Below, piece by piece: positions 1 through 64,000 of a stretch of DNA of 64,000 nt. Origin of the DNA: a virus. The position numbers and the translations under genes are program-made. Every line of letters begins with the position of its first letter. Positions within the stretch are counted from its first letter, which is position 1. The DNA lies in the IMG/VR virus record IMGVR_UViG_3300005739_000002, positions 1 to 64,000 of that record; one strand, written 5' to 3'. The notes beneath the pieces were generated by a model. It ran no database searches. It saw nothing but the letters and a program-made list of their open reading frames with translations, and was not told where the DNA came from.

Positions 1-59
1 CAGCGCCTCCAGCAGCGCCTCCAGCAGCGCCTCCAGCAGCGCCTCCAGCAGCGCCTCCA
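1..59 (+). repeat. 12-bp coding tandem repeat CCAGCAGCGCCT (Pro-Ala-Ala-Pro), about 5 copies, truncated by the window edge
   Basis: Directly visible perfect tandem repeat. Confidence 0.95.
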
Positions 60-323
60 TCCTGTTCACCTTTAGCTGGCGATGAGTGTTTCTGCGCTGG
101 CTGTTGCGGAGGTAGCGGTCGCCTAGCCAGAAGGAACTGTTCTGGAGGGTGCCCTTGTGGAACTTGTCCACCTTGTACTCCAACACCACCACCTCCACCA
201 CCACCTCCACCACCACCGCCAACAGGTGGCTCAACACCTCCAACCACGCCACCACCTTCTGGTGGATGTAATCCTGGGTGTCGAGATGCACGTGGACGTT
301 GTAGATGTTCTGGAGGATTATAA
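1..323 (+). CDS. C-terminal fragment of a Pro-rich, Cys-rich protein (5' end lies outside the window; missed by ORF track)
   Basis: Frame starting at nt 3 is open to TAA 321-323: (APPA)n-SCSPLAGDECFCAGCCGGSGRLARRNCSGGCPCGTCPPCTPT-polyP-TGGSTPPTTPPPSGGCNPGCRDARGRCRCSGGL; 14 Cys. Confidence 0.85.
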   Translation, partial: APPAAPPAAPPAAPPAAPPSCSPLAGDECFCAGCCGGSGRLARRNCSGGCPCGTCPPCTPTPPPPPPPPPPPPTGGSTPPTTPPPSGGCNPGCRDARGRCRCSGGL

Positions 324-347
324 AATCAACTATGATAGGATATATAA

Positions 348-653
348 ATGGATAATGACCTACCACAAGGCAGTGATTTAGCGCAAGCAACTCATAAGTT
401 TGCCTTTATCGTAGACGGAGATGTATTTGGGGTTGTTTCTTTAGATATAAGAAATCCTTTTGATGTCAATGATGTAGAAAAACGTTGCATAGCAGGATTA
501 TCTTCTGACCCTAAAGTCATACCTATAGAAGTGAATAGTCCTGTGGTATTTGGGTGGACCTATGATGCTGAAAAAAACGCCTTTTATCCTCCAGTCACTC
601 CTCTTCCTCCTGTAGAGTTCACACCTCTACCAGAACAGGACGTGATTGAATGA
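348..653 (+). CDS. hypothetical protein, resembles small fibre-associated/chaperone proteins
   Basis: FAFIVDGDV...GWTYD...FYPP pattern typical of small genes that follow phage fibre genes. Confidence 0.5.
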   Translation: MDNDLPQGSDLAQATHKFAFIVDGDVFGVVSLDIRNPFDVNDVEKRCIAGLSSDPKVIPIEVNSPVVFGWTYDAEKNAFYPPVTPLPPVEFTPLPEQDVIE

Positions 654-916
654 GCGAAGAAAAGCCTGTAAACGCTTGGCAAGCGTGGAAAAAGAACCTT
701 GGTGAATCCAGACCTTGGCATTTATTTGACCCAGTTCAAAGAGTGTCAGAGGATTTAGCAGCTAAAAGATACGACCTTTGCAAAGGCTGTGAGCACTTTA
801 TCAAGGCAACTACGCAGTGCACTAAGTGCGGTTGTATTATGAAGGCTAAAACTTTGTTAAAGAATGCGGAGTGTCCAATAGGAAAATGGGGACAAGACCT
901 GACACCATCTTTGTAA
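650..916 (+). CDS. small Cys-rich metal-binding protein (DUF6171-like)
   Basis: RYDLCKGC...QCTKCGCIM..K......CPIGKW motif. Confidence 0.65.
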   Translation: MSEEKPVNAWQAWKKNLGESRPWHLFDPVQRVSEDLAAKRYDLCKGCEHFIKATTQCTKCGCIMKAKTLLKNAECPIGKWGQDLTPSL

Positions 917-1827
917 CAATTGCTTGTTATAGGGACCCCGTTATCCAATCTACTATAGACGACCTATTATCTAAAGCAGATAACCCCTATAGAATAACTG
1001 TAGGGGTATTTCTGCAGCAAAAATCACACGAAAACCTTATTACTGAAACCTATGGTAATAGGGTAAGAGTAGACGTCCAAGAACCTGGAAAAATATTTAG
1101 TGTGACCGCCTGTAGAAATAGAGCCGTGTGTCTTATAGATGACGAAGATTATGTCTTACAGATAGATTCTCACACCAGGTTTGACCGTGGTTGGGATACA
1201 AAACTACTTAATTTGCATAAATCTTTAAACAATAAAAAAGCGTTATTAAGTATTTATTTACCAGATTGGTATTATGCAGAAGGTAGAGTAGAAGCCTTTA
1301 CAATAAGAAGTGATGAGTTTGCTAGTTTTTCATTTAACACACAAAAAAGTGAAGAAGTTTTTTATGAGTTTAACGAACTTGTTCCTATGCCTGTTGACAG
1401 CTTGCTTGCAAATGGCAAAAAAACATTATTAAGTTGGTATTTGTGTGGGCATTTTATATTTGGACCACGTGACTTTTTTACTAAAATCCCTCAACCAGAG
1501 TGGGTTGGGTTTTGGGGTGAAGAGGTGATAAATAGCGTAAGAGCGTATACGGCAGGGTGGGATGTATACAACCCAGCAAATCCGCCTTTATACCATTTAA
1601 ACGAAGGACGTAGCGTTAATTGGTCTAGACAAAAACTGTGGAACGATTATCCTGCCGAACATGTGGCAAAAAGAGAATCTACTACCTACAGAATTATAAA
1701 CACAATATATAACAATACTGTAGGTGAGGAAGACCTTTTTGATGTTAGGCCATTAAAAGGTTTGTATGACATAATTGGCTACAACCTTGGCGAACTATTC
1801 TATGGATGGTATAAAAATGGAAATTGA
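886..1827 (+). CDS. GlcNAc transferase, Skp1-hydroxyproline GlcNAc-transferase (Gnt1/GT60)-like, GT-A fold
   Basis: TIFVTIACYRDP, LQIDSHTRFDRGWD (DxH), GHFIF, FWGEE, RAYTAGWDVYNP..LYH motifs; ATG at 886 preferred. Confidence 0.8.
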   Translation: MGTRPDTIFVTIACYRDPVIQSTIDDLLSKADNPYRITVGVFLQQKSHENLITETYGNRVRVDVQEPGKIFSVTACRNRAVCLIDDEDYVLQIDSHTRFDRGWDTKLLNLHKSLNNKKALLSIYLPDWYYAEGRVEAFTIRSDEFASFSFNTQKSEEVFYEFNELVPMPVDSLLANGKKTLLSWYLCGHFIFGPRDFFTKIPQPEWVGFWGEEVINSVRAYTAGWDVYNPANPPLYHLNEGRSVNWSRQKLWNDYPAEHVAKRESTTYRIINTIYNNTVGEEDLFDVRPLKGLYDIIGYNLGELFYGWYKNGN

Positions 1828-2533
1828 GTTTTATCACGTATTTCCTAAAGGAAAAAGGTTACCGATAGAGCAAAGCCCTGTAGACAGGGAGTGGATGAAT
1901 CAGCTAATTGAATCCTATGCCTATAGGTGTCTTCCTATGACATACGCATCCCGACATGGGTGGTGCATTCGTGCGCCAGAAGATATACAGGTTGTGTGGA
2001 ACGGGGGATACGAAGCCAAGTCAACTACTTTTATCTGTGGAACATCCAATTTTGCTAATGGTGGAACTGGTAATGGTGTCGTAACCTTTCATTTAAACGC
2101 TATACCTAGAACATCTCCAGAATGGAACCTATGGTTTATGGGAGCGCCTAACCTAGTAATACCTGGCGCTACCCCTTTATCTGGAATAGTTGAGAGCGAC
2201 TGGATATACATATCTCCAACCATGAATTGGAAAATTACCGAGGTTAACAAGGTGGTCACTTTTAAAAAAGGAGACCCCGTTCTATTTTTTATACCAATAC
2301 ACAAAACCCAATTGGAAGAATTTAAGCTAATACATAAAGATATTCAGGATGACCCTGAGATAGCCCGTCATTACGAGGAGTTCCAGGCCTATAGACAAAA
2401 AAACGATGCCGAAGGTAAGAGCTCATTTACAAGAGATTACTTAAGAGGCGTCAGGTATGACAAAACTAAGCCTGACCACCCCTACCACCATAAGACCAAA
2501 CTAAACCTGCATGCCCCCAATCCAAATGAGTAG
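1817..2533 (+). CDS. DUF6065-like protein
   Basis: AYRCLPM..A..HGW, G.G.VTFH, G.PN....GATPLSGIVESDW, MNWKIT, VTFKKGDP motifs. Confidence 0.7.
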   Translation: MEIEFYHVFPKGKRLPIEQSPVDREWMNQLIESYAYRCLPMTYASRHGWCIRAPEDIQVVWNGGYEAKSTTFICGTSNFANGGTGNGVVTFHLNAIPRTSPEWNLWFMGAPNLVIPGATPLSGIVESDWIYISPTMNWKITEVNKVVTFKKGDPVLFFIPIHKTQLEEFKLIHKDIQDDPEIARHYEEFQAYRQKNDAEGKSSFTRDYLRGVRYDKTKPDHPYHHKTKLNLHAPNPNE

Positions 2534-2536
2534 AGG

Positions 2537-2565
2537 CTGACAGTACCCAAGTTCTCTTAGACAAT
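2537..2565 (+). promoter_or_regulatory. putative late promoter CTGACA-N17-GACAAT
   Basis: Same bipartite motif and spacing as at 8140 and 10753. Confidence 0.65.
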
Positions 2566-2621
2566 AGTACCCAACGCCCCCGATATCAGGCGTTATTACC
2601 ACTCTAGAGAATAGGTACAAA

Positions 2622-3593
2622 ATGTCAGTAGACTCTTCAGGTCGACAGGCAGTCGATTTTGTATGGGGCAACATGCCCATGCACCCAAACGACGACCGTG
2701 CAGCGACCATTACAAACACAGGCGGTTCAACAGGCGACTACGGCTGGTCACAGACCACCAAAGTAGCCAGCGCTCGCCTAGATGCGGCACTTGATAACCA
2801 CGTAAATGTGGAATCAGGCTGGGCAGGTTATCCATCATTTCTAAAGGCAGCAGGTAACTACATTGTTACTTCAGCTGAAGGAAACGGAACAACTGTTACA
2901 TACACAGCTTTTAACTTCCTTGCCCCAGGCGATGTTGTAAATATCACTGGTCTTACAGCTTCTGCATACAATCTCTCAAGCGCAACTGTTGCCACAGCTA
3001 ACCAGCAGCGCTTTACAGTTACCAATGCAGCTAATGCAGGCCTTATTACAGGTCAGCGCGGCAAGGTAGAGAGCACAACCGCTCTAACAGCATACGACGG
3101 CGTAGGCAGTGGAAACATCATTGTTCCTAACGTACTAGGTACAACCACCGCATTTGCTGTTGACGCCCTTCGTGATGCAGGCTATGAATTGGCTAACATC
3201 ACCACAGCAGCTGGTGCTACTAACACACGCACCGACATCACCCGCTTCAACGCTACCAGCGCTACTGCGGCTGTTGTTTACGCGACTAGCGCACACACCA
3301 ATTACCCAACAGGTACTAAGATTACAATCGTTGCAGGAACTCCAGCTGGCGAAAGCCCAGTTAACCTTCCAGCATACGCACTTGGCACTTGGACCGTCAC
3401 AGGCTCTGCAGGCGCAGGTCAGATTACAATCTCTGGCTCAGGCTTCACAGTAGCCGATACGACTGGGGTAAATGCTACTGGAACTCTCGGTGGAGCCAAC
3501 GGCACCATCAGAACCCAGAGCACTGCAGCTAACGCTGCTGGTGTTGCTACAACTGCAACCATTACTATCACCCCATGGGCTAACGCTTCTTAA
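2622..3593 (+). CDS. Thr/Ala-rich putative virion surface protein with a PASTA-like domain interrupted by a beta-rich insert
   Basis: IVPNVLG.T...AVDALRDAGY (PASTA N-half) and GTIRTQS.AA (PASTA C-half); highly-expressed codon style. Confidence 0.55.
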   Translation: MSVDSSGRQAVDFVWGNMPMHPNDDRAATITNTGGSTGDYGWSQTTKVASARLDAALDNHVNVESGWAGYPSFLKAAGNYIVTSAEGNGTTVTYTAFNFLAPGDVVNITGLTASAYNLSSATVATANQQRFTVTNAANAGLITGQRGKVESTTALTAYDGVGSGNIIVPNVLGTTTAFAVDALRDAGYELANITTAAGATNTRTDITRFNATSATAAVVYATSAHTNYPTGTKITIVAGTPAGESPVNLPAYALGTWTVTGSAGAGQITISGSGFTVADTTGVNATGTLGGANGTIRTQSTAANAAGVATTATITITPWANAS

Positions 3594-3605
3594 TAGCGGC
3601 CCAAT

Positions 3606-3640
3606 AAAAAAGCCCCCTGCTGGTTTGCAGGGGGCTTTTT
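3606..3640. terminator. bidirectional intrinsic terminator
   Basis: AAAAAA-GCCCCCTGC-loop-GCAGGGGGC-TTTTT between convergent genes. Confidence 0.9.
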
Positions 3641-3650
3641 ACTTTAAAGG

Positions 3651-4199
3651 TTATATTGTCGGGAACTCCTTATAGAAGTTCTCGAATCTTTCTCCGTTAA
3701 TCTGGTTTGGATACACTTTCCAGGAAGACCAGTCTTTTCCACCGTTAGTCATGTGAAACGCTATCTGAGCGTTTCTTACGGGGTCAAAGAGTTCCTTGTT
3801 ATTTAGTAGGTTAAATTTTTCTCGCCTATCAATACCCAGGTCACCTAACATGTTGATTTGGAAGATTCCATAAGAGTCATCTCCCGTGCCGATATCGTCG
3901 TTGTGGGCTTTAGGACGGCCGTTGGATTCTTTCATCGCAACAGCCCAAGCAGTCCTGAGGGCCTTTCCCTCAAATCCAACTGCTTGAAGCAATTCTTTCA
4001 GCTCTACCTTGTCTAAGGACTTAGCGTCTCTGAAATCAGCTAGCGGGTCTTTTGGCGCTTCAACAGTGACTGTAGCTCCGTCTGTGGTTTGGTCTGCCCA
4101 TGCATTTACAGCAAAGGGAGCCCCACCAATTAGGAGTACGTACACTGCCATTACAGCAATTACCTCTAGCTTGGTTTGCTCTTTTCTGATATTAAGCAT
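3651..4199 (-). CDS. secreted/membrane-anchored lysozyme-like lytic transglycosylase (SLT/Rpf-like)
   Basis: N-terminal hydrophobic segment; AMKESNG (catalytic Glu), DSYGIFQIN, FDPVRNA, DWSSW; SD GAGGAG before ATG 4199; only minus-strand gene. Confidence 0.8.
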   Translation of the reverse strand: MLNIRKEQTKLEVIAVMAVYVLLIGGAPFAVNAWADQTTDGATVTVEAPKDPLADFRDAKSLDKVELKELLQAVGFEGKALRTAWAVAMKESNGRPKAHNDDIGTGDDSYGIFQINMLGDLGIDRREKFNLLNNKELFDPVRNAQIAFHMTNGGKDWSSWKVYPNQINGERFENFYKEFPTI

Positions 4200-4418
4200 T
4201 TTATTGCTCCTCTCAGTAGTGGCAAAAGGCTCCATTGCTGGAGCCTTTCAGGTATTAGACTGCCACAGTGTTACAGCCAAGGTCAAGTTCAAATAAATAT
4301 ATTTTTTATACTGTGACAAAATCGTTATTTTAGTATGTACTATACATACGTATTTCCGCATTTTATTTGCGTATCGGACAAAACATATCTATAATCTATA
4401 TTAGAAAGAAGTTTAGAT

Positions 4419-4664
4419 ATGTCAATTGTTGAATGGGCTGCAGTACTCTCAGGATTCGCAGCTTTTGGAGCTTCAATAATCGCAGCTACGTCCTGGATAT
4501 TGAAGTCCTATTTAAAGAATTATGTCCATGAGTTGAAGCCCAATGGAGGCTCCTCGATGAAGGACACTATCAACAAGATTCACACGGAATTGACAGACCT
4601 AAGGGTATCGGTGGCTCGCCTAGAGGGCCGTTTTGACCAACACCTATCCTCTCAAGAAAAATAG
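4419..4664 (+). CDS. membrane protein, lysis-cassette type (TM + coiled coil)
   Basis: N-terminal TM helix and ELKPNGGSSMKD motif common in actinophage lysis-region proteins. Confidence 0.6.
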   Translation: MSIVEWAAVLSGFAAFGASIIAATSWILKSYLKNYVHELKPNGGSSMKDTINKIHTELTDLRVSVARLEGRFDQHLSSQEK

Positions 4665-4712
4665 TAGTACTATTCTCCTAACCCCCTAATCACATGGGGT
4701 AAAAGGAGAAAC

Positions 4713-4907
4713 ATGAACAAAGAGCAATTAATCGCTGCGGCAGGGTCTTATATCCGCGCTGCGCTAGCTTCAGTAGTAGCTCTATATATGGCAGGTCAGA
4801 CAGACCCATCAGTGCTTGTTAACGCATTTGTTGCTGGTCTTGTCGGTCCTCTAGCCAAGGCGCTAAATCCTAAGGATAAGGCGTACGGAATCGGAGCTTC
4901 CAAGTAA
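4713..4907 (+). CDS. putative holin
   Basis: 64 aa, two hydrophobic helices, LNPKDKAYG C-terminus, strong SD AAGGAG. Confidence 0.65.
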   Translation: MNKEQLIAAAGSYIRAALASVVALYMAGQTDPSVLVNAFVAGLVGPLAKALNPKDKAYGIGASK

Positions 4908-4912
4908 AATGG

Positions 4913-4944
4913 TGGGAGGGCGGCAAACCGCCCTCCCATTATTA
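4913..4944 (+). terminator. hairpin/terminator after holin
   Basis: TGGGAGGGCGG-CAAA-CCGCCCTCCCA followed by TTATT. Confidence 0.7.
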
Positions 4945-4957
4945 TTAGGAGGACTCC

Positions 4958-5176
4958 GTGGCAACAAAAGCCAAGTGTGATAATTGTGAAAAAGATGCTC
5001 TATATACCTGTGCAGACCCTGGAGTAAATCCTGTTAATTACTGCGCGACATGCTTGCCTCACTGGTTGCAGTCTCGCGCTGATAGTGGCCACTTCCCTCT
5101 TGTAGAAGCTATTGAAGAGAAGCCTGCTAAAAAGAAAAAAGAAGAACCTAAAGAAGAGGAACCTAAGACCGAGTAA
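4958..5176 (+). CDS. small zinc-finger protein with charged tail
   Basis: CDNC...CATC motifs; SD AGGAGG. Confidence 0.6.
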   Translation: MATKAKCDNCEKDALYTCADPGVNPVNYCATCLPHWLQSRADSGHFPLVEAIEEKPAKKKKEEPKEEEPKTE

Positions 5177-5442
5177 TGTTTGACGAGCCAATCTACGCTG
5201 CACGTGTAGAAAGACGACAGGCCGTACAAACTCACCCAGTTCCTAAAAAGGTTACGCCACCTCAAGGACCCTTTCCAGCAGAGATGTTTGCTGAACCTGA
5301 GATTATTAATAAACCTGAAACTTCTGAGTTTGAGCCTGGAGCTACAGTGCAAAACAACTTTAAACCAGAAAAATACCTACGTTGTGCTCGTTGTTTAGTT
5401 AGGGTGCGCGAAGCTGAAACTGAGGACCATATCTGTGGCTAA
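5176..5442 (+). CDS. hypothetical protein with C-terminal CxxC...HxC zinc knuckle
   Basis: CARC...EDHIC; translational coupling. Confidence 0.55.
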   Translation: MFDEPIYAARVERRQAVQTHPVPKKVTPPQGPFPAEMFAEPEIINKPETSEFEPGATVQNNFKPEKYLRCARCLVRVREAETEDHICG

Positions 5443-5926
5443 ACGTAGGTCTGATAGGTATTACGAAAATACAGGTGACAAAGCCAATCGCATACTAAAC
5501 CTAGCTTTAGGTATGGCGGAAAAAATTGGTGTCGAGGCGCCCGTTGACAGCAGATTTTCAGTAGCTGTACCTGCAGAAGGATTTAAGCAGCAAGCGGCTA
5601 ATACAACCAACCCAATTCGCCCAAGAGCAAAGGCTGTTGGTTATAACTTTGACAATAGGTCTTTGTATGTAGTCTTTAGAGATGGCACATGGTGGGAATA
5701 CCGAAATTGCCCCGTATCTCATTATGAAAATTTAAAAAGCACAGATTCTACGGGTAAGTATCTAGCGTCTAGCGGATTAGATACGTGGCCAGATATGGGT
5801 CCTGCAAATTTAGATGATATTACAGATGAAAGAAAAGAGCGCCTCACATATGCGGCCGAGGCTTCTGCTAGACTTCAACAGACATTAATTTTAGAAGATG
5901 ATGAGACCCAGCTCCGAGGACAATAA
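5435..5926 (+). CDS. KTSC domain protein
   Basis: AVGYNFDNRSLYVVFRDG..WEYRNCP...YENL....STGKY matches the KTSC pattern. Confidence 0.7.
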   Translation: MAKRRSDRYYENTGDKANRILNLALGMAEKIGVEAPVDSRFSVAVPAEGFKQQAANTTNPIRPRAKAVGYNFDNRSLYVVFRDGTWWEYRNCPVSHYENLKSTDSTGKYLASSGLDTWPDMGPANLDDITDERKERLTYAAEASARLQQTLILEDDETQLRGQ

Positions 5927-6216
5927 TGCATACATTCGGACCACTATATGTTGGAAAACTAAGGTATTGGCATAAAAAAGCCCTGCCTGTAATTGAGGTA
6001 GGTTCTACCCAAGAAACAGAGTACCCGTATCGTAAAGGTAAATGCCTGGTATTTAGAACGCCTTTTACAGAGCCTGGTTACTACTTAGGGGTGTTTTACA
6101 GCAAGCCTAAAGTGTCGCCTGATGACGACGAGGCTATTGATAGGCTATTCTTAGACGCTATGAAAGGTAGAAAAGCCTGGGCACCTGAGGATGGTAAATA
6201 TGATGAGTTTTTTTAA
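5926..6216 (+). CDS. hypothetical protein
   Basis: Coupled ORF (TAATG). Confidence 0.6.
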   Translation: MHTFGPLYVGKLRYWHKKALPVIEVGSTQETEYPYRKGKCLVFRTPFTEPGYYLGVFYSKPKVSPDDDEAIDRLFLDAMKGRKAWAPEDGKYDEFF

Positions 6217-6442
6217 GAAGAAACCTTGGGATAAGCCCTTCTCAGAAAAAGTAGCAAAAAGAGTGTCTAGAATACCCACTGGTGAATTAGAACAGTGGAT
6301 TGACCAAGCTTTGACTGAAGTTGGTAAATGCGTAAGTATGTATACTAAAACTAGAGATGTTTTATATTTAGATGAGGCTGTAAAAGGGGCAGAGGCTGTT
6401 CATGCCGTCACCCACGAATTGCACCAACGCATGACTCGCTGA
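6200..6442 (+). CDS. hypothetical helical protein
   Basis: Overlapping ORF in operon context. Confidence 0.55.
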   Translation: MMSFFKKKPWDKPFSEKVAKRVSRIPTGELEQWIDQALTEVGKCVSMYTKTRDVLYLDEAVKGAEAVHAVTHELHQRMTR

Positions 6443-6454
6443 TATACTATTCCT

Positions 6455-6521
6455 GCCTCTCTCTTCAACCTCCGTGTGATGGTCGAATGCCCTGTGCTTA
6501 CCAGCACAGGGTTTTCGTTTT
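6455..6521 (+). ncRNA. candidate ~67-nt pyrimidine-rich small RNA with its own promoter and terminator
   Basis: Extended -10 TGnTATACT (6440-6448); C/U-rich 5' part containing ACCTCC; hairpin CCCTGTGCT/AGCACAGGG + TTTTCGTTTT; no ORF. Confidence 0.5.
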
Positions 6522-6540
6522 ACTCTAGAATAGCCCTATT

Positions 6541-8130
6541 ATGGACAACAACAATGTGTTAGAAGAAGATGACGATGAGTTCCTTCCCGAAATCCCAGAG
6601 GAAGAAGAAACCCCTGAGGACATAGAGATTGAGCTGGATGAGCTATCCGCTGCATTTGTAAAAAAATTAACTGACCGTTGCATCCAGTTTATGGATGCTC
6701 TAGTAGGTCACACTCTTCACCCATATCAAATGCCTTTGGCACGCCGTATTATTGAATCTGTATTAATAAATGACGGTGAAGAAATAACTGCGTTAGCCGC
6801 ACGTCAATCAGGTAAATCTGAAACAATTGCTAATACCGTAGCAACGCTAATGGTTCTATTGCCGCGCCTTGCAAAAATGTATCCAGACTTGCTATCGAGA
6901 TTTAAAGATGGTCTATGGGTTGGCATGTTTGCTCCTGTTGAAGGTCAGGTAGAAACCTTATTTGGTAGAACAGTAAACAGGCTCACCAGCGAAAGAGCGC
7001 AAGAGATTTTAGGTGACCCAGAAATTGACGATTCTCTAGGTAAGGTCCCTGGCGTCACACGACAGATAAAGTTAAAAAATTCAGGCAGTAGCCTTATGAT
7101 GATGACCGCTAACCCACGTGCAAAGATTGAGTCTAAATCTTTCCACCTTATTGTTATTGATGAGTGTCAAGAGGCTGACGACTTTGTTGTAACTAAGTCT
7201 ATCTCCCCTATGCTTGCATATTACTCAGGTACTATGGTTAAAACTGGCACACCAACTACATCTAAAAACAACTTCTATCGTTCTATACAGATAAACAAAA
7301 GAAGACAGACTGGTAGGGGTAGAAGGCAAAATCATTTTGAATGGGACTACAAAGATGTGTCTAAAGTCAACCCTAATTATGAAAAATTCATACGTAAAGA
7401 AAAGCTTCGCATTGGTGAGGACTCAGACGAGTTCCAAATGTCATACTGCTGTAAATGGTTGCTTGAGCGCGGCATGTTCGTTACTTCCGCAGTTATGGAC
7501 GACCTAGGCGATACCTCTCAACAGGTTGTAAAAGCATGGCATCGTTCTCCAGTTGTTGTTGGTATTGACCCAGCTCGTAAATTAGACTCTACAGTTGTAA
7601 CAGTAGTTTGGGTAGATTGGGACCGTCCAGACGAATTCGGTTACTTTGACCACCGTGTCCTAGATTGGCTGGAACTACAAGGCGATGACTGGGAAGACCA
7701 ATATTTTCAAATCGTTAACTTCCTTAGTGGTTACGACGTACTTTCTGTTGGCGTTGACGCTAACGGCGTGGGTGATGCGGTTGCACAAAGACTCAAACTC
7801 CTCCTCCCAAGAGCAGAAGTACATGCCCTAGGCAGTAGCCAACCTGAACAATCGAGACGATGGAAACATCTAAAAGCTTTAATTGACCGACGCATGGTTG
7901 GATGGCCAGCGCACGCCAAGACCAGGCAACTACGTAGATGGAAGCGCTTCTATCAACAAATGGTGGACCTAGAGACCAAATTTACTGGCCCTAACTTTTT
8001 AGCCCATGCACCAGAAGAAGCCCACGCCCACGATGACTACGCGGACTCTTTGGCTATAGCTTGTTACTTGACGCTTGACCTAACTATGCCCTCTGTTGAG
8101 GTTTCTACCTCTCCGTTCTTTAGTAGATAG
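6541..8130 (+). CDS. terL: terminase large subunit
   Basis: HPYQ, Walker A ARQSGKS, Walker B LIVIDE, GTP coupling motif, nuclease VGIDPA...HDDYADS. Confidence 0.92.
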   Translation: MDNNNVLEEDDDEFLPEIPEEEETPEDIEIELDELSAAFVKKLTDRCIQFMDALVGHTLHPYQMPLARRIIESVLINDGEEITALAARQSGKSETIANTVATLMVLLPRLAKMYPDLLSRFKDGLWVGMFAPVEGQVETLFGRTVNRLTSERAQEILGDPEIDDSLGKVPGVTRQIKLKNSGSSLMMMTANPRAKIESKSFHLIVIDECQEADDFVVTKSISPMLAYYSGTMVKTGTPTTSKNNFYRSIQINKRRQTGRGRRQNHFEWDYKDVSKVNPNYEKFIRKEKLRIGEDSDEFQMSYCCKWLLERGMFVTSAVMDDLGDTSQQVVKAWHRSPVVVGIDPARKLDSTVVTVVWVDWDRPDEFGYFDHRVLDWLELQGDDWEDQYFQIVNFLSGYDVLSVGVDANGVGDAVAQRLKLLLPRAEVHALGSSQPEQSRRWKHLKALIDRRMVGWPAHAKTRQLRRWKRFYQQMVDLETKFTGPNFLAHAPEEAHAHDDYADSLAIACYLTLDLTMPSVEVSTSPFFSR

Positions 8131-8139
8131 TCGTTTAGC

Positions 8140-8168
8140 CTGACTTTACGCCCAATACGTAGGACACT
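8140..8168 (+). promoter_or_regulatory. putative late promoter CTGACT-N17-GACACT
   Basis: Second copy of the bipartite motif. Confidence 0.65.
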
Positions 8169-8207
8169 TTTACACGAGGTCCTCAACCTTTAATAAGGAG
8201 TATAAAA

Positions 8208-8606
8208 ATGGCAATTGCCCCAACACCTAAGTTCCCTGAGCGTCCAGGTACAGTTTACGACCGTAAGATGTCACCTGCTACCCCAGGACAGCGTGGCCCA
8301 CTACGTTTTGAAGAAGGCGTTGCAACTGACACAGACATCCCAGCACAGTTTTCTAACGGTGCTATGCAGGGTTATGAGCCAGCTGCAGGTCGTCCAAACC
8401 GTAACAAGCCAGTTCACACAAAGACTGCAGAAGAGACAATGCGTGAGCGTGCTCACGTAGGTTCTGCTGCATGGGTATCTGCACCACAGAATCTTTCTGA
8501 TTTTTCATCTGGTGCGTTTGCTGACCATGGTGACAATCGTTTCGAGGAAGTAACTCGCAGCGGCGGTCCACAGAAGTCTGGCAACCCAGCAGTCGTCAAC
8601 GACTAG
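8208..8606 (+). CDS. hypothetical, probably highly expressed disordered virion protein
   Basis: Strong SD AAGGAG, own promoter and terminator, highly-expressed codon style. Confidence 0.65.
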   Translation: MAIAPTPKFPERPGTVYDRKMSPATPGQRGPLRFEEGVATDTDIPAQFSNGAMQGYEPAAGRPNRNKPVHTKTAEETMRERAHVGSAAWVSAPQNLSDFSSGAFADHGDNRFEEVTRSGGPQKSGNPAVVND

Positions 8607-8613
8607 TTAGGCT

Positions 8614-8666
8614 CCCACCCCCGTTTCGCATATTTGAACAGCAGCGGGGGTGGGCTTCCTATTTTT
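8614..8666 (+). terminator. hairpin/terminator
   Basis: CCCACCCCCG...CGGGGGTGGG followed by a T-rich tract. Confidence 0.65.
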
Positions 8667-8679
8667 CTAAGGAATATTT

Positions 8680-8970
8680 ATGGCACTGATTAGAGGAAAA
8701 GAAGCAAAGGAAACCGAAGACCGAGAACCCGCTAATCCTAAACTTTGGAATATGGTTACGGCCCAAGCGAACGCTAGGTTTTCTAAAAACTCCCCTGCTC
8801 GTGGACACTGGATTCATTCTAAATATAACGCCCTAGGCGGACAGTACGTCAACTCTAAGCGTGAGGTAGACCCTCGTCTACGAGACTATGTTGAAGAGGC
8901 TAAGCAGAAAAAAGAGTCTTTGCAGAAGAAAAAAGTGACGAAGCCAGTAATGAAAAAAGTGACAAAATAG
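8680..8970 (+). CDS. small basic protein
   Basis: PANPKLWN...A.A.F...SPA..HW...Y...GG.Y motif; Lys-rich C-terminus. Confidence 0.6.
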   Translation: MALIRGKEAKETEDREPANPKLWNMVTAQANARFSKNSPARGHWIHSKYNALGGQYVNSKREVDPRLRDYVEEAKQKKESLQKKKVTKPVMKKVTK

Positions 8971-9033
8971 TGAGAGCGGTTTCGTTAATTTAGATTTAAT
9001 GGTACCCTTTGGTTTTAATATAGAGAAGGTGAC

Positions 9034-10743
9034 ATGAGCGGTATTGATTTTTCGCCCCCGTCGTATAGGGCGGCGTCTAGCGACCTTACTATATCCATAT
9101 CCCCGTTAGGATTGGTGGAACTTGCAGATGAAGAATTCGAAGTTCATGGTCCGCGCCTTAATCGTTATTCTCTTAACTGGGCTATGTATCTTGGCCACCA
9201 TTACTCCTATAGGCGCCAAATTGGTGACAGCCAGCTGGTACTTAATTACTACCGCGCCTTCTCAGATTTCATTATTAACTTCACCTTTGGTAAAGGCGTA
9301 GATTACCGAAGCCCTCGTGAGACCGAGGCAATTATCCCAGACCTTCTAGAACGTGTGTGGGAAGTAGATAACAATAAAGCTACAGTCCTATGGGAAATGG
9401 GTCAGCAGGGCACCGTATCTGGTGACTGTTTTGTTAAAGTCGCATACGAAGAGCCGTGGGAAGACTCATCTGGAATGAAGCATCCAGGACGTGTTCGCAT
9501 CCTTCCACTTAACGCGTCATTCTGTTTTCCAGAGTTTCATCCGCATGACCGCGAGCGCCTTATCCGTTTTAAATTGAAGTATCGTTTCTGGGGCACATCT
9601 TTAGAAGGTACACGTCAGGTGTTTACCTATACTGAAATCCTCACTGATGACATCATTGAGGAGTATATCAATGACGAACTTATTGACTCGCGCCCTAACC
9701 CGCTTGGTGTTATTCCTGTTGTTCATATTCCAAATGTTCGTATCAGCGGTTCTCCTTGGGGTCTTTCTGATTGCTTTGACATCATCAATATTAACCGCAC
9801 TTACAATGAAACTGCTACTGATATTGCTGACATCGTTAACTACCATGCTGCGCCCGTCACAGTCATCATCGGTGCTAAGGCTTCTCAGCTTGAAAAAGGT
9901 GCTAATAAAGTCTGGGGTGGACTACCAAAAGACGCAAAGGTAGAAAACTTAGAAGGCGGTTCACAAGGTCTTAAAGGTGCTATGGAGTTTTTAGCAGTTC
10001 TAAAGAAATCCATGCACGAAATGGTGGGCGTACCAGAAACTGCTCTTGGTCAAGCAACTCCTATCTCTAATACATCAGGTGTGGCGCTATCTATCATGTT
10101 CCAACCTTTGATGAACCGATACCACCAAAAGATTATTCAGTACGCACGTGGTCTAGAGCGTATTAACGAACTTATTATCCGCAGCCTTGCAGTCAAGGAA
10201 CCAGAGATGCTTATCTGGGACCCGACCCGTAATGTTAAGTTAAAGTCTGGTCAGATAGACCGCTTAGACCCTAACGACCCGCTTACCTATCAGACATATG
10301 TACATTTCCCACAGCCTCTACCTCTAGATAAGCTAATTGCACTTAACGAAGTTCAGTCAATGCTATCCCTAGGTCTAGAGTCTAAAGAAGGGGCTTTGCG
10401 CTCTCTTGGTGAGTCCTTCCCAACAGATAAGCTAAATGAAATCCGTCAAGAACTTATGGACGACGCAGTTGCAGACGGGGCGCTTAAACTTTTACAGACC
10501 CAGATTGAGCAAGAGATTGCAGAACTTACAGGCACTCTGCCTAATCCAGAGACTGGTGGAAAGCCAGGACAACCTCTACAACCAGGGGCTACAGCAGGCG
10601 CCCCAGCAGTACTACCAGCAACAATGGACGAGGCACTAGCCGCCGCCGATATGGGCGAGGCTGACCTACGCAACAAGCTGGTCACAGAAGCTTATGGCAC
10701 GGTCCTCCCACAGAGGCGCGTACCAGAAGAATACGAAAAATAA
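9034..10743 (+). CDS. portal protein (SPP1 gp6-like)
   Basis: Position after terL; NPLGVIPVVHIPN, WGLSD, SNTSGVAL motifs of SPP1-type portals. Confidence 0.88.
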   Translation: MSGIDFSPPSYRAASSDLTISISPLGLVELADEEFEVHGPRLNRYSLNWAMYLGHHYSYRRQIGDSQLVLNYYRAFSDFIINFTFGKGVDYRSPRETEAIIPDLLERVWEVDNNKATVLWEMGQQGTVSGDCFVKVAYEEPWEDSSGMKHPGRVRILPLNASFCFPEFHPHDRERLIRFKLKYRFWGTSLEGTRQVFTYTEILTDDIIEEYINDELIDSRPNPLGVIPVVHIPNVRISGSPWGLSDCFDIININRTYNETATDIADIVNYHAAPVTVIIGAKASQLEKGANKVWGGLPKDAKVENLEGGSQGLKGAMEFLAVLKKSMHEMVGVPETALGQATPISNTSGVALSIMFQPLMNRYHQKIIQYARGLERINELIIRSLAVKEPEMLIWDPTRNVKLKSGQIDRLDPNDPLTYQTYVHFPQPLPLDKLIALNEVQSMLSLGLESKEGALRSLGESFPTDKLNEIRQELMDDAVADGALKLLQTQIEQEIAELTGTLPNPETGGKPGQPLQPGATAGAPAVLPATMDEALAAADMGEADLRNKLVTEAYGTVLPQRRVPEEYEK

Positions 10744-10752
10744 AGGTTTACC

Positions 10753-10781
10753 CTGACATTTTTTGTATTAAGAAAGACAAT
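10753..10781 (+). promoter_or_regulatory. putative late promoter CTGACA-N17-GACAAT upstream of scaffold-capsid operon
   Basis: Third copy of the bipartite motif. Confidence 0.7.
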
Positions 10782-10849
10782 ATAACCAACGTTTGGTCAT
10801 TCGTGCAATTAATTCGGACAACGACCCCTAGGATGTAAAGGAATCTTGT

Positions 10850-11629
10850 ATGGCAGAAACAGCATTAGGAAACGCTGAAGCCTTTGCGGCTGAAGCAGGG
10901 ACAGTTCCAGTCGTAGCTGAGTCGTCAAGCGCAGTTGTTGCTGACGCACCTACTACTAAGGCAACTTCCAAGTTTTATACGGAAGATGACCTGGCAAAAG
11001 TAAGAAGCCAGGAGAAGGAAAAACTCTACCCTCAGATTGATAAGCTGAAGGAAGAACTAGATAACATTAAGAAAGAGCGTGAAGCGGAACTCGCAGCACG
11101 TGCTGCTGAAGCAGAGGCTAAGGCTAAGCAACAGCAGGAAGCTCTTGAAAATGATATGGATGTTCGCTCTTTGCTTAAGGCTAAGGAACAAGAGTGGCAG
11201 GAGCAGTTGGAGCGTGAGCGCCAAGAGCGTGAACGTGCCTTTGCTCTTCTGGAACGCGAAAGAACTTTTGCTGACCTCCAGAACTACCGTCAACAACGAG
11301 TAGAACAAGAACGCGATAACATTATCCCAGAACTTGTAGACCTGATTAGCGGCAATACCCGCGAAGAAGTAGACGCAAGTGTTGAGAGTTTGAAAGAGCG
11401 TTCTAACAAGATTCTAGAGTCGGCGCAGTTTGCAATGCAAAATGCCCGCAAAGAAATGACGGGGACCAGGGTTACCACGCCCCCGCTCGAACCAATGGAT
11501 ATCAATACGGACTCACGCTCGTTAACGGCTGAAGATATTCAGTCAATGTCGATGAACGATTATGCAAAATACAGAGAGCGTATCTTGGGCGCAACAGCCC
11601 GTGGTAAAGCTCGCGGTTTGTTCGGGTAA
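10850..11629 (+). CDS. capsid scaffolding protein
   Basis: Coiled-coil, E/Q/R-rich; YTEDDL and MSMNDYAKYR C-terminal helix; directly upstream of capsid gene. Confidence 0.8.
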   Translation: MAETALGNAEAFAAEAGTVPVVAESSSAVVADAPTTKATSKFYTEDDLAKVRSQEKEKLYPQIDKLKEELDNIKKEREAELAARAAEAEAKAKQQQEALENDMDVRSLLKAKEQEWQEQLERERQERERAFALLERERTFADLQNYRQQRVEQERDNIIPELVDLISGNTREEVDASVESLKERSNKILESAQFAMQNARKEMTGTRVTTPPLEPMDINTDSRSLTAEDIQSMSMNDYAKYRERILGATARGKARGLFG

Positions 11630-11672
11630 ACCCACAATCCAAATCCAACCTACTAAGGAGTAACAAGCTACT

Positions 11673-12743
11673 ATGGCATCTGGTATTACGGGTACTGGCA
11701 ATCTAGCCGCAGCCCCAACAGCATACTCAGGTACTAACACCCAGCTTACTCAGGCGATTCAGGTTATCTGGTCCAAGGAAATCTTGTTCCAGGCAATGCC
11801 TATCCTTCGCTTTGAGCAGTTTGCAGTCAAGAAGACTGAACTTGGTGTTGCACCTGGTTTACAGATTAACTTCCTGCGTTACAACAACCTCGGCTTCGCT
11901 AATGCGCTCGTTGAAGGTGTTCGTATGCAGACCAACGCACTAACTGCACAGCAGTTCTCAATTACCGTTACAGAGCATGGATATGCTCTTGCGGTTTCCG
12001 AACTATTGCTTAATGCATCCTTCGATGACGTAATGGCATCAGCCTCACGTCTACTTGGTCGTAACATGGCTATCTATCTAGACCAGCTATCACGCGACAC
12101 CCTCTACGCAGCGACTTCAACCGTATACGGTGAAGACCGCTCTAACCTCTCAGCAGTAAATAACTGGTACGCATACGGAACCAACGGTACAAACCGTGCT
12201 TCCATGACAGGTGCTTTCTACCTAACACCACATACTGTTAAGGACATCGTAGAGACCCTAGCAACAAAGAACATCCCACGGTTAGGTGAGACCTATGTAG
12301 GTTTCATTCACCCACACCAGAGCCGTCAGCTTCGTGATAACCCAGAGTTTATCGAAGTAACTAAGTACGCTGCTCCTGGTAACTTCATGCTCGGTGAAGT
12401 CGGTCGTTTGTATGACTGCGTATTCATTGAGACCACTCAGGTTCGTAAGGTTGTTGGCGGTGCTGGTTCTGGCTATTCAGCAGATACAGCAGTTGCTAAC
12501 CCAACTGTTACACCTGGTGGAGGTTACATCACCCCAGCACAGTTCACAGGTAACGGTAACCGCGACCGCTATGACGCTATCTTCATTGGAGATAATGCAT
12601 TCGGTCACGCTATCTCACTACCAGTCGAACTTCGCGACGGTGGTATTCTCGACTTCGGTCGTGAGCACGCGCTTGCTTGGTACTCAATCTTCGGTCTTGG
12701 TCTAATCACTGACCAGTCTGTAGTTATTGCAGAAACCAACTAG
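11673..12743 (+). CDS. major capsid protein (N4 gp56-like family)
   Basis: 356 aa; YVGFIHPHQ...GEVGRLY...FIET, DFGREHALAWY motifs; strong SD and codon bias. Confidence 0.9.
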   Translation: MASGITGTGNLAAAPTAYSGTNTQLTQAIQVIWSKEILFQAMPILRFEQFAVKKTELGVAPGLQINFLRYNNLGFANALVEGVRMQTNALTAQQFSITVTEHGYALAVSELLLNASFDDVMASASRLLGRNMAIYLDQLSRDTLYAATSTVYGEDRSNLSAVNNWYAYGTNGTNRASMTGAFYLTPHTVKDIVETLATKNIPRLGETYVGFIHPHQSRQLRDNPEFIEVTKYAAPGNFMLGEVGRLYDCVFIETTQVRKVVGGAGSGYSADTAVANPTVTPGGGYITPAQFTGNGNRDRYDAIFIGDNAFGHAISLPVELRDGGILDFGREHALAWYSIFGLGLITDQSVVIAETN

Positions 12744-12748
12744 TACTG

Positions 12749-12776
12749 AGACCTGGGCACGTCTGTAAACTGCCCA
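12749..12776 (+). ncRNA. compact H-type pseudoknot or hairpin right after the capsid stop codon
   Basis: AGAC(12749-52)/GTCT(12761-64) and TGGGCA(12754-59)/TGCCCA(12771-76). Confidence 0.5.
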
Positions 12777-12806
12777 CTTTAACAGATACTAATTAGGAGA
12801 ATATAA

Positions 12807-13172
12807 ATGGCAAGACAAGTAAAGCCCCAGGATGTTACAGGCCGCGCCCGCGAGAAGCAGATTGCTGATAATCAGGAAGCTCTTCAAGCACGTGCAGCTG
12901 AGATGTCTATGGCGTCCGCTGAAGCCCAGATTAAACTTGATGAAGTTGTAGACGCTACTATTCCTAACAGAGCAACAGTAATTGCTGATGAGGTAACAGT
13001 AGTAGCAGCAAAAGAAGAAGAGTCAGTTGTCATTCGTGTTGTAGAAGACATCGAAAACATGACACTTGGCGCAGGAAACTTCTATAGCTTCAAAGCTGGA
13101 CAGAAGTACAAAGTGTCCAAACATGTAGCTCAACACCTACAGGAAAAGGGCTACCTCGCTGGAGTTATCTAG
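12807..13172 (+). CDS. hypothetical capsid-associated protein
   Basis: Strong SD, follows MCP. Confidence 0.65.
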   Translation: MARQVKPQDVTGRAREKQIADNQEALQARAAEMSMASAEAQIKLDEVVDATIPNRATVIADEVTVVAAKEEESVVIRVVEDIENMTLGAGNFYSFKAGQKYKVSKHVAQHLQEKGYLAGVI

Positions 13173-13189
13173 CATTTAATGGGCGAATC

Positions 13190-13218
13190 AGCGGGCACAC
13201 TAGTGTTGCCCGCTTTTT
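13190..13218 (+). terminator. intrinsic terminator
   Basis: AGCGGGCA...TGCCCGCT-TTTT. Confidence 0.8.
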
Positions 13219-13241
13219 CGTTACTACGTTAGGAGTAGTTA

Positions 13242-14303
13242 GTGGCCCTCTTATCGGACCTGATTTCTAGAACTCGCCTTGAGTTGGGGGACCAGCCTAA
13301 GGAATTTCAGTTCGTCACGACAAGTGACGGAGCTACTACCGCCTACTATTTAAATCAAAAACCTGTAGACCCTTTTACTCTTTTAGTTAGAGTATCCCAA
13401 ACATTTATCCCAGCCCCTACTGGCTATAAGCTAGAGGTTGATACTGGAATTATTAGATTTTTAAATCCTATTGCTGCAGGAGAAGTTCTGACGGTTAATG
13501 GCACTGCTTTTCGTTATTTTTCAGATACAGACATTACTCGTTTTATTAATACCGCGATTGAGCAGCATACCTACGAGAGAACAGATTCATACGGGAGTAG
13601 AGTAACTTTAGCAACTCTTCCAGCTGTAGAAGAGTATCCGATTGCTATCCTTGCGACTATTGAAGCGCTATGGGTATTAGCAACTGACGCTGCATTTGAT
13701 ATTAATATTACTGCTCCAGATGGAGTTGTTATTCCACGTAGCGAACGATATGCACAGCTCACGAGCATGATTGCACAGCGTCAAGAACAATACCGTCAAC
13801 TATGTGCCCAGTTAAATATAGGTTTATGGCGAATACAGGTAGGAAACCTACGCCGTGCGTCTAAGCGCACTAATAAGCTTGTTCCAATCTACATGCCACA
13901 AGAGTTTGATGATGGGCGTAAGCCAGAGCGTGTGTATATACAGAACGACATGATTGGTCGTCAGGTAATGCCTTCTACTATTCAAGTATACGACCTAGTT
14001 ATGAACCAGGGAGATAGCTATTCACAAGAGTTTATATTAGGCGCTTCTATAGCTAATCTAGTATTTACTTCAGAGATTAGAACCTATCCAAATTCACCCA
14101 CAAGATGGGCGGCTTTTACTGTTACAATACTAGACGTCCCTACTGGCCGTATCAGAATATCGCTCCCACAACAGCAAACACGTTATCTACCAGTTAGAGG
14201 ATTTTGGGATTTGCAAGCCACATCATCTGTGGATAACACATTCCAAAGAACCTTCCTAAGAGGACAGACTTTCGTGACCCAGCAAGTAACAACGGTGGAG
14301 TGA
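13242..14303 (+). CDS. head-tail adaptor with C-terminal BppU-like Ig domain
   Basis: [11 protein letters not shown]...[10 protein letters not shown] adaptor helices; C-terminal [10 protein letters not shown]...GRIRISL....T..L....FWDLQ...FLRG pattern. Confidence 0.65.
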
Positions 14304-14304
14304 T

Positions 14305-17109
14305 ATGCCAGATATTATTATAGTTCCACCCGATAGCGGTAATTGGTACCCACAACCTACAGGTCCTACTGGACCACTTAATGGTCCAACTGGCCCAACT
14401 GGTCCAACTGGCCCCACAGGTCCTCAAGGAGATTACTCTCGTTATCTTGGAATCTTTGACACTCTTGCAGACCTACAAACAGCTCACCCAAGTCCAGTAC
14501 CAACTAACTGGGCATTCGTACGTGTAGCAGGTAGCGCAACCACATTAAGACTTTATCGTCGTAGTAATAACGCATGGGTATTTGACACTTTAACTTTACC
14601 TACAGGAGCTACGGGAGCTACTGGTCCTACAGGACGTACAGGAGCAACAGGCCCACAAGGAAATCAAGGAGCGGCAGGACCTGCTGGTCCTACTGGTGCT
14701 CAAGGTGTTTCAGGTATTGCTGGTGCAACTGGTCCTACAGGTGCTCCTGGTCAAGGTTTAAATATTCTTGGTGAATACCCAACGCTTGTCGCATTACAAA
14801 CAGCAAGACCAACTGGCAATCCTGGTGAGGCCTATCTCCTTGCTAACGGTAATTTAATAATTTGGAATACAGTAACATCTGAATGGACTAACGTTGGTAA
14901 CTTAGAAGGACCTACAGGTCCTGCTGGTGTTGCTGGTCCTGCAGGTGCAACTGGTCCTCGTGGTGTTCAAGGTTTTCAAGGTGCACAGGGACCACAAGGA
15001 GATACTGGTCCTACTGGACCAACGGGCCCTACTGGTTTAGCTGGACCCCAAGGTCCTACTGGACCGCAAGGTGCACAAGGCTTTTCTGGTCTTCAAGGAA
15101 ACACTGGTCCAATAGGTCCAACTGGTGCAACGGGTCCTACTGGTGCACGGGGTCAAGGTTTTGCTGGAATAAACTCTGTATCTGCAATAAGTTTAGGTCT
15201 TGGATTAAAAACATTTACTTTAAACATTTCTGACCACCCATTTATAGTTAACTCTATTATTAGAGCAGTAGCTAACGATAATGTATTTTTAGATGGACTT
15301 GTTAAAACTGTAAACGGCGCCCAAATAACTGTAGAAGTAGAAAACTTTACAGGTGCTGCAGCAGGCGCAATCTTTAATAACTGGCTATTTACCGTTACTG
15401 GTGAACCAGGCTTTACTGGTGATACTGGTCCAATAGGACCTACTGGACCAACTGGAGCTGCTTCTACAGTACCTGGACCTACTGGTCCTACGGGTGTATC
15501 TGGTGGTATTGACCTTACTATAACCAGAAGCGGTAGTACTTATGTAATTAATGGATTAACAAATCCTAATATTACAGTTATTCGCGGACTTCGTTACCGT
15601 CTTGATATAACAACTCCAGGTTACACATTTAGGTTACAAACAACCGCAGGTGCTTACAATGCGGGGTCTCAATATACCTCTGGTCTAAGCGCTAACCTTG
15701 TAACAGGCTTAGCAAATGGAACTGGTTTCTGGGATGTTCCATTCACTGGTCCTGCAACTTTATATTTTGTTTCAGAAGAAGATTCTGCACTTAACGGCTC
15801 ATTTACAGTAACTGCTGCTGGACCTATTGGACCAACTGGTCCAACTGGTGCAACAGGTGCCGCATCTACTGTAACAGGTCCAACTGGTGCAACAGGTGCA
15901 ACTGGTCCACAAGGTATTCAAGGTCCTACAGGTCCTCAAGGTAATCAAGGTATTGCGGGTGCTCCTGGTGTTCAAGGAGCTACAGGTCCTCAAGGACCGC
16001 AAGGTATTCAAGGTGCAGCTGGTACGCCTGGTGCTGCTGGTGCTGCTGGTGTTACTGGTCCTACAGGTGCGACTGGTGCGACTGGTCCAGAGGGCGCTGG
16101 AATATTTATTCTTGGTTCGTACAACTCACTAGCAGAACTTCAAGCTGCACAACCTGTTGGTGCAATTGGTGACGGATATCTTGTAAATGGTGTTCTATTT
16201 GTATGGGCTGGTTCTCAATGGGCTAGCGCTGGAGCAATTCAAGGTCCAACTGGAGCACAGGGTCCACAAGGTATTCAAGGTTTATTGGGACCAACAGGTC
16301 CACAAGGTGACACTGGTCCGCAAGGTATTCAAGGCGTTGTTGGTCCTGTTGGCCCAACGGGTGCAACTGGTCCTGTATCAACTGTTCCTGGCCCTACTGG
16401 TCCACAAGGTATTCAAGGTGTAACAGGTCCGCAAGGTCCGCTTGGACCAACAGGTCCTCAAGGCCGTGGCCTAAATATTTTAAATGCGTTTAGCACATTC
16501 CAAGAACTTATTGCTGCTGTTCCTTCTCCTGTAACTGGTGACCCATACCTTGTAGCTGGAAACCTATTTATTTGGGATGGCGACCAGTGGATTAACGCGG
16601 GCGCTGTTCAAGGACCTACTGGTGCAACTGGACCGCAGGGTCCATTAGGACCTACGGGTGCACAAGGAAATTCAATTACAGGACCTACGGGTGCGACTGG
16701 TGCTACTGGTCCACAACCATTTACTATTGTAGGAACTTGGCAATCAGGAATTTCGTACAGTCCTGGACAAGCAGTTTTTTATGACACTCCTACATTAAAA
16801 GGTACGTATCTTCGTAGAAACAACAACTCTACGCCAGGAATAACTCCTCCAGAAGATACCGCAAACTGGTTAATTATTGTTGCTGCAGCAATAGGTAATA
16901 CTGGTCCTACTGGAGCCACAGGCCCTACGGGTGCTCAAGGTATTCAGGGTATTCAGGGCTTACTTGGACCTACAGGTCCACAGGGTAATCAAGGTTTACT
17001 AGGTCCAACAGGCCCTACAGGCACTACACTACTTAACGTAGATGGTGGTAGCCCTGTAAGTAATTACGGTGCAGTTATCAACATTGACAGCGGAGGAGTG
17101 GTTCAGTAA
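14305..17109 (+). CDS. collagen-like fibre protein with repeated globular interruptions
   Basis: Extensive Gly-X-Y (GPT/GAT/GPQ) runs; four related ILG.Y..L..LQ.A.P...GD.YLV.G.L..W...W...G modules. Confidence 0.9.
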
Positions 17110-17522
17110 TGCCAATTAAGATTCAATTACGCCGTGGCACGGCTAGCGAATGGTCAACTGCTAATCCAGTTCTCTCAGAAGGTGAACTAGGTCTTGAGTT
17201 AGACACTGGAAAGTTTAAGGTTGGCAACGGTACTGGTGCTTGGAATACGCTAGTATATGCATCTGGTATTCAAGGACCAACAGGGCCGCAAGGTGTCGCA
17301 GGTGCCGCTGGACCAGCAGGTGCTAACGGAGCAGCAGGTGCTCCAGGACCAACTGGTGAGCGCGGGCCGACAGGTATCCAAGGACCTGCTGGTGATGGTG
17401 GAGTAGGCCAACTACTTCTTAACGACGCACTACTTCAAACTGGTATTTATTTTCCAGTTGGAGCTGTTACTAGATTTACTAACGTGGTACAAACCGTGAT
17501 ACCACCGATTACGTTAATATAG
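17109..17522 (+). CDS. fibre protein with Mtd/hyaluronidase N-terminal domain and short collagen
   Basis: IQLRRGTASEW...NPVLSEGELGLELDTGKFKVGNG. Confidence 0.8.
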   Translation: MPIKIQLRRGTASEWSTANPVLSEGELGLELDTGKFKVGNGTGAWNTLVYASGIQGPTGPQGVAGAAGPAGANGAAGAPGPTGERGPTGIQGPAGDGGVGQLLLNDALLQTGIYFPVGAVTRFTNVVQTVIPPITLI

Positions 17523-17534
17523 GAAGGTAAGTGA

Positions 17535-20500
17535 ATGGCACGCAATATTGCGCCTGAGTACTACGAGTGGAACCCCACCACTAAACAAATCACTATTGAC
17601 CGCTACATTAAGCGTGTTCACTTGTTCCTTATTGTCAACTCAACCCGCAATAAGATTTTATTTAACTTTAGCGACCCAACTCAGACAATCACAGTTAGCT
17701 ATCTGTATCCTGACTACAGCATTGCTCACCCTATGGGTGAAACTTCTTATAGAACTGTAATTACTCTTAATGCATCTGTTGATACAACAGGCATGTTGTC
17801 TACAGATACTCTGCAAATTATTGTAGACGACGAGCACCAAAAGGTTACATTTGATGACACCTTTATCGATGGTGCACAGAAGCTTCGTACATCAGAGCCG
17901 CAGTCCCTTATGGATACCGACTTTGAGTACTCAGTACAGCCGTCTAAGTGGGAAGCGATATTCCTAGCAAATGGTTACCCATCATTCTTCCCTAAGGCAT
18001 CTGGCGGTAACTCCTTTGACGTTGTTTCTATTATTGGTAATGGAGTACGCCCGCGTTCATCAATGACAGTGACAACCGCTCTTCCTCACGGCTTAACTCC
18101 AGGTCAGATTGTTTCTGTACAAGAAACTCTTAACTATCTTGCCGAAGGAACTGCTTTAGTAACCGCTGCGCCAACAACCACTACATTTACATACACCGCT
18201 CGCGGTGCTGTATCTGGTGACGTAGCTTCTGGAACTCTTACTACTGTATATGGTGGAGACATCTTTGACGGCGCACATATTCCTGGTGGTAACTTCCCAA
18301 TCGGTGGTATAAACACCCTTAACCGTTGGAGAGCAACAGTAGATGGTGCTGCTCCTATCTCAACAGTAACAGCCATTTTTGACCAACCACACGGCATCTT
18401 TCCAGGAAATCTTATTGTTGTCTCTGGTACAAACAGCTTTGACGGTAACTGGCAGGTAACTAAGGTTCCTACTCAGACCACTTTAGAGTTTTCTCTCGAC
18501 CGTCAGCAGTCTGCTGTATCTGTTCCTACCACTGCTCTCATCATTGCAAAAGGCGATGGATACGTTATTCAACGTCCTTATGATGGCGGCGTATCAATGT
18601 CTACTGCTACAAACTCTATGGGCTCTCAGACAATCCGTCAGACCCGCCGCTACTTCCGTTACCAATCAGGTAAAGGTCTTCAGTTCTCAACTGGCGCACA
18701 GCTCACTCCTGTATACGATGTTGAGCAGCTGTTTATTAGCGGAGGTTCCGTAGGACTTAATACAGTTACAGTAAAGACTGTTCAAGACCACGGTATGCAG
18801 GCAGGCGTTACGGTTGACATTGAAGGTGTTCGTACCCGTTTTGCCTATAACCCATTCAACGGAAATAACTTTATTGTATCTCGTGTAATTGACGTAAATA
18901 CTTTTGAATACCAAGTAACTCTAACTGAGACGTTACCTCTAGTTGACCAGAATCCAGGCGGCACTAACGTGTATGTCCACGCTCGTAAGTGGTTTGGTGC
19001 TGTTACTCGTTGCGGTATGTTTGATGACCAGAACGGTTTCTATTTTGAGTACGACGGTCAGAAGATGTTCTGCGTACGCCGTCACTCTGAAAAAGAAGGT
19101 ATTGGCCGCGTAAACGTAGTAAAGAACTCTAGCTTCGTTACTGGTCTTAACACTCAGTTCCGTAAGCAACTTACTGTAGGACAGTCCATTGTTATCAAGG
19201 GCTCTTCATACCGCGTAATTGCTGTTAACAGCGCAACCTCTATCAACATCTCTCCTGCATACCGCGGAGCTACTGGTAACCGTACTCGATATCTAATTAC
19301 TCAAAATGACCGATTCCCTCAAGATGAATGGAACGTTGATAAGTTTGACGGAGAAGGTCCATCGGGATATCTGCTAGACGTTGGTCGTATGCAGATGGTG
19401 TTTATTGACTACACCTGGTACGGCGCAGGTACTGTTCGATTCGGTATGCGTGGTCCTAATGGCAAGGTTTACTGGTGCCACAGACTTCCACAGAACAACG
19501 TAAACAACAGCGCTTACCAGCGTTCAGGTAACCTTCCTGCTCGTTACGAAGTCTCTAATGACCCATCAATCTTCACCAAGATGGTTGCAGGTCCTTCAGG
19601 AAACTTAGGTTCGCAGCTAGGTCCAAACGATACAGTCATGTACGTTGAAGACGGGCGTAACTTCCCAACATCAGGATTTATCTATGTTCGTGATGCTGTC
19701 AACTGTGAAATCATGCGCTACTCATCAGTAGGTGCGTTTGACCCTGTAAAGCGTGGTTATCCAATCACCATTGCTCAGCGTCGTGCATCTATCACTAATA
19801 TCTATCCAGATACACCGTTTACCTTTAGCGGCACCACAACGCCAGTTACATTTACCCCAGACTCATCTATTACTGGTGTTGGTGGAGATGCTCAGGTTGC
19901 AGTTCAATCAATTACTCAGAACTGCGCCCCAATCATCAGCCACTGGGGTTCATCGGTCATCATGGACGGCCGCTTCGATAACGACGAAAACTTTATCTTC
20001 ACTGGTGGTATGACCAAGCTTCTCAACGTAGCAGCGGGTGTTACCCGTCCGCTTCTAGCGCTTCGTCTAGCCCCATCTGTAGATAACGGTATTGCTCGTA
20101 ACTTTGGTATCCGTGAGTTGACCAACCGTATGCAGCTTCAAATGAACTCTATCGGTGTTACTACTAATGGACAAATGCGTATTGACGCAATTCTTAACCC
20201 TAACCAAATCTTCTACAACACTTATGCTCCAGCAACGCTAGCTGTTTCTCGTTCCTGTACAGGTGCCTCGGGAAGTATTCAGCTTACTGTTACTGATGCT
20301 GCTGGTACTAACGGTATCGTTCCAGGTATGATTGTTACTGGCGGTAATGTTGGACCAGGTGCTCAAGTAGCTACTGTTACAGCTAACATTCTTACACTGT
20401 CTGTGCCTAACGCGGGCGCGGTGTCAGGCGGTATTACGTTTACGCCTCGCACTGGATACGTAGGTCTACCTGATGACTGGTCTCGTGATTTGGTTGGTTC

Positions 20501-20825
20501 TGGTTCCCTTGCTCAGATTATCTACTTTGACAACTCGGGTCCTGGAGCTGGTGGTGTTCAAGCTGCCTCTGGACGTATTTCTGGCGGTGACTCGGTTGCC
20601 TCCTTCTACTCAGAAAACGGCGGTGGTTCCTCTAACTTCAACGTCTCTAACTTCGACCTTAGAGATATCCGAGACCTAGGTAACTCCATCATTAGCGGCG
20701 ACGGCAACGTGTCAAGCCCTAGCTACCCTAACGGCCCAGACATTATCGTCCTTACAGCCACCAACATCGGTACTGCGGCGTCTAATATTTCAGCCCGTAT
20801 CTCATGGATTGAGGCCCAGGCATAA
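17535..20825 (+). CDS. large beta-rich virion appendage/receptor-binding protein
   Basis: Core QTRRYFRYQSGK...GMFDDQNG...WNVDKFDG.GPSG...YTWYGAG with several inserted TT..PHGL..G..V beta-modules. Confidence 0.7.
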   Translation: MARNIAPEYYEWNPTTKQITIDRYIKRVHLFLIVNSTRNKILFNFSDPTQTITVSYLYPDYSIAHPMGETSYRTVITLNASVDTTGMLSTDTLQIIVDDEHQKVTFDDTFIDGAQKLRTSEPQSLMDTDFEYSVQPSKWEAIFLANGYPSFFPKASGGNSFDVVSIIGNGVRPRSSMTVTTALPHGLTPGQIVSVQETLNYLAEGTALVTAAPTTTTFTYTARGAVSGDVASGTLTTVYGGDIFDGAHIPGGNFPIGGINTLNRWRATVDGAAPISTVTAIFDQPHGIFPGNLIVVSGTNSFDGNWQVTKVPTQTTLEFSLDRQQSAVSVPTTALIIAKGDGYVIQRPYDGGVSMSTATNSMGSQTIRQTRRYFRYQSGKGLQFSTGAQLTPVYDVEQLFISGGSVGLNTVTVKTVQDHGMQAGVTVDIEGVRTRFAYNPFNGNNFIVSRVIDVNTFEYQVTLTETLPLVDQNPGGTNVYVHARKWFGAVTRCGMFDDQNGFYFEYDGQKMFCVRRHSEKEGIGRVNVVKNSSFVTGLNTQFRKQLTVGQSIVIKGSSYRVIAVNSATSINISPAYRGATGNRTRYLITQNDRFPQDEWNVDKFDGEGPSGYLLDVGRMQMVFIDYTWYGAGTVRFGMRGPNGKVYWCHRLPQNNVNNSAYQRSGNLPARYEVSNDPSIFTKMVAGPSGNLGSQLGPNDTVMYVEDGRNFPTSGFIYVRDAVNCEIMRYSSVGAFDPVKRGYPITIAQRRASITNIYPDTPFTFSGTTTPVTFTPDSSITGVGGDAQVAVQSITQNCAPIISHWGSSVIMDGRFDNDENFIFTGGMTKLLNVAAGVTRPLLALRLAPSVDNGIARNFGIRELTNRMQLQMNSIGVTTNGQMRIDAILNPNQIFYNTYAPATLAVSRSCTGASGSIQLTVTDAAGTNGIVPGMIVTGGNVGPGAQVATVTANILTLSVPNAGAVSGGITFTPRTGYVGLPDDWSRDLVGSGSLAQIIYFDNSGPGAGGVQAASGRISGGDSVASFYSENGGGSSNFNVSNFDLRDIRDLGNSIISGDGNVSSPSYPNGPDIIVLTATNIGTAASNISARISWIEAQA

Positions 20826-20901
20826 TGTCAGCGGTTTACGGTGACCCTATTATTAAAGACGATATACTTTTAATGACCTCGGAAGGTAGGTAAAAACCCA
20901 C

Positions 20902-21240
20902 ATGCCAGATTACACATCGCTTAGTACGCAGATTGATGCGGTTAAGGCAGAAATTACATCTAGCTTAAACGCTAGCACTTACACTGCTCAAGATTTAATC
21001 TATGTAGCTAAGGCCCTTGAAACTATGGGCACTCTTCTGGGTGTCAATGACATCGTTGCTGCAACCGCGGACCGCGTAACAGCAATCACAACCGCTGGTA
21101 CAACGCAGGTTACTGCTGTTAACACAGCGGGCACCACACAGGTTTCTGCAGTAAACACTGCGGGAAATAATAAGGTCGCTGCAATCGCTGCAGAGGCCGC
21201 TAACTTAACCGTACTAGCGTATATAGGAGTACTCGACTAA
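20902..21240 (+). CDS. coiled-coil fibre stalk protein with 11-aa repeats
   Basis: ITTAGTTQVTA/VNTAGTTQVSA/VNTAGNNKVAA repeats. Confidence 0.65.
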   Translation: MPDYTSLSTQIDAVKAEITSSLNASTYTAQDLIYVAKALETMGTLLGVNDIVAATADRVTAITTAGTTQVTAVNTAGTTQVSAVNTAGNNKVAAIAAEAANLTVLAYIGVLD

Positions 21241-21545
21241 TGCCTACAACCGTAACCCGTTTTAGGGCACTTACCGCTGGAACCACGGATGGCAGCGCTT
21301 ATTCGGTTCCTGCAAGTAACACCGCAATTATTACAAACGTGGTCTTAGCAAATAAGACCGCAGCAACAAGAACAGTAACAGTTACCACTGGTGGCTTTGC
21401 ATTCTGTTCAGGTCTACAGGTTCCAGCAAATGGAACTGTAAACTTTGATGCTCGCGTAGTTTTAAACGCAACTGAAACAATCTCCGTTACAGCAGACGTA
21501 GGGTCTGCAGTTGACGTTTTGATTTCAGGCGTATTGATTTCTTAA
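21240..21545 (+). CDS. small beta-sandwich virion protein
   Basis: YSVPASNTAIITNVVLAN...ETISV...VLISG pattern; coupled to upstream gene. Confidence 0.6.
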   Translation: MPTTVTRFRALTAGTTDGSAYSVPASNTAIITNVVLANKTAATRTVTVTTGGFAFCSGLQVPANGTVNFDARVVLNATETISVTADVGSAVDVLISGVLIS

Positions 21546-21572
21546 TAAAAGGAAAAGGACAGGTAACTATAA

Positions 21573-24500
21573 ATGGCAATATCCTCAAGTAAAGACTTTA
21601 TCGTCTTCCCGAACGACAATTCGGGTCGTTTGTTTGTCAATGAGGCCACCTTTACAGCCAGTGGTACCTGGACCGCGCCTGCTGGTGTGACCTTCGCCCA
21701 AGTTGTACTCGTCGGTGGTGGCGGCGGTGGTGGCGGCGGTTCTCAGAACGTCGCAGGTGGTGGCGGTGCTGGTGGTCAGGTAATTGTTAAAAACATTGCT
21801 GTAACCCCAGGAACAACCTATAACATTACTATTGGTGCTGGTGGACAAGGTGGTCAGGGTGCAATTAACGGCGCTACTGATACTGTTAACACACTACCTG
21901 GTGGTAACGGTTCTGCAACTATCTTCGGTAACATCACAATTGCTAACCTTCTTGTAAACCCAGACTTTGATTACAGCGTTCAGTCATGGGATTCAGCAAC
22001 CTACTACCGCTCAGCAACTGGTATCTCTGGTCAATCTTCGATTACCGTATATCCAAATGCTGCTGGTCTAACAGTTGGTCAGCGTGTAACAGGCACTAAC
22101 ATCGGTTCTAACGCACGTATTGCTGGTATCTCTGGCAACGTAGTAAGCTTGAACGTAGCTAACACAGCTACAGTAGCTACCGTAATTGGCTTTTCACAAG
22201 GTGAGTCTGTAGTACGTCCTTCTAACGTATTCTTCTACAACATCTCCTCAGCAGCTTCTGACATCACAACGAACCCACAGACTGGTAATACTGCAGGTTC
22301 TCCATACTTCAGAAACCTATCCAACAACCTCTTGCAGCCAAACATTGCACAGCTTGAGGATGCAGCAACCCTATCTGGAAACTTGCTACGTCAATTTGGT
22401 ACCTCTCTTTCAACATTTGCTATCAACAACGCTGGTGTTCCTACCAAGCTTCCAGAAATGGTTGGTGGTTATACCAAGACTGCTACCACAGTCCTAAGCT
22501 CTACCACTGTTACTCTTAACAACACTAATGATGTATATCCAAACATGTACATTGTTGGAACTGGTTTTGCTTCAGGTACTGTAGTCCTTAGCGTTGATAG
22601 CGCAACTACAATTACAATCTCACAGGCAGCAACTGCTAACGGCACCGTTACAGCCACAGTCTCCTACTCAGGAGCCTTTGGTATCAACGGTCTTATCTGC
22701 GGTACTAGCTCTTCAACATCAGCTGGTGCTCCAACATGGGTTCAGTTCTCAAACATGAACTCAACAACAACCTCTAACGGTACGCAGACATCTACAAGCC
22801 AGCAGGGTGTTCCTTACATCCCAGGTGCTACCTATACCTTCTCTGCTTATATTTCTACAAACGTAAATATCAGCACATCTACACCAATCCTCTTCCAGCT
22901 ACGTTCTGCAGGCGCTTCCCGTAACGCGGTTTCAAGCACCTCTTACCTAGGTGGTTCTAACTCAGGTACAACTGACTCAATTGATGCGGGTACAGCTAAC
23001 GGATTCTTCGTACGTCAAGGAATTCCAGCAACCCTTACTAACTACGGTGGGGCCTTTACAACTACCGCTAACGCAGCTAACGGCGCAACCACAATTACCG
23101 TTGCAGATGCAACAGGTATCTTGATTGGTATGGCTATTACTGGTTCTGGTATCCAATCAGATACAATCGTATCTAACGTAGTCGGAACTACCATCAGCAT
23201 CAACAAGACCACTAACGCAACTTTGACTGATAGCACTGTTAACTTTGCTAACCCAGCAGGTGTTCAGATGCTTGGCTCTAACGTAACTGTTGGTCAAACA
23301 GGATGGCGCCGTCTTTCAGCGACATTTACCACACCAACAATTGCTTCTGCTCTTGCTAACGGTGTCTATGCGTTCGGTTCTACACCTCAGTTCGTACACC
23401 CAGTTATTGTATTCCAGCAGGGTTCTGTAAACTTCTGGATTGATAACCTACAGCTTGAGGTTGGTAACACAACCACTACATGGCGCCCACCTGTCTATCG
23501 TGAGGCTCAGTCAATGCTTATGCAGACTAACTCTGCGGCTGGTGCAAACCTCGAAACATCACACCGTTTCGTACGTGTTAATCCAAGCACTCAGTACTCA
23601 GGCTCTGCCTTCGTGGTAGCAACTGGTACTTCAAACCAATACCGTCCAGTACGTGCTTACATTGAGTACTTTGATGCAGACTTCAACTCTGTACTTCGTA
23701 CCGAAGGTAACAACGTATTCTTGCCAATCTCTGGTGTAGCAACATCAAACCAGCAGATGCCAGCAGTAACTTACCCAGTTCGCGTAGTAGTTAATGGTGC
23801 TAGCTCACCCGTTAATGCACGTTACGCTAAGTTTGGCGTCATGGTTCTTGAAGCTGCACAAAGCGCTACAGGTTCTGCAATCGAACACCACATCATTGCT
23901 CCTCAGCTTGAGCCAGCAGCAGTTGCAACCACCTACAAGAAGGTTGATAACGTCAACTACTTCTACGCAGGTCAAGCTGGCCTAACCCCAATCGTTTCAT
24001 CTCTTGGCACTCTTGCCGCAGAAGGTGGTGGCGGTGGCGGTACCTTTAACACCAACTCCACACACTGGCAGTATGGTCTCATCGGCGGTAACAACGGTGG
24101 ACACGCTGCTAACAACTCCAGCACTACTACCACTCTTGCAGGTGGTGGCGCAGGCGCAGGCGGCGCTGGTGAAACAGCTCGCATCTACGGTGTAGGTGTA
24201 TCTGGTGGTAACTCTATCGACGGTTTCCGTACAACTGGTGGAGGTTCACAACAGATTTGGCCAATGCGTGGTCACCAAGGTGGATACGCACTTTGGAACT
24301 CTGGTACCAACAACTCACACCCAATGGGCGAAGCTGGTAAGGGCGGACCTGGTGTTCTCCTCAACGGCTTGAGCTCTGGTTCTCCACTCGGTCTACCAGT
24401 TGCTGGTGGCGGTGGCGGTGCTGGATGGTCAGCATCTAACTCTATTAACCAATCAATTCCTGGCATCGGTCAGAACGGTGGCGGTAAGGGTGCTCCAACA

Positions 24501-25238
24501 TACTTGGTAACCCAGGCCTCAACTACAGCGGATTACTACGCACGTGGTCTTGACGCTGTAGCAAACACTGGTGCAGGTGGTGGCGGTGGTGGTTCTAACT
24601 GGACTAACACTCCTCAGACACTTGCTAACCACAACTCTGCTAACGCAGCGTGTACTTATGAAGCTATCTCGTCTGAGTTCTTCAAGTGGAACCCAATCTA
24701 TAATGCAAACATTGTTATCTCAGCACAGGCTGGTTTCTATGGTTCAAACGTTCTACGTACAACCATCCAAGATACTGGTAATGCAAAGATTACAACTTCA
24801 TGGCAGTCCTTCCCAATCCTTCCACGTATCCCGCTAGTATTCCCTGGTGTGGCTGCACGTCTAACAACTGCCCCAGGCGGTGTGACCTCTGCACAGTTCA
24901 CTGGTCTACCAAAGCGTGTACGTCCAACAGTTCGTTGGAAGAATGAGAACAACGTAATCATTCGTGAAGACCGCCCTACATTTGATATCCAGTTCTCTGG
25001 AACTAACACAATTACATACCTTGGTGCATCAGGCGCAACCTCTGGCTACTGGCAGACACATGCCGCTCCAGCAGGCGCAGCTTACTTCGATGTGACATGG
25101 GAATTCCTATACATGGATGCTGGTGACGTTGTTGACGTTGACTTCGGTGGCTGCCAGTACTACGCATTCTCATCCTTTGGCGGAAACGGCGCAGATGGCT
25201 ATGCTATGGTTCGCTGGTTCGACAAGGCAGTACTCTAG
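21573..25238 (+). CDS. glycine-rich fibre/adhesin with nested carbohydrate-binding-module-like inserts
   Basis: FTASGTWTAPAGVT..VVLVGGGGGGG Gly-rich domain; NLLVNPDF, GATYTFSAY, WRRLSATF, IDNLQLE CBM4/9-like motifs. Confidence 0.75.
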   Translation: MAISSSKDFIVFPNDNSGRLFVNEATFTASGTWTAPAGVTFAQVVLVGGGGGGGGGSQNVAGGGGAGGQVIVKNIAVTPGTTYNITIGAGGQGGQGAINGATDTVNTLPGGNGSATIFGNITIANLLVNPDFDYSVQSWDSATYYRSATGISGQSSITVYPNAAGLTVGQRVTGTNIGSNARIAGISGNVVSLNVANTATVATVIGFSQGESVVRPSNVFFYNISSAASDITTNPQTGNTAGSPYFRNLSNNLLQPNIAQLEDAATLSGNLLRQFGTSLSTFAINNAGVPTKLPEMVGGYTKTATTVLSSTTVTLNNTNDVYPNMYIVGTGFASGTVVLSVDSATTITISQAATANGTVTATVSYSGAFGINGLICGTSSSTSAGAPTWVQFSNMNSTTTSNGTQTSTSQQGVPYIPGATYTFSAYISTNVNISTSTPILFQLRSAGASRNAVSSTSYLGGSNSGTTDSIDAGTANGFFVRQGIPATLTNYGGAFTTTANAANGATTITVADATGILIGMAITGSGIQSDTIVSNVVGTTISINKTTNATLTDSTVNFANPAGVQMLGSNVTVGQTGWRRLSATFTTPTIASALANGVYAFGSTPQFVHPVIVFQQGSVNFWIDNLQLEVGNTTTTWRPPVYREAQSMLMQTNSAAGANLETSHRFVRVNPSTQYSGSAFVVATGTSNQYRPVRAYIEYFDADFNSVLRTEGNNVFLPISGVATSNQQMPAVTYPVRVVVNGASSPVNARYAKFGVMVLEAAQSATGSAIEHHIIAPQLEPAAVATTYKKVDNVNYFYAGQAGLTPIVSSLGTLAAEGGGGGGTFNTNSTHWQYGLIGGNNGGHAANNSSTTTTLAGGGAGAGGAGETARIYGVGVSGGNSIDGFRTTGGGSQQIWPMRGHQGGYALWNSGTNNSHPMGEAGKGGPGVLLNGLSSGSPLGLPVAGGGGGAGWSASNSINQSIPGIGQNGGGKGAPTYLVTQASTTADYYARGLDAVANTGAGGGGGGSNWTNTPQTLANHNSANAACTYEAISSEFFKWNPIYNANIVISAQAGFYGSNVLRTTIQDTGNAKITTSWQSFPILPRIPLVFPGVAARLTTAPGGVTSAQFTGLPKRVRPTVRWKNENNVIIREDRPTFDIQFSGTNTITYLGASGATSGYWQTHAAPAGAAYFDVTWEFLYMDAGDVVDVDFGGCQYYAFSSFGGNGADGYAMVRWFDKAVL

Positions 25239-25248
25239 GAGGAAATGA

Positions 25249-25530
25249 ATGGCTAAATACGCACTAGTAGATAACAACCGAATCACACAGGTTCAGGTTG
25301 CAGAGAGCGAAGACGCTCTCGGTCCATTGGCTCTTCTTTTTGAAGTAGTCCAGATTGACGGTCTAGACCCAGAACCATCTCGTGACTGGGAACGCGTTAA
25401 CGGAACATGGTGCCCACCAGGAGTACCAGAAGCTGCTAAGGCACTTTGGAACGGAACAGGCTTCGAAGGAGTAGAAGCAATTGAAGCTCCAGAAGAAGAC
25501 GAAGAAGAGGAAGCAGAGGACGATAAGTAA
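25249..25530 (+). CDS. putative fibre assembly chaperone with acidic tail
   Basis: MAKYALVDNNRITQV N-terminus typical of genes after Gly-rich fibres. Confidence 0.55.
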   Translation: MAKYALVDNNRITQVQVAESEDALGPLALLFEVVQIDGLDPEPSRDWERVNGTWCPPGVPEAAKALWNGTGFEGVEAIEAPEEDEEEEAEDDK

Positions 25531-25913
25531 TGGCCATTTCCTCACAGCCAACGGTCCTTGCACAGTCTAACGATGCCTACATCAACGTAGGTGTCACAGG
25601 CCGTCTTCAGACCTTTTCGGCAGCAACAGGCACCTTAACCATCAACCCAACTAATGGTTCGTTCATTCGAATCACTAACTTGGTTGGCGCTGTAACTGTA
25701 AACTGGACGGGCATCCCATCTGGTTACGGAACCCGCTGGCAGGTAGAGGTAAGAAACCGTGGCGCTAACGCAGTTGCCTTCAACGGTGTGACATGGGATG
25801 GCGGCTCTGCCCCAACCATCGCATCTGGTACTGCAGCCTCAGTTCTAGATTTCTATTCACCAGATGGCGGAGTAACAATCTTCGGCAAACTAGACTACGC
25901 AACAGTAGCTTAA
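25530..25913 (+). CDS. small beta-sandwich fibre tip protein
   Basis: VTWDGGSAPT...VLDFYSPDGG.T pattern of phage fibre C-terminal domains. Confidence 0.6.
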   Translation: MAISSQPTVLAQSNDAYINVGVTGRLQTFSAATGTLTINPTNGSFIRITNLVGAVTVNWTGIPSGYGTRWQVEVRNRGANAVAFNGVTWDGGSAPTIASGTAASVLDFYSPDGGVTIFGKLDYATVA

Positions 25914-25927
25914 TTTAAATTAGAGAC

Positions 25928-25954
25928 GCCCCCAGGTTACAACCTGGGGGCTTT
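25928..25954 (+). terminator. intrinsic terminator
   Basis: GCCCCCAGGTT-AC-AACCTGGGGGC-TTT. Confidence 0.8.
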
Positions 25955-25972
25955 CTACTTTATAATAGACTT

Positions 25973-27031
25973 ATGAAAATAGCCGTATACACCATCGCAT
26001 TAAATGAGGAACAGTTTGTAGAACGCTGGTATGAATCAGCTAAAGAAGCTGACTACCTGATGATTGCTGACACAGGCTCTGTTGATGAGACTGTGAGTAA
26101 GGCTGAAGCCCTAGGAATTGTGTGCCACAAAATTAGTGTGCGTCCGTGGCGGTTTGATGATGCCCGTAACGCAGCGCTCGCCCTATTGCCAGATGACATT
26201 GACTACTGCATCTCTTTAGATATGGATGAGATACTCGCCCCAGGCTGGCGCGATGAAATGGAAAAGATTCCTGTTGGGTCTACTCGTATACGCTACAACT
26301 ATACATGGAACTTCCAACCAGACGGCTCTCCAGGTCTAACATTTGCTGGAGACAAGATTCATGCACGCCACGGGTACCGTTGGCAACATCCTGTACATGA
26401 ATGTTTATATACAGATAGGCTTGTAGAAAAAGAATATTGGTCTCAACTAGGGCTGTGGCATAAAGCTGACGACCAAAAATCTCGTGGGCAGTATCTACCC
26501 TTACTTAAATTATCTGTAGAAGAAGACCCTACGAATGACCGTAATGCGTATTACTATGCTCGTGAACTATTTTTCCACGGGCAGTATGAAGAGGCCCTTG
26601 TGCAATTTAAACGCCACCTGTCTTTACCTAAAGCTGTGTGGAAAGCCGAACGTGCTTCTTCTATGAGATATATAGCTAAGTGTTCTACTGAGGAATCTGA
26701 AAAACTTAAATGGTGGAAATTAGCTGTACAAGAAGAACCAGCTAAACGTGAAGCTTACGTTGAGTTGGCGCAATACCACTATGACAAAGGTAGATTTGAA
26801 GAGTGCTATATGTGGGCTAAGAAGGCAGTTAATATTAAAAACAAAAGCATGGACTATTTAAATGAAGCCTTTGCTTGGGGCGCTACTCCTTACGACCTAG
26901 CTGCTGTATGTGCATACTGGCTAGGAGAGCGAGAAAAAGCGCTTGAATATGGAACTATGGCTGCAGAGTTAAGCCCTACAGATGAGCGAATACTGGGTAA
27001 CCTAGAGTTCTACAAGCAGGGAGTTAAATGA
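25973..27031 (+). CDS. GT2 glycosyltransferase with C-terminal TPR repeats (leaderless)
   Basis: IALNEE, DTGSVD, WRFDDARN, SLDMDE, VHE motifs; TPR helices; TATAAT 6 nt before ATG. Confidence 0.88.
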   Translation: MKIAVYTIALNEEQFVERWYESAKEADYLMIADTGSVDETVSKAEALGIVCHKISVRPWRFDDARNAALALLPDDIDYCISLDMDEILAPGWRDEMEKIPVGSTRIRYNYTWNFQPDGSPGLTFAGDKIHARHGYRWQHPVHECLYTDRLVEKEYWSQLGLWHKADDQKSRGQYLPLLKLSVEEDPTNDRNAYYYARELFFHGQYEEALVQFKRHLSLPKAVWKAERASSMRYIAKCSTEESEKLKWWKLAVQEEPAKREAYVELAQYHYDKGRFEECYMWAKKAVNIKNKSMDYLNEAFAWGATPYDLAAVCAYWLGEREKALEYGTMAAELSPTDERILGNLEFYKQGVK

Positions 27032-27558
27032 GAGCTCATGCCCCAGGCGGTCGTTTTGACGCAGATTTTGAAACCGACAAGGTTCTAGACGGTATAGATA
27101 AAGACCTAAAGAGACCTGTTGGAACTATTGCTAAGTGGTTTGTATGGGACCCTGCAGCAACTGTACTTGACCCTATCTATGATACTGGTGTAGACCTATC
27201 TACATCTACAGGTGGGCGTATATGGAAGGGCCCATTTGACTTGCCCGTTGTTCGCGCTGTTATTAAACAAGGAAGCATTAAGAATAGCCAGCGCGGTTAC
27301 TATGGCGCAGACTCCCTACACCTAACCCTAAACGCTGAAGACGTTGAACGTGTAGTACCAGGAGTAATTGGCAACCCAGACCTACAGGCCCGTGGCCGTA
27401 TTCTATGGAAGGGCCAGGTCTACCGTCCATATTTTATTCAACAAGCTGGCATTGTTGCTGAAAGATATACACTGATAATTGTAGAATGTATGCAGGTCAT
27501 GGCAGACGAAATGGTCAACGACCCTCAGTTCCTTGCCTTGGCTGGATATATTAAATAG
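27028..27558 (+). CDS. putative head closure/neck protein
   Basis: DPIYD...RILWKGQVY pattern; position before tail genes. Confidence 0.55.
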   Translation: MRAHAPGGRFDADFETDKVLDGIDKDLKRPVGTIAKWFVWDPAATVLDPIYDTGVDLSTSTGGRIWKGPFDLPVVRAVIKQGSIKNSQRGYYGADSLHLTLNAEDVERVVPGVIGNPDLQARGRILWKGQVYRPYFIQQAGIVAERYTLIIVECMQVMADEMVNDPQFLALAGYIK

Positions 27559-27566
27559 GAGTTCAT

Positions 27567-28793
27567 ATGACCCATACAGGTAACTTACGCTCTACTCCAG
27601 CAGACTCAGTTATTAATTCAGAAACTTTTACTTCTAAAGATAGACTTAAAACATCAGATGTAACCACAACCTACTTTACTAGCTTTCAGTTTGGTCAAAC
27701 AGGTGATTGGGATTCACAAGTATCTAACGGTGGAACCAAAACTTACAATGCCACGTTAGGTGGTATAGACCTAGGAGTATCTAGCACTTTAGATTCAGAG
27801 TCTATATTTCAAACTAGACGTGTAATGAGTTATGTTCCAGGTCGTGCAAGTGGTTTAAGTGGAGCCTACAGACTGAGCAATCTTACTTCTGGTATTAGAT
27901 ATCGTTGGGGGATATTTGATGAAAACAATGGAGCATTTGTTGAAGTAAATGGTAGTAATATTTATTGTGTAGTTAGAAGCAACACAACAGGCAGCGTTGT
28001 AGATAGTAGCGTGCCAAGAAGCTCATGGAATGAGGATAAGCTAGACGGCACTGGACGAAGTGGAATTACACTAGACCTTACTAAACAACAATTAATATAT
28101 ATTGAATATGAGTGGTACGGGGCTGGGGAAGTTAAATATTACTTTGTAATTGATGGACGTAAACGTTTAGTACATGTAGCTAGCCACGCTAATCATATAT
28201 CAACAGTGTATTGTAGAACTCCATTTTTACCTATTAGAGCAGAGGTAAAAAACCTAACAGGAGCTACTGGCGGTGGCATCTTGTATTTTGGTTCTGTTTC
28301 TCATGTTAGCGAGGGCGACTCTGCCCGCAGAGGCCAAACCCAAAATATAGCTAGCCCTATAACTGGATACTCATGTGCAACTGCTGGTACTTTTTATCCT
28401 GTATTTAGTGGTCGCTTAAAATCTACCGCACTTAACGCACTTGTTAAACCACTCAGTATGAGGCTGTCTTCACTAAATCACACAAGCGATGGTTTACATT
28501 GGAGAATTATTTTTAGTGGCACGCTAACTGGTGGGACATGGGTAGACTTTCCTATTGCCGACCCAGTAAGTCAATACAATACTACTGCTACAGCAATATC
28601 CAGCGGATATACATTGGTTGCTGGATTTCAACCAGCGTCAGCAGCAGGTCAACTAATTACATTCCCTCTTGAAAATAATCCATTAGGAAGAGGTCTTTTA
28701 GGTACAGTTAGTGACCAGATTACGTTAGCTGTAGCAGGCGTCAACAACACTACAACAGTAATGTGGTCTATCGATTGGCTAGAAGAAAGATAG
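27567..28793 (+). CDS. beta-sandwich virion protein, paralog of the core of 17535-20825
   Basis: QTRR..Y.PG, WGIFDENNG, WNEDKLDGTG.SG, EYEWYGAG motifs shared with 17535-20825. Confidence 0.7.
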   Translation: MTHTGNLRSTPADSVINSETFTSKDRLKTSDVTTTYFTSFQFGQTGDWDSQVSNGGTKTYNATLGGIDLGVSSTLDSESIFQTRRVMSYVPGRASGLSGAYRLSNLTSGIRYRWGIFDENNGAFVEVNGSNIYCVVRSNTTGSVVDSSVPRSSWNEDKLDGTGRSGITLDLTKQQLIYIEYEWYGAGEVKYYFVIDGRKRLVHVASHANHISTVYCRTPFLPIRAEVKNLTGATGGGILYFGSVSHVSEGDSARRGQTQNIASPITGYSCATAGTFYPVFSGRLKSTALNALVKPLSMRLSSLNHTSDGLHWRIIFSGTLTGGTWVDFPIADPVSQYNTTATAISSGYTLVAGFQPASAAGQLITFPLENNPLGRGLLGTVSDQITLAVAGVNNTTTVMWSIDWLEER

Positions 28794-28808
28794 TAAAAGA
28801 GTTAACTA

Positions 28809-28955
28809 ATGCCTTTTAAGTCCAAGCAACAGCGTAAGTTCATGTACGCTAAGCATCCAGAGATGGCTAAGGAGTGGGAAGAGAAAACCCCTAAGGGTAA
28901 AGCCCTTCCTAAGAAAGTCAAGAAAAAAGGAGCATCAAGTGGCAAAAAAAGATAA
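28809..28955 (+). CDS. 48-aa Lys-rich protein (not in ORF track)
   Basis: MPFKSKQQRKFMYAKHPEMAKEWEEKTPKGKALPKKVKKKGASSGKKR. Confidence 0.75.
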   Translation: MPFKSKQQRKFMYAKHPEMAKEWEEKTPKGKALPKKVKKKGASSGKKR

Positions 28956-29109
28956 ACCAGTATGGGATAAGAAGGACCCAACCCCAGGTAAATCTAGTAA
29001 ACTTAGCAAGAAGCAGAAGTCCTCTGCAAAGGCTAGGGCGAAGGCAGCAGGCCGCCCCTATCCTAACCTCGTAGACAACATGGCTGCTGCAAGAAAGAAG
29101 AAAAAATAA
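28939..29109 (+). CDS. 56-aa Lys-rich protein (not in ORF track)
   Basis: GTG start with SD AAGGAG; MAKKDKPVWDKKDPTPGKSSKLSKKQKSSAKARAKAAGRPYPNLVDNMAAARKKKK. Confidence 0.75.
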   Translation: MAKKDKPVWDKKDPTPGKSSKLSKKQKSSAKARAKAAGRPYPNLVDNMAAARKKKK

Positions 29110-29288
29110 TGTGCGCTACTTGTGGTTGCATGGGCAAGAAAAAGAAGGCTCCAGCTAAGAAGGCTGCTGCTAAGAAGGCTGCTCCAAAGGGCATGTCATC
29201 TAAGCAGAAAAAGCTTGATGTTGATAAGGACGGCAAGTTAGAAGGCTCTGACTTTGCTGCTCTCCGTTCAAAGAAAAAGAAGAAATAA
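29109..29288 (+). CDS. 59-aa Lys-rich protein with N-terminal MCATCGC and an EF-hand-like loop (not in ORF track)
   Basis: TAATG coupling; MCATCGCMGKKKKAPAKKAAAKKAAPKGMSSKQKKLDVDKDGKLEGSDFAALRSKKKKK. Confidence 0.75.
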   Translation: MCATCGCMGKKKKAPAKKAAAKKAAPKGMSSKQKKLDVDKDGKLEGSDFAALRSKKKKK

Positions 29289-29431
29289 TGTGTGCGACGT
29301 GCGGCTGTGGTCAACCGAAGAACAAGCACGGAATGAAGACCCTCAAGGCGGCGAACAAAAAGTTTGCTGCAAAGAAGGGTGCACCTGCAAAGGCTAAAAA
29401 AGCCTCAATGGTCCGTAAGAAAGGCATGTAA
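29288..29431 (+). CDS. 47-aa Lys-rich protein with N-terminal MCATCGCG (not in ORF track)
   Basis: TAATG coupling; MCATCGCGQPKNKHGMKTLKAANKKFAAKKGAPAKAKKASMVRKKGM. Confidence 0.75.
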   Translation: MCATCGCGQPKNKHGMKTLKAANKKFAAKKGAPAKAKKASMVRKKGM

Positions 29432-29646
29432 TGAAGAAGCCTCCTATGAAAGGCAAGTACACAGAAGCGTCTGATAAGAAGATGGATGCCTACCTGACTA
29501 AAGGTCTTTCTAAGAAGGAGAAGGCTGAGTTCAAGAAAAAAGACACAGCCCATGGCAAGAAGAAAAAGCCTAAAACTCTTCAGGAAGACGCCCCAATTGA
29601 TAAGAAGATTATCAAGGATATAAAGGCAAAACGTAAAAAGAAGTAG
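29431..29646 (+). CDS. 71-aa Lys-rich protein
   Basis: TAATG coupling; very Lys-rich. Confidence 0.75.
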   Translation: MKKPPMKGKYTEASDKKMDAYLTKGLSKKEKAEFKKKDTAHGKKKKPKTLQEDAPIDKKIIKDIKAKRKKK

Positions 29647-29653
29647 TTCGCTT

Positions 29654-29680
29654 AGGCCCCCGAAAGGGGGCCTTTGCTTT
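29654..29680 (+). terminator. intrinsic terminator closing the Lys-rich cassette
   Basis: AGGCCCCC-GAAA-GGGGGCCT-TTGCTTT. Confidence 0.85.
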
Positions 29681-29752
29681 ATCCTAGTAGTGAATCCATG
29701 CGGGATTCAAAGCTTCACCCCTGCGTTATACCTTGCGATTAATAGGACGGCC

Positions 29753-29899
29753 ATGTCTAAAAAAGTATCCTCAGCCTCTGATAAAGAGTTTAGGAAAGAG
29801 ATAGGCAAAGCCATTCCTGGTGTCAACGCATTCTTAGCTTTGACTGTCGCAACATACGCACTGGGGAGAACCGTTGCAAAACGTAGAAAATCTAATTAA
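29753..29899 (+). CDS. small hypothetical protein with a hydrophobic segment
   Basis: ATG 29753 after AGGA; MSKKVSSASDKEF... Confidence 0.45.
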   Translation: MSKKVSSASDKEFRKEIGKAIPGVNAFLALTVATYALGRTVAKRRKSN

Positions 29900-30203
29900 G
29901 TCCAAAGCCGAGAGCGGCTCTCAGGACATGACTGACGCCTTGCGTGATAGGGCAGTTGGTGCTGGTTGGCCTGCGGACGTAGTCTCCAATTTAGCGGTTG
30001 AGTTTGATGGCGCTAATATTAAATTTCAATTCCCTAGTCATCTTGCCGATACGGTGTATGACCTAGAATACGGTAAGCCAGGAACCCCACCAACCTCTGT
30101 AATGCGTGGTTTGTCTTACCGCATAAACGGGTTTTTAGATGAGATGATTGACGACGAGCTGCTGGATACCATGGTCATGTCTGAGGAAATTCTCCATGGG
30201 TAA
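29874..30203 (+). CDS. putative neck/tail completion protein
   Basis: DLEYG....PP...MR pattern reminiscent of HK97 gp10-like proteins; position. Confidence 0.5.
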   Translation: MQNVENLIKSKAESGSQDMTDALRDRAVGAGWPADVVSNLAVEFDGANIKFQFPSHLADTVYDLEYGKPGTPPTSVMRGLSYRINGFLDEMIDDELLDTMVMSEEILHG

Positions 30204-30870
30204 TCAGTTTTTAATAGCAGAAGACGAGGCCCTAAAAGCATATCTACAGGGTATGACAGTTGCAGATGAAAAATCTGCAGCAACTAACGGTCCTACAGGA
30301 ACAGTTAAAACCCGTCCTGTAAAAGTGTGGTTCGGATATCCCGATGTAGAAGTAAGAGCCCAAGAGTTTCCTTTTGTAACTATAGATTTAATAGACATAG
30401 TTCCTGCGAACGACCGACAAATGCAAGGTAAATTAATTGATGGGGATTATAGAGGAACTATCCCCGCACAAGCTGGTTTTGGTTATGAATATGATTATCC
30501 AATTGCTTATGACATTATCTATCAATTAACGACTTATGCACGTCACCCACGCCATGACAGGGCTATCCTGTTTCAAATGTGGAATAAATTTCCAGCCAAG
30601 TACGGAAAGCTGTTGGTAAGCAATCAGATAGATACTGAATCTTACCCGCGCTCTATGTTCGTGGATGGATACGCAAAAAGAGACACGTTTGAGGATGCGG
30701 AAAGTGGAAACCGACGCCTCCTACGTAATGTCTTTACATTACGAATAGTTAGTGAGATGACACCAGCAGTAGCCGCAGATAGAGTGGCTAGAGTTGAATC
30801 AGTTCTCATTAACCTTCCACCAAATCCTCCAGGAACATCAAACGTTCCTACGATATACGAAAAGTTATAA
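30196..30870 (+). CDS. putative tail terminator protein
   Basis: FPFVTIDL...YQLTTYAR pattern; immediately upstream of sheath. Confidence 0.6.
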   Translation: MGNQFLIAEDEALKAYLQGMTVADEKSAATNGPTGTVKTRPVKVWFGYPDVEVRAQEFPFVTIDLIDIVPANDRQMQGKLIDGDYRGTIPAQAGFGYEYDYPIAYDIIYQLTTYARHPRHDRAILFQMWNKFPAKYGKLLVSNQIDTESYPRSMFVDGYAKRDTFEDAESGNRRLLRNVFTLRIVSEMTPAVAADRVARVESVLINLPPNPPGTSNVPTIYEKL

Positions 30871-30912
30871 CAAACGTAGCCCATGTATAACCTAACTAAG
30901 GAGATTATCTAA

Positions 30913-32415
30913 ATGGCATTTCAACGCCCTGGGGTATATGTACAAGAAGTACTTAACCCTGTACAACCAGTTCCTGGAGTAAACTCTCAGTTCGTAACCG
31001 CATTTATTGGTGAGAACGACCGAGGTCCAGTCAACACCCCTACACTTATCACTTCCTGGAATCAGTACGTAACAACGTTTGGTTCTTGGAATAACTACAC
31101 ACTAAACACATTACCTATTGCGGTATATATGTTTTTCTCTAATGGAGGAAGCGCTGCGTATATTACTCGTATCGCTAACTCTGCGACTACCGCAGTTCGT
31201 TCTCTAAACGACCGAGCTGTTAGCCCGTCAGCAACGCTATCTATTACGGCTAAAAACCCTGGACGTTGGGGAAATGATTTAAATATTTCAATCTCTAACT
31301 CTATTACAACTGGGTATTTTGACCTAATTGTTTATCAAGGCGGAACAACAGATGCTAACATTGTAGAGACATTTACTCAGCTATCTATGACAACTACAGA
31401 CAGTAGATATGCTCCTCTAACTGTTAACCCTATTTCAAACTATGTTACTCTAATTGATTTAAACTCTGCTAATACTGGTACTACAAGAAACCCAGCAGTA
31501 GTAGCAAACCAAACGCTAACAGGCGGTGGAACTGGTGGAAGTATTACCGTAACAGAATTTTCTGCTGGTCTTGCTTCACACGACATTCTTCAACAGTCTT
31601 TGGTTATCAATCTTCCTGGACAGACAGCAGCTAATATTGTAAACTCTGCAATTAGTTACGCTGAAGGAAGAGATGATGTATTTGTAGTAGTTGATGGTCC
31701 AGATGACACACCAGCTAATGCTCTAACTTTAGCTGCTACCTATACGCCAAGTTCTTTAGCAGCTGTTTATTACCCACAGCTTGTTATTGCAGACCCAACA
31801 GTAGGCGTTGGTGGAACACTTGGAAGAACCCTTACAGTCGGCGCAGGAGCTGCAGTTGCAGGTCTTATCGCGTCAACTGATGCATCACGAGGAGTGTACA
31901 AAGCTCCAGCTGGTTTGCAAGCACGTCTTGCAGGGGTTGTATCAACTCGTCCATTAACAAATGCAGCACTTGATTCCTTAAATACCGCGGCTGCGCCTGT
32001 TAACGCTATACGATTTATTCCTGGCTCTGGCCATGTTGTAATGGGTGCAAGAACCCTCAAAGGCGGCTATGTAGATAAGTATGTTCCAGTACGTCGTACT
32101 CTCATTTATCTACGTAAGTCTTTAACTGACCTAACTCAGTTTGCAATTTTTGAACCTAATAATGAAAACTTATGGCGACGTTTGGAGTCATCAGTTAGTT
32201 CATTCCTTACACAGTTTTGGTCACAAGGTGGGCTTCGAGGCACCACCCCAGACCAAGCGTTCTTCGTTAAAGTCGATGCTGAGAATAACCCTCAGTATTT
32301 AATTGATAATGGCGAAGTACACATTGAGGTTGGCGTTGCTCTACAACGTCCAGCCGAATTCGTAGTCATTAAGATTGGTCAGTTTGACGGTGGAACCACC
32401 GTTACTGTGGCGTAA
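30913..32415 (+). CDS. tail sheath protein
   Basis: RPGVYVQE, GVYKAPAG, GARTL, YVPVRR, FEPN, PAEFV motifs. Confidence 0.95.
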   Translation: MAFQRPGVYVQEVLNPVQPVPGVNSQFVTAFIGENDRGPVNTPTLITSWNQYVTTFGSWNNYTLNTLPIAVYMFFSNGGSAAYITRIANSATTAVRSLNDRAVSPSATLSITAKNPGRWGNDLNISISNSITTGYFDLIVYQGGTTDANIVETFTQLSMTTTDSRYAPLTVNPISNYVTLIDLNSANTGTTRNPAVVANQTLTGGGTGGSITVTEFSAGLASHDILQQSLVINLPGQTAANIVNSAISYAEGRDDVFVVVDGPDDTPANALTLAATYTPSSLAAVYYPQLVIADPTVGVGGTLGRTLTVGAGAAVAGLIASTDASRGVYKAPAGLQARLAGVVSTRPLTNAALDSLNTAAAPVNAIRFIPGSGHVVMGARTLKGGYVDKYVPVRRTLIYLRKSLTDLTQFAIFEPNNENLWRRLESSVSSFLTQFWSQGGLRGTTPDQAFFVKVDAENNPQYLIDNGEVHIEVGVALQRPAEFVVIKIGQFDGGTTVTVA

Positions 32416-32429
32416 AGGAGAGCCAATAA

Positions 32430-33089
32430 ATGTCAACACCATCATCAATCAGAAACCGCTTCTCTACCCTGGCGACTGACCCGTTACGTTCGTTTCGGTT
32501 CTATGCAGAATTTACTAAAATTGGAAACGACGAACCATTTACACCAAAGATTACAACCAGCGCACAGCTATCGCCAGCAACAAACGGTAGCTCTACTGGT
32601 TGGATTGGGGGCTTCTCCCAAATCTCTGGTCTAAGTATTAACACTCAGTCTATCCAGTATCGTGAAGGCGGATACAACACTACGGTCCACCAGGTACCTG
32701 GTATGACCACATTCTCACCAGTAACCTTCCAGCGTGGCGTGCTATATGGCAACGACCAAGCTATTACCTGGATGCGTGGCTTATTTGCTGCTGCATCAGG
32801 TGAAGGTATTGCGATGCGTAATGCAACTGCAGACCGCAGCTTCCGTGTAAACATCAACGTCTATGTAATGGACCACCCAAATACCAAGGGAACCCTTGCT
32901 GGAGATGACGATGCAAACATTCCACGTATGGGATTCAGGATTCATAACGCCTGGATTACTACGCTAAACTATACAGACCTAAATGCTGCAGACGGCGCAA
33001 TTCTTTACGAATCAATGTCTTTGGTACACGAGGGTCTATCTGTGTTCTTTACAGACGAAAAGTTCAAGCGTAAAGACAACGTAGTATAA
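32430..33089 (+). CDS. tail tube protein (T4 gp19-like)
   Basis: DPLRSFRF, GFSQISGL, YREGG, PG.T.F.PVT.QRG motifs. Confidence 0.9.
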   Translation: MSTPSSIRNRFSTLATDPLRSFRFYAEFTKIGNDEPFTPKITTSAQLSPATNGSSTGWIGGFSQISGLSINTQSIQYREGGYNTTVHQVPGMTTFSPVTFQRGVLYGNDQAITWMRGLFAAASGEGIAMRNATADRSFRVNINVYVMDHPNTKGTLAGDDDANIPRMGFRIHNAWITTLNYTDLNAADGAILYESMSLVHEGLSVFFTDEKFKRKDNVV

Positions 33090-33110
33090 ACTAACTAATA
33101 GGAGTATTAG

Positions 33111-33902
33111 ATGTCAGACATTATTACAGACGCACAATTACTACAACAATTTGCGGAAAAACTTTCAGAAGAGCCCGCGGCTAAAATACAGACGCGGGCC
33201 CCTTCTGAGTCAGAAGTAGACCTGCCTGGTGGTTATAGAGACTTAGAAGACAAACTACATACCACAGCAGAGGTTAGAGAACTTACAGGAGCTGATGAAG
33301 AGGCGGTAGCTAAAGCTGGTTCTTCAGGAAAAGCTCTTAATGTTCTTCTAGCTAGAGGCTTAGCAAAACTTGGAAATAGAGAAGCTACAGCCGATGACCT
33401 AGACATGTTGCTAGCGGGCGACCGCGATGCAATCCTTCTAGGCATACGAAGAGTTACATTTGGAACTACATCTACTTTGCGAGTACGTTGTCAGAGTTGC
33501 TCAGATGAGCACGATACAACTATAGATTTAGTAGAAGATGTTCCAGTTAAAAGATTAAAAGACCCAAGTGAACGCCAGTGGACTATGGAAACAAAGCTTG
33601 GGCCAGTAGTCGTAGCTCTTCCAAACGGTATAACACAAAAGAAGCTGATGGAAAATTATGACAAAACATCAGCAGAAATTAATACACTCTTACTATCTGG
33701 ATGTATTGTTTCACTAAACGGAGCACCATCTGTTGGAGCAGGTACTGCACTATCTCTTGGTATGGCAGACCGCACTCGCATAATCGACGAGATTATCAAC
33801 CGCAACCCAGGCCCACGCCTAGGGGAGGTGAAGAAGGCTTGTAAGGCATGTGGAGAAGATATACGTCTACCACTGTCCTTGCTAGATTTGTTTCGTATAT
33901 AG
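33111..33902 (+). CDS. tail assembly chaperone / T4 gp26-like hub assembly protein with two CxxC
   Basis: VRELTGADEE, GDRDAILLGIR..TFG, CQSC, CKAC. Confidence 0.75.
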   Translation: MSDIITDAQLLQQFAEKLSEEPAAKIQTRAPSESEVDLPGGYRDLEDKLHTTAEVRELTGADEEAVAKAGSSGKALNVLLARGLAKLGNREATADDLDMLLAGDRDAILLGIRRVTFGTTSTLRVRCQSCSDEHDTTIDLVEDVPVKRLKDPSERQWTMETKLGPVVVALPNGITQKKLMENYDKTSAEINTLLLSGCIVSLNGAPSVGAGTALSLGMADRTRIIDEIINRNPGPRLGEVKKACKACGEDIRLPLSLLDLFRI

Positions 33903-34050
33903 CGAAACGGATTACGAAGACCTTCTAGACCAGTACGAGATTCTTACTAGAAGCTTTACTGGTTGGACGCTAACAGACATACGTTCTTTATCAGTTCGTG
34001 AAAGACAGAATTGGTTAGAGCGTTCGCAACGATTTAAACCTAAAGGATAG
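33892..34050 (+). CDS. start-less ORF, probable frameshift extension of the tail assembly chaperone
   Basis: +1 frame open from 33886 to TAG 34048-50, no ATG/GTG/TTG; ...QYEILTRSFTGWTLTDIRSLSVRERQNWLE resembles chaperone C-terminal extensions. Confidence 0.7.
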   Translation, partial: FVYSETDYEDLLDQYEILTRSFTGWTLTDIRSLSVRERQNWLERSQRFKPKG

Positions 34051-34052
34051 TA

Positions 34053-36368
34053 ATGGCAAAGGAAGACCTAAACCTTGGCGGCTCTACAGCCGCGTCATTT
34101 ATTTCCTCTTTAAGAACTGGCATCTCCTCTATACGTCAGGAGATGAATCTTCTTAAACAAGATACCTCTGGTTGGTCCAGCGCTCTTGGTGGAGCTATGT
34201 CCAGACTTGGTGGACGTGGTGGTGGATATGGAAGCCCTGGTAACAATGTAATTGCTCCAGTTCCTGTATTTAAAATTACATCGCTTGGTGAAGCTGAACA
34301 AGTCGATATGTATCGGCAAGGCGGCTATAACCGAGTATTTTCTTCTCCTGGTATAGAGCCATACAGACCGTTGCCTACTGGATATATGGGCGATGGAGGC
34401 GCTGCTGGCGGCGGCGGCGGCGGTGGCGGTGGCGGTGGAGGTTTTGGCGCCCTAGGAAGACGCGCTATTACAGGCGGAGTTGTTGGAGGTATTGCCTCTT
34501 TACCTAATGCAAGAGAAGCTGTTGAATATGAACTAGCTACAAAGAGAATGATTTTTTACCAGCAACAAGCAAGTTTTCAAGCTGGTAATGCTGGACCTTT
34601 TGGAAAGACTAATCCATTTGGTATTTATGGACTAGGTACTAGCGGCGGTCAAGTTAGACCAGGTGGCGAATACGCTACGGCTACCACTCTACTACAAGAA
34701 CTAGCAAAGGCTGGTACTACAACAGGTAAGTTTGACACAGTAGCTGCAATGGAAGCGGCTCGTCAACTTGGTATTGGTGGCCCTAACTTTGCACAAGTAG
34801 CGTTTGGTGCGGCGCAGATGTCTAACATAACTCCAGGTATTGGAGTTGAAGGTTCTATGCGTGCTTTTGGAGCAGTACAACAGGCTCGTAACGTTAACAT
34901 GCTACGCGGTATTGGCATTCGTATACGCGGTGAAGATGGCTCTATGAAACCTATGCCGCAGATTATTGACGAGATTTGGGCCAAATTAAATAGAGAAAAG
35001 ATGGGTAATGAACCCATTACTGCACAAGACGTACAAATATCTTTGCAACCAGGTAACGCCTTAGCCTCAATGTTAGACCAATACTTTGGCAATGACCCCC
35101 TACTACGCAAGCAGGTAGAAGACGGACTTATGCTTAAAGCACGAAGCGGTGGAGCACGCTTTGCAGGTAGGGATATGAAAAAGCTTGCAGAACAATATGG
35201 CGCTACAACGCCTGCGGTTAGTTCGCTAAGCCAACGTATTACTGAATCTACTAAAACCCTACAGCAAGCAGCACCTGCTATGGCTGACGCGTTTACCGCA
35301 GCTAACAGAATTGTCAGTCAGATAACTGGCGTTATGAATCTTATTGATAGATTTACAGGAATGTTTACTGGATTGTCTGCTATAAAAGCTGGAACATCCA
35401 CTCTAATGAGTGGTGGTCCTGGAAATATTATTGGCGGAATAATGAACTTTGCTGCCAACATCCCTTTTCTTGGCGCCCTATTACCTGGCAAAGCTGACGG
35501 TGGTCCTGTTGGCGGAAAGATGCCATACATTGTAGGTGAGCAAGGACCTGAGCTATTTGTACCTAAACAAGATGGCGTAATTATTCCTAATCATGAGATA
35601 AATAAAAACAACCCATTCCGCCATGAAGGCGGAGAGGTGCATAACAGAACTCATAATGCTCCTGACACTCGACCAAGTGGAGCAGGTAAAATTTTTAAAT
35701 CAGAAGAAGAAATGAGAAAAATTTTACAACAAGCTGGGTTTGAAGGAGAAGGTTTAGCTAACGCAATGAAAATTGCTAAAGCTGAATCTAACTATAGACC
35801 TTGGGCATGGAACCCACACGGTGGCGATTTATCGTATGGTTTATTCCAAATTAACATGCTTGGTGATTTAATGGATGAACGTTTAGGCAAAACATGGAAA
35901 GCTAAAGATGGTAGTACATTTAAATTAAATAGACCTGAAGATTTATATGACCCGCTAACTAACGCTAAGGTCGCATACCACATGTCTCAAAAAGGATACA
36001 ACTGGAGTCAATGGTCTACAAAAGGTGTGTTAGGGGGAGGCAGCGCAGGCGGCTCCGCTAATGCTGGTGAAGGTGGTTCTGGAGTAACAGAATCTAAAGG
36101 TTTTGAACCTGGTGAAAAATTTAGTATGTCTAAGTTTTTTTCTGGCGCTGAAAACAGCAATAAAAATCTTTTAAGTGAGTTTTTTAAAGGCTTTACTTCT
36201 TTTGCTACCCCATCCCAAAAAACTCAAGCTCAAACAAATGCTACCACCTACAACTACGGCGGGGTAACTGTGAACTTAACTGGTGGGACAAACCCAGAAG
36301 CAAATGCAGCAGCTCTTAAAGCAGCATTAGCTAACACCGAAACACTATCAAAGGCGGCGAATAACTAA
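34053..36368 (+). CDS. tape measure protein with C-terminal lysozyme-like transglycosylase domain
   Basis: Ala/Gly-rich helical; ADGGPV...YIVGEQGPELF; KAESNY...SYGLFQIN. Confidence 0.88.
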   Translation: MAKEDLNLGGSTAASFISSLRTGISSIRQEMNLLKQDTSGWSSALGGAMSRLGGRGGGYGSPGNNVIAPVPVFKITSLGEAEQVDMYRQGGYNRVFSSPGIEPYRPLPTGYMGDGGAAGGGGGGGGGGGGFGALGRRAITGGVVGGIASLPNAREAVEYELATKRMIFYQQQASFQAGNAGPFGKTNPFGIYGLGTSGGQVRPGGEYATATTLLQELAKAGTTTGKFDTVAAMEAARQLGIGGPNFAQVAFGAAQMSNITPGIGVEGSMRAFGAVQQARNVNMLRGIGIRIRGEDGSMKPMPQIIDEIWAKLNREKMGNEPITAQDVQISLQPGNALASMLDQYFGNDPLLRKQVEDGLMLKARSGGARFAGRDMKKLAEQYGATTPAVSSLSQRITESTKTLQQAAPAMADAFTAANRIVSQITGVMNLIDRFTGMFTGLSAIKAGTSTLMSGGPGNIIGGIMNFAANIPFLGALLPGKADGGPVGGKMPYIVGEQGPELFVPKQDGVIIPNHEINKNNPFRHEGGEVHNRTHNAPDTRPSGAGKIFKSEEEMRKILQQAGFEGEGLANAMKIAKAESNYRPWAWNPHGGDLSYGLFQINMLGDLMDERLGKTWKAKDGSTFKLNRPEDLYDPLTNAKVAYHMSQKGYNWSQWSTKGVLGGGSAGGSANAGEGGSGVTESKGFEPGEKFSMSKFFSGAENSNKNLLSEFFKGFTSFATPSQKTQAQTNATTYNYGGVTVNLTGGTNPEANAAALKAALANTETLSKAANN

Positions 36369-37699
36369 TGCCATATTTCATACCTCCACAAGCGTTACAA
36401 AATAAAAACGCTAAAGTAAAAAAAGAAACTTTAACTGATGCTCAAAAAATAAAAAGAATTAATAACCTAAATAATGCTAGCGTTGCCGCAACCACTGCTG
36501 GCAGTATAACCTCGGCCGCTGCTCCCACAGTTGCTGCTGGCGTAGCCGCTTCAACAGTTGCTGGTTCTGGTATTAATCGACTTGCTATAGGAGTAGCTGC
36601 CTCACGAGCTGGTTCCGTACTAAGAGTTGGAGGATTTCCAGGTCTTGTTGCTGGAACTGGACTTACTATATTAGGAAAAGTATTAGAAAAAAAAGCTGTA
36701 AATGAGTACAATAAAATAGTAAATACTGTTACAGCAGATGCTAAGGAAAATGTTTCTTTCCCTCCATTAAACTATGAGTATAACCTTCCACCACATTCTT
36801 GGAGTTTGCCTATACGTCCTCATACTATGGATGGCCTTCGTCCATCGCACAACTTTGCACAAAATAATCACCCTGGAGACTTTCATAGACTTCGCCGCGG
36901 TGTCATATGGCACTGGGATAACGGAAATTATATATCAAGAGTTGATGATTCTAGCGAAAAAGGTTTTAGAACAGCTGCTGAAGTTCAAGCAGATATTGCA
37001 AGTAAAAACCCACTTGCAATAGCAGCAGCTAAAAAATCTCAAACTAATCCTAATAATTTTAAATATGGTTTTCAATTTTTGTGGAATCCAGAAACTATTT
37101 CTTCTGCTATCTCTAGAAATATGGACGTCACGCCATCTTCAGCGGATAGGTTTCGTTCAGTTGCTGGCGCTTTTCCTGGACAAGAAACATATCAATTTCA
37201 AATTATGCTAGACCGCGTAAATGACTTTGCTTGTATACGTTCTGCTCTAGGAGACAGCTACCAGGGAACAGCTAAAAGAAATGTAACTAATTATAATAAT
37301 CCTAATACTAGACATATCTATGGAGATATACCTCAAGAGTATTTGCAATATTATAAAAACGGTTTAGGCAGCCTAACCACTCAAAAGATTGCTGATTTAG
37401 CAAAGTTTGGAACAATGGCTGACCTTGAGTACCTATTCAAAGCGCTAAATGGGGACGGCGCTAGCCAAGATAGTGGTTCATGGGCTACTCTTTTAAGAAA
37501 GAAAACTGCCAACATTGGATTCTTATCACCCAGCCTTTTGGCTTTTAGATTTGGACCTAATGCTACACAACAACTTTCTTTTGTTGGTTGGATAACTAAT
37601 CTATCTATAAATCATACCTTTTTTACAGAAGACATGATTCCACTACGAACAACGGTGTCGTTCAGTTGTGATGCATTTGCAGGTTCTACGGTTATTTAG
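36368..37699 (+). CDS. putative tail tube initiator / baseplate protein
   Basis: FQFLWNPETIS...GWITNLSINHTFFTEDMIPLRTTV pattern; position after tape measure. Confidence 0.6.
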   Translation: MPYFIPPQALQNKNAKVKKETLTDAQKIKRINNLNNASVAATTAGSITSAAAPTVAAGVAASTVAGSGINRLAIGVAASRAGSVLRVGGFPGLVAGTGLTILGKVLEKKAVNEYNKIVNTVTADAKENVSFPPLNYEYNLPPHSWSLPIRPHTMDGLRPSHNFAQNNHPGDFHRLRRGVIWHWDNGNYISRVDDSSEKGFRTAAEVQADIASKNPLAIAAAKKSQTNPNNFKYGFQFLWNPETISSAISRNMDVTPSSADRFRSVAGAFPGQETYQFQIMLDRVNDFACIRSALGDSYQGTAKRNVTNYNNPNTRHIYGDIPQEYLQYYKNGLGSLTTQKIADLAKFGTMADLEYLFKALNGDGASQDSGSWATLLRKKTANIGFLSPSLLAFRFGPNATQQLSFVGWITNLSINHTFFTEDMIPLRTTVSFSCDAFAGSTVI

Positions 37700-37708
37700 G
37701 AGAGCACT

Positions 37709-37990
37709 ATGACTATATATGTAGGTTCTAGGTACGAGTTTTCTCTTGTAGACTTCTTTTCTACCACTGTTGGTGGCGGTGAAAACCCTGTAGTATTTTA
37801 TGATTTTCCTGATATAGGAACTCTTTCATACTATGACCATACAATAGTAGAGGGTGAGAGGCTAGACCATCTTGCTAATAAATATTACAGAAGGTCTTCT
37901 ATGTGGTGGATTATATTGGACCACAATCCAGAGCTTAAAGACATCTTTAATATACCAGCTGGAACTATAATAAGGATACCTCGTGTTTAA
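37709..37990 (+). CDS. LysM-like baseplate protein (P2 gpX / T4 gp53-like)
   Basis: EGERLDHLANKYY...WWIILDHNP...IPAGTIIRIP. Confidence 0.85.
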   Translation: MTIYVGSRYEFSLVDFFSTTVGGGENPVVFYDFPDIGTLSYYDHTIVEGERLDHLANKYYRRSSMWWIILDHNPELKDIFNIPAGTIIRIPRV

Positions 37991-39323
37991 ATTTGCTAGC
38001 GTTAGGTTTCCTGAATCTCCAGAAGCGCCAACATATGTATATAAAGCTGTTCTTATGCAGAACCTATATCAACATGAACTACTGCTTTTGACTTTTAAAG
38101 ACTGGAATCCAGAGTATGAGACAGTGCGTCCTGGCACACCTGTTGAGGTACAGTTAACAGCAAACACTACACCTAGAGATTTTTTTGGATATGTCCATCA
38201 CATAACTCCTGTTGCTAGTCCAGGAAAAATGTTTACAGAAGTAGTGTGTATAGGCGGCTCGTTTCCTATGAAACAAGCTAGTCAAAAAGTTTATAGAGAC
38301 CACACAGCTGACCAGGTTGTTAAAGAAATGTGTATAAAGCATCGTTTAAAATTTGAAGGAGTACCGCATCCAAGAGTATTTGATATGATTTCTCAAGCTG
38401 GATATACAGACTGGCAATTAGCTGTCAGATTAGCTAAGCAAATTGGGTATACGCTTAGAGCAGAAAATACAGAAGTATATTTTGAACCTATATTAAACGA
38501 CTATTCTTTGTATAGGGAACAAGCTAAAAGATTTACATTAAGGGATGCGGGTTCTCCAGATGGTTCTACCCTATACTCTTTTAAACCTATTATTGGTGAT
38601 TCTATAGAATATGACGGAGATATGAAAGCCGCCGTTTCTGTATCTGGTGTTGATAGATTTGCTAAAGCACCTATTGCACAGACTAAACAAAAAAGAAATA
38701 AAACTACAAAAAAGAGAAAACAAGATGAGTTCTTTGACCGTTTTAACGGTTTAGTTGTAGCGCCTTCATCGGCAATTGCATCATTTGAAGCCGATGCTGC
38801 AGAAGCAAGAAACTCCTTTCCCTATAGAGGCACTGCCACGGTCCTTGGTGACACCACTATACGACCCAATATGCCAGTGTACTTAAGTGGTATTGGCGGC
38901 ACCTACTCTGGATATTGGACGGTTCTTTCGGCAGAGCATGTGATAACAGAGGCTGAAAGAAACACCGCGTCTTATGTAACTAACCTTGTACTAGGAACTG
39001 ATTCTTTAGGAGGAGCTTCTACATGGGTAGATGGGCGAACTATTGGAGCCCCTTCTGCTATTCCAAAGAGAGTGGTTAAGCCTGGTAAAAATAACACGGC
39101 TAAGCGTAGAGAACGACCTAAGTTAAAAAGAGCATCAAAAAGGACTAATAATAAGAAGACAGCAAGCTTTGGTTCTATTGGTAATAGAAAAAAAGATACT
39201 GCTAAAGCAAAGCAACCTTCTACTTGGGCATCTGCTAAAAAAACCGCAAAGGTGACATTTACAGATAAAAGGATAAAATCTCCTGCTGTAGCCAACAGAG
39301 TTAGGAATAGGGCGCTGCGATGA
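37983..39323 (+). CDS. baseplate hub protein (P2 gpD / T4 gp27-like) with basic C-terminal tail
   Basis: QAGYTDWQL..RLAKQIGY, GDTTIRP...GIGGTYSGYW.V....H motifs. Confidence 0.8.
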   Translation: MFKFASVRFPESPEAPTYVYKAVLMQNLYQHELLLLTFKDWNPEYETVRPGTPVEVQLTANTTPRDFFGYVHHITPVASPGKMFTEVVCIGGSFPMKQASQKVYRDHTADQVVKEMCIKHRLKFEGVPHPRVFDMISQAGYTDWQLAVRLAKQIGYTLRAENTEVYFEPILNDYSLYREQAKRFTLRDAGSPDGSTLYSFKPIIGDSIEYDGDMKAAVSVSGVDRFAKAPIAQTKQKRNKTTKKRKQDEFFDRFNGLVVAPSSAIASFEADAAEARNSFPYRGTATVLGDTTIRPNMPVYLSGIGGTYSGYWTVLSAEHVITEAERNTASYVTNLVLGTDSLGGASTWVDGRTIGAPSAIPKRVVKPGKNNTAKRRERPKLKRASKRTNNKKTASFGSIGNRKKDTAKAKQPSTWASAKKTAKVTFTDKRIKSPAVANRVRNRALR

Positions 39324-39874
39324 TAGATGATAAAAGGTTTTATGGTATCTATTTGGGCATTTGTATAGACGTAGAAGACCCTGAAAAAGATAACCGTATA
39401 CGTTTACAGATACCGCAAGCTTTAGGTCAGTCAGAAACTGGATGGGCTAGAGCCTGCCTGCCTGTCACATCTAATAGTAATCACCCTGACCATAAAAAGC
39501 ATTTGGCATCAGAGGTCGCAGCCCTGCTACAAGCCCACGCTACCCACGCTACCCATAGCGAAACTATCACCTCTAGTCCAGCAACCGTTAGCACCTTTGG
39601 CTCCCACACTCACACCGTAACCATCAGTCTTGCACACGATGCTCACACTAATAACCATACGGGCAAGACGCCAGACTCTACATGGAACTTAGACCATGAA
39701 CATGAAGAGGATGAAAACGCAGATAACAAGTGGAATGATGACCAAGAACAGTCGCTTGTCAATACAATGGAGCACACACCGCATAGACTAGTACCTAAAC
39801 TAGGTCAAAAAGTCTGGGTAATGTTTGAGGGCGGAGACCCCAACTTCCCAGTGTGGATGGGAGTTGAACTATGA
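39320..39874 (+). CDS. baseplate spike OB-fold protein (gp5/gpV N-terminal) with internal His-rich insert
   Basis: YGIYLG...DPE...RIRLQIP..LG...WA and P..GQKVWVMFEGGDPNFPVWMG. Confidence 0.8.
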   Translation: MIDDKRFYGIYLGICIDVEDPEKDNRIRLQIPQALGQSETGWARACLPVTSNSNHPDHKKHLASEVAALLQAHATHATHSETITSSPATVSTFGSHTHTVTISLAHDAHTNNHTGKTPDSTWNLDHEHEEDENADNKWNDDQEQSLVNTMEHTPHRLVPKLGQKVWVMFEGGDPNFPVWMGVEL

Positions 39875-40275
39875 CAGACCGCGCTATCGCTCTTCCATTC
39901 TCATTTAATTCATCAGGAGAAGTTAGCTACAGCAATGATGAAAAGAAGATTATCCAAGACCGCATTGTATTAGCAGTTATGACCCGACCAGGGGAACGTG
40001 TTATGCGCCCAAGCTTTGGAAGTGCTATATACAATACTTTATTTGAAGACGAGGCTGCGGCTCTAGATATTGCTAATCAAGCTGTATCAGCATGTTTTGT
40101 AGAAAATTTTCCATACTTAACTTTAATAGATGTGCAACCAGATTTAAGTACAGAAGATGGTACTTTAGAACTTCTTATTAGATATAAAAAAGGTGAACAA
40201 TCTGCTACAGAGTCTTTAACAGTGAAGACTAAAGTATTCTCCAGAGCTGGAGAGGTAATTCAGGAGGTTATCTAA
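39871..40275 (+). CDS. baseplate wedge protein gp25/gpW-like
   Basis: TRPGERVMRPSFGS motif. Confidence 0.88.
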   Translation: MTDRAIALPFSFNSSGEVSYSNDEKKIIQDRIVLAVMTRPGERVMRPSFGSAIYNTLFEDEAAALDIANQAVSACFVENFPYLTLIDVQPDLSTEDGTLELLIRYKKGEQSATESLTVKTKVFSRAGEVIQEVI

Positions 40276-42041
40276 TGGCTAACGAAAACTATGTTCCGCA
40301 GGTGGATTACACCTCACGAGATTACCTGACCCTTCGTGAGGAGATGGCAGCTCTTATACCCTACTTTGCCCCTAACTGGACCAACCGCGACCCCGCGGAC
40401 TTTGGTATGACCTTGATTGAACTGTTTGCCTATATGGGTGACCAGCTTAATTATTATATTGACCGTTCACTAAACGAGGCATTCATAACCACTGCTAGTC
40501 AGCGTGATAACGTATTAAAAATCTCTAGATTGTTAGGGTATACCCCAACTGAATCCACAGCATCAAAGGTATTGTTAACTTTTCAAAATTCAACAGCTAA
40601 CCCTATTACTGTACCTGCCAAAACTAAGGTAGCAACTACGGTTGTAAACAGCGGGGCTACTACTCAAATATTCTTTGAAACTAACACTGCTGTAACTGTA
40701 CCTGCAAAAGTGGGGGCTACTAACGGTTCAATTACAGTAAACGCTACGCAAGGTGAGTCTAAAGGATTTGGATTTGACCCAGATGACGGAGTCATTGGAG
40801 TATCTGATGGTACATCTAATCAGTTTTTTGAAATTCCAGATTCTCCTGTAATTGGTGGCAGCGTAGAAATTGATGTATCTGGTGTTAAGTATACCTACGT
40901 TCCATTTTTAATTGACTACCAGTCCTATGACCCAGTGTTCACTACCTACACTGACTCTGACGGAAACACATATGTTCAATTTGGAGATGGTATTAGCGGA
41001 CGTATCCCAGCAAACCAAGCAGAGATAAAAGCAACATATCGAATTGGTGGAGGCAAAATCGGTAACGTAGCTGTTAATACAATTAAATTTATTATAACTA
41101 ATGCTGTAGCTGGATTGACAGTCAATAATCAAGACGTCGGGCAAACCTCTGGCGCCGCTGCTGGAGGAGCTGACCCAGAAACTACGGATTCAATTAGAGT
41201 AAACGCTCCTAAAAGTATTAGGGCTTTATCAAGAGCGGTATCTTTATCTGATTATTCAAATCTAGCTATTCAAGTACCTGGTGTTGCAAAAGCAATTTCA
41301 ATCGCTGATGTTTATAGCAGCATTACTATTTTTATTGCTCCATACGGAGACTCGGGGCTGCAATCAGATAACATAACAACCTCAGACGTATTTAATAATC
41401 TAGCGGTTAATATTGCAGCCTTCTTTCAGGACAAGACCCCTCCTGGAACTTCAATCACTCTTCAACCTCCAGCGTACGTGGATACTAGAGTTAAAATAGA
41501 TTGCACTATACTTCCTCAATTTAGAAACTCGCAAGTCACTGCTTCTATTATAGAAGCTATAACTGAACTATTTGATTTTGATAACGTATCTTTTAACGAC
41601 AGAATTACAGCTTCAGATGTATTAGCTGCTGTAAGAGATGTTGAAGGTGTTGCAAGAGCAAGTTTAATAAAACTAATAAGAAAAGATTTAGATAAAGTCT
41701 GGTCTATTAATAATAAAGCTATAACTAGTAACGTTGCTACTTTGACAACCACTGCTACTCACAACCTTAAAGTTGGAGAAACTGTTTTAATTAGTGGAAT
41801 GCTAGCTCCTTTTGATGGCACCTATGTTATAACAGGTGTTACCTCAAATACGTTTAGCTTCTCTTTGATTAACGACAACGTTAACTCTGCTCCAGTTAGT
41901 CCAAACGGAAAAGTTGCCCTGATTGATGTGCAGGATATTATTTGTAGTGTAAATGAATTACCGCAGTTAGAAACAACAAAAGTATCTGGTGTAACCTCTA
42001 TTATAGGTATTGACCTTACTACTAGTGGGGGTATTAGTTAA
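40275..42041 (+). CDS. baseplate wedge protein (J / T4 gp6-like)
   Basis: DYTSRDY, DFGMTLIELFAY, FGDG..GRIP, GGADPET, RAVS..DY motifs. Confidence 0.88.
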   Translation: MANENYVPQVDYTSRDYLTLREEMAALIPYFAPNWTNRDPADFGMTLIELFAYMGDQLNYYIDRSLNEAFITTASQRDNVLKISRLLGYTPTESTASKVLLTFQNSTANPITVPAKTKVATTVVNSGATTQIFFETNTAVTVPAKVGATNGSITVNATQGESKGFGFDPDDGVIGVSDGTSNQFFEIPDSPVIGGSVEIDVSGVKYTYVPFLIDYQSYDPVFTTYTDSDGNTYVQFGDGISGRIPANQAEIKATYRIGGGKIGNVAVNTIKFIITNAVAGLTVNNQDVGQTSGAAAGGADPETTDSIRVNAPKSIRALSRAVSLSDYSNLAIQVPGVAKAISIADVYSSITIFIAPYGDSGLQSDNITTSDVFNNLAVNIAAFFQDKTPPGTSITLQPPAYVDTRVKIDCTILPQFRNSQVTASIIEAITELFDFDNVSFNDRITASDVLAAVRDVEGVARASLIKLIRKDLDKVWSINNKAITSNVATLTTTATHNLKVGETVLISGMLAPFDGTYVITGVTSNTFSFSLINDNVNSAPVSPNGKVALIDVQDIICSVNELPQLETTKVSGVTSIIGIDLTTSGGIS

Positions 42042-44854
42042 TGGCACGCTATGGCCTGGATTATTACTCAGCGTCTAGTTTTCCTCTAAGTTACTACGGT
42101 AGTGATAACCCTCTTAACTATGACGCTTCTCCTGTTTATGCACTAGCTTCTGGGTACAATCAAATAACTTTGTTTTGGACTAGCCCTGTAGGAGCTTGGG
42201 TAAAACTAAGAATTATAAGAAGTCCGTACGGTTTTCCTGTAAACATTACAGACGGAGACAATGTATTTGAAACAACACGTAGAGCAGACCCACAGTTCTA
42301 CATAGATAAGACCTCTTTAACCAATGCCGACTCTAAATTTTTCTTTTATTCTATATTTGTATTTGATTCCATACAATTAACCTGGGTTTTAGCTGGGCGG
42401 TTATCAGGTATATCAGTAAAAAACTACGGTACTTCTACAAATATGTATAACTATCTACCTCAGATTTATAAATTAACCACCCCCTATGTTGCGTCTGAAG
42501 CAACAGACAACAACGACTTAGCCAACTTTTTAAGCTTGTTTGCATTTGAGTTAGACCAGACAAGGGCTCTAGCAGAGCTTATTACAGAACGTTATAACTT
42601 TGAAAAAATTACAGCAGCCACTATTCCTCTGTTATTAAACCAGTTTGGTCTTAGGTTTGAGCCAGAAATTGGTTACCAACAATCCCGTATTCTGGTACGA
42701 GACTCAATTCAGTTAACAAAAGAAAAAGGCTCTGAACAAGGTTTGCGAGAATACATAAAAGGATTTACAGGTTGGGCTTGCCCAGCACCTGTAGCTGGAA
42801 CGCCTAATCCAACAATAGATGGAATTCAAGTTAGTCACAACCTAATGCTCGACTACAATGACTCATCTTTTGAAGAGGGTATTGGACATTGGACAACCCC
42901 AGATAATACAGCTTCTATCAAACAACTTGGTAAAAAAACTGTAACTAGCTATCAATCTAATAACAATAACTTACGATTAATTGTAGGAGCGCATGGGTAT
43001 CTTGTTGGAGACCAAATAACTATTAGCGGATTTAAAACTCCTAAATACAACACCAGTTCTCCTATCTCAATTACAGGTGTTGACTCAACATCTTACATAG
43101 AAGTTATTGTTAGTGGTCCAGATATAGCTCTTGTTTCCGCTTACAATTTAGAAACTGATTCTTACCCAGTTATTGCTCCAGTTCCAGCACCTTATTCTGA
43201 ACCAACTGCACCTGCTTTATATCCAAACAAGCAAAATGGGATTCTTTCTGTAGCTAATAGCACTGCTAGTCCGCAGGTTGTTACCGTTTCATGTGGCAGT
43301 TCATCTCCAAGAACCTTAGGTATACCTGTTAATTCTGGAGATACTTATACCTTTAGCATCTATAGCGCAGCTCGAACTTCAACAAGAAGCTTTACTGCAG
43401 GCATTAGTTGGTACGACCGTTTTGGTACCTTTATGTCAACAACTACAGGAAATCCAGTAAACAATACAACAGGAACCTTATCTACAAGAGCAGTTGTTAC
43501 TGCAGCGGCGCCCGCTTCTATTACTCTTAATCCTTTCTTTGCTACTGCTGGCACTGGATATGTAGATGGTGTTTATACAAATGTGCCTTTAACTTATGTA
43601 TCTGGAAAACAATTTAGCATTGCTCCTATTGCAAATATAGCAATATCTGGAGGCGCTGTATCTTCTGTAAACATCACTAACGGTGGTAAAGGCTCCGATA
43701 CTACAACGGTATTTTCTTTTAATAGAACATCTATTGGTAGCCCTACTGGTTCTGGGTTTCTTGCAACGGTCTTTCGTGTGCAAGAGTCTTATTATGCCGC
43801 TCCAACTATTTCTATATCTAGCGTAGCAAATGCCGCTAGTGGTGAGCGCCATTATTTTGATGGGGCTCAATTTGAAAAAGCTAATGCGGTAACAGACTTT
43901 GATGAGGCTAGACAAGTTCACATAACTATGAAAGCCAATCGTATTAATGAAATTAAAAATCCTACATTTAATAGCGCAAGTAGCTTTGCCCCTTGGGGAT
44001 TTACAAATGGAACAGCTACTGCCACAACTGCACAATCAGACCCTATATTAGATGAATTAGCTATTGAAGGCTATCAACAATTAGGCGCTACTGCATCTAT
44101 AAGTTTAACAACCGTACATTCTTATAAAGTAAATGACGTTGTATTAGTATCTGGATTGCCGTCCCCATACTCAGGAGTAAAAACTGTTACGGATGTAACA
44201 GACTTTACTGTCAGTTACACAGTAAGTCCTAACGCAACTGTTTCTTTTACAACAGCATCTGGAACTATAGCTAAAACAGGTAGCTCCTGTTTAGTTTCAA
44301 AAACTGCAACTGGAAATACAGAAATTGTTGCTGCAGCTACCTCTGCTGGATATTTAGATATTCACTATCCATCTACCTACTACACGTTTAGTGTGTATGC
44401 CAGAAGAGTCACAGGAACTGCTGCCCCGATAGTAAGGCCTGTTATATATTGGTATGACAGCACTAAGACTGCAATCTCAAGCACCCTAGTTCCAACTACC
44501 ACCCTTAATAGCCAAACTTCATGGACACGTGTTAGCGCTTCAGCGATAGCTCCATCCAATGCCGCGTATGCAAACGTTTCTTTAATATGGACTAATGGCG
44601 AAGCGGCAGACGAAATAGCGGTAGATGATGCGCTATTTGAAAACAGCCCCTTTGTTTTAGATTACTTTGATGGTAGTCAAGGATTTGGTTCTACGGCTGA
44701 GCTGTTCTGGGAAGGTCAAGTTCCTAACAACTCTAGAAGCCACTACTATAAAAACCGTGTAGCTATCTCAGACCGACTAGCTAAGGGAGCCCTAAACGAG
44801 TGGTTAATGAGTGGCTCCAGTTACGCCCTGTACCTCGCACAGCCAAAAACGTAG
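42041..44854 (+). CDS. baseplate wedge/tail protein (P2 I / gp7-like) with carbohydrate-binding-like inserts
   Basis: YLPQIY, KGS..GL; NLML...SFEEGIG.W, YTFSIY, FDGAQFE, YFDG CBM-like motifs. Confidence 0.7.
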   Translation: MARYGLDYYSASSFPLSYYGSDNPLNYDASPVYALASGYNQITLFWTSPVGAWVKLRIIRSPYGFPVNITDGDNVFETTRRADPQFYIDKTSLTNADSKFFFYSIFVFDSIQLTWVLAGRLSGISVKNYGTSTNMYNYLPQIYKLTTPYVASEATDNNDLANFLSLFAFELDQTRALAELITERYNFEKITAATIPLLLNQFGLRFEPEIGYQQSRILVRDSIQLTKEKGSEQGLREYIKGFTGWACPAPVAGTPNPTIDGIQVSHNLMLDYNDSSFEEGIGHWTTPDNTASIKQLGKKTVTSYQSNNNNLRLIVGAHGYLVGDQITISGFKTPKYNTSSPISITGVDSTSYIEVIVSGPDIALVSAYNLETDSYPVIAPVPAPYSEPTAPALYPNKQNGILSVANSTASPQVVTVSCGSSSPRTLGIPVNSGDTYTFSIYSAARTSTRSFTAGISWYDRFGTFMSTTTGNPVNNTTGTLSTRAVVTAAAPASITLNPFFATAGTGYVDGVYTNVPLTYVSGKQFSIAPIANIAISGGAVSSVNITNGGKGSDTTTVFSFNRTSIGSPTGSGFLATVFRVQESYYAAPTISISSVANAASGERHYFDGAQFEKANAVTDFDEARQVHITMKANRINEIKNPTFNSASSFAPWGFTNGTATATTAQSDPILDELAIEGYQQLGATASISLTTVHSYKVNDVVLVSGLPSPYSGVKTVTDVTDFTVSYTVSPNATVSFTTASGTIAKTGSSCLVSKTATGNTEIVAAATSAGYLDIHYPSTYYTFSVYARRVTGTAAPIVRPVIYWYDSTKTAISSTLVPTTTLNSQTSWTRVSASAIAPSNAAYANVSLIWTNGEAADEIAVDDALFENSPFVLDYFDGSQGFGSTAELFWEGQVPNNSRSHYYKNRVAISDRLAKGALNEWLMSGSSYALYLAQPKT

Positions 44855-44866
44855 TAGACTGCTCCC

Positions 44867-45145
44867 ATGCTGGAGCTGTTATTGGTCGGATGCTTTACAG
44901 GGTTCTTCCTGGCTACAGTTCGTAACCTGGTAGACATCCTAAGTATCTTCATGCCTACTTCCGTAATTAATGCTGTACTTTCAATTATATTCTCTTCTAT
45001 CGGTGTCTTTTTAATAGATATCACAGCTGTCCGACAGTTTGTCATATGGACAGTAGCTGGAGCTTTCTTGGGCGCAGCCCTCCTAGCCATCGTAGAAAGA
45101 GTGTCTGTTTATAAACCTGCAGTAATTAACACGGCTAGAGATTAG
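44867..45145 (+). CDS. membrane protein, three TM helices (leaderless)
   Basis: Hydrophobic segments; TAGACT 6 nt before ATG. Confidence 0.65.
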   Translation: MLELLLVGCFTGFFLATVRNLVDILSIFMPTSVINAVLSIIFSSIGVFLIDITAVRQFVIWTVAGAFLGAALLAIVERVSVYKPAVINTARD

Positions 45146-45176
45146 TGATAGGGTACTAGGGACCAAAGGAGGTCCT

Positions 45177-45836
45177 ATGAGTAAGTACTACGTTCTGGTA
45201 GCGGGCAAAGGCTCTACCAGCAGACAAAACGTTGAAGCCCTGATGGAAGACCATTACTATGCCAAGGGCGCTGATGGCACATTGATTATGCCTATAGAAA
45301 AGCAGGCAACCCCGTCGCAAGTATTTGTTGCACAGTTTGCTAAAGATAAAAATAAAGACATTGTCATTGTTGCTAAAGAAGATGTGGATTTAAGTAACAT
45401 GCCAGCGGCCTCTGTAGTACATGACGCAGACCCATTTAAAAAAGCCGTAGAGATAATCGCAGGAACAGACGTATCCGCTTTCTTACTGTGGGATGATGGT
45501 GATGAATCTCTGCTATCAACCCTATCTTCTTGTAAAACCGCAGGTATAAAGTGCTACGACCTAACTAACGGACTATCTGAAATTACCCCATCAACAACAA
45601 TCCAGGAGCCACAACCAACCCTGTTTCCAGAGGCTGAGATGGTCTCAGAAAGTGAGGAGGACGATGAGGAAGAAGAAGACCTCGAAGAGGGTGAAGACGA
45701 AGAAGAGTACGAAGACGACGAAGAAGAAGCCGAAGACGTGGAAGATATCTACGCGGGGGTCGAAGCGATAGCCCGTGTTTTTGCCAAGGTCCTTATTGAG
45801 GAATGGAAGAAGGCCCAGGATGAGGCTAAGTCCTAA
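45177..45836 (+). CDS. alpha/beta (SLOG-like) protein with long acidic tail
   Basis: VLVAG N-terminal strand; D/E tract of about 35 aa. Confidence 0.5.
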   Translation: MSKYYVLVAGKGSTSRQNVEALMEDHYYAKGADGTLIMPIEKQATPSQVFVAQFAKDKNKDIVIVAKEDVDLSNMPAASVVHDADPFKKAVEIIAGTDVSAFLLWDDGDESLLSTLSSCKTAGIKCYDLTNGLSEITPSTTIQEPQPTLFPEAEMVSESEEDDEEEEDLEEGEDEEEYEDDEEEAEDVEDIYAGVEAIARVFAKVLIEEWKKAQDEAKS

Positions 45837-46770
45837 AGCCCTAGGTGTACTCCTAGAGGTGTCTGTATACGGGGCTCCAAGGGGCGTTAAAGGCCTTTGT
45901 GAGGCCTTTGGCGTGGGCCGTGACCAGATTAACTCTGCCCTAGCCGAACTAGCCTCTATGAGGCTTATAGCCCTTTCTAATGGCAAGACCTCTAAAGGTA
46001 CATATTGGCATAAAATAGAACTAACAACAGAGGGTAAGGTTTACTCTCATGACTGGTTAACAGGTAACAGACCGTTGCGGGTTTTCCCAATCGGTGAAAC
46101 CCCAACCTCCATATCACTGAATAGCAGTATGGCTGATACCTATAAAGCAGATATTCCATATAGCCAAGAGCAGTATGGTTTATACGCTAATTCAGTTAAC
46201 CAAGGCGTGAAAACGAGTTTTCACGCACTGGAAAAGAAAAAAACGAAAGGAAAAAATATGGGCTTAGGCGAACTACCACTAGACCCCGACGATTTAGAAG
46301 CCGAATTAGAGAAGGACGCTAAACGTAAAGCCGAGGAGCGCAACGAGCAGTCCAGGGACTATTACAAGAAACGACAAATTGCTAGGTCTAAGAAGACTCC
46401 AGACCGCTGGACTCCTACAGATATGGTTAATTATTTTGCTGAAAGATGTAAAACCATATGGCAGGTGGAGCAGGTCGCTCTTACTCAGCGCCCTAGGTTA
46501 GTGAAGGCTATGTATCAGTTCCGTGTAGACAACAACACTAACGGTGAAATTGATAAGCGTTTACTAGATATGTTTATTTCTAGTTACAGGTTTGAGCATA
46601 GAAAGCTATATAACCCTGAACAATTGTTTTGGACTTTCTTAAACTATGCGCCCTCTAAAATCGACGAGGTACGACGTGCTATGAAACCTGAGGACTTGGA
46701 TGTAGTATCAGCAGCAAGAGAAAAGGCACGGGCAGAGCGCGAAGAGTATTTAAGGAGCATTGGAAGATAA
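45820..46770 (+). CDS. putative replication initiator (N-terminal winged helix)
   Basis: RLSPKALGVL...GRDQINSALAEL wHTH; directly upstream of DnaC-like gene. Confidence 0.65.
   Translation: MRLSPKALGVLLEVSVYGAPRGVKGLCEAFGVGRDQINSALAELASMRLIALSNGKTSKGTYWHKIELTTEGKVYSHDWLTGNRPLRVFPIGETPTSISLNSSMADTYKADIPYSQEQYGLYANSVNQGVKTSFHALEKKKTKGKNMGLGELPLDPDDLEAELEKDAKRKAEERNEQSRDYYKKRQIARSKKTPDRWTPTDMVNYFAERCKTIWQVEQVALTQRPRLVKAMYQFRVDNNTNGEIDKRLLDMFISSYRFEHRKLYNPEQLFWTFLNYAPSKIDEVRRAMKPEDLDVVSAAREKARAEREEYLRSIGR
46123..46257 (+). other. candidate replication origin (iteron-like repeats + A-rich tract inside initiator gene)
   Basis: AGCAG-led repeats at 46123, 46146, 46169 (23-bp period; first and third AGCAGTATGG), then an A-rich tract. 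Confidence 0.4.
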
Positions 46771-47456
46771 TGTACGTATTAGAAAAACAAAAGATAAGAC
46801 GCCGTGCATGGATACAGGCTGCTGGGATACCTAAATCTAAACTTGGTTGGACCTTAGACGATTGCACAGACTCAGACCCAGCAGACATAGACGAGATTCG
46901 TGGTTGGTTGAGTATCTTTGACGACGGTTCTATTGTTAGGGCATCAGGTAACCGTTATTGCGGCAGGGGTCTTTTATTAGCAGGCCTACCTGGTCGCGGA
47001 AAGTCGACAGTTGCAGCAGCAACTATCCAGAGTATCATGCTTAATTCTTCTTTACAGGCTTTTGATGTATCTGATGAGTCTGTGTTAATCAGGCCTTGTT
47101 ATTTCATTACCTTTAACGATGTATTAGCACTTCAAGGTCGCATGATGGATAGCCCGACAGACTGGGAGGAGGTGCTCTACCATGGGATTCTGGGCGACGC
47201 TCATGACCCTTATAACATCAGAGTCTTGGTGATTGATGATGTAGGTAAGGAGCACGCTAGCCTCAGTGGATGGCAGAAGAACGTTCTCCACCATGTATTG
47301 CGTACGCGATACAACCAGGGTCTGCCAACCATCGTGACCACTAACGTTATGCTTGAGGACTGGAATAGTCTTTATGGTGACGCTACCGAAAGTTTTGCTA
47401 AGGAAGCGTTTACATATCTACCAATGGTTACGAGTAAAGGAGACTTACGAGAATGA
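46770..47456 (+). CDS. DnaC/IstB-like AAA+ helicase loader
   Basis: GLPGRGKS, LVIDDVGKE, RYNQGLPTIVTTN. Confidence 0.85.
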   Translation: MYVLEKQKIRRRAWIQAAGIPKSKLGWTLDDCTDSDPADIDEIRGWLSIFDDGSIVRASGNRYCGRGLLLAGLPGRGKSTVAAATIQSIMLNSSLQAFDVSDESVLIRPCYFITFNDVLALQGRMMDSPTDWEEVLYHGILGDAHDPYNIRVLVIDDVGKEHASLSGWQKNVLHHVLRTRYNQGLPTIVTTNVMLEDWNSLYGDATESFAKEAFTYLPMVTSKGDLRE

Positions 47457-47761
47457 GTAAGGTGATGGATACAAAACTAGTGCAAGTGTTTCTAAGTCAG
47501 ACACAGTCGCCTGGGCCTGGAATCTACGAAGTGTCCTGCGATGAGAGCAACAAGTTGTACTGCACCTGCCCAGGTTACAGAGGCCGTAACACTTGTAAAC
47601 ATATTAAGTTTGTCAGCGCTCGCATTAAAGCAAATGGCGGAGACACCTATCCTCTAGAATTTTCTAGCAGAGCGTCAGCAGAAGACGTGGCTGTAGCTAA
47701 GACATCAAAGGAAGCCTTCAGAGACTTTGTAATAAAGTTTGGCAAGATTGAAGTCTTTTAG
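47453..47761 (+). CDS. SWIM zinc-finger protein
   Basis: CTCP......CKHI. Confidence 0.8.
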   Translation: MSKVMDTKLVQVFLSQTQSPGPGIYEVSCDESNKLYCTCPGYRGRNTCKHIKFVSARIKANGGDTYPLEFSSRASAEDVAVAKTSKEAFRDFVIKFGKIEVF

Positions 47762-48171
47762 TGCGAAAAGGGGACATCAGTAACGAACTCCCCAAACGGA
47801 TACTAGTTACCACAGACATTATTATGGATGTGGAGATTAATATAAAGAAAAAGTTATTAATCATTCCCACCGTAAAAATACAAAAGAAGTTTAGACGGGA
47901 CGCTTTGTCCTATCTATACATATTTACAACCAGGGCTGGTTTTACCCTGGAACTCATCTCCTTTGATTTAGGGGATGCGGACTTACAAGAAGTTATGGAT
48001 ATGCTTGACAACATGGGCACCAACCCATTTAGATACTACACGGCGTACGAATCGGACAACCACTTGCTCAGCGAACTTCCCTATAGACCTGAAGTAGTTG
48101 GCGTAGTTGATGTAGACTCCCGCCTCCTACGATACGGACATTGGGGAAGGACATTCGCTGATTTACAATGA
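47761..48171 (+). CDS. hypothetical protein, possibly degenerate HAD-fold
   Basis: Coupled ORF between SWIM and DnaB. Confidence 0.5.
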   Translation: MRKGDISNELPKRILVTTDIIMDVEINIKKKLLIIPTVKIQKKFRRDALSYLYIFTTRAGFTLELISFDLGDADLQEVMDMLDNMGTNPFRYYTAYESDNHLLSELPYRPEVVGVVDVDSRLLRYGHWGRTFADLQ

Positions 48172-49394
48172 ACAATGAATATAAATTATTAAGCAAGATA
48201 TTAGAAGAGCGTAACCTTCCGTATTTATACGAACTAGGCATTAAGGATGCTTGGTTTATTGATAAAGATGTAAAACGTGTATGGATATTTGTTCGTGAAC
48301 ATTTTACAAAGTATGCAGAGTGCCCAAGCCTAGAGGTTATTGCTGAGAATTTTCCTACATGGAAACAGTATCCAACAGACGACAACATTGAGTATTTAGT
48401 AGACACGGTTATAGCTCACCGTAGAGCTGGCTCTGTAATAAAGATGCTAGAAGCAGCGGCTACTGCTTTAGATAAAAACCGTGACCATGAAGAAGCGTTG
48501 CGTATATTCCAGGCTGGAATTATTACTCTTGAAGAGGACGGCCTTAGTAAAACCAGCGACTTAAACCTAGTAGAAGACCCTAAGAGACGATGGGAAGAAT
48601 ACCTGTGGCGTAAGAACAACCCAGGTCTACTTGGCGTTGGTACTGGGTTTCCTAGCGTTGACAAAGTTACAGGCGGTCTACAACCAGGTCAGTTGATAGT
48701 TATTGTTGCTCCACCAAAGACTGGTAAATCCACTCTTGCCTTGCAGTTTGCACAGAACGTACATCTGCAAGATAAGTCGGTTATGTTCCAATCCTTTGAG
48801 ATGAGTAACCACGAGCAACAGACTCGTTATGATGCCATGCGTGCTCGCATATCTCACACAAGACTTATTAACGGTGCGCTAGAACCTGAAGAAGAAGCGC
48901 GTTATAAAGCTAAATTAGATGCGATGGAAAACATGCGTAAGCCTTTCCATCTTGTCGATTCCGCTAATGGCTCTACCGTGTCAGGTATTGGTGGAAAAAT
49001 ACAAACGCTTCATCCAGACGTAGTATTTATTGACGGTGTTTATCTTATGATTGACGAGCAGACTGGAGAGGCAAATACTCCACAGGCTCTTACTAATATT
49101 ACCCGTTCTCTAAAGCGCATGGCACAGAAGTTTAAAGTGCCCATCGTTATTACTACCCAGGTTCTTAACTGGAAGATGCGTAAGGGTCAAGTAACTGCTG
49201 ACTCTATTGGTTATTCCTCATCATTCGTACAAGACGCGGATGTTGTGTTTGGTCTACAGCGTGAGGATGAAAACGTAGATGACACACGTGTTCTTAAAGT
49301 TCTTGAGAGCCGTAACTCTGGACGTATGGAGATATCACTTATCTGGGCCTGGGATACAGGTACGTTTAGGGAGATTGATATCAATGACCTCTAA
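48168..49394 (+). CDS. dnaB: DnaB-like replicative helicase
   Basis: TGF..VD..TGG, APPKTGKS, FEM, IDGVYL, QDAD motifs. Confidence 0.92.
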   Translation: MNNEYKLLSKILEERNLPYLYELGIKDAWFIDKDVKRVWIFVREHFTKYAECPSLEVIAENFPTWKQYPTDDNIEYLVDTVIAHRRAGSVIKMLEAAATALDKNRDHEEALRIFQAGIITLEEDGLSKTSDLNLVEDPKRRWEEYLWRKNNPGLLGVGTGFPSVDKVTGGLQPGQLIVIVAPPKTGKSTLALQFAQNVHLQDKSVMFQSFEMSNHEQQTRYDAMRARISHTRLINGALEPEEEARYKAKLDAMENMRKPFHLVDSANGSTVSGIGGKIQTLHPDVVFIDGVYLMIDEQTGEANTPQALTNITRSLKRMAQKFKVPIVITTQVLNWKMRKGQVTADSIGYSSSFVQDADVVFGLQREDENVDDTRVLKVLESRNSGRMEISLIWAWDTGTFREIDINDL

Positions 49395-50295
49395 TATAGA
49401 AGACACGCTAGAAACGCTAGGTCTTAAGGTAGTGTCTATTCGCGGTAACGAGATACAGCTTCACTGCCCTGCTCATAAAGAGCGCACAGGCAAAGAGGAT
49501 AACAATCCATCTTTTTGGATTAATGGAGACAGTGGGTTATTTATTTGTTTTTCCTGTGATTGGAAAGGCGGACTTAAAACTCTAGTCAACTATCTAGGTG
49601 GCGGTGCTGTAACCATAGAAGACGTAGACAACACTGTGTCTAGATTGACTGCCAGAATACGCCAGCTTGTACAGGGCGGAAAGCCTGAGAAAGAAGAGAT
49701 GGTTCCTATACATGAGTCTATGCTCTTTGCTTTTAAGTCTGTTCCTGATGACGTATGCATCAGTAGGGGTCTGTTACCAAAAGTGGCTGAACAATATGGG
49801 CTTAAATGGAATTCTTTACAGGGTAATTGGATTATTCCTATTAGAGACCCGATGACTAATAAACTTCTTGGGTGGCAAGAGAAGGGCCACAAGAGTAGGT
49901 TTTTTAGAAACACTACTGGTGTAAAGAAGAGCGAGGCTTTATTTGGCTATGACCAGTATCGTGGCGGGGACATGATTATTGTAGAGTCTCCGTTAGATGT
50001 AGTGCGTCTAGCTTCAGTGGGTATACCTGGTGGCGTGGCTACATATGGATGTGCGGTATCAGATACGCAGTGGAGTTTAATTCGTGGGGCTACCAGACCA
50101 GTCTTTGCTTTAGATAATGATGATGCAGGCAAGGCTTGCACCCGTGATATAAAAGACTGGGCTCTTGACATGGGGCTTCCTTGTTGGTTTTTTAATTATG
50201 ACAACACTGACCAAAAAGATGTGGGCGGCATGTCTAAAAAAGAAATAGAGTGGGGTTTGCAATTTGCTAAACATCTAATAGGGTTTCAGCCATGA
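49384..50295 (+). CDS. DNA primase (Zn finger + TOPRIM)
   Basis: CPAH...CFSC; VESPLD; LDND; KDVG. Confidence 0.88.
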   Translation: MTSNIEDTLETLGLKVVSIRGNEIQLHCPAHKERTGKEDNNPSFWINGDSGLFICFSCDWKGGLKTLVNYLGGGAVTIEDVDNTVSRLTARIRQLVQGGKPEKEEMVPIHESMLFAFKSVPDDVCISRGLLPKVAEQYGLKWNSLQGNWIIPIRDPMTNKLLGWQEKGHKSRFFRNTTGVKKSEALFGYDQYRGGDMIIVESPLDVVRLASVGIPGGVATYGCAVSDTQWSLIRGATRPVFALDNDDAGKACTRDIKDWALDMGLPCWFFNYDNTDQKDVGGMSKKEIEWGLQFAKHLIGFQP

Positions 50296-50483
50296 GTGGT
50301 ACCACTAGATGGATGGCCGCAGGGCCTCTTAGAGATTACCTTGAAAAGGTATCAGCGGATAATAAAGAGAGGGCTAAGTACTGTCACGCATGTGATAAGA
50401 AGACTGCTGACCACTGGGAAAGCGTTAGAGGAACACCAACATTAGTTCGTTCATGTAAGGAGTGCTGCTCATGCCCAAAGTAA
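50292..50483 (+). CDS. small Cys-rich protein
   Basis: CHAC...CKECCSC; overlapping operon gene. Confidence 0.5.
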   Translation: MSGTTRWMAAGPLRDYLEKVSADNKERAKYCHACDKKTADHWESVRGTPTLVRSCKECCSCPK

Positions 50484-51013
50484 TTGGTTTATCTGGATAT
50501 GCACAGGTAGGCAAAGACACCGTAGCTCAAGTGCTAGTACAAAAATATGCGTTTGAGCGCATAGCCTTTGCTGATTCTATTAGAAATTTTCTATACGAGG
50601 TTGACCCTATTGTTGGACACGTAGCAACCGAGCCCCTATATCTATCTAGATTAGTAGACAGAGACGGATGGGAAGCAGCTAAGAAAAACCCTGAGGTTCG
50701 TCGTATGCTACAACGCACAGGAGTGGCTGCTAGAAACCAGTGGCAAAAAGACTTTTGGATTGCCCAAGCATTGAAGAAGATGCTGCCTGCAGGTCCTAGG
50801 CAGTACGTTATAACAGACGTGCGTTTTCCTAATGAAGCCTCGGCTATTAGATTACTTGGCGGTGAGATATGGCGGGTCACTAGAGGTGATGCAAAGGCCG
50901 TCAACTCCCATGTATCAGAATCTGCCTTAGACAACTTTAAGTTTGATAAGGTTATTGAGAACATAGGAACTATAAACGATTTAGAAAAAATTGTAGATAA
51001 ATATGTGGGATAA
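50471..51013 (+). CDS. deoxynucleoside monophosphate kinase
   Basis: IGLSGYAQVGKDT, FAD, RRMLQ, ITDVRFPNE, HVSE. Confidence 0.9.
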   Translation: MPKVIGLSGYAQVGKDTVAQVLVQKYAFERIAFADSIRNFLYEVDPIVGHVATEPLYLSRLVDRDGWEAAKKNPEVRRMLQRTGVAARNQWQKDFWIAQALKKMLPAGPRQYVITDVRFPNEASAIRLLGGEIWRVTRGDAKAVNSHVSESALDNFKFDKVIENIGTINDLEKIVDKYVG

Positions 51014-51317
51014 CCCAAGAAGAAGTTATACAGCCCATCACTACCCTAAAGCCTGCGCCCATTGTTGGGTCTGGGTTAAGAGAAACGTCAACTGGGAAAC
51101 AGAAGAAGGAGAACGCTTTATAGGCGACTACCTCACCATGGAGTGTGGACACTGTAGGAAGATGGGAAAGATTACTTGCCGTTGGAATGATGCATTGCAT
51201 TCTCATATACCAGAGGGTTCTAAACGCGGGTTTTATAATGTTCACAATACGCTCGGGTGCCCACCTCGTGGTGGTAAATCTAAATCCAGTGAGTTAGAGT
51301 ACGCAGATGACTTTTAA
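51003..51317 (+). CDS. hypothetical zinc-binding protein
   Basis: CAHCW...ECGHC; fills the gap with overlaps. Confidence 0.45.
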   Translation: MWDNPRRSYTAHHYPKACAHCWVWVKRNVNWETEEGERFIGDYLTMECGHCRKMGKITCRWNDALHSHIPEGSKRGFYNVHNTLGCPPRGGKSKSSELEYADDF

Positions 51318-52896
51318 AGGCACCCTGCTTCCCTACCAACCAGAAGCCGTTGACAAAATGTGTGAGCGCGGCAAGGTCCTGGTTGCCTATGACTTAGGGT
51401 TGGGTAAGACGGTTCTGACTATTGCAGCCATAGAAAGATTGATGGATGAGAAAAAAATTAAGGAACCAGGGCTTATAATTTGTCTATCCTCATTGAAATA
51501 TCAATGGGCTGGACAGATTGCGAAATTTACCAATGGAACTTCAAACGCTTTGGTCATTGATGGAACGCCAAAGCAACGAGATAAACAGTACGCCCAAGCG
51601 CTCGACTGGCGTAATACAGGCGTTGATTACATCATTCTTAACTACGAGCAGATTGTTAACGACTGGGATACCGTGTCAAAATTGCCCAGAGGATTCGTTG
51701 TCTGTGACGAAGCCACAGCCATTAAGTCCTTCAAATCCAAGCGGTCAAAAGCAGTAAAGAAGTTAATCAATGCGCCTTTTAGATTTGCACTCACTGGTAC
51801 ACCTATTGAGAATGGTAGGCCTGAAGAGCTGTATAGCATTATGCAGTTCGTTGACGCCAGCGTACTTGGTAGGTTTGACATCTTTGATGCAGCTTTTATT
51901 GTAAGAAATTCTTGGGGTGCTCCTCAGTACTATCGAAATTTATCAACTCTTCACAATAAGATGAAGGAAGCTTCTGTGCGTAAAGCGCAGAAGGACCCAG
52001 ATGTTGCCCCTTACTTACCTGACACAATTCACAAAGACCCAATCACTGTCGTATTTGATAGGGCTTCTTCAAAGTTATACACACGTATTGCTCAAGACCT
52101 GCTTACTGATTTAGACGAAGCACAAGATTTATTTGGAAGTAACTTCAACATCATGGCGCACTACGGTATGGAGTCTCGTCGAGGCGGTCCTGAGGATGAG
52201 ATGCGTGGCAAGATTATGTCTAAGATTGGCGCACTTAAGATGCTTTGTTCACACCCAGACCTATTAAGAACTAGCGCTAAGAAATTTAAACAGATGGGCG
52301 GGGAAGGTTCGGCGTACATAGCTGAGCTTGTAGACAATGGTGCAGTAGAAGATTGCAAAGACTCTCCTAAATTAGAGTATCTAGTTAGATATGTAAAAGA
52401 GTTCTTAGAGCAAAGTGATGATAACAAGGTTGTTATATTTGCTACCTATGTTGACATGCTTGATAAGATTACGGATGCTTTAGGGACAGATATCTGCCGT
52501 CAATACTCTGGGAGAATGGATGCTCGTGCTAAAGAATCTAACAAAACTGACTTCAATACTAATCCCGCTGTACGCGTACTGGTTAGTTCTGACGCTGGGG
52601 GTTACGGTGTGGACCTTCCTGCTGCTAATCTTCTTATCAATTACGACCTCCCTTGGTCTTCGGGAAGTGCAACGCAAAGGAATGGCCGTATCCAAAGAGC
52701 GTCATCTACATGGCCCTCAATCGTAATTCAGGATTTAATTATGGCTGGCTCCATAGAGGAAAGGCAGCACGATATGTTGCAACAGAAGTCTTCTGTAGCC
52801 AACGCCATCATTGATGGCAAAGGTATTGAAGATGGTGATAAACTTTCTATGACTGTTGATAGCCTTAGGTCCTATTTGACTAACGGCAATGTTTAA
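51307..52896 (+). CDS. SNF2-family (SF2) helicase
   Basis: LGLGKT, DEA, LTGTPIEN, YDLPWS, QRNGRIQR. Confidence 0.9.
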   Translation: MTFKGTLLPYQPEAVDKMCERGKVLVAYDLGLGKTVLTIAAIERLMDEKKIKEPGLIICLSSLKYQWAGQIAKFTNGTSNALVIDGTPKQRDKQYAQALDWRNTGVDYIILNYEQIVNDWDTVSKLPRGFVVCDEATAIKSFKSKRSKAVKKLINAPFRFALTGTPIENGRPEELYSIMQFVDASVLGRFDIFDAAFIVRNSWGAPQYYRNLSTLHNKMKEASVRKAQKDPDVAPYLPDTIHKDPITVVFDRASSKLYTRIAQDLLTDLDEAQDLFGSNFNIMAHYGMESRRGGPEDEMRGKIMSKIGALKMLCSHPDLLRTSAKKFKQMGGEGSAYIAELVDNGAVEDCKDSPKLEYLVRYVKEFLEQSDDNKVVIFATYVDMLDKITDALGTDICRQYSGRMDARAKESNKTDFNTNPAVRVLVSSDAGGYGVDLPAANLLINYDLPWSSGSATQRNGRIQRASSTWPSIVIQDLIMAGSIEERQHDMLQQKSSVANAIIDGKGIEDGDKLSMTVDSLRSYLTNGNV

Positions 52897-52908
52897 TAAG
52901 GTGGGTTT

Positions 52909-53064
52909 ATGGTTGATATGCTTTTATGGTTCGTACTTGGGTTAGTAGTAGGTTTAGCTTTAGATTGGGTATTAGTAAAAATTATGTTGCGTTCAGTTAA
53001 CACAAGGCTCATGGCTCTGGAGGTTAACCAGCGTAGACAAGACGTAGTTTGTAAATGTAACTAA
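52909..53064 (+). CDS. 51-aa membrane protein (not in ORF track)
   Basis: MVDMLLWFVLGLVVGLALDWVLVKIMLRSVNTRLMALEVNQRRQDVVCKCN. Confidence 0.55.
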   Translation: MVDMLLWFVLGLVVGLALDWVLVKIMLRSVNTRLMALEVNQRRQDVVCKCN

Positions 53065-53069
53065 GCAAT

Positions 53070-53142
53070 TGGACCATAGCTCAGTCGGCAGAGCGAGGAG
53101 CTGTTAACTCCTAGGTCCCTGGTTCGAGCCCAGGTGGTCCAG
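53070..53142 (+). tRNA. tRNA-Asn (GTT)
   Basis: Acceptor TGGACCA/TGGTCCA; anticodon arm AGGAG-CTGTTAA-CTCCT; GGTTCGAGCC T-arm. Confidence 0.92.
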
Positions 53143-53146
53143 CTTC

Positions 53147-53222
53147 GCGGACGTAGCGCAGTTGGTAGCGCGGAACCTTGCCAAGGTTCAGGTCGCGGGT
53201 TCGACCCCCGTCGTCCGCTCCA
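53147..53222 (+). tRNA. tRNA-Gly (GCC), CCA encoded
   Basis: Acceptor GCGGACG/CGTCCGC; GAACC-TTGCCAA-GGTTC. Confidence 0.93.
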
Positions 53223-53223
53223 G

Positions 53224-53294
53224 TGCCCTCTCGTCTAACGGTAGGACATCGCGCTCTGGACGCGAGAGTTGAGGTTCGAATCCTTGGGGGGCAG
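53224..53294 (+). tRNA. tRNA-Gln (CTG)
   Basis: Acceptor TGCCCTC/GGGGGCA; TCGCG-CTCTGGA-CGCGA; GGTTCGAATCC. Confidence 0.9.
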
Positions 53295-53336
53295 CTTTAG
53301 CAGTACATACAGACCTATAGTAAATACACTATAAGT

Positions 53337-53486
53337 ATGCCTAACTCACCAAAGACCCCCACACGTACTATCCGTGTGTCAGATAATCTATGGACAGCGG
53401 TCCAGAAGAAAGCTGCAGCTGAGAAGGTTACGGTAACCAGCGTTATCATCCGTGCTCTTCAAAACTATATTAAAGAAGATAAATAA
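53337..53486 (+). CDS. ribbon-helix-helix DNA-binding protein, leaderless (not in ORF track)
   Basis: MPNSPKTPTRTIRVSDNLWTAVQKKAAAEKVTVTSVIIRALQNYI; TACACT 6 nt before ATG. Confidence 0.8.
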   Translation: MPNSPKTPTRTIRVSDNLWTAVQKKAAAEKVTVTSVIIRALQNYIKEDK

Positions 53487-53645
53487 ATGGGGAAACACCA
53501 CGATAAGGTAGCTGCTGCATTGGAATGGCGTATTAAAACTATGCCTAAGGGTTCTGGATTTAAGAAGCCTGGGTCTATGAACCCACGCAAGACTGGCTAC
53601 CGCAGCATCAATGCGGCTGAGGCTAGAAAAGCAATTAGCAAATAG
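53487..53645 (+). CDS. 52-aa basic protein (not in ORF track)
   Basis: MGKHHDKVAAALEWRIKTMPKGSGFKKPGSMNPRKTGYRSINAAEARKAISK. Confidence 0.6.
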   Translation: MGKHHDKVAAALEWRIKTMPKGSGFKKPGSMNPRKTGYRSINAAEARKAISK

Positions 53646-53647
53646 AC

Positions 53648-53676
53648 TTGACACCGTCTTAGTCATCCATTAGGTT
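53648..53676 (+). promoter_or_regulatory. sigma-A-type promoter TTGACA-N17-TAGGTT
   Basis: Consensus -35, 17-bp spacer. Confidence 0.7.
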
Positions 53677-53705
53677 CTGCCTAACAGCTAAACGTTAGGA
53701 AACTT

Positions 53706-54098
53706 ATGGACATTAATGCAATCAAAGAAGATGTACGCCAATTTAAGGCACTCAAAGATAATGTAGACCTGTTAGTAAAACGTCAGACTGATATTAAAAA
53801 AAGACTGACAGATAACATTGACCAGTTTGGTTCAGAAGACGAAAAAGGTCACATCGTTCTTGCATTAGATGACGAAGATAAAATCATGAAGCAAAAGCGT
53901 GTAACTAAAAACCTTGACATTTCTGCAGCAGAAATTATCCTTACTAAAAAGGGTATTAGAGAGACCTGCATTAAGATGGTTCCAACATTAGATGAGGCAG
54001 CGATTATGGCTGCGTTTTATAACGGTCATCTATCTGAAGAAGATATTGATACCATGTTTCCAGCAAAGGTGACGTACGCGTTTATTGTAGGAAAGTAA
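53706..54098 (+). CDS. coiled-coil hypothetical protein of the recombination module
   Basis: N-terminal coiled coil; SD AGGA. Confidence 0.6.
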   Translation: MDINAIKEDVRQFKALKDNVDLLVKRQTDIKKRLTDNIDQFGSEDEKGHIVLALDDEDKIMKQKRVTKNLDISAAEIILTKKGIRETCIKMVPTLDEAAIMAAFYNGHLSEEDIDTMFPAKVTYAFIVGK

Positions 54099-54099
54099 T

Positions 54100-54567
54100 A
54101 TGTCAGATGAAATTGACGCAATGTTTGCGGACCTTGATACCTACTATCCAGGCAGTAAAAAGAAGCGTCGTGAAACAAAACCTAAAACTAAACGAGTAAC
54201 TAAAGATGGTTCGGACTGGACTACCACTGCGGTGTTTAGAAAACTACCATCGGGAGAACTACACGAGTTTTATCAGGTAGGTGCGTTGGCACAGGCCTTG
54301 GGCAGACCCCTTGTAACAATTCGTTACTGGATTAAAGAAGGGTATCTACCTCAGGCGCCATATCGCTTGGCTGATAAAGAAACAAAAAATGGCGAGAAGC
54401 AACGAGGCCGCAGGTTATACTCGCGGGCTCAGATTGAAAAGGCTGTAGAATTGTTTGGAAAGGCTGGTATTCTTGATAAAGATAGGATACACTGGCCTAA
54501 CCAGCAATTGACTAACGCAATCGCTGAGGCTTGGGACTCAATAAAGAGTGCCGAGCTTAACTTATGA
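54100..54567 (+). CDS. MerR-like HTH DNA-binding protein
   Basis: YQVGALAQALGR..VTIRYW...GYLP...RRLYSRAQI. Confidence 0.8.
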   Translation: MSDEIDAMFADLDTYYPGSKKKRRETKPKTKRVTKDGSDWTTTAVFRKLPSGELHEFYQVGALAQALGRPLVTIRYWIKEGYLPQAPYRLADKETKNGEKQRGRRLYSRAQIEKAVELFGKAGILDKDRIHWPNQQLTNAIAEAWDSIKSAELNL

Positions 54568-54592
54568 AACAACTGAAACAAGGAGAAAATAA

Positions 54593-55255
54593 ATGGCAGT
54601 AGACCGTACTGAAGAGTACATGCCGACAACCGACGCGTTTGCAACCACCAGTGTTGAAGACCGTCCAGCAACACCATCAAGTAATGCAATTCAATCAGGT
54701 TGGGCAGCGGCAGAGTCGCTTACAACCGCATCAGGTGACTATCCCACAGAGTTTAAGTTTAACGATGGGGAGTTCACTGTAGTTAAGTTCATTGACCAGT
54801 CTGGTCCATTCGCAATCTACAAGCAGCACTTCCTACAACAGAAGACTGTTGGCAAGAAGTCGTACGTCTCACTTGGACCTAACGACCCATTGTGCACCAA
54901 ACTTGGAAGCAGGCCTGAAGACAAGCGAGCATTCACTATCGCAGTGGTTACTCCAACAGCCGTTGTACGTCAGATGTTGATTGCTAGCCCACGTCTTTAT
55001 AAGACTTTGCACTCAGCAGAGTTTTCCCCACAGGGTCCTCTGACTAAGAACTTCTGGGCAATTAGCCGTACTGGCAAAATGCAACAGACTGTTTACCATC
55101 TACAGGCAATCAAGCCACGAGACCTCATGGAAGACTATGGTATTGACCAAGCCTTCGCCGAGGCAGAGGTAGCAAAGATTAAGCCTTACGAGCGCTCTGT
55201 AATTAAAGAGCACACATGGGAAGAGCTAGAAGAAATCGCTAATTCCCTTCTCTAA
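54593..55255 (+). CDS. putative single-stranded DNA-binding protein (gp32-like)
   Basis: VKFID..PF..YKQHF, DPLC, ISRTG...TVY; position before PolA. Confidence 0.65.
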   Translation: MAVDRTEEYMPTTDAFATTSVEDRPATPSSNAIQSGWAAAESLTTASGDYPTEFKFNDGEFTVVKFIDQSGPFAIYKQHFLQQKTVGKKSYVSLGPNDPLCTKLGSRPEDKRAFTIAVVTPTAVVRQMLIASPRLYKTLHSAEFSPQGPLTKNFWAISRTGKMQQTVYHLQAIKPRDLMEDYGIDQAFAEAEVAKIKPYERSVIKEHTWEELEEIANSLL

Positions 55256-55265
55256 TCAATAGTGT

Positions 55266-55310
55266 TAGGCTGGGGGTAGAACGTGCTCTACCCCTGGCCT
55301 TAACCATTTT
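55266..55310 (+). terminator. hairpin/terminator
   Basis: AGGCTGGGGGTAGA...TCTACCCCTGGCCT. Confidence 0.65.
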
Positions 55311-55318
55311 AGGATGCG

Positions 55319-57286
55319 ATGAATATAATAACTACACGTGAGCAACTAGATGAGATGGTTGCTTACTATATGAAACAAGATGCGTTTGCTTACGATACTG
55401 AGACTGTTGGAGAGCGCAGGGGTGTACCTGTAGTCAATGAAATTATGTGGATTAGCTTTGCTACACATGGACGCGGTGATGTAATCCCTTTAGGTCATCC
55501 AAACGGAGAGTTAACCGAAGTTATTAAACCTCTTACTGGGCAGGGAGCAAAGCGTGCCGAAAAAGGTTTGAATATAACTGATGAAGATTATTCTAAAAAT
55601 AAAAAATTACATACATATAAGTTTACTGAACCACCTACACAGTTGTACCCAGCAGAAGTATTTGAAGTCTTACGTCCTTTGTTTTTTAATCAGGCTACCA
55701 AAGTTGGTCATAATCTAGTATTTGACTTATGTTCTATTGCTAAATATTTTGGTGGCGAGGTGCCTGCTGGTCCCTATTTTGACACTATGGTTGGCTCGTT
55801 TATATATGATAACCGTAATAAGAACAAGTGTGGTCTTGATGATTGCCTAAAGCGTGAGCTGGGTTATGATATGGAAAAAGGTGTCGGAGCACAGGTAGAG
55901 GTGCATGCCTTTAGTGTTGTTGCTAAGTACGCCTACTTAGATGCTAAATATACCTTTATGCTTTACAAGGTAGTAAAACAAAAAATACAGGATTCTGGCG
56001 TAGCTAACATCATGGACCTAGAAATGGACGTGCTAAGAGTTCTCTGTGATATGAAACTTGCAGGCGCTCCTATGGACCAAGATGCTCTAGCAAAATTACA
56101 CGTGCAGTTGGAAGAGGACATTGAACGGGTACGTGGCGATATTTATAGCGCTGCTGGAACCGTATTTAATATCAATTCCAACAGAGAGAAGCAACAGTTG
56201 CTTTATCTTCCAGCGCCAGAAGGTCGTGGTCTAAAGCCAAAGTTGTACACAGGAAAAGGAAATAAGAAGGAAGCAGAAGGTTTAGAACTAACTACTGACG
56301 ACTTCTCTGTATCTGCTGAGGCTTTAGAACCATACCGAGACTCAGACCCGTTAGTAAAAGGCCTACTAGAGTACGCAGACCTTAATAAATTATTAACTAC
56401 ATACGTAATACCATACCTAGGAGGCGAAGTTGTCAGAACTACAGCAGGAAAATCAAAGACTGAGTATAGAGATAGTCTCCTCGTCAACGGTAAAGTACAC
56501 GGTGACTTTATACAGCATGGAGCGGAAACAGGTAGATTCTCGAGTCGTAACCCTAACCTACAAAATGTCCCCAACCCAGCCACAGCGCACGGTAAGGCTA
56601 TCCGAAACCTGTTCTACGCTCCAGAAGATAGCAAACTTGTCGTAGCTGATTACTCGCAGATTGAGCCACGCATAATTGCTTCTATGTCTATGGACCCTAT
56701 TATGATGAAAAACTATTTAGAAGGTGGGGACATATATACAACCGTAGGTGATGTCATGGGTGTCGACCGACAGGCTGGTAAAGTGTTGGTGTTGTCTATG
56801 GCTTACGGTGTAGGTCCCGACAAGATTGCCCGTTCTATCGGTTGTTCAGTAACTGAGGCTAGAGGGTTATTACAAAACTTTAGTGACAAGTTTCAAAACG
56901 TTAGTGCATACAGGGCAAAGGTAGTAGGTGTTGCTCGTAAGGTTGGTTATGTTTCTACTATTTTTGGTCGCAAACGCTACATACCAGAGATAACAAGTCG
57001 TAACATAGGTGAGCGTGCGGGTGCTGAACGTCAGGCATTTAACACCCGTATTCAAGGGTCTGCTGCTGACATTATGAAGCTTGCTATGATTAGGGCACAT
57101 AAGATGATACCTAAGGGAGCTAGCCTCCTGCTTACAGTTCACGATGAGTTGGTAACTATCACTCCAAACAGCTTAGTCGAAGAGACTAGGGAGGCAATTA
57201 GAGAATCTATGGAAGGTATCAAGGTTTTAGATGTACCATTGATTGCTGATGTCAAGGTCGTACAAAGATGGGGTGAGGCTAAGTGA
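55319..57286 (+). CDS. polA: DNA polymerase family A with 3'-5' exonuclease
   Basis: DTET, HNLVFD, YAYLD; TGRFSSRNPNLQN, DYSQIE, K...L...YG, QGSAADIMK, VHDE. Confidence 0.95.
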   Translation: MNIITTREQLDEMVAYYMKQDAFAYDTETVGERRGVPVVNEIMWISFATHGRGDVIPLGHPNGELTEVIKPLTGQGAKRAEKGLNITDEDYSKNKKLHTYKFTEPPTQLYPAEVFEVLRPLFFNQATKVGHNLVFDLCSIAKYFGGEVPAGPYFDTMVGSFIYDNRNKNKCGLDDCLKRELGYDMEKGVGAQVEVHAFSVVAKYAYLDAKYTFMLYKVVKQKIQDSGVANIMDLEMDVLRVLCDMKLAGAPMDQDALAKLHVQLEEDIERVRGDIYSAAGTVFNINSNREKQQLLYLPAPEGRGLKPKLYTGKGNKKEAEGLELTTDDFSVSAEALEPYRDSDPLVKGLLEYADLNKLLTTYVIPYLGGEVVRTTAGKSKTEYRDSLLVNGKVHGDFIQHGAETGRFSSRNPNLQNVPNPATAHGKAIRNLFYAPEDSKLVVADYSQIEPRIIASMSMDPIMMKNYLEGGDIYTTVGDVMGVDRQAGKVLVLSMAYGVGPDKIARSIGCSVTEARGLLQNFSDKFQNVSAYRAKVVGVARKVGYVSTIFGRKRYIPEITSRNIGERAGAERQAFNTRIQGSAADIMKLAMIRAHKMIPKGASLLLTVHDELVTITPNSLVEETREAIRESMEGIKVLDVPLIADVKVVQRWGEAK

Positions 57287-57783
57287 GTTTCTTAGATAGA
57301 TTTTTTAGACGCAAGAAAGAGTCCCCCTTTGACTTTGAGTTAATACAAAAAGATATACCGCTATCCACCCTTACCAGGTGGTACATATATGACACCGAGT
57401 TAGCTGAGCCTAATGAGATAGCAAGTTTACTTGGACTTAGTAACGTAAGCGAAGAGGGTAATGAAAAGGAACGAGAAGATAGCGATGTTCGTTTAGAAAA
57501 TATCCAACAGCTTCTTCCTTATCTTGACATCATTGCTAAGATAGGTGCGGATGTTATAACAAATATTCAAGTAAAAGAGATAACAGATAGGAATCCAGAA
57601 GACAAGGAAGAGATAGCACGAGAGGTTGGGACCATGAATGTTCTTTATCGTGTTATTGGAATGTCTGCAATAATTGGTGCATTCTCGTCTGCTATGGAGA
57701 TTGGGCTTATAAAGCCAGGAGATTTATCTGATACTCATACTTTATGGGATGAGACCTTAGAGGAAGGACACGACGATGAGTAA
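57283..57783 (+). CDS. hypothetical protein
   Basis: Coupled ORF. Confidence 0.6.
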   Translation: MSFLDRFFRRKKESPFDFELIQKDIPLSTLTRWYIYDTELAEPNEIASLLGLSNVSEEGNEKEREDSDVRLENIQQLLPYLDIIAKIGADVITNIQVKEITDRNPEDKEEIAREVGTMNVLYRVIGMSAIIGAFSSAMEIGLIKPGDLSDTHTLWDETLEEGHDDE

Positions 57784-58147
57784 CCAAAACTGGTGGGCAC
57801 AGAAACTAGGTGGACAACCTGTAGCACCTATTTATGCACAGCCTGTGCAGCAGCCTCAGCAGCCTCAACCAAACAACCTCATTCCTAATGGGCAAAACAA
57901 CAACACACCACCTGTAGTGGCTAGAGTTTCAGAACGTTGTCCAGGTTGTGGTAGCAGTAATTATGGTGGTGCAACACCAGAATCTCGCAAAAGATGTTAC
58001 GACTGTGGGTATCCAATAGTACAATCAGGTAGTGGAATGGGCCGCGGTATTGTCTCAGGACAACAAACTGCAGGTGCACCACAGCCAGCCAAACAAGTTC
58101 AATCTGGTGGCTGGAACCCAAATGTAATCATAGGAAAAATTGAATAG
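57776..58147 (+). CDS. Pro/Gln-rich protein with zinc ribbon
   Basis: CPGCGS.NY...RCYDCGYP. Confidence 0.65.
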   Translation: MSNQNWWAQKLGGQPVAPIYAQPVQQPQQPQPNNLIPNGQNNNTPPVVARVSERCPGCGSSNYGGATPESRKRCYDCGYPIVQSGSGMGRGIVSGQQTAGAPQPAKQVQSGGWNPNVIIGKIE

Positions 58148-58149
58148 GA

Positions 58150-59205
58150 ATGAATATGAAAAACGCAGAACTTATTAAAACTATCGCAGGTATTAACAAG
58201 AAGTATGGTGACGGAACTGTTGTATTAGGTTCAGATATTATTGAACAACCGCCAAGATTTACTTCAGGTTCCCTAGCATTAGATGTAGCGCTGGGAGGCG
58301 GGTGGCCTGCAAACCAGTGGCATGAACTTATTGGAGAGGCCAGTAATGGAAAGACTGCTATTGCGCTTAAGACCGTAGCAGCTAATCAAAAGCGTGACCC
58401 AGAATTTACAACTGTATGGGTAGCAGCTGAGCAATGGGTAGATAGTTACGCCCAGATGTGTGGCGTTGACACTTCGCGTGTGTATGTAGTTTCAACTAAT
58501 ATTATGGAGGAAGCATATGAAGCCGTTGTCCAACTTACAGAAAGTCGGTCGGTGGATTGTATTGTTATTGATTCGCTACCTGCCTTGGTCCCTACAGCAG
58601 AGGACGATAAGGAGATGGAGGAATCTACTGTAGGCCGTGGTGCCCTCCTAACCAACAAGTTTTTCCGTAAGGTAGGCAAGGCCTCTAAGCGCTCGCTGGT
58701 AACCCCAGAGCGCCCATTTATTGGCATCATTATTAACCAGTGGCGTTCAAAGATTGGCGTTATGTACGGAGACCCACGCACAACCCCAGGAGGTTTGGGC
58801 AAGGACTACGCTTTCTTTACCCGTTGCGAAGTCCGTCGTGATGAGTGGATTGAGGTAGGCGCTGGACAAGAGAAGCGCCGTGTAGGACAGTCAATTAAAG
58901 TTAGAGTATTAAAGAACAAGTCTGCAGCCCCCTCACAGGTCGCTACCTTTGACTTTTACTTTGCTGATGGTGGCCTAATTCCTGCTGGCGAGGTTGACTT
59001 TGCCAAAGAAATTATGGCTATGGGTATCCTTAATAAGGTAATCAAGCGCACTGGCGCCTACTACAACTATGGGGATAGAAAATGGATGGGCCAAGATGGT
59101 ATGCTTGGGGCCATACGGGAAGAGATTGACCTTAAGGAACTCCTTGAGCGCGACGTACTAGACGCCCTACGGGCAGGTTCGAAGTTCGTAGCCGATGAAG
59201 AGTAA
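58150..59205 (+). CDS. recA: RecA-like recombinase
   Basis: SGSLALDVALGGG, GEASNGKT, VIDS, INQWRSKIGVMYGDPRTTPGG, KNK. Confidence 0.93.
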   Translation: MNMKNAELIKTIAGINKKYGDGTVVLGSDIIEQPPRFTSGSLALDVALGGGWPANQWHELIGEASNGKTAIALKTVAANQKRDPEFTTVWVAAEQWVDSYAQMCGVDTSRVYVVSTNIMEEAYEAVVQLTESRSVDCIVIDSLPALVPTAEDDKEMEESTVGRGALLTNKFFRKVGKASKRSLVTPERPFIGIIINQWRSKIGVMYGDPRTTPGGLGKDYAFFTRCEVRRDEWIEVGAGQEKRRVGQSIKVRVLKNKSAAPSQVATFDFYFADGGLIPAGEVDFAKEIMAMGILNKVIKRTGAYYNYGDRKWMGQDGMLGAIREEIDLKELLERDVLDALRAGSKFVADEE

Positions 59206-59536
59206 AGGCCAAAGGGAATCTCAGAAGCACGAGGCTCGACTAGCAAAACGTGTCGGTGGTAAGCGCAATGCTGCCAGCGGTGCATTTTGGAGTCGTAAGG
59301 GTGATGTGCGGTCTAAGGACTTGTTAATAGAACACAAGTGGACTGGCAAAACTCAAGTAACTGTCAAGGCAGCAGTACTAGAAAAGATTGTCACCGAAGC
59401 CATCGTTGATAGTCGGACACCTGTCCTCGGGTTCAGTCTTAACAATAACAATTACATATTGCTAACTGAAGATGATTTTCTGGAAATGCGCCAGAATCTT
59501 CAGGAGCATAATTGTACGACGACACAGGTCACGTAG
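59195..59536 (+). CDS. PD-(D/E)XK nuclease, Holliday-junction-resolvase-like
   Basis: HE..LA...GG....SGA...KGDV....LIEHK. Confidence 0.75.
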   Translation: MKSKGQRESQKHEARLAKRVGGKRNAASGAFWSRKGDVRSKDLLIEHKWTGKTQVTVKAAVLEKIVTEAIVDSRTPVLGFSLNNNNYILLTEDDFLEMRQNLQEHNCTTTQVT

Positions 59537-59829
59537 AAGGCTGGCGACATAAAGCCAAGTGCCGCGGTATGGATACCGAGCTTTGGTTTCCCCCTCGTGA
59601 TAAAACTAAATATAGAAAAGTAGCAACGATATCTAAGGGCGTCTGCTTTGGACGTGATGGTCTGCCAGAGTGCCCTGTACGCAAGCAGTGCTTGCTGTAT
59701 TCGGACCAGATGGATGAGCAGCATGGTATCTGGGGCGGCCTTAGCCATCGTGAGCGTAACGCTCTTAAAAGAAAACTAAAAAAAGACGGAACCACTTTAA
59801 AGGAATACCTTGATGATGATAGGGTGTAG
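59512..59829 (+). CDS. whiB: WhiB-family Fe-S transcription factor
   Basis: W...AKC...D.ELWFP, C...CPVRKQCL, GIWGGLS..ER. Confidence 0.93.
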   Translation: MYDDTGHVEGWRHKAKCRGMDTELWFPPRDKTKYRKVATISKGVCFGRDGLPECPVRKQCLLYSDQMDEQHGIWGGLSHRERNALKRKLKKDGTTLKEYLDDDRV

Positions 59830-59831
59830 GC

Positions 59832-60680
59832 ATGAAAAGAAACATACAGAGCGAGGCGTTGAAAGCACTAGTAGACGTGGGTAGAGTCAAGACACGTGTG
59901 TTGGGTCCTCTAGAACGCCACTTAATAGCTGCACCTAAAGATAAAAGTCGTCGCACAGATGTTTTACATCCTTCCGATATGGTCAAGGCAGACTGGTGTC
60001 ACAGGGCTTCTTACTACCATTTGTTAGGTCGTGAGCCTCTGTCTTCAAAGGTTCATGGACTAAATACCCAGAGCATATTTGCTGAAGGACATGCCATCCA
60101 TGCTAAGTGGCAAGGGTGGTTTAAATCTATGGGTACTTTGTACGGCAAATGGTATTGCTATGAGTGTGGTGAGATATTTTGGGGCGGTTCTGATTGTCAT
60201 GATGGGCCTATTGAGTATAAAGAAATTCCTTTGTTCTATGAACCACTACGTATCAATGGTCATGCTGATGGTTTATTACTAAACCTAGGTGACCCATTGA
60301 TGTTAGAGATTAAATCCATTGGCGCTGGGACTATCCGTTGGGAAAACCCAAGTCTATTCATAGAACATAACGGTGACCTAGATAAATGCTTTGCTGCTAT
60401 CAAAGAACCTTTTGCTAGTCACGTTAATCAAGTTCAGGTATACATGAAACTTGCAGAACTTATTGGTCTTGAGTATGTTCCGCAAGAGGCTGTAATTATT
60501 TATGAGAACAAAGCTTCACAGAAGGCAAAAGAGTTTGTAATACCAAAGAGTGATTTTACTGTTGCACCATTGTTTGACGCTGCTGCTAAGATTGTAGAAG
60601 CAGTTAACAATAAAATACCACCTGCATGTAACGTAGATGGTTGGGGTAAATGCTCAAGATGTGGAGGCTACAATGACTGA
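59832..60680 (+). CDS. Cas4-like PD-(D/E)XK exonuclease
   Basis: HPS....WC.R, G..IH, GHADG...EIKS, QVQVYM, C-terminal C...C..C. Confidence 0.8.
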   Translation: MKRNIQSEALKALVDVGRVKTRVLGPLERHLIAAPKDKSRRTDVLHPSDMVKADWCHRASYYHLLGREPLSSKVHGLNTQSIFAEGHAIHAKWQGWFKSMGTLYGKWYCYECGEIFWGGSDCHDGPIEYKEIPLFYEPLRINGHADGLLLNLGDPLMLEIKSIGAGTIRWENPSLFIEHNGDLDKCFAAIKEPFASHVNQVQVYMKLAELIGLEYVPQEAVIIYENKASQKAKEFVIPKSDFTVAPLFDAAAKIVEAVNNKIPPACNVDGWGKCSRCGGYND

Positions 60681-61167
60681 GCTAGTGGCTACAGGAGTAA
60701 GTGAACAGGTATTAAAACAGTTGGAAGAGCAAGGTCTTCCTTTTAAACGGTCCTTAAAGTTAGAGTTGCCAGACTTTCCTAGCGATATAACTTTAGTTGA
60801 TGATGTAGAGCTTATGAGCATGGCTAGCAAGTACATTGAGAACATGAACTTCCTTCGCACCCAGGCGGCCTGCGCTGAGCTAGCAGAACTAGAGGCTGAG
60901 ACTTTATACAATGATGCAGTAAACGCTGGTTTACTATCTAAGACCACAGGTAAAGCATCAGAGAAGGCTACCCTTCTTAGGGCACAGGTAGATGGCGACC
61001 CCGCAGTGCGTGAACTGGCTGACGCATACGCGTATTCTCGGGCCTATCATAAAATGATTAGAACTATCCTAGATAACATTGAACGTTACTACTCACTGAC
61101 CAGCAGGGAACTAACACGCCGTACTTCTACCAGCCGAGTCACTGGGTTTAACAGGTATGCCCCTTAA
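60673..61167 (+). CDS. helical coiled-coil protein, possibly UvsY-like recombination mediator
   Basis: All-helical, SRELTRR C-terminus; context of RecA/nucleases. Confidence 0.45.
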   Translation: MTELVATGVSEQVLKQLEEQGLPFKRSLKLELPDFPSDITLVDDVELMSMASKYIENMNFLRTQAACAELAELEAETLYNDAVNAGLLSKTTGKASEKATLLRAQVDGDPAVRELADAYAYSRAYHKMIRTILDNIERYYSLTSRELTRRTSTSRVTGFNRYAP

Positions 61168-61699
61168 AAAAATTGAAGGAGGTCTAGACCGCGAAAGCAG
61201 TAGCTTTTATTTAGGCATAGACCAGTCCTATACGGGGTATGCGATATGCGCCTATTATGAAGAGAAGTACTACATAGAAGTATTTAAATCAGACAAGCGC
61301 GGCATCAAACGCTTGGTAGAAATTCAAGATTACTTATATGAGTGGATGGGTTATAAATCTATATTAGATGTAGCCATGGAAGGCTACGCTATGGGCGCCA
61401 TGGGTAAGGTGTTTCACCTAGGAGAGCTGGGTGGCATGACTAAATTAACGCTCGCCGTCCATAATTTATATCCATTGATAATCCCACCAACAACATTAAA
61501 GAAGTATGTAACAGGTTCAGGCACAGGGCAGAAGAACCAGATGATTTTGCATACCTATAAGAAGTGGGGTCAGACTTTTACAGATGACAACGCTGCAGAT
61601 GCTTATGGACTTGCCAGACTATGCTCAGGCGATGGTAAACTAGCTTATGAAAAGGCCATATACCAACAGGTACAAGACCCGAAGTACAGGGAGATTTGA
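61157..61699 (+). CDS. RuvC-like Holliday junction resolvase
   Basis: LGIDQS...G, AMEGY, LGELGG, P.TLKKYVTG.G...K, DNAADAYGLA. Confidence 0.85.
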   Translation: MPLKKIEGGLDRESSSFYLGIDQSYTGYAICAYYEEKYYIEVFKSDKRGIKRLVEIQDYLYEWMGYKSILDVAMEGYAMGAMGKVFHLGELGGMTKLTLAVHNLYPLIIPPTTLKKYVTGSGTGQKNQMILHTYKKWGQTFTDDNAADAYGLARLCSGDGKLAYEKAIYQQVQDPKYREI

Positions 61700-61959
61700 T
61701 GAGTAAGAGACAAGAAAAAATAGCGCAACGCCAAGAAGAGCAGGCGGCTTTTATTAAACAGCGCAGATTACAACAGCTAACGCTTTTAGAGATGCAGTTT
61801 AAAAGAGGCGTAGAGCTTTATGAAGAAAACAAAGACAAGCTATCTGAAGAAGAAGTAAAGCTTTTAGAAGAAGAAAAACAAAAGTTTATGGATGCTTTAT
61901 ATAAGTTTAAGGAGGAAAACGGCCTTGCCAAAGAAGAAGACGACACAGCAAATAATTGA
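61696..61959 (+). CDS. charged coiled-coil hypothetical protein
   Basis: E/K/Q-rich ORF. Confidence 0.55.
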   Translation: MMSKRQEKIAQRQEEQAAFIKQRRLQQLTLLEMQFKRGVELYEENKDKLSEEEVKLLEEEKQKFMDALYKFKEENGLAKEEDDTANN

Positions 61960-62218
61960 CGAATGTACCACCGACATTACGGGTCGTTCAATACATGGGG
62001 ATAAAGAGCTAAGACAAGACGGCTGGCTTACTATTGATGAGTTTATTGAACAACTTACCCCTGGTCTAACAAGTTGGCTAAAAGGTAACTGGGGGTTTAA
62101 AGGGGAGGATGACCTTCACCATCCTGTAGACCTATTCACAAACGCCTCCATTTATATGGACGTGGCATATCATGTAGCCGAGGGTTTTGAGTCCTGCCGC
62201 CATGTCAAAGAGCATTAG
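61925..62218 (+). CDS. hypothetical protein
   Basis: TTG start after AAGGAGG. Confidence 0.5.
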   Translation: MPKKKTTQQIIDECTTDITGRSIHGDKELRQDGWLTIDEFIEQLTPGLTSWLKGNWGFKGEDDLHHPVDLFTNASIYMDVAYHVAEGFESCRHVKEH

Positions 62219-62423
62219 AGCCCTTAAACCCGATTACACGGGGACCATGGAATATGAGGACCAAGTCCTACACGAATGCCCCGTATGTGGCTCAGATATA
62301 TGGAATATTAAAGCTAGTTTTGACGACTATGAAATAGCCCAATATTTCTTGGATATGGAGTGCAGCAGCTGCGGGACCTATGCCAAGGCCCCTACCCCTT
62401 TAGACAGACCAAATCTAATTTAA
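62202..62423 (+). CDS. zinc-ribbon protein
   Basis: CPVCGS...MECSSCGT...APTP.D. Confidence 0.7.
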   Translation: MSKSIRALKPDYTGTMEYEDQVLHECPVCGSDIWNIKASFDDYEIAQYFLDMECSSCGTYAKAPTPLDRPNLI

Positions 62424-62468
62424 TATAGATAATTAATACTCCAACCGCAACACTAATAGGAGTATTAC

Positions 62469-62750
62469 ATGTCAGAAGAACAAAAGGACGACCAGGTCCT
62501 ACGCGTAAGCGCGGGGTCTAATCCACAAGCTGTAGCTTCAGCTATTGCTCATAGTATTTATGAGACCCGTGCTTGCAAGATTCGTGCAGTAGGCGCTGGG
62601 GCAATCAATCAGGCGGTAAAGGCAATCGCTATTGCCCGTGGGTATACCGCTCCAAGGGGTATGGACCTTATTTGTATCCCAGGGTTTACCAGTATTGAGA
62701 GCCATGACGGCCAGATATCTGCAATTGTGTTTGATGTCAGTGCACGTTAA
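62469..62750 (+). CDS. spoVS: SpoVS-family (Alba-like) protein
   Basis: VLRVSA.SNP..VA.AIA...RAVGAGAINQAVKAIAIARG...P.G.DL.CIPGF.....DG..SAI.F.V. Confidence 0.9.
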   Translation: MSEEQKDDQVLRVSAGSNPQAVASAIAHSIYETRACKIRAVGAGAINQAVKAIAIARGYTAPRGMDLICIPGFTSIESHDGQISAIVFDVSAR

Positions 62751-62808
62751 CCCTGTATTTCCCCAATAAATACCCTACTCTGTTTATACCTTCGGCCAAA
62801 GGATTAAT

Positions 62809-63156
62809 ATGACAAAAGACTCAACTAAGAACTCGAAGCCACTGGCTCCGACTTCTGCCTCCGCATCTAATGCGACGGGTGCAAAGCCTGCAAAGGTTGC
62901 TGCCCCTCTTAAAGGCAAACTTGTAAAGAAGACTGGAAATGCTAAGGGCGGAACTGACCCATATCGCCAAGCAAAGCCATCCCGCAGCAATGTCTCTGCA
63001 ACTGGCGGAGCTCGTTACGGCGTTCGCGTTAAGTTCCAGAAGTCAGTCGCACCAGAAGCTAGCGCAACGCAGGCAAATGGGCGTATACTTTCCTCAGCAG
63101 TTAATCGTGGTATTCAAGCACCTCATTTCACTGAGGGTAAAGCTGACCACAATTAA
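62809..63156 (+). CDS. basic low-complexity protein
   Basis: K/A/S/T-rich; followed by terminator. Confidence 0.6.
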   Translation: MTKDSTKNSKPLAPTSASASNATGAKPAKVAAPLKGKLVKKTGNAKGGTDPYRQAKPSRSNVSATGGARYGVRVKFQKSVAPEASATQANGRILSSAVNRGIQAPHFTEGKADHN

Positions 63157-63170
63157 GACAACTAAATAGC

Positions 63171-63210
63171 GCGAAGGCCCCCTGGCACGTACAGGGGGCC
63201 TTCGGCATTT
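63171..63210 (+). terminator. intrinsic terminator
   Basis: CGAAGGCCCCCTG...CAGGGGGCCTTCG-GCATTT. Confidence 0.8.
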
Positions 63211-63300
63211 ACGGGAATAATCTAATTTAGATTACGTTACAATCTAATAGTCCTGCCAAACGGGGGACATTAACCTAATCATGTCTAAGGAGTGATTATT

Positions 63301-63804
63301 ATGGCTTCAGGCTACCCAATGAAATGGGAAAAAGAACCTCACCGTGTGTGGGGAGAACAAAAAGAAATCCGCCCAGTTACACCGCAGATAGACCCCTTTA
63401 CGGCTCTGCATAGAATGCTAGACCCGTGGACTGTAGGGTTCCAGCGTCACCTAGACTTCTTTAAAGGACTAGAGGACGTTAGAATTACCAGCAGCTATCC
63501 ACCCTACAACATCAAAAACCTACCCGATGATAAAGCCCAGATTGAATTGGCTATTGCGGGATTCACCAAAAAAGATGTTAAGATTTCCTATAAGGAAAAT
63601 ATCATCACGGTAGAAGGTAACCGTGGGGAAGATGATGGGGATTACGCACACAAGGGCATAGCAGCACGCAACTTCGTACAGAAGTTTGCTATTGCTGATG
63701 ATGTAGTAGTAAACGGTGCATCACTTGAAGATGGTTTATTGACTATCGACCTCGAACGTATTATTCCAGAGGCTAAAAAAGAAAAGTCCATCGACATCCA
63801 CTGA
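63301..63804 (+). CDS. small heat-shock protein Hsp20 (IbpA-like)
   Basis: SYPPYNI, IELAIAGF, Y.HKGIA.RNF, A.LEDGLLTI.LERIIPE. Confidence 0.92.
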   Translation: MASGYPMKWEKEPHRVWGEQKEIRPVTPQIDPFTALHRMLDPWTVGFQRHLDFFKGLEDVRITSSYPPYNIKNLPDDKAQIELAIAGFTKKDVKISYKENIITVEGNRGEDDGDYAHKGIAARNFVQKFAIADDVVVNGASLEDGLLTIDLERIIPEAKKEKSIDIH

Positions 63805-63822
63805 CGTTCACCTACGTACAAT

Positions 63823-63853
63823 AAAAGGCCCGTGAGAATATCGCGGGCCTTTT
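63823..63853 (+). terminator. intrinsic terminator
   Basis: AAAAGGCCCG...CGGGCCTTTT. Confidence 0.85.
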
Positions 63854-63920
63854 GCTATACATTTGCACTTTTTCTGGTAGGCTTATGTGTTGAATCGCCC
63901 GCTAGTCAAAGAGAGGTCGA

Positions 63921-64000
63921 ATGGGTACAAAGACACTAGGCGCTATATTAGACGGTTTTATTGCTGATTCTAAGCAGCCTAAAAGATGTAAAACACAAAA
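63921..64000 (+). CDS. N-terminus of a hypothetical protein running off the window
   Basis: SD GAGG then ATG; MGTKTLGAILDGFIADSKQPKRCKTQ open to the end. Confidence 0.5.
   Translation, partial: MGTKTLGAILDGFIADSKQPKRCKTQ

Follow-up and report, generated by a model that had tools for sequence, protein, structure and literature searches.

The window that we analysed comprises positions 1–64,000 of a 98,018-bp IMG/VR record (G000), rated 100% complete, whose first 55 bases are identical to its last 55; the record is that of a circular phage genome, and its source is an uncultured lake phage, a myovirus of the type that infects actinobacteria. The features at the beginning of the window, and the whole of the gene that is cut by the record junction, are as follows:

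1–323, + strand: 3′ end (106 codons) of an fn3, poly-Pro and Cys-rich protein, a candidate acceptor for glycosylation; the ORF spans the 55-bp end repeat
genome 96535–98018 joined to window 56–323, + strand: the whole Pro/Cys-rich gene, 583 aa
348–653, + strand: small ORF, 101 aa, always between the Pro/Cys-rich protein and DUF6171
650–916, + strand: small Cys-rich DUF6171 protein, 88 aa (Pfam PF19668, phrog_13558)
886–1827, + strand: GT60/PF11397 glycosyltransferase with a predicted GT-A fold and a DxH motif (QIDSH) (Pfam, AF2 and Foldseek)
1817–2533 (alternative start 1775), + strand: DUF6065 protein, 238 aa (Pfam PF19541), with a predicted dUTPase/dCTP-deaminase-like fold
2622–3593, + strand: Thr/Ala/Gly-rich protein p323, 323 aa, kept beside the cassette in close relatives
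3651–4235, − strand: SLT_3 lysozyme-like protein, with a hydrophobic segment at its N terminus (Pfam SLT_3, 2.5e-18)

The window opens within a gene. Frame 3 is open from 3 to 323 and reads as PAAP repeats, a run of 12 prolines and 14 cysteines, just as the first-pass annotation had described it, and once the record was closed the start of this gene, which that annotation had placed upstream of the window, was found at genome position 96535. The complete product contains 28 Cys and 80 Pro, with two fn3 stretches (2e-15) in its N-terminal part, followed by poly-Pro, (S/T/A)PPP-type tracts and Cys-rich knots. In three related viral contigs (L007, L009 and L014) the gene is unbroken and flanked by the same neighbours, and the C-terminal pattern CRDxRGRC can be aligned with theirs, Cys position by Cys position. 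As the contig break falls within the 12-bp PAAP-encoding tandem repeat, the PAAP repeat number given by the record is uncertain. ORFs on the minus strand and in other frames over 1–390 were rejected as genes, being shadows of the repeat. Upstream of the cassette there are a tail-fibre-like ORF of 264 residues, a CHAP endolysin and a holin-like gene, and downstream are the SLT lysozyme and the terminase; it is from this position that we take the Pro/Cys-rich protein to be a possible virion component.

Four tightly packed genes follow (the small ORF, DUF6171, GT60 and DUF6065), successive reading frames overlapping by 4 nt (653/650), 31 nt (916/886) and 11 nt (1827/1817), in keeping with the overlaps noted earlier. 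The small ORF had no Pfam or PHROG family that would bear out its earlier description as chaperone-like; however, homologs with 63–76% identity occupy the same position in L007–L016, HMM relatives lie directly upstream of DUF6171 in L024, L025, L096, L097, L108 and L133, and in L018–L022 it forms one fused ORF with DUF6171, a conservation that identifies it as a real gene. The DUF6171 protein scored at the borderline against PF19668 (5.7e-6, 27.1 bits, cut-off 27) and matched phrog_13558 in PHROGs with an E-value of 7.3e-15. Across 24 sequences six cysteines are invariant (C44, C47, C57, C60, C62 and C75), together with P-x-G-K-W, and from their arrangement (C-x2-C ... C-x2-C-x-C ... C-P-x-G-K-W) the protein is probably metal-binding. 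A search for DUF6171 fusions among longer proteins returned two 230-residue proteins without Pfam domains, and none with a glycosyltransferase. Beyond DUF6065, p323 matched no family in Pfam or PHROGs; its homologs (51–86% identity) hold the same position in L007–L017 and L034, and it probably represents a further fibre or structural protein, one whose membership of the cassette is uncertain. The SLT_3 gene, which keeps its position and strand in L008–L025, L090, L091 and L092, marks a conserved downstream boundary.

The family assignments made in the first-pass annotation (GT60, DUF6171 and DUF6065) were all confirmed by Pfam. The 871/886–1827 product, in which ATG 886 is the likely start and GTG 871 a possible one (homologs are 311–315 residues), matched PF11397 (GlcNAc) with an E-value of 5.4e-38 (131.8 bits, cut-off 21) and phrog_24687 (glycosyltransferase) in PHROGs, and its translation contains IACYRDP, QIDSH, FWGEE and GWDVY, the motifs on which the assignment had been based. 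All of the GT60 homologs that we found carry PF11397, and among 27 sequences neither D99 nor H101 of QIDSH varies. Searches of the PDB by sequence, with the protein alone and with its profile, gave no match; an AF2 model (pLDDT 94.3) was matched best by Foldseek to the GT27 polypeptide GalNAc-transferases (1.6e-11) at a sequence identity of 12–15%. Based on PF11397 and on this match of a predicted structure, we assign the protein to the GT-A enzymes of polypeptide-HexNAc-transferase type. To our knowledge, the characterized GT60 enzymes (Gnt1 of Dictyostelium and Toxoplasma, and the pp-alphaGlcNAcT of Dictyostelium and T. cruzi) all glycosylate polypeptides. A tblastn search of a cultured-phage collection identified GT60 in only two phages, both Xanthomonas jumbo phages (26% identity). 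In a distant clade there are GT60 forms of ~415 residues, whose C-terminal extension is not DUF6171-like.

The DUF6065 protein was more difficult to place. The match of 1775/1817–2533 to PF19541 was strong (3.8e-58, 197.2 bits, cut-off 26.6; 196.9 bits in the genome search), phrog_7084 was its counterpart in PHROGs, and most of 116 homologs begin at an ATG equivalent to 1817. Its AF2 model (pLDDT 88.8) recovered only dUTPases or dCTP deaminases among the top 22 VIA-align matches and all listed Foldseek matches, the best having a Z of 9.7 and an rmsd of 2.8 Å with 118/148 residues aligned; as modelled, it thus has the dUTPase/dCTP-deaminase fold and not an oxygenase fold. At the level of sequence the resemblance is faint. 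The PF00692 dUTPase HMM had no match in the genome at E ≤ 1, DUF6065 included, and an hhalign comparison with eight real phage dUTPases was not significant (probability 0.14). Of the five conserved dUTPase motifs just one has a counterpart, a motif-III-like GxVESDW that gave the lone local alignment (sGIVETDW with vGIIDsDY); Cys38 is invariant. A PDB sequence search with the DUF6065 profile and a tblastn search of 50,697 cultured-phage records with two DUF6065 proteins found no match, and an ESM Atlas look-up returned unnamed viral clusters only. The protein had been proposed as an accessory factor of the glycosyltransferase, and as a dedicated GT60 accessory it does not hold up, given its dUTPase fold and the distant relatives that, with no GT60 nearby, are found among genes of DNA replication or modification (PolB, DNA ligase, Mom, dUTPase, DNA methylase and, in addition, a QueE-like radical SAM gene). 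Because distant members adjoin such genes, DUF6065 may have a nucleotide-directed role. The idea that DUF6065 might be a prolyl hydroxylase in disguise was also weighed and rejected, as its fold is that of the dUTPases, its invariant columns have no His-x-Asp...His triad and it co-occurs with prolyl 4-hydroxylase (P4H) genes.

In a quick IQ-TREE phylogeny the GT60 of the window falls in a clade of 18 lineages of viral contigs (SH-aLRT 100). DUF6171 lies directly upstream of GT60 in 17 of these lineages and DUF6065 within 3 kb in 13; L090 and L091 have no DUF6065. Wherever a clade contig extends far enough, a Pro/Cys-rich protein is encoded just upstream of the cassette. The in-clade loci (0.44 Mb) contained 24 Pro-run ORFs with a length of 150 residues or more, compared with 4 in the other viral loci (1.40 Mb), a count that overstates independence, since the in-clade phages are related and syntenic (they share the SLT, holin-like and terminase-side genes), so that the real sample is about eight lineages plus L133; the association could also be inflated because poly-Pro linkers are common in the tail and lysis proteins of actinophages. 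The upstream proteins have unrelated architectures, all with poly-Pro and Cys clusters: one type of 195–295 residues is organized as fn3-P11-(xTPPP)8-Cys tail, another, 525–692 residues long, reaches 48 Cys and 118 Pro; the third is that of the window. L133, from a distant GT60 clade, repeats the pattern with a P8-(IIATPPP)n-Cys-knot protein, two small ORFs, DUF6171, three P4H-like genes and GT60. The linkage of GT60 and DUF6065 genes to Pro/Cys-rich genes, on which the first-pass annotation had staked its proposal, thus held across the clade and in L133 in spite of these strongly differing architectures. L104 departs from the pattern: its GT60 is beside collagen-like genes, with no Pro/Cys-rich ORF and no adjoining DUF6171 (the sole DUF6171 is ~7 kb away).

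Several sister phages encode what appears to be a hydroxylase partner. A PF13640 P4H-type gene is located inside the cassette, between GT60 and DUF6065, in L087, L092, L094 and L096, while in L097 the PF13640 P4H is fused to GT60; these arrangements tie the clade to peptide modification. P0161 is another P4H/PF11397 fusion. It had been noted that no prolyl hydroxylase lies in the window, with the suggestion that a 2OG-Fe(II) oxygenase might be found outside it. The absence extends to the whole genome: six-frame searches of the complete record with PF13640, PF03171, PF13661, PF13759, PF05721 and a clade-specific P4H HMM (E ≤ 1–10) found none. P4H is also missing from the cassette in five of eight lineages, that of the window included, and the glycosyltransferase therefore evidently works without a phage hydroxylase. 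The earlier idea of hydroxyproline (Hyp) glycosylation consequently gains ground for the sister phages and loses it for the phage of the window, where Hyp-GlcNAc would need a host or unrecognized hydroxylase, no 2OG oxygenase being encoded; direct Ser/Thr glycosylation is the simpler reading.

We propose, with a probability of roughly 0.55, that the genes at 348–2533 form a phage protein O-glycosylation cassette, the likeliest acceptor of which is the Pro/Cys-rich fibre-region protein encoded directly upstream, a role that we infer from adjacency. Late in infection the glycosyltransferase would use a UDP-HexNAc donor and a metal bound by the DxH motif, adding the sugar to hydroxyl groups within the Pro-rich tracts of the upstream protein. 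Since no 2OG-Fe(II) oxygenase of the families searched is encoded in the complete genome, this phage would probably glycosylate Ser/Thr beside Pro, in a mucin-type manner; in sister phages with an in-cassette P4H-type gene, Hyp would probably be glycosylated too, or instead. The Cys6 mini-protein DUF6171 and the small ORF, which constantly accompany the glycosyltransferase, may act as a metal-binding adaptor or recognition pair, and DUF6065, often but not always present, could contribute an extra step that either handles uridine nucleotides or modifies the same protein further. For this last protein we can also offer a bolder and doubtful suggestion, that DUF6065 is a new peptide- or protein-modifying enzyme on a dUTPase fold (with an invariant Cys38/Glu126/Trp129/Arg193/His225 set) that, alongside GT60 and, in the sister phages, P4H, acts on the Pro/Cys-rich fibre proteins, so that the cassette would install a composite extensin- or minicollagen-like modification on an appendage. 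If true, a bacteriophage appendage would bear glycosylated poly-Pro rods capped by Cys knots, a chemistry so far known only in eukaryotes.

One alternative to this proposal keeps the cassette and changes the acceptor. The glycosyltransferase may target another virion protein and the Pro/Cys-rich gene be a mere syntenic neighbour, which we consider unlikely; the candidates would be a 934-residue collagen-like fibre (14305–17109, with GPT/GPQ triplets), p323, or capsid and tail proteins as in glycosylated mycobacteriophages. In the collagen-like protein there are nine Collagen stretches with abundant Gly-Pro-Thr, and Thr of GPT repeats is O-glycosylated in BclA of Bacillus anthracis; moreover, GT60 is directly before the collagen-like genes of L104, and a collagen-like gene is four genes upstream in L087, L091 and L092. 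However, in the window phage the collagen-like gene is 12 kb away with a GT2+TPR gene of its own nearby (25973–27031), and the constant immediate neighbour of the cassette is the Pro/Cys-rich ORF and not the collagen gene. As to p323, its conservation beside the cassette speaks for it, but it is absent from L018–L025 and from the L087 group. Rather unlikely, in our view, is a cassette with the same acceptor that generates true Hyp-O-GlcNAc, the prolines being hydroxylated by a host or unrecognized phage enzyme before GT60 acts as Gnt1 does. The in-cassette and fused P4H genes of the sister lineages are what recommend it, and the basal position of L097 in the quick tree suggests that the P4H linkage may be ancestral; against this stand the lack of any oxygenase match in the complete genome, the five lineages that keep the cassette without P4H, and the features of DUF6065 that disqualify it as a replacement hydroxylase.

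The last alternative, which we regard as improbable, is that the cassette is not directed at protein at all, and that GT60 and DUF6065 instead have nucleotides, DNA, a nucleotide sugar or a cell-wall polymer of the host as their substrate (e.g., to block superinfection or aid lysis). DUF6065 has the predicted fold of uridine-nucleotide enzymes and distant members in DNA modules, and in L065 the GT60 is two genes from DUF6065, beside PolB; the wall-teichoic-acid transferases TarP and RmlT are among the lower-ranked structural matches of the glycosyltransferase model, and the cassette lies between an SLT lysozyme and lysis genes. However, the best structural matches of that model are peptide transferases, P4H-type peptide hydroxylases are fused or adjacent to members of the same clade, and DUF6065 is missed by the dUTPase HMM and aligns to real dUTPases over just the motif-III-like stretch. 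Neither a thymidylate-synthase-type hydroxymethylase nor a dUTPase was found in the genome, and because the phage has no hydroxymethylase-type enzyme we rate DNA glycosylation as low.

On the O-glycosylation reading that we favour, the cassette would be a compact and testable system: a single glycosyltransferase with three small partners and, next to it, a candidate substrate. Lineages with and without a prolyl-hydroxylase-type gene offer a natural comparison, which could show if enzymes of the GT60 family alternate between Hyp and Ser/Thr as acceptors. Virion glycosylation is known from few cultured phages, and no case is known to us from the abundant phages of freshwater actinobacteria; our literature searches (DUF6065; PF11397, GT60 or Gnt1 in phage; P4H and tail fibre) found no report of such cassettes. 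If the Pro/Cys-rich protein serves in receptor binding or as part of a fibre, sugars on it could influence host range, stability or recognition by host defences. In addition, DUF6065 and DUF6171, two widespread families of unknown function, are now assigned a fold and a functional neighbourhood.

One close parallel is the Skp1 pathway of Dictyostelium and Toxoplasma, in which prolyl hydroxylation by the P4H PhyA is followed by glycosylation by Gnt1 (CAZy GT60). The glycosyltransferase of the window belongs to the same Pfam family, PF11397, and in sister phages, where the glycosyltransferase has a PF13640 P4H-type oxygenase beside it or joined to it in a fusion, the enzyme pairing is the same. 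Unlike that pathway, the window genome has no P4H, the candidate acceptor is a long Pro/Cys-rich fibre-region protein and not Skp1, DUF6171, the small ORF and DUF6065 have no counterpart there, and the cassette has no further chain-extending glycosyltransferases. There is also a likeness to mucin-type O-glycosylation: the GT27 enzymes, the closest solved structures, have in common with the phage protein a GT-A fold and the D-S-H metal motif, and the acceptors of GT27 ppGalNAc-Ts and of the GT60 alpha-GlcNAc-transferases of Dictyostelium and Trypanosoma cruzi are rich in Thr/Ser beside Pro, which is the kind of sequence that the window protein has (TGGSTPPTTPPPSGG, CTPTPPPP). Beyond its low identity to the GT27 enzymes, the phage glycosyltransferase differs from them in being cytoplasmic and having no lectin domain.

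Among phages, mycobacteriophages have capsids and tail tubes glycosylated by phage glycosyltransferases (work cited in PMC11256854); these resemble our phage in a phage-encoded glycosyltransferase, here predicted, that acts on a structural protein of the phage itself in an actinobacterial host, and differ from it in glycosyltransferase family, in acceptor type (here a Pro/Cys-rich fibre-region protein) and in all accessory genes. A second parallel is the gene array of phage Syn9 (PMC2938197), which has a dUTPase-fold protein with an invariant Cys beside peptide-modifying enzymes, downstream of phage fibre genes, and for which the authors proposed secondary-metabolite synthesis and not virion modification. 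Unlike the window cassette, this array has halogenases and ten dioxygenases, and neither GT60 nor DUF6171. The PF19541 HMM did not detect Syn9 gp43; an hhalign comparison of our DUF6065 alignment with gp43 gave a colinear match of 170 columns (E-value 0.0028) that aligned both the Cys motif and the GI[VL][ED]xx[WY] motif.

Directly behind the gene for a proline- and cysteine-rich protein (the Pro/Cys protein), the end of which opens the window, lie four tightly packed genes.

Genes of the cassette (window coordinates)
348-653, small ORF of 101 residues; no family match in Pfam or PHROG
650-916, DUF6171 protein; borderline Pfam match (27.1 bits), phrog_13558 (E = 7e-15)
886-1827, glycosyltransferase GT60 (PF11397, 'GlcNAc'); Pfam E = 5.4e-38
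1817-2533, DUF6065 protein; Pfam E = 3.8e-58

The first-pass annotation had described this cassette, and our searches confirmed it through the open frame at 3-323, the Pfam and PHROG families and the motifs; all four glycosyltransferase motifs that it quoted are in the sequence, as are the 14 cysteines it placed at the window start, which we counted in the 106 in-window residues of the Pro/Cys protein. The frame at 3-323 continues an ORF starting at genome position 96535; the 98,018-bp IMG/VR virus record, of which the window is the opening 64 kb, has 55 identical bases at both ends, and closing the circle yields a protein of 583 residues, an exact length that is uncertain because the number of PAAP repeats is. 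The direct terminal repeat of the record (window 1-55; genome 97900-98018) lies inside a 12-bp tandem repeat, (CCAGCAGCGCCT)n, encoding PAAP; since the contig breaks within this repeat, support for the join comes from the reading frame and from relatives in which the same gene is unbroken (viral loci L007, L009 and L014), and with frame and synteny fitting, the circular join is plausible. The N-terminal half of the Pro/Cys protein contains two fibronectin type III stretches (Pfam fn3, E = 2e-15), followed by a P8 linker, a Cys-rich middle region, PAAS/PAAP repeats, a dense Cys cluster, a P12 run, TGGSTPPTTPPPSGG and a final Cys cluster (28 Cys and 80 Pro in total).

Upstream across the junction are genes for a 771-residue PA14-domain protein, a holin-like protein, a CHAP endolysin and a tail-fibre-like ORF of 264 residues; downstream are those for a Thr/Ala/Gly-rich protein of 323 residues, an SLT_3 lysozyme (other strand), the large terminase (54% identity to that of Streptomyces phage BRock) and an SPP1-type portal. 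As the genome carries contractile-tail genes (sheath, gp19-type tube, baseplate J and gp25), its gene content makes this phage a myovirus; it also encodes WhiB, DNA polymerase A (PolA), RecA, DnaB, Hsp20 and a class II ribonucleotide reductase, has a GC content of ~44%, and its host is probably a low-GC freshwater actinobacterium. Elsewhere in the window, a fibre block includes two collagen-like ORFs (14305-17522), one for a protein of 934 residues with GPT/GPQ triplets and nine Collagen stretches, the other of 137 residues, and is closed by a second glycosyltransferase gene with a GT2 N-terminal domain and TPR (25973-27031); the collagen-like fibre and this gene are a possible separate fibre-glycosylation pair.

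For comparison we used 79 viral loci with DUF6065, and 80 of the viral stretches with GT60, which number at least 590. A quick ML tree places the window's GT60 within a clade of 18 lineages on a long, fully supported stem; DUF6171 is directly upstream of GT60 in 17 of these lineages and DUF6065 within 3 kb of it in 13, an arrangement kept even where glycosyltransferase identity is 37%. The small ORF or a relative directly precedes DUF6171 in many loci, and the two are fused into one ORF in L018-L022. The proposed linkage of GT60 to Pro/Cys-rich proteins was borne out: wherever an in-clade locus reaches far enough upstream, one is encoded immediately before the cassette, with widely differing architectures (the window type among them).

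Upstream Pro/Cys proteins in other in-clade loci
L087, L091, L092: 195-295 residues; fn3-P7/P11-(xTPPP)8 and a terminal Cys cluster
L018, L025, L099: 525-692 residues; up to 48 Cys and 118 Pro
L098: 392 residues; fn3 protein with (ASPPP)5 and a Cys knot at its end

We counted 24 ORFs of at least 150 residues with six or more consecutive prolines across the 0.44 Mb of in-clade loci and 4 across the 1.40 Mb of other viral loci; the in-clade phages are related and syntenic, which leaves about eight lineages as the effective sample. Among the four cases outside, the one in locus L133, whose GT60 is of a distant clade, is an independent replicate of the linkage: its 156-residue protein (L133:3108-3578) is nearly all P8 and ~15 copies of IIATPPP, then a C-terminal Cys knot, and behind it come two small ORFs, DUF6171, three P4H-like (prolyl 4-hydroxylase) genes, a 192-residue ORF of no known family and the distant GT60. 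The Pro/Cys proteins at L017/L101:53-1654, L018:2460-4430 and L099:4304-6379 end in a domain of ~130-150 residues that, judged by eye, reads like a Hint/intein-type autoprocessing module (C-x-V-S-T...GD-x-V...H-N/H-D near the end); the window's protein is without it.

At the heart of the system are the small ORF, DUF6171 and GT60 behind a Pro/Cys-rich fibre-region protein, with P4H-type oxygenases and DUF6065 as frequent additions. In L087, L092, L094 and L096 a 2OG-Fe(II) oxygenase of the prolyl-hydroxylase-type family PF13640 (187-206 residues) lies between GT60 and DUF6065, and the order in L090 is GT60, P4H-type gene, lysozyme. In L097, which has no DUF6065, a P4H domain is fused to the GT60 C-terminus (PF11397 + PF13640, E = 6.6e-19; 498 residues) with paralogues around it, PF13640-type genes flanking the fusion (L097:6395-11309; 192 residues upstream, 183 downstream) and two more ORFs farther on, of 200 and 234 residues, matching no Pfam family. 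The hydroxylase is absent from the window's own subclade and from L101/L102, L018/L099, L025 and L098. Our searches of the complete genome found no member of five 2OG-Fe(II) oxygenase families (PF13640, PF03171, PF13661, PF13759, PF05721), no dUTPase and no thymidylate-synthase-type hydroxymethylase, and an HMM built from the P4H genes of the sister phages had no match in its six frames. The cassette fits a virion-protein tailoring system that in some phages, those with P4H-type genes in sister cassettes, would combine hydroxylation with glycosylation, and this far the proposal of the first-pass annotation is supported.

All 45 GT60 homologues that we found carry PF11397, and D99 and H101 of the QIDSH motif are invariant in 27 sequences. 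A PDB sequence search with GT60 returned no matching chain; its confident AlphaFold model (pLDDT 94.3) had as nearest solved structures the polypeptide GalNAc-transferases of mucin-type O-glycosylation, GT27 (Foldseek E = 1.6e-11). These ppGalNAc-Ts likewise have a D-x-H motif, and prefer as acceptor a Thr or Ser adjoining Pro. To our knowledge, all characterized GT60 enzymes glycosylate polypeptide, either the hydroxyproline of Skp1 or Thr of mucin-like proteins. By analogy with GT27 and the Thr-specific GT60 enzymes, the simpler reading for this phage would be direct O-glycosylation by GT60 of Ser/Thr in (S/T)PPP-like tracts. Hydroxyproline chemistry would here require a hydroxylase from outside the phage. 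Other acceptors are possible: the 934-residue fibre offers GPT/GPQ triplets but already has the GT2/TPR gene as its neighbor; the 323-residue protein is Thr-rich and adjoins the cassette; and for a non-protein acceptor, wall-teichoic-acid transferases are among the Foldseek matches of the model, at lower ranks only. Hydroxylation/glycosylation of Pro-rich structural proteins is a known kind of modification; here it would occur in a phage, with new partner families and without the hydroxylase. We came across no paper treating DUF6065, or PF11397 of phages, in the literature searched; tblastn of cultured phages identified no DUF6065 relative, and its sole GT60 matches were in two Xanthomonas jumbo phages (26% identity).

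The DUF6065 model (pLDDT 88.8) has a dUTPase fold: all listed Foldseek matches and the top 22 matches of an independent search by VIA-align were dUTPases or dCTP deaminases, the best with Z 9.7 and rmsd 2.8 Å over 118 of 148 target residues. This relation is undetectable by sequence, with no PF00692 match in the genome and an hhalign probability of 0.14 against eight real phage dUTPases, the sole local alignment being at motif III (sGIVETDW vs vGIIDsDY). An alignment of 42 of 116 homologues gave R37, C38, P40, E126, W129, N137, W138, R193, Y208, G211 and H225 as invariant; since these hold no His-x-Asp...His triad, we rejected DUF6065 as a cryptic hydroxylase. The closest published remark concerns the Syn9 phage dioxygenase array (Iyer et al. 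2010, PMC2938197), whose dUTPase-fold protein gp43 matches DUF6065 by hhalign over the Cys motif, the motif-III-like stretch and the next strand; as the PF19541 HMM does not detect gp43, the relationship is likely but weak. The predicted fold suggests that DUF6065 may bind a uridine nucleotide (UDP or UDP-sugar), and the dioxygenases that accompany it in phage arrays point to a possible peptide-directed step.

DUF6065 is not exclusive to the cassette, since members at ~35% identity stand without GT60, beside PolB, DNA ligase, Mom, a real dUTPase, a DNA methylase, a QueE-like radical SAM enzyme, a sulfotransferase or another glycosyltransferase. In T4-like viral contigs (L046:7001-10343, L052:6063-7639 and L055:2766-5668), such genes are found between PolB and an ATP-dependent DNA ligase plus Mom-family gene, beside the QueE-like gene, or after dUTPase, DNA methylase and DUF1599-like genes. 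In the L028:5290-6998 group a 51%-identical DUF6065 follows not GT60 but two paralogous 284-residue proteins that weakly match a luciferase-like monooxygenase (E = 5.6e-4); in L026 the gene before it is for a Glyco_transf_7C-type glycosyltransferase. Two DUF6065 paralogues surround GT60 at L025:5294-7786 (DUF6171, DUF6065, GT60, DUF6065), and in L056, L069 and L070 two divergent DUF6065 genes lie close together beside a split PolB.

Follow-up and report, generated by a model that had tools for sequence, protein, structure and literature searches.

The five short, lysine-rich open reading frames (ORFs) described here are best explained as one version of a hypervariable cassette, made up of translationally coupled micro-protein genes, that is common in WhiB-encoding actinobacterial phages. 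They lie in the first 64 kb of a complete virus record of 98,018 bp with direct terminal repeats, and this whole stretch of 64,000 nucleotides is referred to below as the window. All large genes of the genome are on the plus strand, the G+C content is ~44%, and the virus is a myovirus, the main structural genes of which are listed in Table 1 together with the features of the cassette. The late structural operon ends with the cassette, which lies between the head and fibre genes and the tail genes. A second micro-protein cluster, with the DKINLT family and DUF6321, is found at 89.3-90.4 kb, outside the structural operon.

A preliminary description of the locus had listed the five ORFs with one Shine-Dalgarno-GTG overlap, three TAATG junctions and a strong terminator, and we could exactly reproduce all coordinates, starts and junctions. 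ORF1 and ORF2 overlap by 17 nt, and the GTG start codon of ORF2 lies 7 nt 3' of AAGGAG. ORF3, ORF4 and ORF5 each begin on the last A of the TAA stop codon of the previous gene, forming 1-nt TAATG junctions. The operon is closed by a hairpin in which seven of the eight stem pairs are G-C and the loop is GAAA, followed by a tail rich in T (folding energy of -23.7 kcal/mol, z = -3.6), which makes a convincing intrinsic terminator, and the Rfam scan of the cassette region matched no family. The same hairpin recurs 3' of cassettes in related loci, where it can be read as short spurious ORFs beginning with PRKGAF. The extreme lysine content noticed before was also borne out, as Lys accounts for 28-37% of the residues in the five peptides versus 4.9% in the large ORFs of the genome; the net charges are +13 to +17 and the pI values exceed 10. 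The A/P/K tracts of the PAKKA type, which had been ascribed to all five peptides, are present in ORF3 and ORF4 and are lacking in the other three.

Table 1. Features of the micro-protein cassette and of the surrounding structural genes in the window.
Feature	Position	Strand	Remarks
Large terminase	6541-8130	+	
Portal	9034-10743	+	
Major capsid protein	11673-12743	+	
Collagen-like and other fibre/structural proteins	14305-25238	+	
Glycosyltransferase	between the fibre genes and the structural protein gene 27567-28793	+	
Virion structural protein (phrog_1645)	27567-28793	+	upstream gene in the same operon, outside the cassette; PHROG E 3e-107
ORF1	28809-28955	+	48 aa, Lys 31%
ORF2	28939-29109	+	56 aa, GTG start
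ORF3	29109-29288	+	59 aa
ORF4	29288-29431	+	47 aa
ORF5	29431-29646	+	71 aa, Lys 37%
Intrinsic terminator	29654-29683	+	closes the operon; hairpin 29654-29673
Tail sheath	30913-32415	+	tube and baseplate genes also in the tail module

All five ORFs are real protein genes under purifying selection. Pairwise dN/dS ratios, which are approximate owing to dS values near saturation in all five families, range from 0.13 to 0.25 with or without the first eight codons (0.15-0.25 for ORF1, 0.13-0.15 for ORF2, 0.18-0.21 for ORF3, 0.13-0.18 for ORF4 and 0.13 for ORF5), whereas values near 1 would have spoken against conservation. The preliminary description had taken the two MCATCGC starts, encoded by different codons, as a sign of selection at the protein level. 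The two copies in the window indeed differ in their codons, and among homologues the wobble position of every codon of this N-terminal tag varies freely. The degenerate DNA pattern of the tag matched twice in the window and not once in 100 shuffled sequences. ORF4 alone has 158 homologue clusters in a large protein collection, all annotated as "hypothetical", lacking Pfam domains and located on contigs of up to ~100 kb. Although the ORFs are short, of low complexity and under the usual gene-calling cut-offs, as would be expected for chance open frames in an untranslated A-rich spacer, that reading is effectively refuted by the selection on all five families, by the synonymous variety at all tag positions and by the start-stop overlaps kept across cassettes; the homologues, moreover, number in the hundreds.

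The tag turned out to be widespread in viral contigs. Scanning IMG/VR with the pattern MCxTCGCG, a search of the kind proposed earlier, gave at least 120 loci, nearly all of them being the first codons of ORFs of 27-80 aa that can be sorted into distinct families. The tag, which the earlier description had considered as a shared packaging tag, is shared in that it heads at least eight unrelated small bodies, some of which are not Lys-rich, and one XkdF-type protease. We compared 122 cassettes, a sample biased towards tagged cassettes as they were retrieved via the tag. The commonest gene order is DKINLT family, NPCWxGY family, tagged ORF3-type, tagged ORF4-type and ORF5-type, with the first two being variable upstream positions that are filled by ORF1 and ORF2 in the present window. 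Two tagged genes occur in 48 cassettes, and the 122 cassettes contain 40 adjacent pairs in which a tagged ORF4-type gene is directly followed by one of the ORF5 type. Most of the junctions between the small genes are 1-nt overlaps (219/296, 74%), and another 16/296 are 4-nt overlaps. On a contig with 80% identity in the upstream structural protein, different coupled Lys-rich micro-ORFs occupy the same site; one of these opens with a Ser variant of the tag, and another joins the C-terminal module of ORF3 to the C-terminal octapeptide of ORF4. The core order is conserved, while the upstream modules are interchangeable and parts are shuffled between the members.

The cassette is also found in a second lineage with ~40-kb genomes, where it lies 3' of the genes for a major capsid protein (phrog_1357, as in the present genome) and for an HslV-like peptidase and precedes phrog_27452, phrog_7578 and a gene for a tail fibre. 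Two cultured Planktophila phages, E7 and F5, are related to this ~40-kb lineage, and E7 has an untagged cassette of Lys-rich micro-proteins in the homologous slot. The tag itself is absent from E7, F5 and the cultured Actinomycetia phage DSL-LC01, and we came across no cultured phage that bears it. Among cultured phages, we obtained no match for the cassette region by blastn and none for ORF2, ORF4 and a DKINLT-family peptide by tblastn, the latter possibly owing to low-complexity masking. T4-like cyanophages have a "virion structural protein" that is 42-46% identical to the upstream structural protein, and the nearest relatives of the upstream protein, in Manatee Spring phage and S-SZBM1, are not accompanied by such a cassette.

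Regarding the host, the genome contains two WhiB genes and is therefore probably that of an actinophage, WhiB serving as an actinophage marker (PMC10202952, PMC10914622). The closest cellular relatives of these WhiB proteins, at ~41% identity, are nearly all from Actinomycetota, and the tail sheath is nearest to Streptomyces phage sheaths. Phages of Nanopelagicales, and their host, have reported G+C contents close to that of this genome (PMC10202952). WhiB is encoded in 13 of 18 tag-bearing contigs and in all seven of those that are at least 90% complete, and the WhiB-encoding, tag-bearing genomes cover size classes of ~40 kb, ~65 kb and ~99 kb. The host is thus probably an actinobacterium.

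The individual modules differ considerably in what could be learned from profile and structure searches. ORF1 is a variable upstream module of the PFKSxxQ type, the family of which is found in other cassettes, and has a weak match to phrog_1375 (E 0.003); otherwise, profile and database searches gave no informative matches for ORF1 or ORF5, the latter belonging to the FEKxD/KYT family, which is conserved as the final gene of the core. ORF2 is a member of phrog_34011 in the PHROGs profile search (E 6e-19). Structure models were of low overall confidence (pLDDT of 68 for ORF2 and 57 for ORF4). For ORF2, a helix at residues 24-37, a loop and a second helix at residues 44-53 were modelled by AlphaFold2 with pLDDT values of 80-87 in that part, and we predict a helix-loop-helix micro-domain around an invariant GRPYPN turn. 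A Foldseek search of the PDB with this model gave no match below E = 5; histone-fold fragments were listed and are not significant. The ORF2 module recurs in at least 275 longer proteins, where its partners include DUF6321, DUF5824, ART-PolyVal, a ferritin-like domain and cell-wall hydrolases; PF18760 or PF19846 co-occurs with the module in several of these proteins, and in one protein of 625 aa the ORF2 module is present twice, joined to a DKINLT module and to DUF6321. The sister module NPCWxGY is likewise widespread, occurring in cyanophages, haloarchaeal viruses and Methylophilales phages, and DSL-LC01 has it inside a 347-aa protein encoded two genes after the portal.

ORF3 is composed of the three-Cys tag, an A/P/K tract, an EF-hand/dockerin-like loop and a conserved DFxxL+KKK end. 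An EF-hand-like loop had been proposed for one of the tagged peptides, and the loop of ORF3 does fit the 12-residue DxDxDG pattern. Its Pfam scores are, however, sub-threshold, both for Dockerin_1 (E 0.0016, 19.1 bits versus a threshold of 22.9) and for EF-hand_1 (E 0.019, 15 bits versus 25.4), and the DxDxDG part is lost in some members of the family. ORF4 contains the tag within a 16-residue module, followed by a Lys-rich tail and a conserved C-terminal octapeptide. M1, C2, T4, C5, G6, C7, K13, H14 and A22 are invariant in its family, and P10 and G15 are near-invariant. The ORF4 model is disordered with helical propensity and offers no usable fold. Neither ORF3 (59 aa) nor ORF4 (47 aa) contains a Pfam domain, sequence searches of the PDB returned nothing relevant, and the ESM Atlas gave unnamed clusters only. 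An exhaustive HMMER search with the ORF4 type yielded 12 representatives and no fused form in a head protein; ten of the matches begin at the tag and are 32-79 aa long, and the two longer ones are repeated low-complexity matches.

The tag common to ORF3 and ORF4 is the sequence CxxCGC at residues 2-7, the three-Cys motif of HypB, and its exact position at the protein N terminus is shown by the 1-nt stop-start overlaps. Across 32 homologues, no variation is seen at C2, C5, G6 or C7. A Cys residue at position 2 allows the removal of Met1, in keeping with the specificity of methionine aminopeptidase. The preliminary description had likened the motif to the Ni/Zn site of HypB, and the comparison stands in both residues and position. 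The NCBIfam model HypB_prefix_1 (NF053667) matched ORF4 with 22.1 bits (E 3e-4) and ORF3 with 20.3 bits (E 1e-3), both under the curated cut-off of 30 bits. HypB of Escherichia coli has CxxCGC at residues 2-7 as a picomolar-affinity site for Ni(II), the ligands being the N-terminal amine, Cys2, Cys5 and Cys7, and peptide models of the motif also bind Zn(II) (PMC12284835). Furthermore, 28 cassettes encode a peptide of 27-84 aa in which the tag is extended to 6-10 Cys residues in metallothionein-like CxC/CK runs, with Cys and Lys interleaved. Because of the conserved His residue and these metallothionein-like expansions, metal binding is the most economical reading of the tag, and there is less support for disulfide chemistry or for a tag that is purely a packaging signal. 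Binding of metal and of polyanions by the tagged peptides may be regarded as a well-supported prediction from their sequences.

The same module is found in cellular proteins. In 401 Actinomycetota genomes, the tag pattern gave eight matches versus none for a reversed control. One of the eight is a true HypB, and six belong to a family of acidic "hypothetical" proteins of ~50 aa with no Pfam domain. We examined six loci of this family, and in three of them the neighbouring gene encodes a membrane protein with DUF2231. This cellular small-protein family with the same module is now delineated. Residues 1-16 of ORF4 align with the ~50-aa family with an hhalign probability of 97% (E 7e-11), and the whole ~50-aa domain forms the N terminus of the phage XkdF-type (Pfam Peptidase_S78_2) protease (99%, E 7e-20), a single case of fusion, for which the PHROG matches include families of head maturation proteases. 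A faint match of a cellular relative to the CGCGG rSAM-target family of NCBIfam was also seen (E 0.036).

As to function, we consider it plausible from the context, while somewhat short of probable, that the peptides are loaded into the capsid with the DNA and delivered with it. Removal of Met1 would free the amine of Cys2, which, together with the thiolates of Cys2, Cys5 and Cys7 in ORF3 and ORF4 and the invariant His14 added in ORF4, could create a high-affinity Ni(II)/Zn(II) site, judging from the sequences and from HypB. The rest of the peptide would be a largely disordered or helical polycation binding DNA or another polyanion, by analogy with the PAKKA-type tails of actinobacterial HupB and Ku; in mycobacterial Ku and HupB, such Lys tails bind DNA (PMC3553676, PMC2932737, PMC5676037). 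Produced in bulk late in infection, the peptides would act as counter-ions or internal proteins that enter the capsid along with the DNA and are then delivered together with it, in parallel to the internal proteins of T4 and to packaged polyvalent proteins with shared modules. Multidomain architectures such as those containing the ORF2 module were named polyvalent proteins, in phages and conjugative elements, by Iyer et al. (2017, PMC5512222), who predict that the phage members enter the capsid and are injected. A link to the virion is favoured on three circumstantial grounds: the cassette ends the late structural operon, polyvalent proteins with a predicted place in the virion include some with the ORF2 module, and the tagged domain is part of one XkdF-type protease. 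Against packaging, location in a late operon is no proof of incorporation into the virion, the related micro-genes at 89.3-90.4 kb are placed elsewhere, and fusions of the ORF4 type to head proteins were not found. The cell-wall hydrolases and the ferritin-like domain among the partners of the ORF2 module leave room for other roles. A more specific variant of packaging is a metal-switched DNA condenser, in which Ni/Zn-thiolate caps would cross-link the Lys-rich tails on the packaged genome. The caps, acting alone or bridging adjacent ORF3-type and ORF4-type partners together with the metallothionein-like variants, could create a protamine-like internal chromatin that would be loosened by metal loss or exchange in the host cytoplasm. 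We regard this elaboration as rather improbable.

The occurrence of the module in the cellular ~50-aa family, often beside a DUF2231 gene, suggests an origin in cytoplasmic metal handling, and the peptides might accordingly be late but exclusively intracellular metal buffers or chaperones (for Zn, Ni and perhaps Cu) and DNA/polyanion binders that aid replication, packaging or nucleoid handling and are no part of the virion. The metallothionein-like variants, the second micro-protein cluster and the one fusion of the ORF2 module with a ferritin-like domain fit such a role. However, two phage lineages have conserved the cassette, with its strong terminator, as the last part of the structural operon, polycationic tails would be of no obvious use to a pure metal buffer, and the cellular relatives are acidic rather than basic. 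We consider this intracellular role possible and give it less credence than packaging with the DNA.

The hypervariable module content and the shuffling at a single genomic slot could also be the mark of an arsenal for counter-defence or host takeover, in which each micro-protein, injected or not, would target a different host factor and an arms race would drive the diversity of modules. T4 IPI*, a small basic injected anti-restriction protein, provides a precedent. Polyvalent proteins, in which both the ORF2 module and DUF6321 are found repeatedly, have been proposed as a class to take part in conflicts between phage and host (PMC5512222). Yet the known anti-defence proteins are mostly acidic and early, whereas every member of the cassette is strongly basic; the core trio has been conserved, not diversified, and scans of Pfam, PHROGs and NCBIfam gave no similarity to known counter-defence proteins. 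An arsenal is therefore unlikely in our judgement. Still far less likely are cationic membrane- or wall-active peptides for lysis or entry, or RiPP-like precursors. The predicted cationic helical segments and the listed fusions of the ORF2 module to peptidoglycan hydrolase domains would suit these functions, as would a profile match at chance level (E 0.14) with an antimicrobial peptide from the PDB and the CGCGG rSAM-target match of the cellular relative; these two matches are not significant. The peptides have none of the transmembrane or amphipathic features that mark known lysis proteins, and no lysin, holin or maturase gene (rSAM, YcaO) adjoins the cassettes. Packaging with the DNA remains the reading that we favour.

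Unannotated micro-genes are abundant in phage genomes, and the present cassette provides a chemically testable hypothesis for one set of them. An eight-residue motif that in HypB forms a measured picomolar nickel site caps many different small basic proteins in phages of abundant freshwater-type Actinobacteria, and these tagged peptides sit beside metallothionein-like peptides in a conserved slot of the virion operon. If packaged, they would constitute a new class of internal virion proteins, and trace metals would gain a role in phage particles; if not, they would point to phage manipulation of the host metal supply. The tagged families have no Pfam domain, PHROG function or PDB relative, and the motif is not mentioned for phages in the literature that we searched. 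The earlier statement that no such system had been described holds for this literature, but needs to be qualified in two respects: the ORF2 module falls within the theme of polyvalent proteins, and a related micro-protein cluster exists outside the late operon.

Comparison with known systems places the cassette between several of them. ORF3 and ORF4 share Met1, Cys2, Thr4, Cys5, Gly6 and Cys7 with HypB, and ORF4 also Gly8, but these polycations of 47-59 aa have neither the G3E-family GTPase domain nor the hydrogenase context of HypB; conversely, the one actinobacterial HypB that we observed (295 aa, tagged) is devoid of the PxxxHG extension of ORF4. The Cys-rich sister peptides resemble metallothioneins in having 6-10 Cys residues in CxC/CxxC runs with Lys in between, whereas ORF3 and ORF4 have only three Cys residues each, and no metallothionein family was matched. 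The ~50-aa actinobacterial family has its first 16 residues in common with ORF4 as a module; beyond it, the cellular proteins are acidic and helical where the phage proteins have Lys-rich tails. The internal proteins of T4 travel with the DNA, bearing a short N-terminal targeting tag on unrelated bodies. IPI-III of T4, protamine/H1-like condensers and the HupB/Ku tails are likewise small and very basic. The cassette peptides have no sequence similarity to any of these, and the prohead-protease site (hydrophobic-x-Glu) that ends the N-terminal capsid-targeting sequence of T4-type internal proteins is absent, as neither ORF3 nor ORF4 has a Glu within residues 1-20. In polyvalent proteins, the ORF2 module is one bead beside ART-PolyVal, DUF6321 and DUF5824, whereas here the modules are free-standing, translationally coupled micro-genes, and the ORF4 type was never found fused. 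Since each ingredient has precedent, we do not regard the cassette as categorically new. Its ingredients recall known ones, namely the HypB-type metal cap, modules of polyvalent proteins and basic internal phage proteins.

The 16-residue Cys3-His module of the tagged micro-protein ORF4 also forms the N-terminus of an unnamed family of acidic proteins of about 50 aa at actinomycetotal loci (L210 and L213-L217). In three of these six loci (L210, L213 and L216), the family gene is directly followed by a gene for a DUF2231-like membrane protein, and two of the three neighbors were confirmed by Pfam. The actinobacterial protein may be a small metallochaperone. On a 65-kb phage contig (L089), where the complete domain is fused to a protease (see table), a 592-aa protein is encoded after the fusion, and a WhiB protein is also encoded.

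The two WhiB-family genes of our phage scored 61 and 47 bits against PF02467, and the nearest cellular relatives of their products, at about 41% identity, are almost all from Actinomycetota, chiefly Acidimicrobiales.

Features in the phage (window and complete record, G000) and in compared loci
Feature	Sequence	Coordinates	Strand	Family or accession
Collagen-like tail fiber protein, 934 aa	window	14305-17109	+
Structural protein, 1096 aa	window	17535-20825	+
Glycosyltransferase family 2 domain and TPR repeats in one protein	window	25973-27031	+	phrog_13126
First gene past the terminator, 48-aa protein	window	29753-29899	+
WhiB-family gene 1	window	59512-59829	+	PF02467
WhiB-family gene 2	G000, beyond window	74234-74422		PF02467
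Second series of coupled Lys-rich micro-genes	G000, beyond window	89310-90399
204-aa phage protein, complete tagged ~50-aa domain and XkdF-type serine protease	L089	6457-7071		Peptidase_S78_2
Untagged Lys-rich micro-protein cassette, Planktophila phage LanE43-AprE7 (unannotated record)	L218	2781-3735		OX376640.1
347-aa protein with NPCWxGY module, Actinomycetia phage DSL-LC01	L129	3201-4244		OQ999401.1

The glycosyltransferase-TPR fusion gene sits within the fiber/structural block, and the 1096-aa structural protein has a domain in common with the 408-aa product of the gene immediately 5' of the cassette (phrog_5838/phrog_1645). Toward its C-terminus, the 48-aa protein past the terminator has a hydrophobic stretch, and its end is basic; in most related loci its counterpart follows the cassette and comes before two proteins that precede the sheath, one of ~106 aa in which the motif LEYG is conserved and one of ~210 aa.

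Related modules also occur outside the late operon, since the second micro-gene run codes for a peptide of the DKINLT family, for a protein of 91 aa that by eye resembles the DUF6321 peptide of locus L012, and for a protein of 107 aa that contains an HNH-like motif. The product of a nearby gene (G000 87699-87935) apparently spans the membrane once and carries the tail sequence AKKPAKK.

The cassette slot of LanE43-AprE7, a cultured Nanopelagicales phage, is homologous to that of lineage 2, the ~40-kb genomes with a cassette between the major capsid protein and tail fiber genes. It holds 53-aa, 61-aa and 84-aa peptides, of which the second is DUF6496-like and the third phrog_7595-like, both by by-eye comparison. 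This phage could serve as a laboratory model. In DSL-LC01, the gene for the 347-aa protein lies two genes downstream of the portal gene and is followed by a gene annotated at 52800-62669 (~3,290 aa), an arrangement of the same kind as the layout described for polyvalent proteins.
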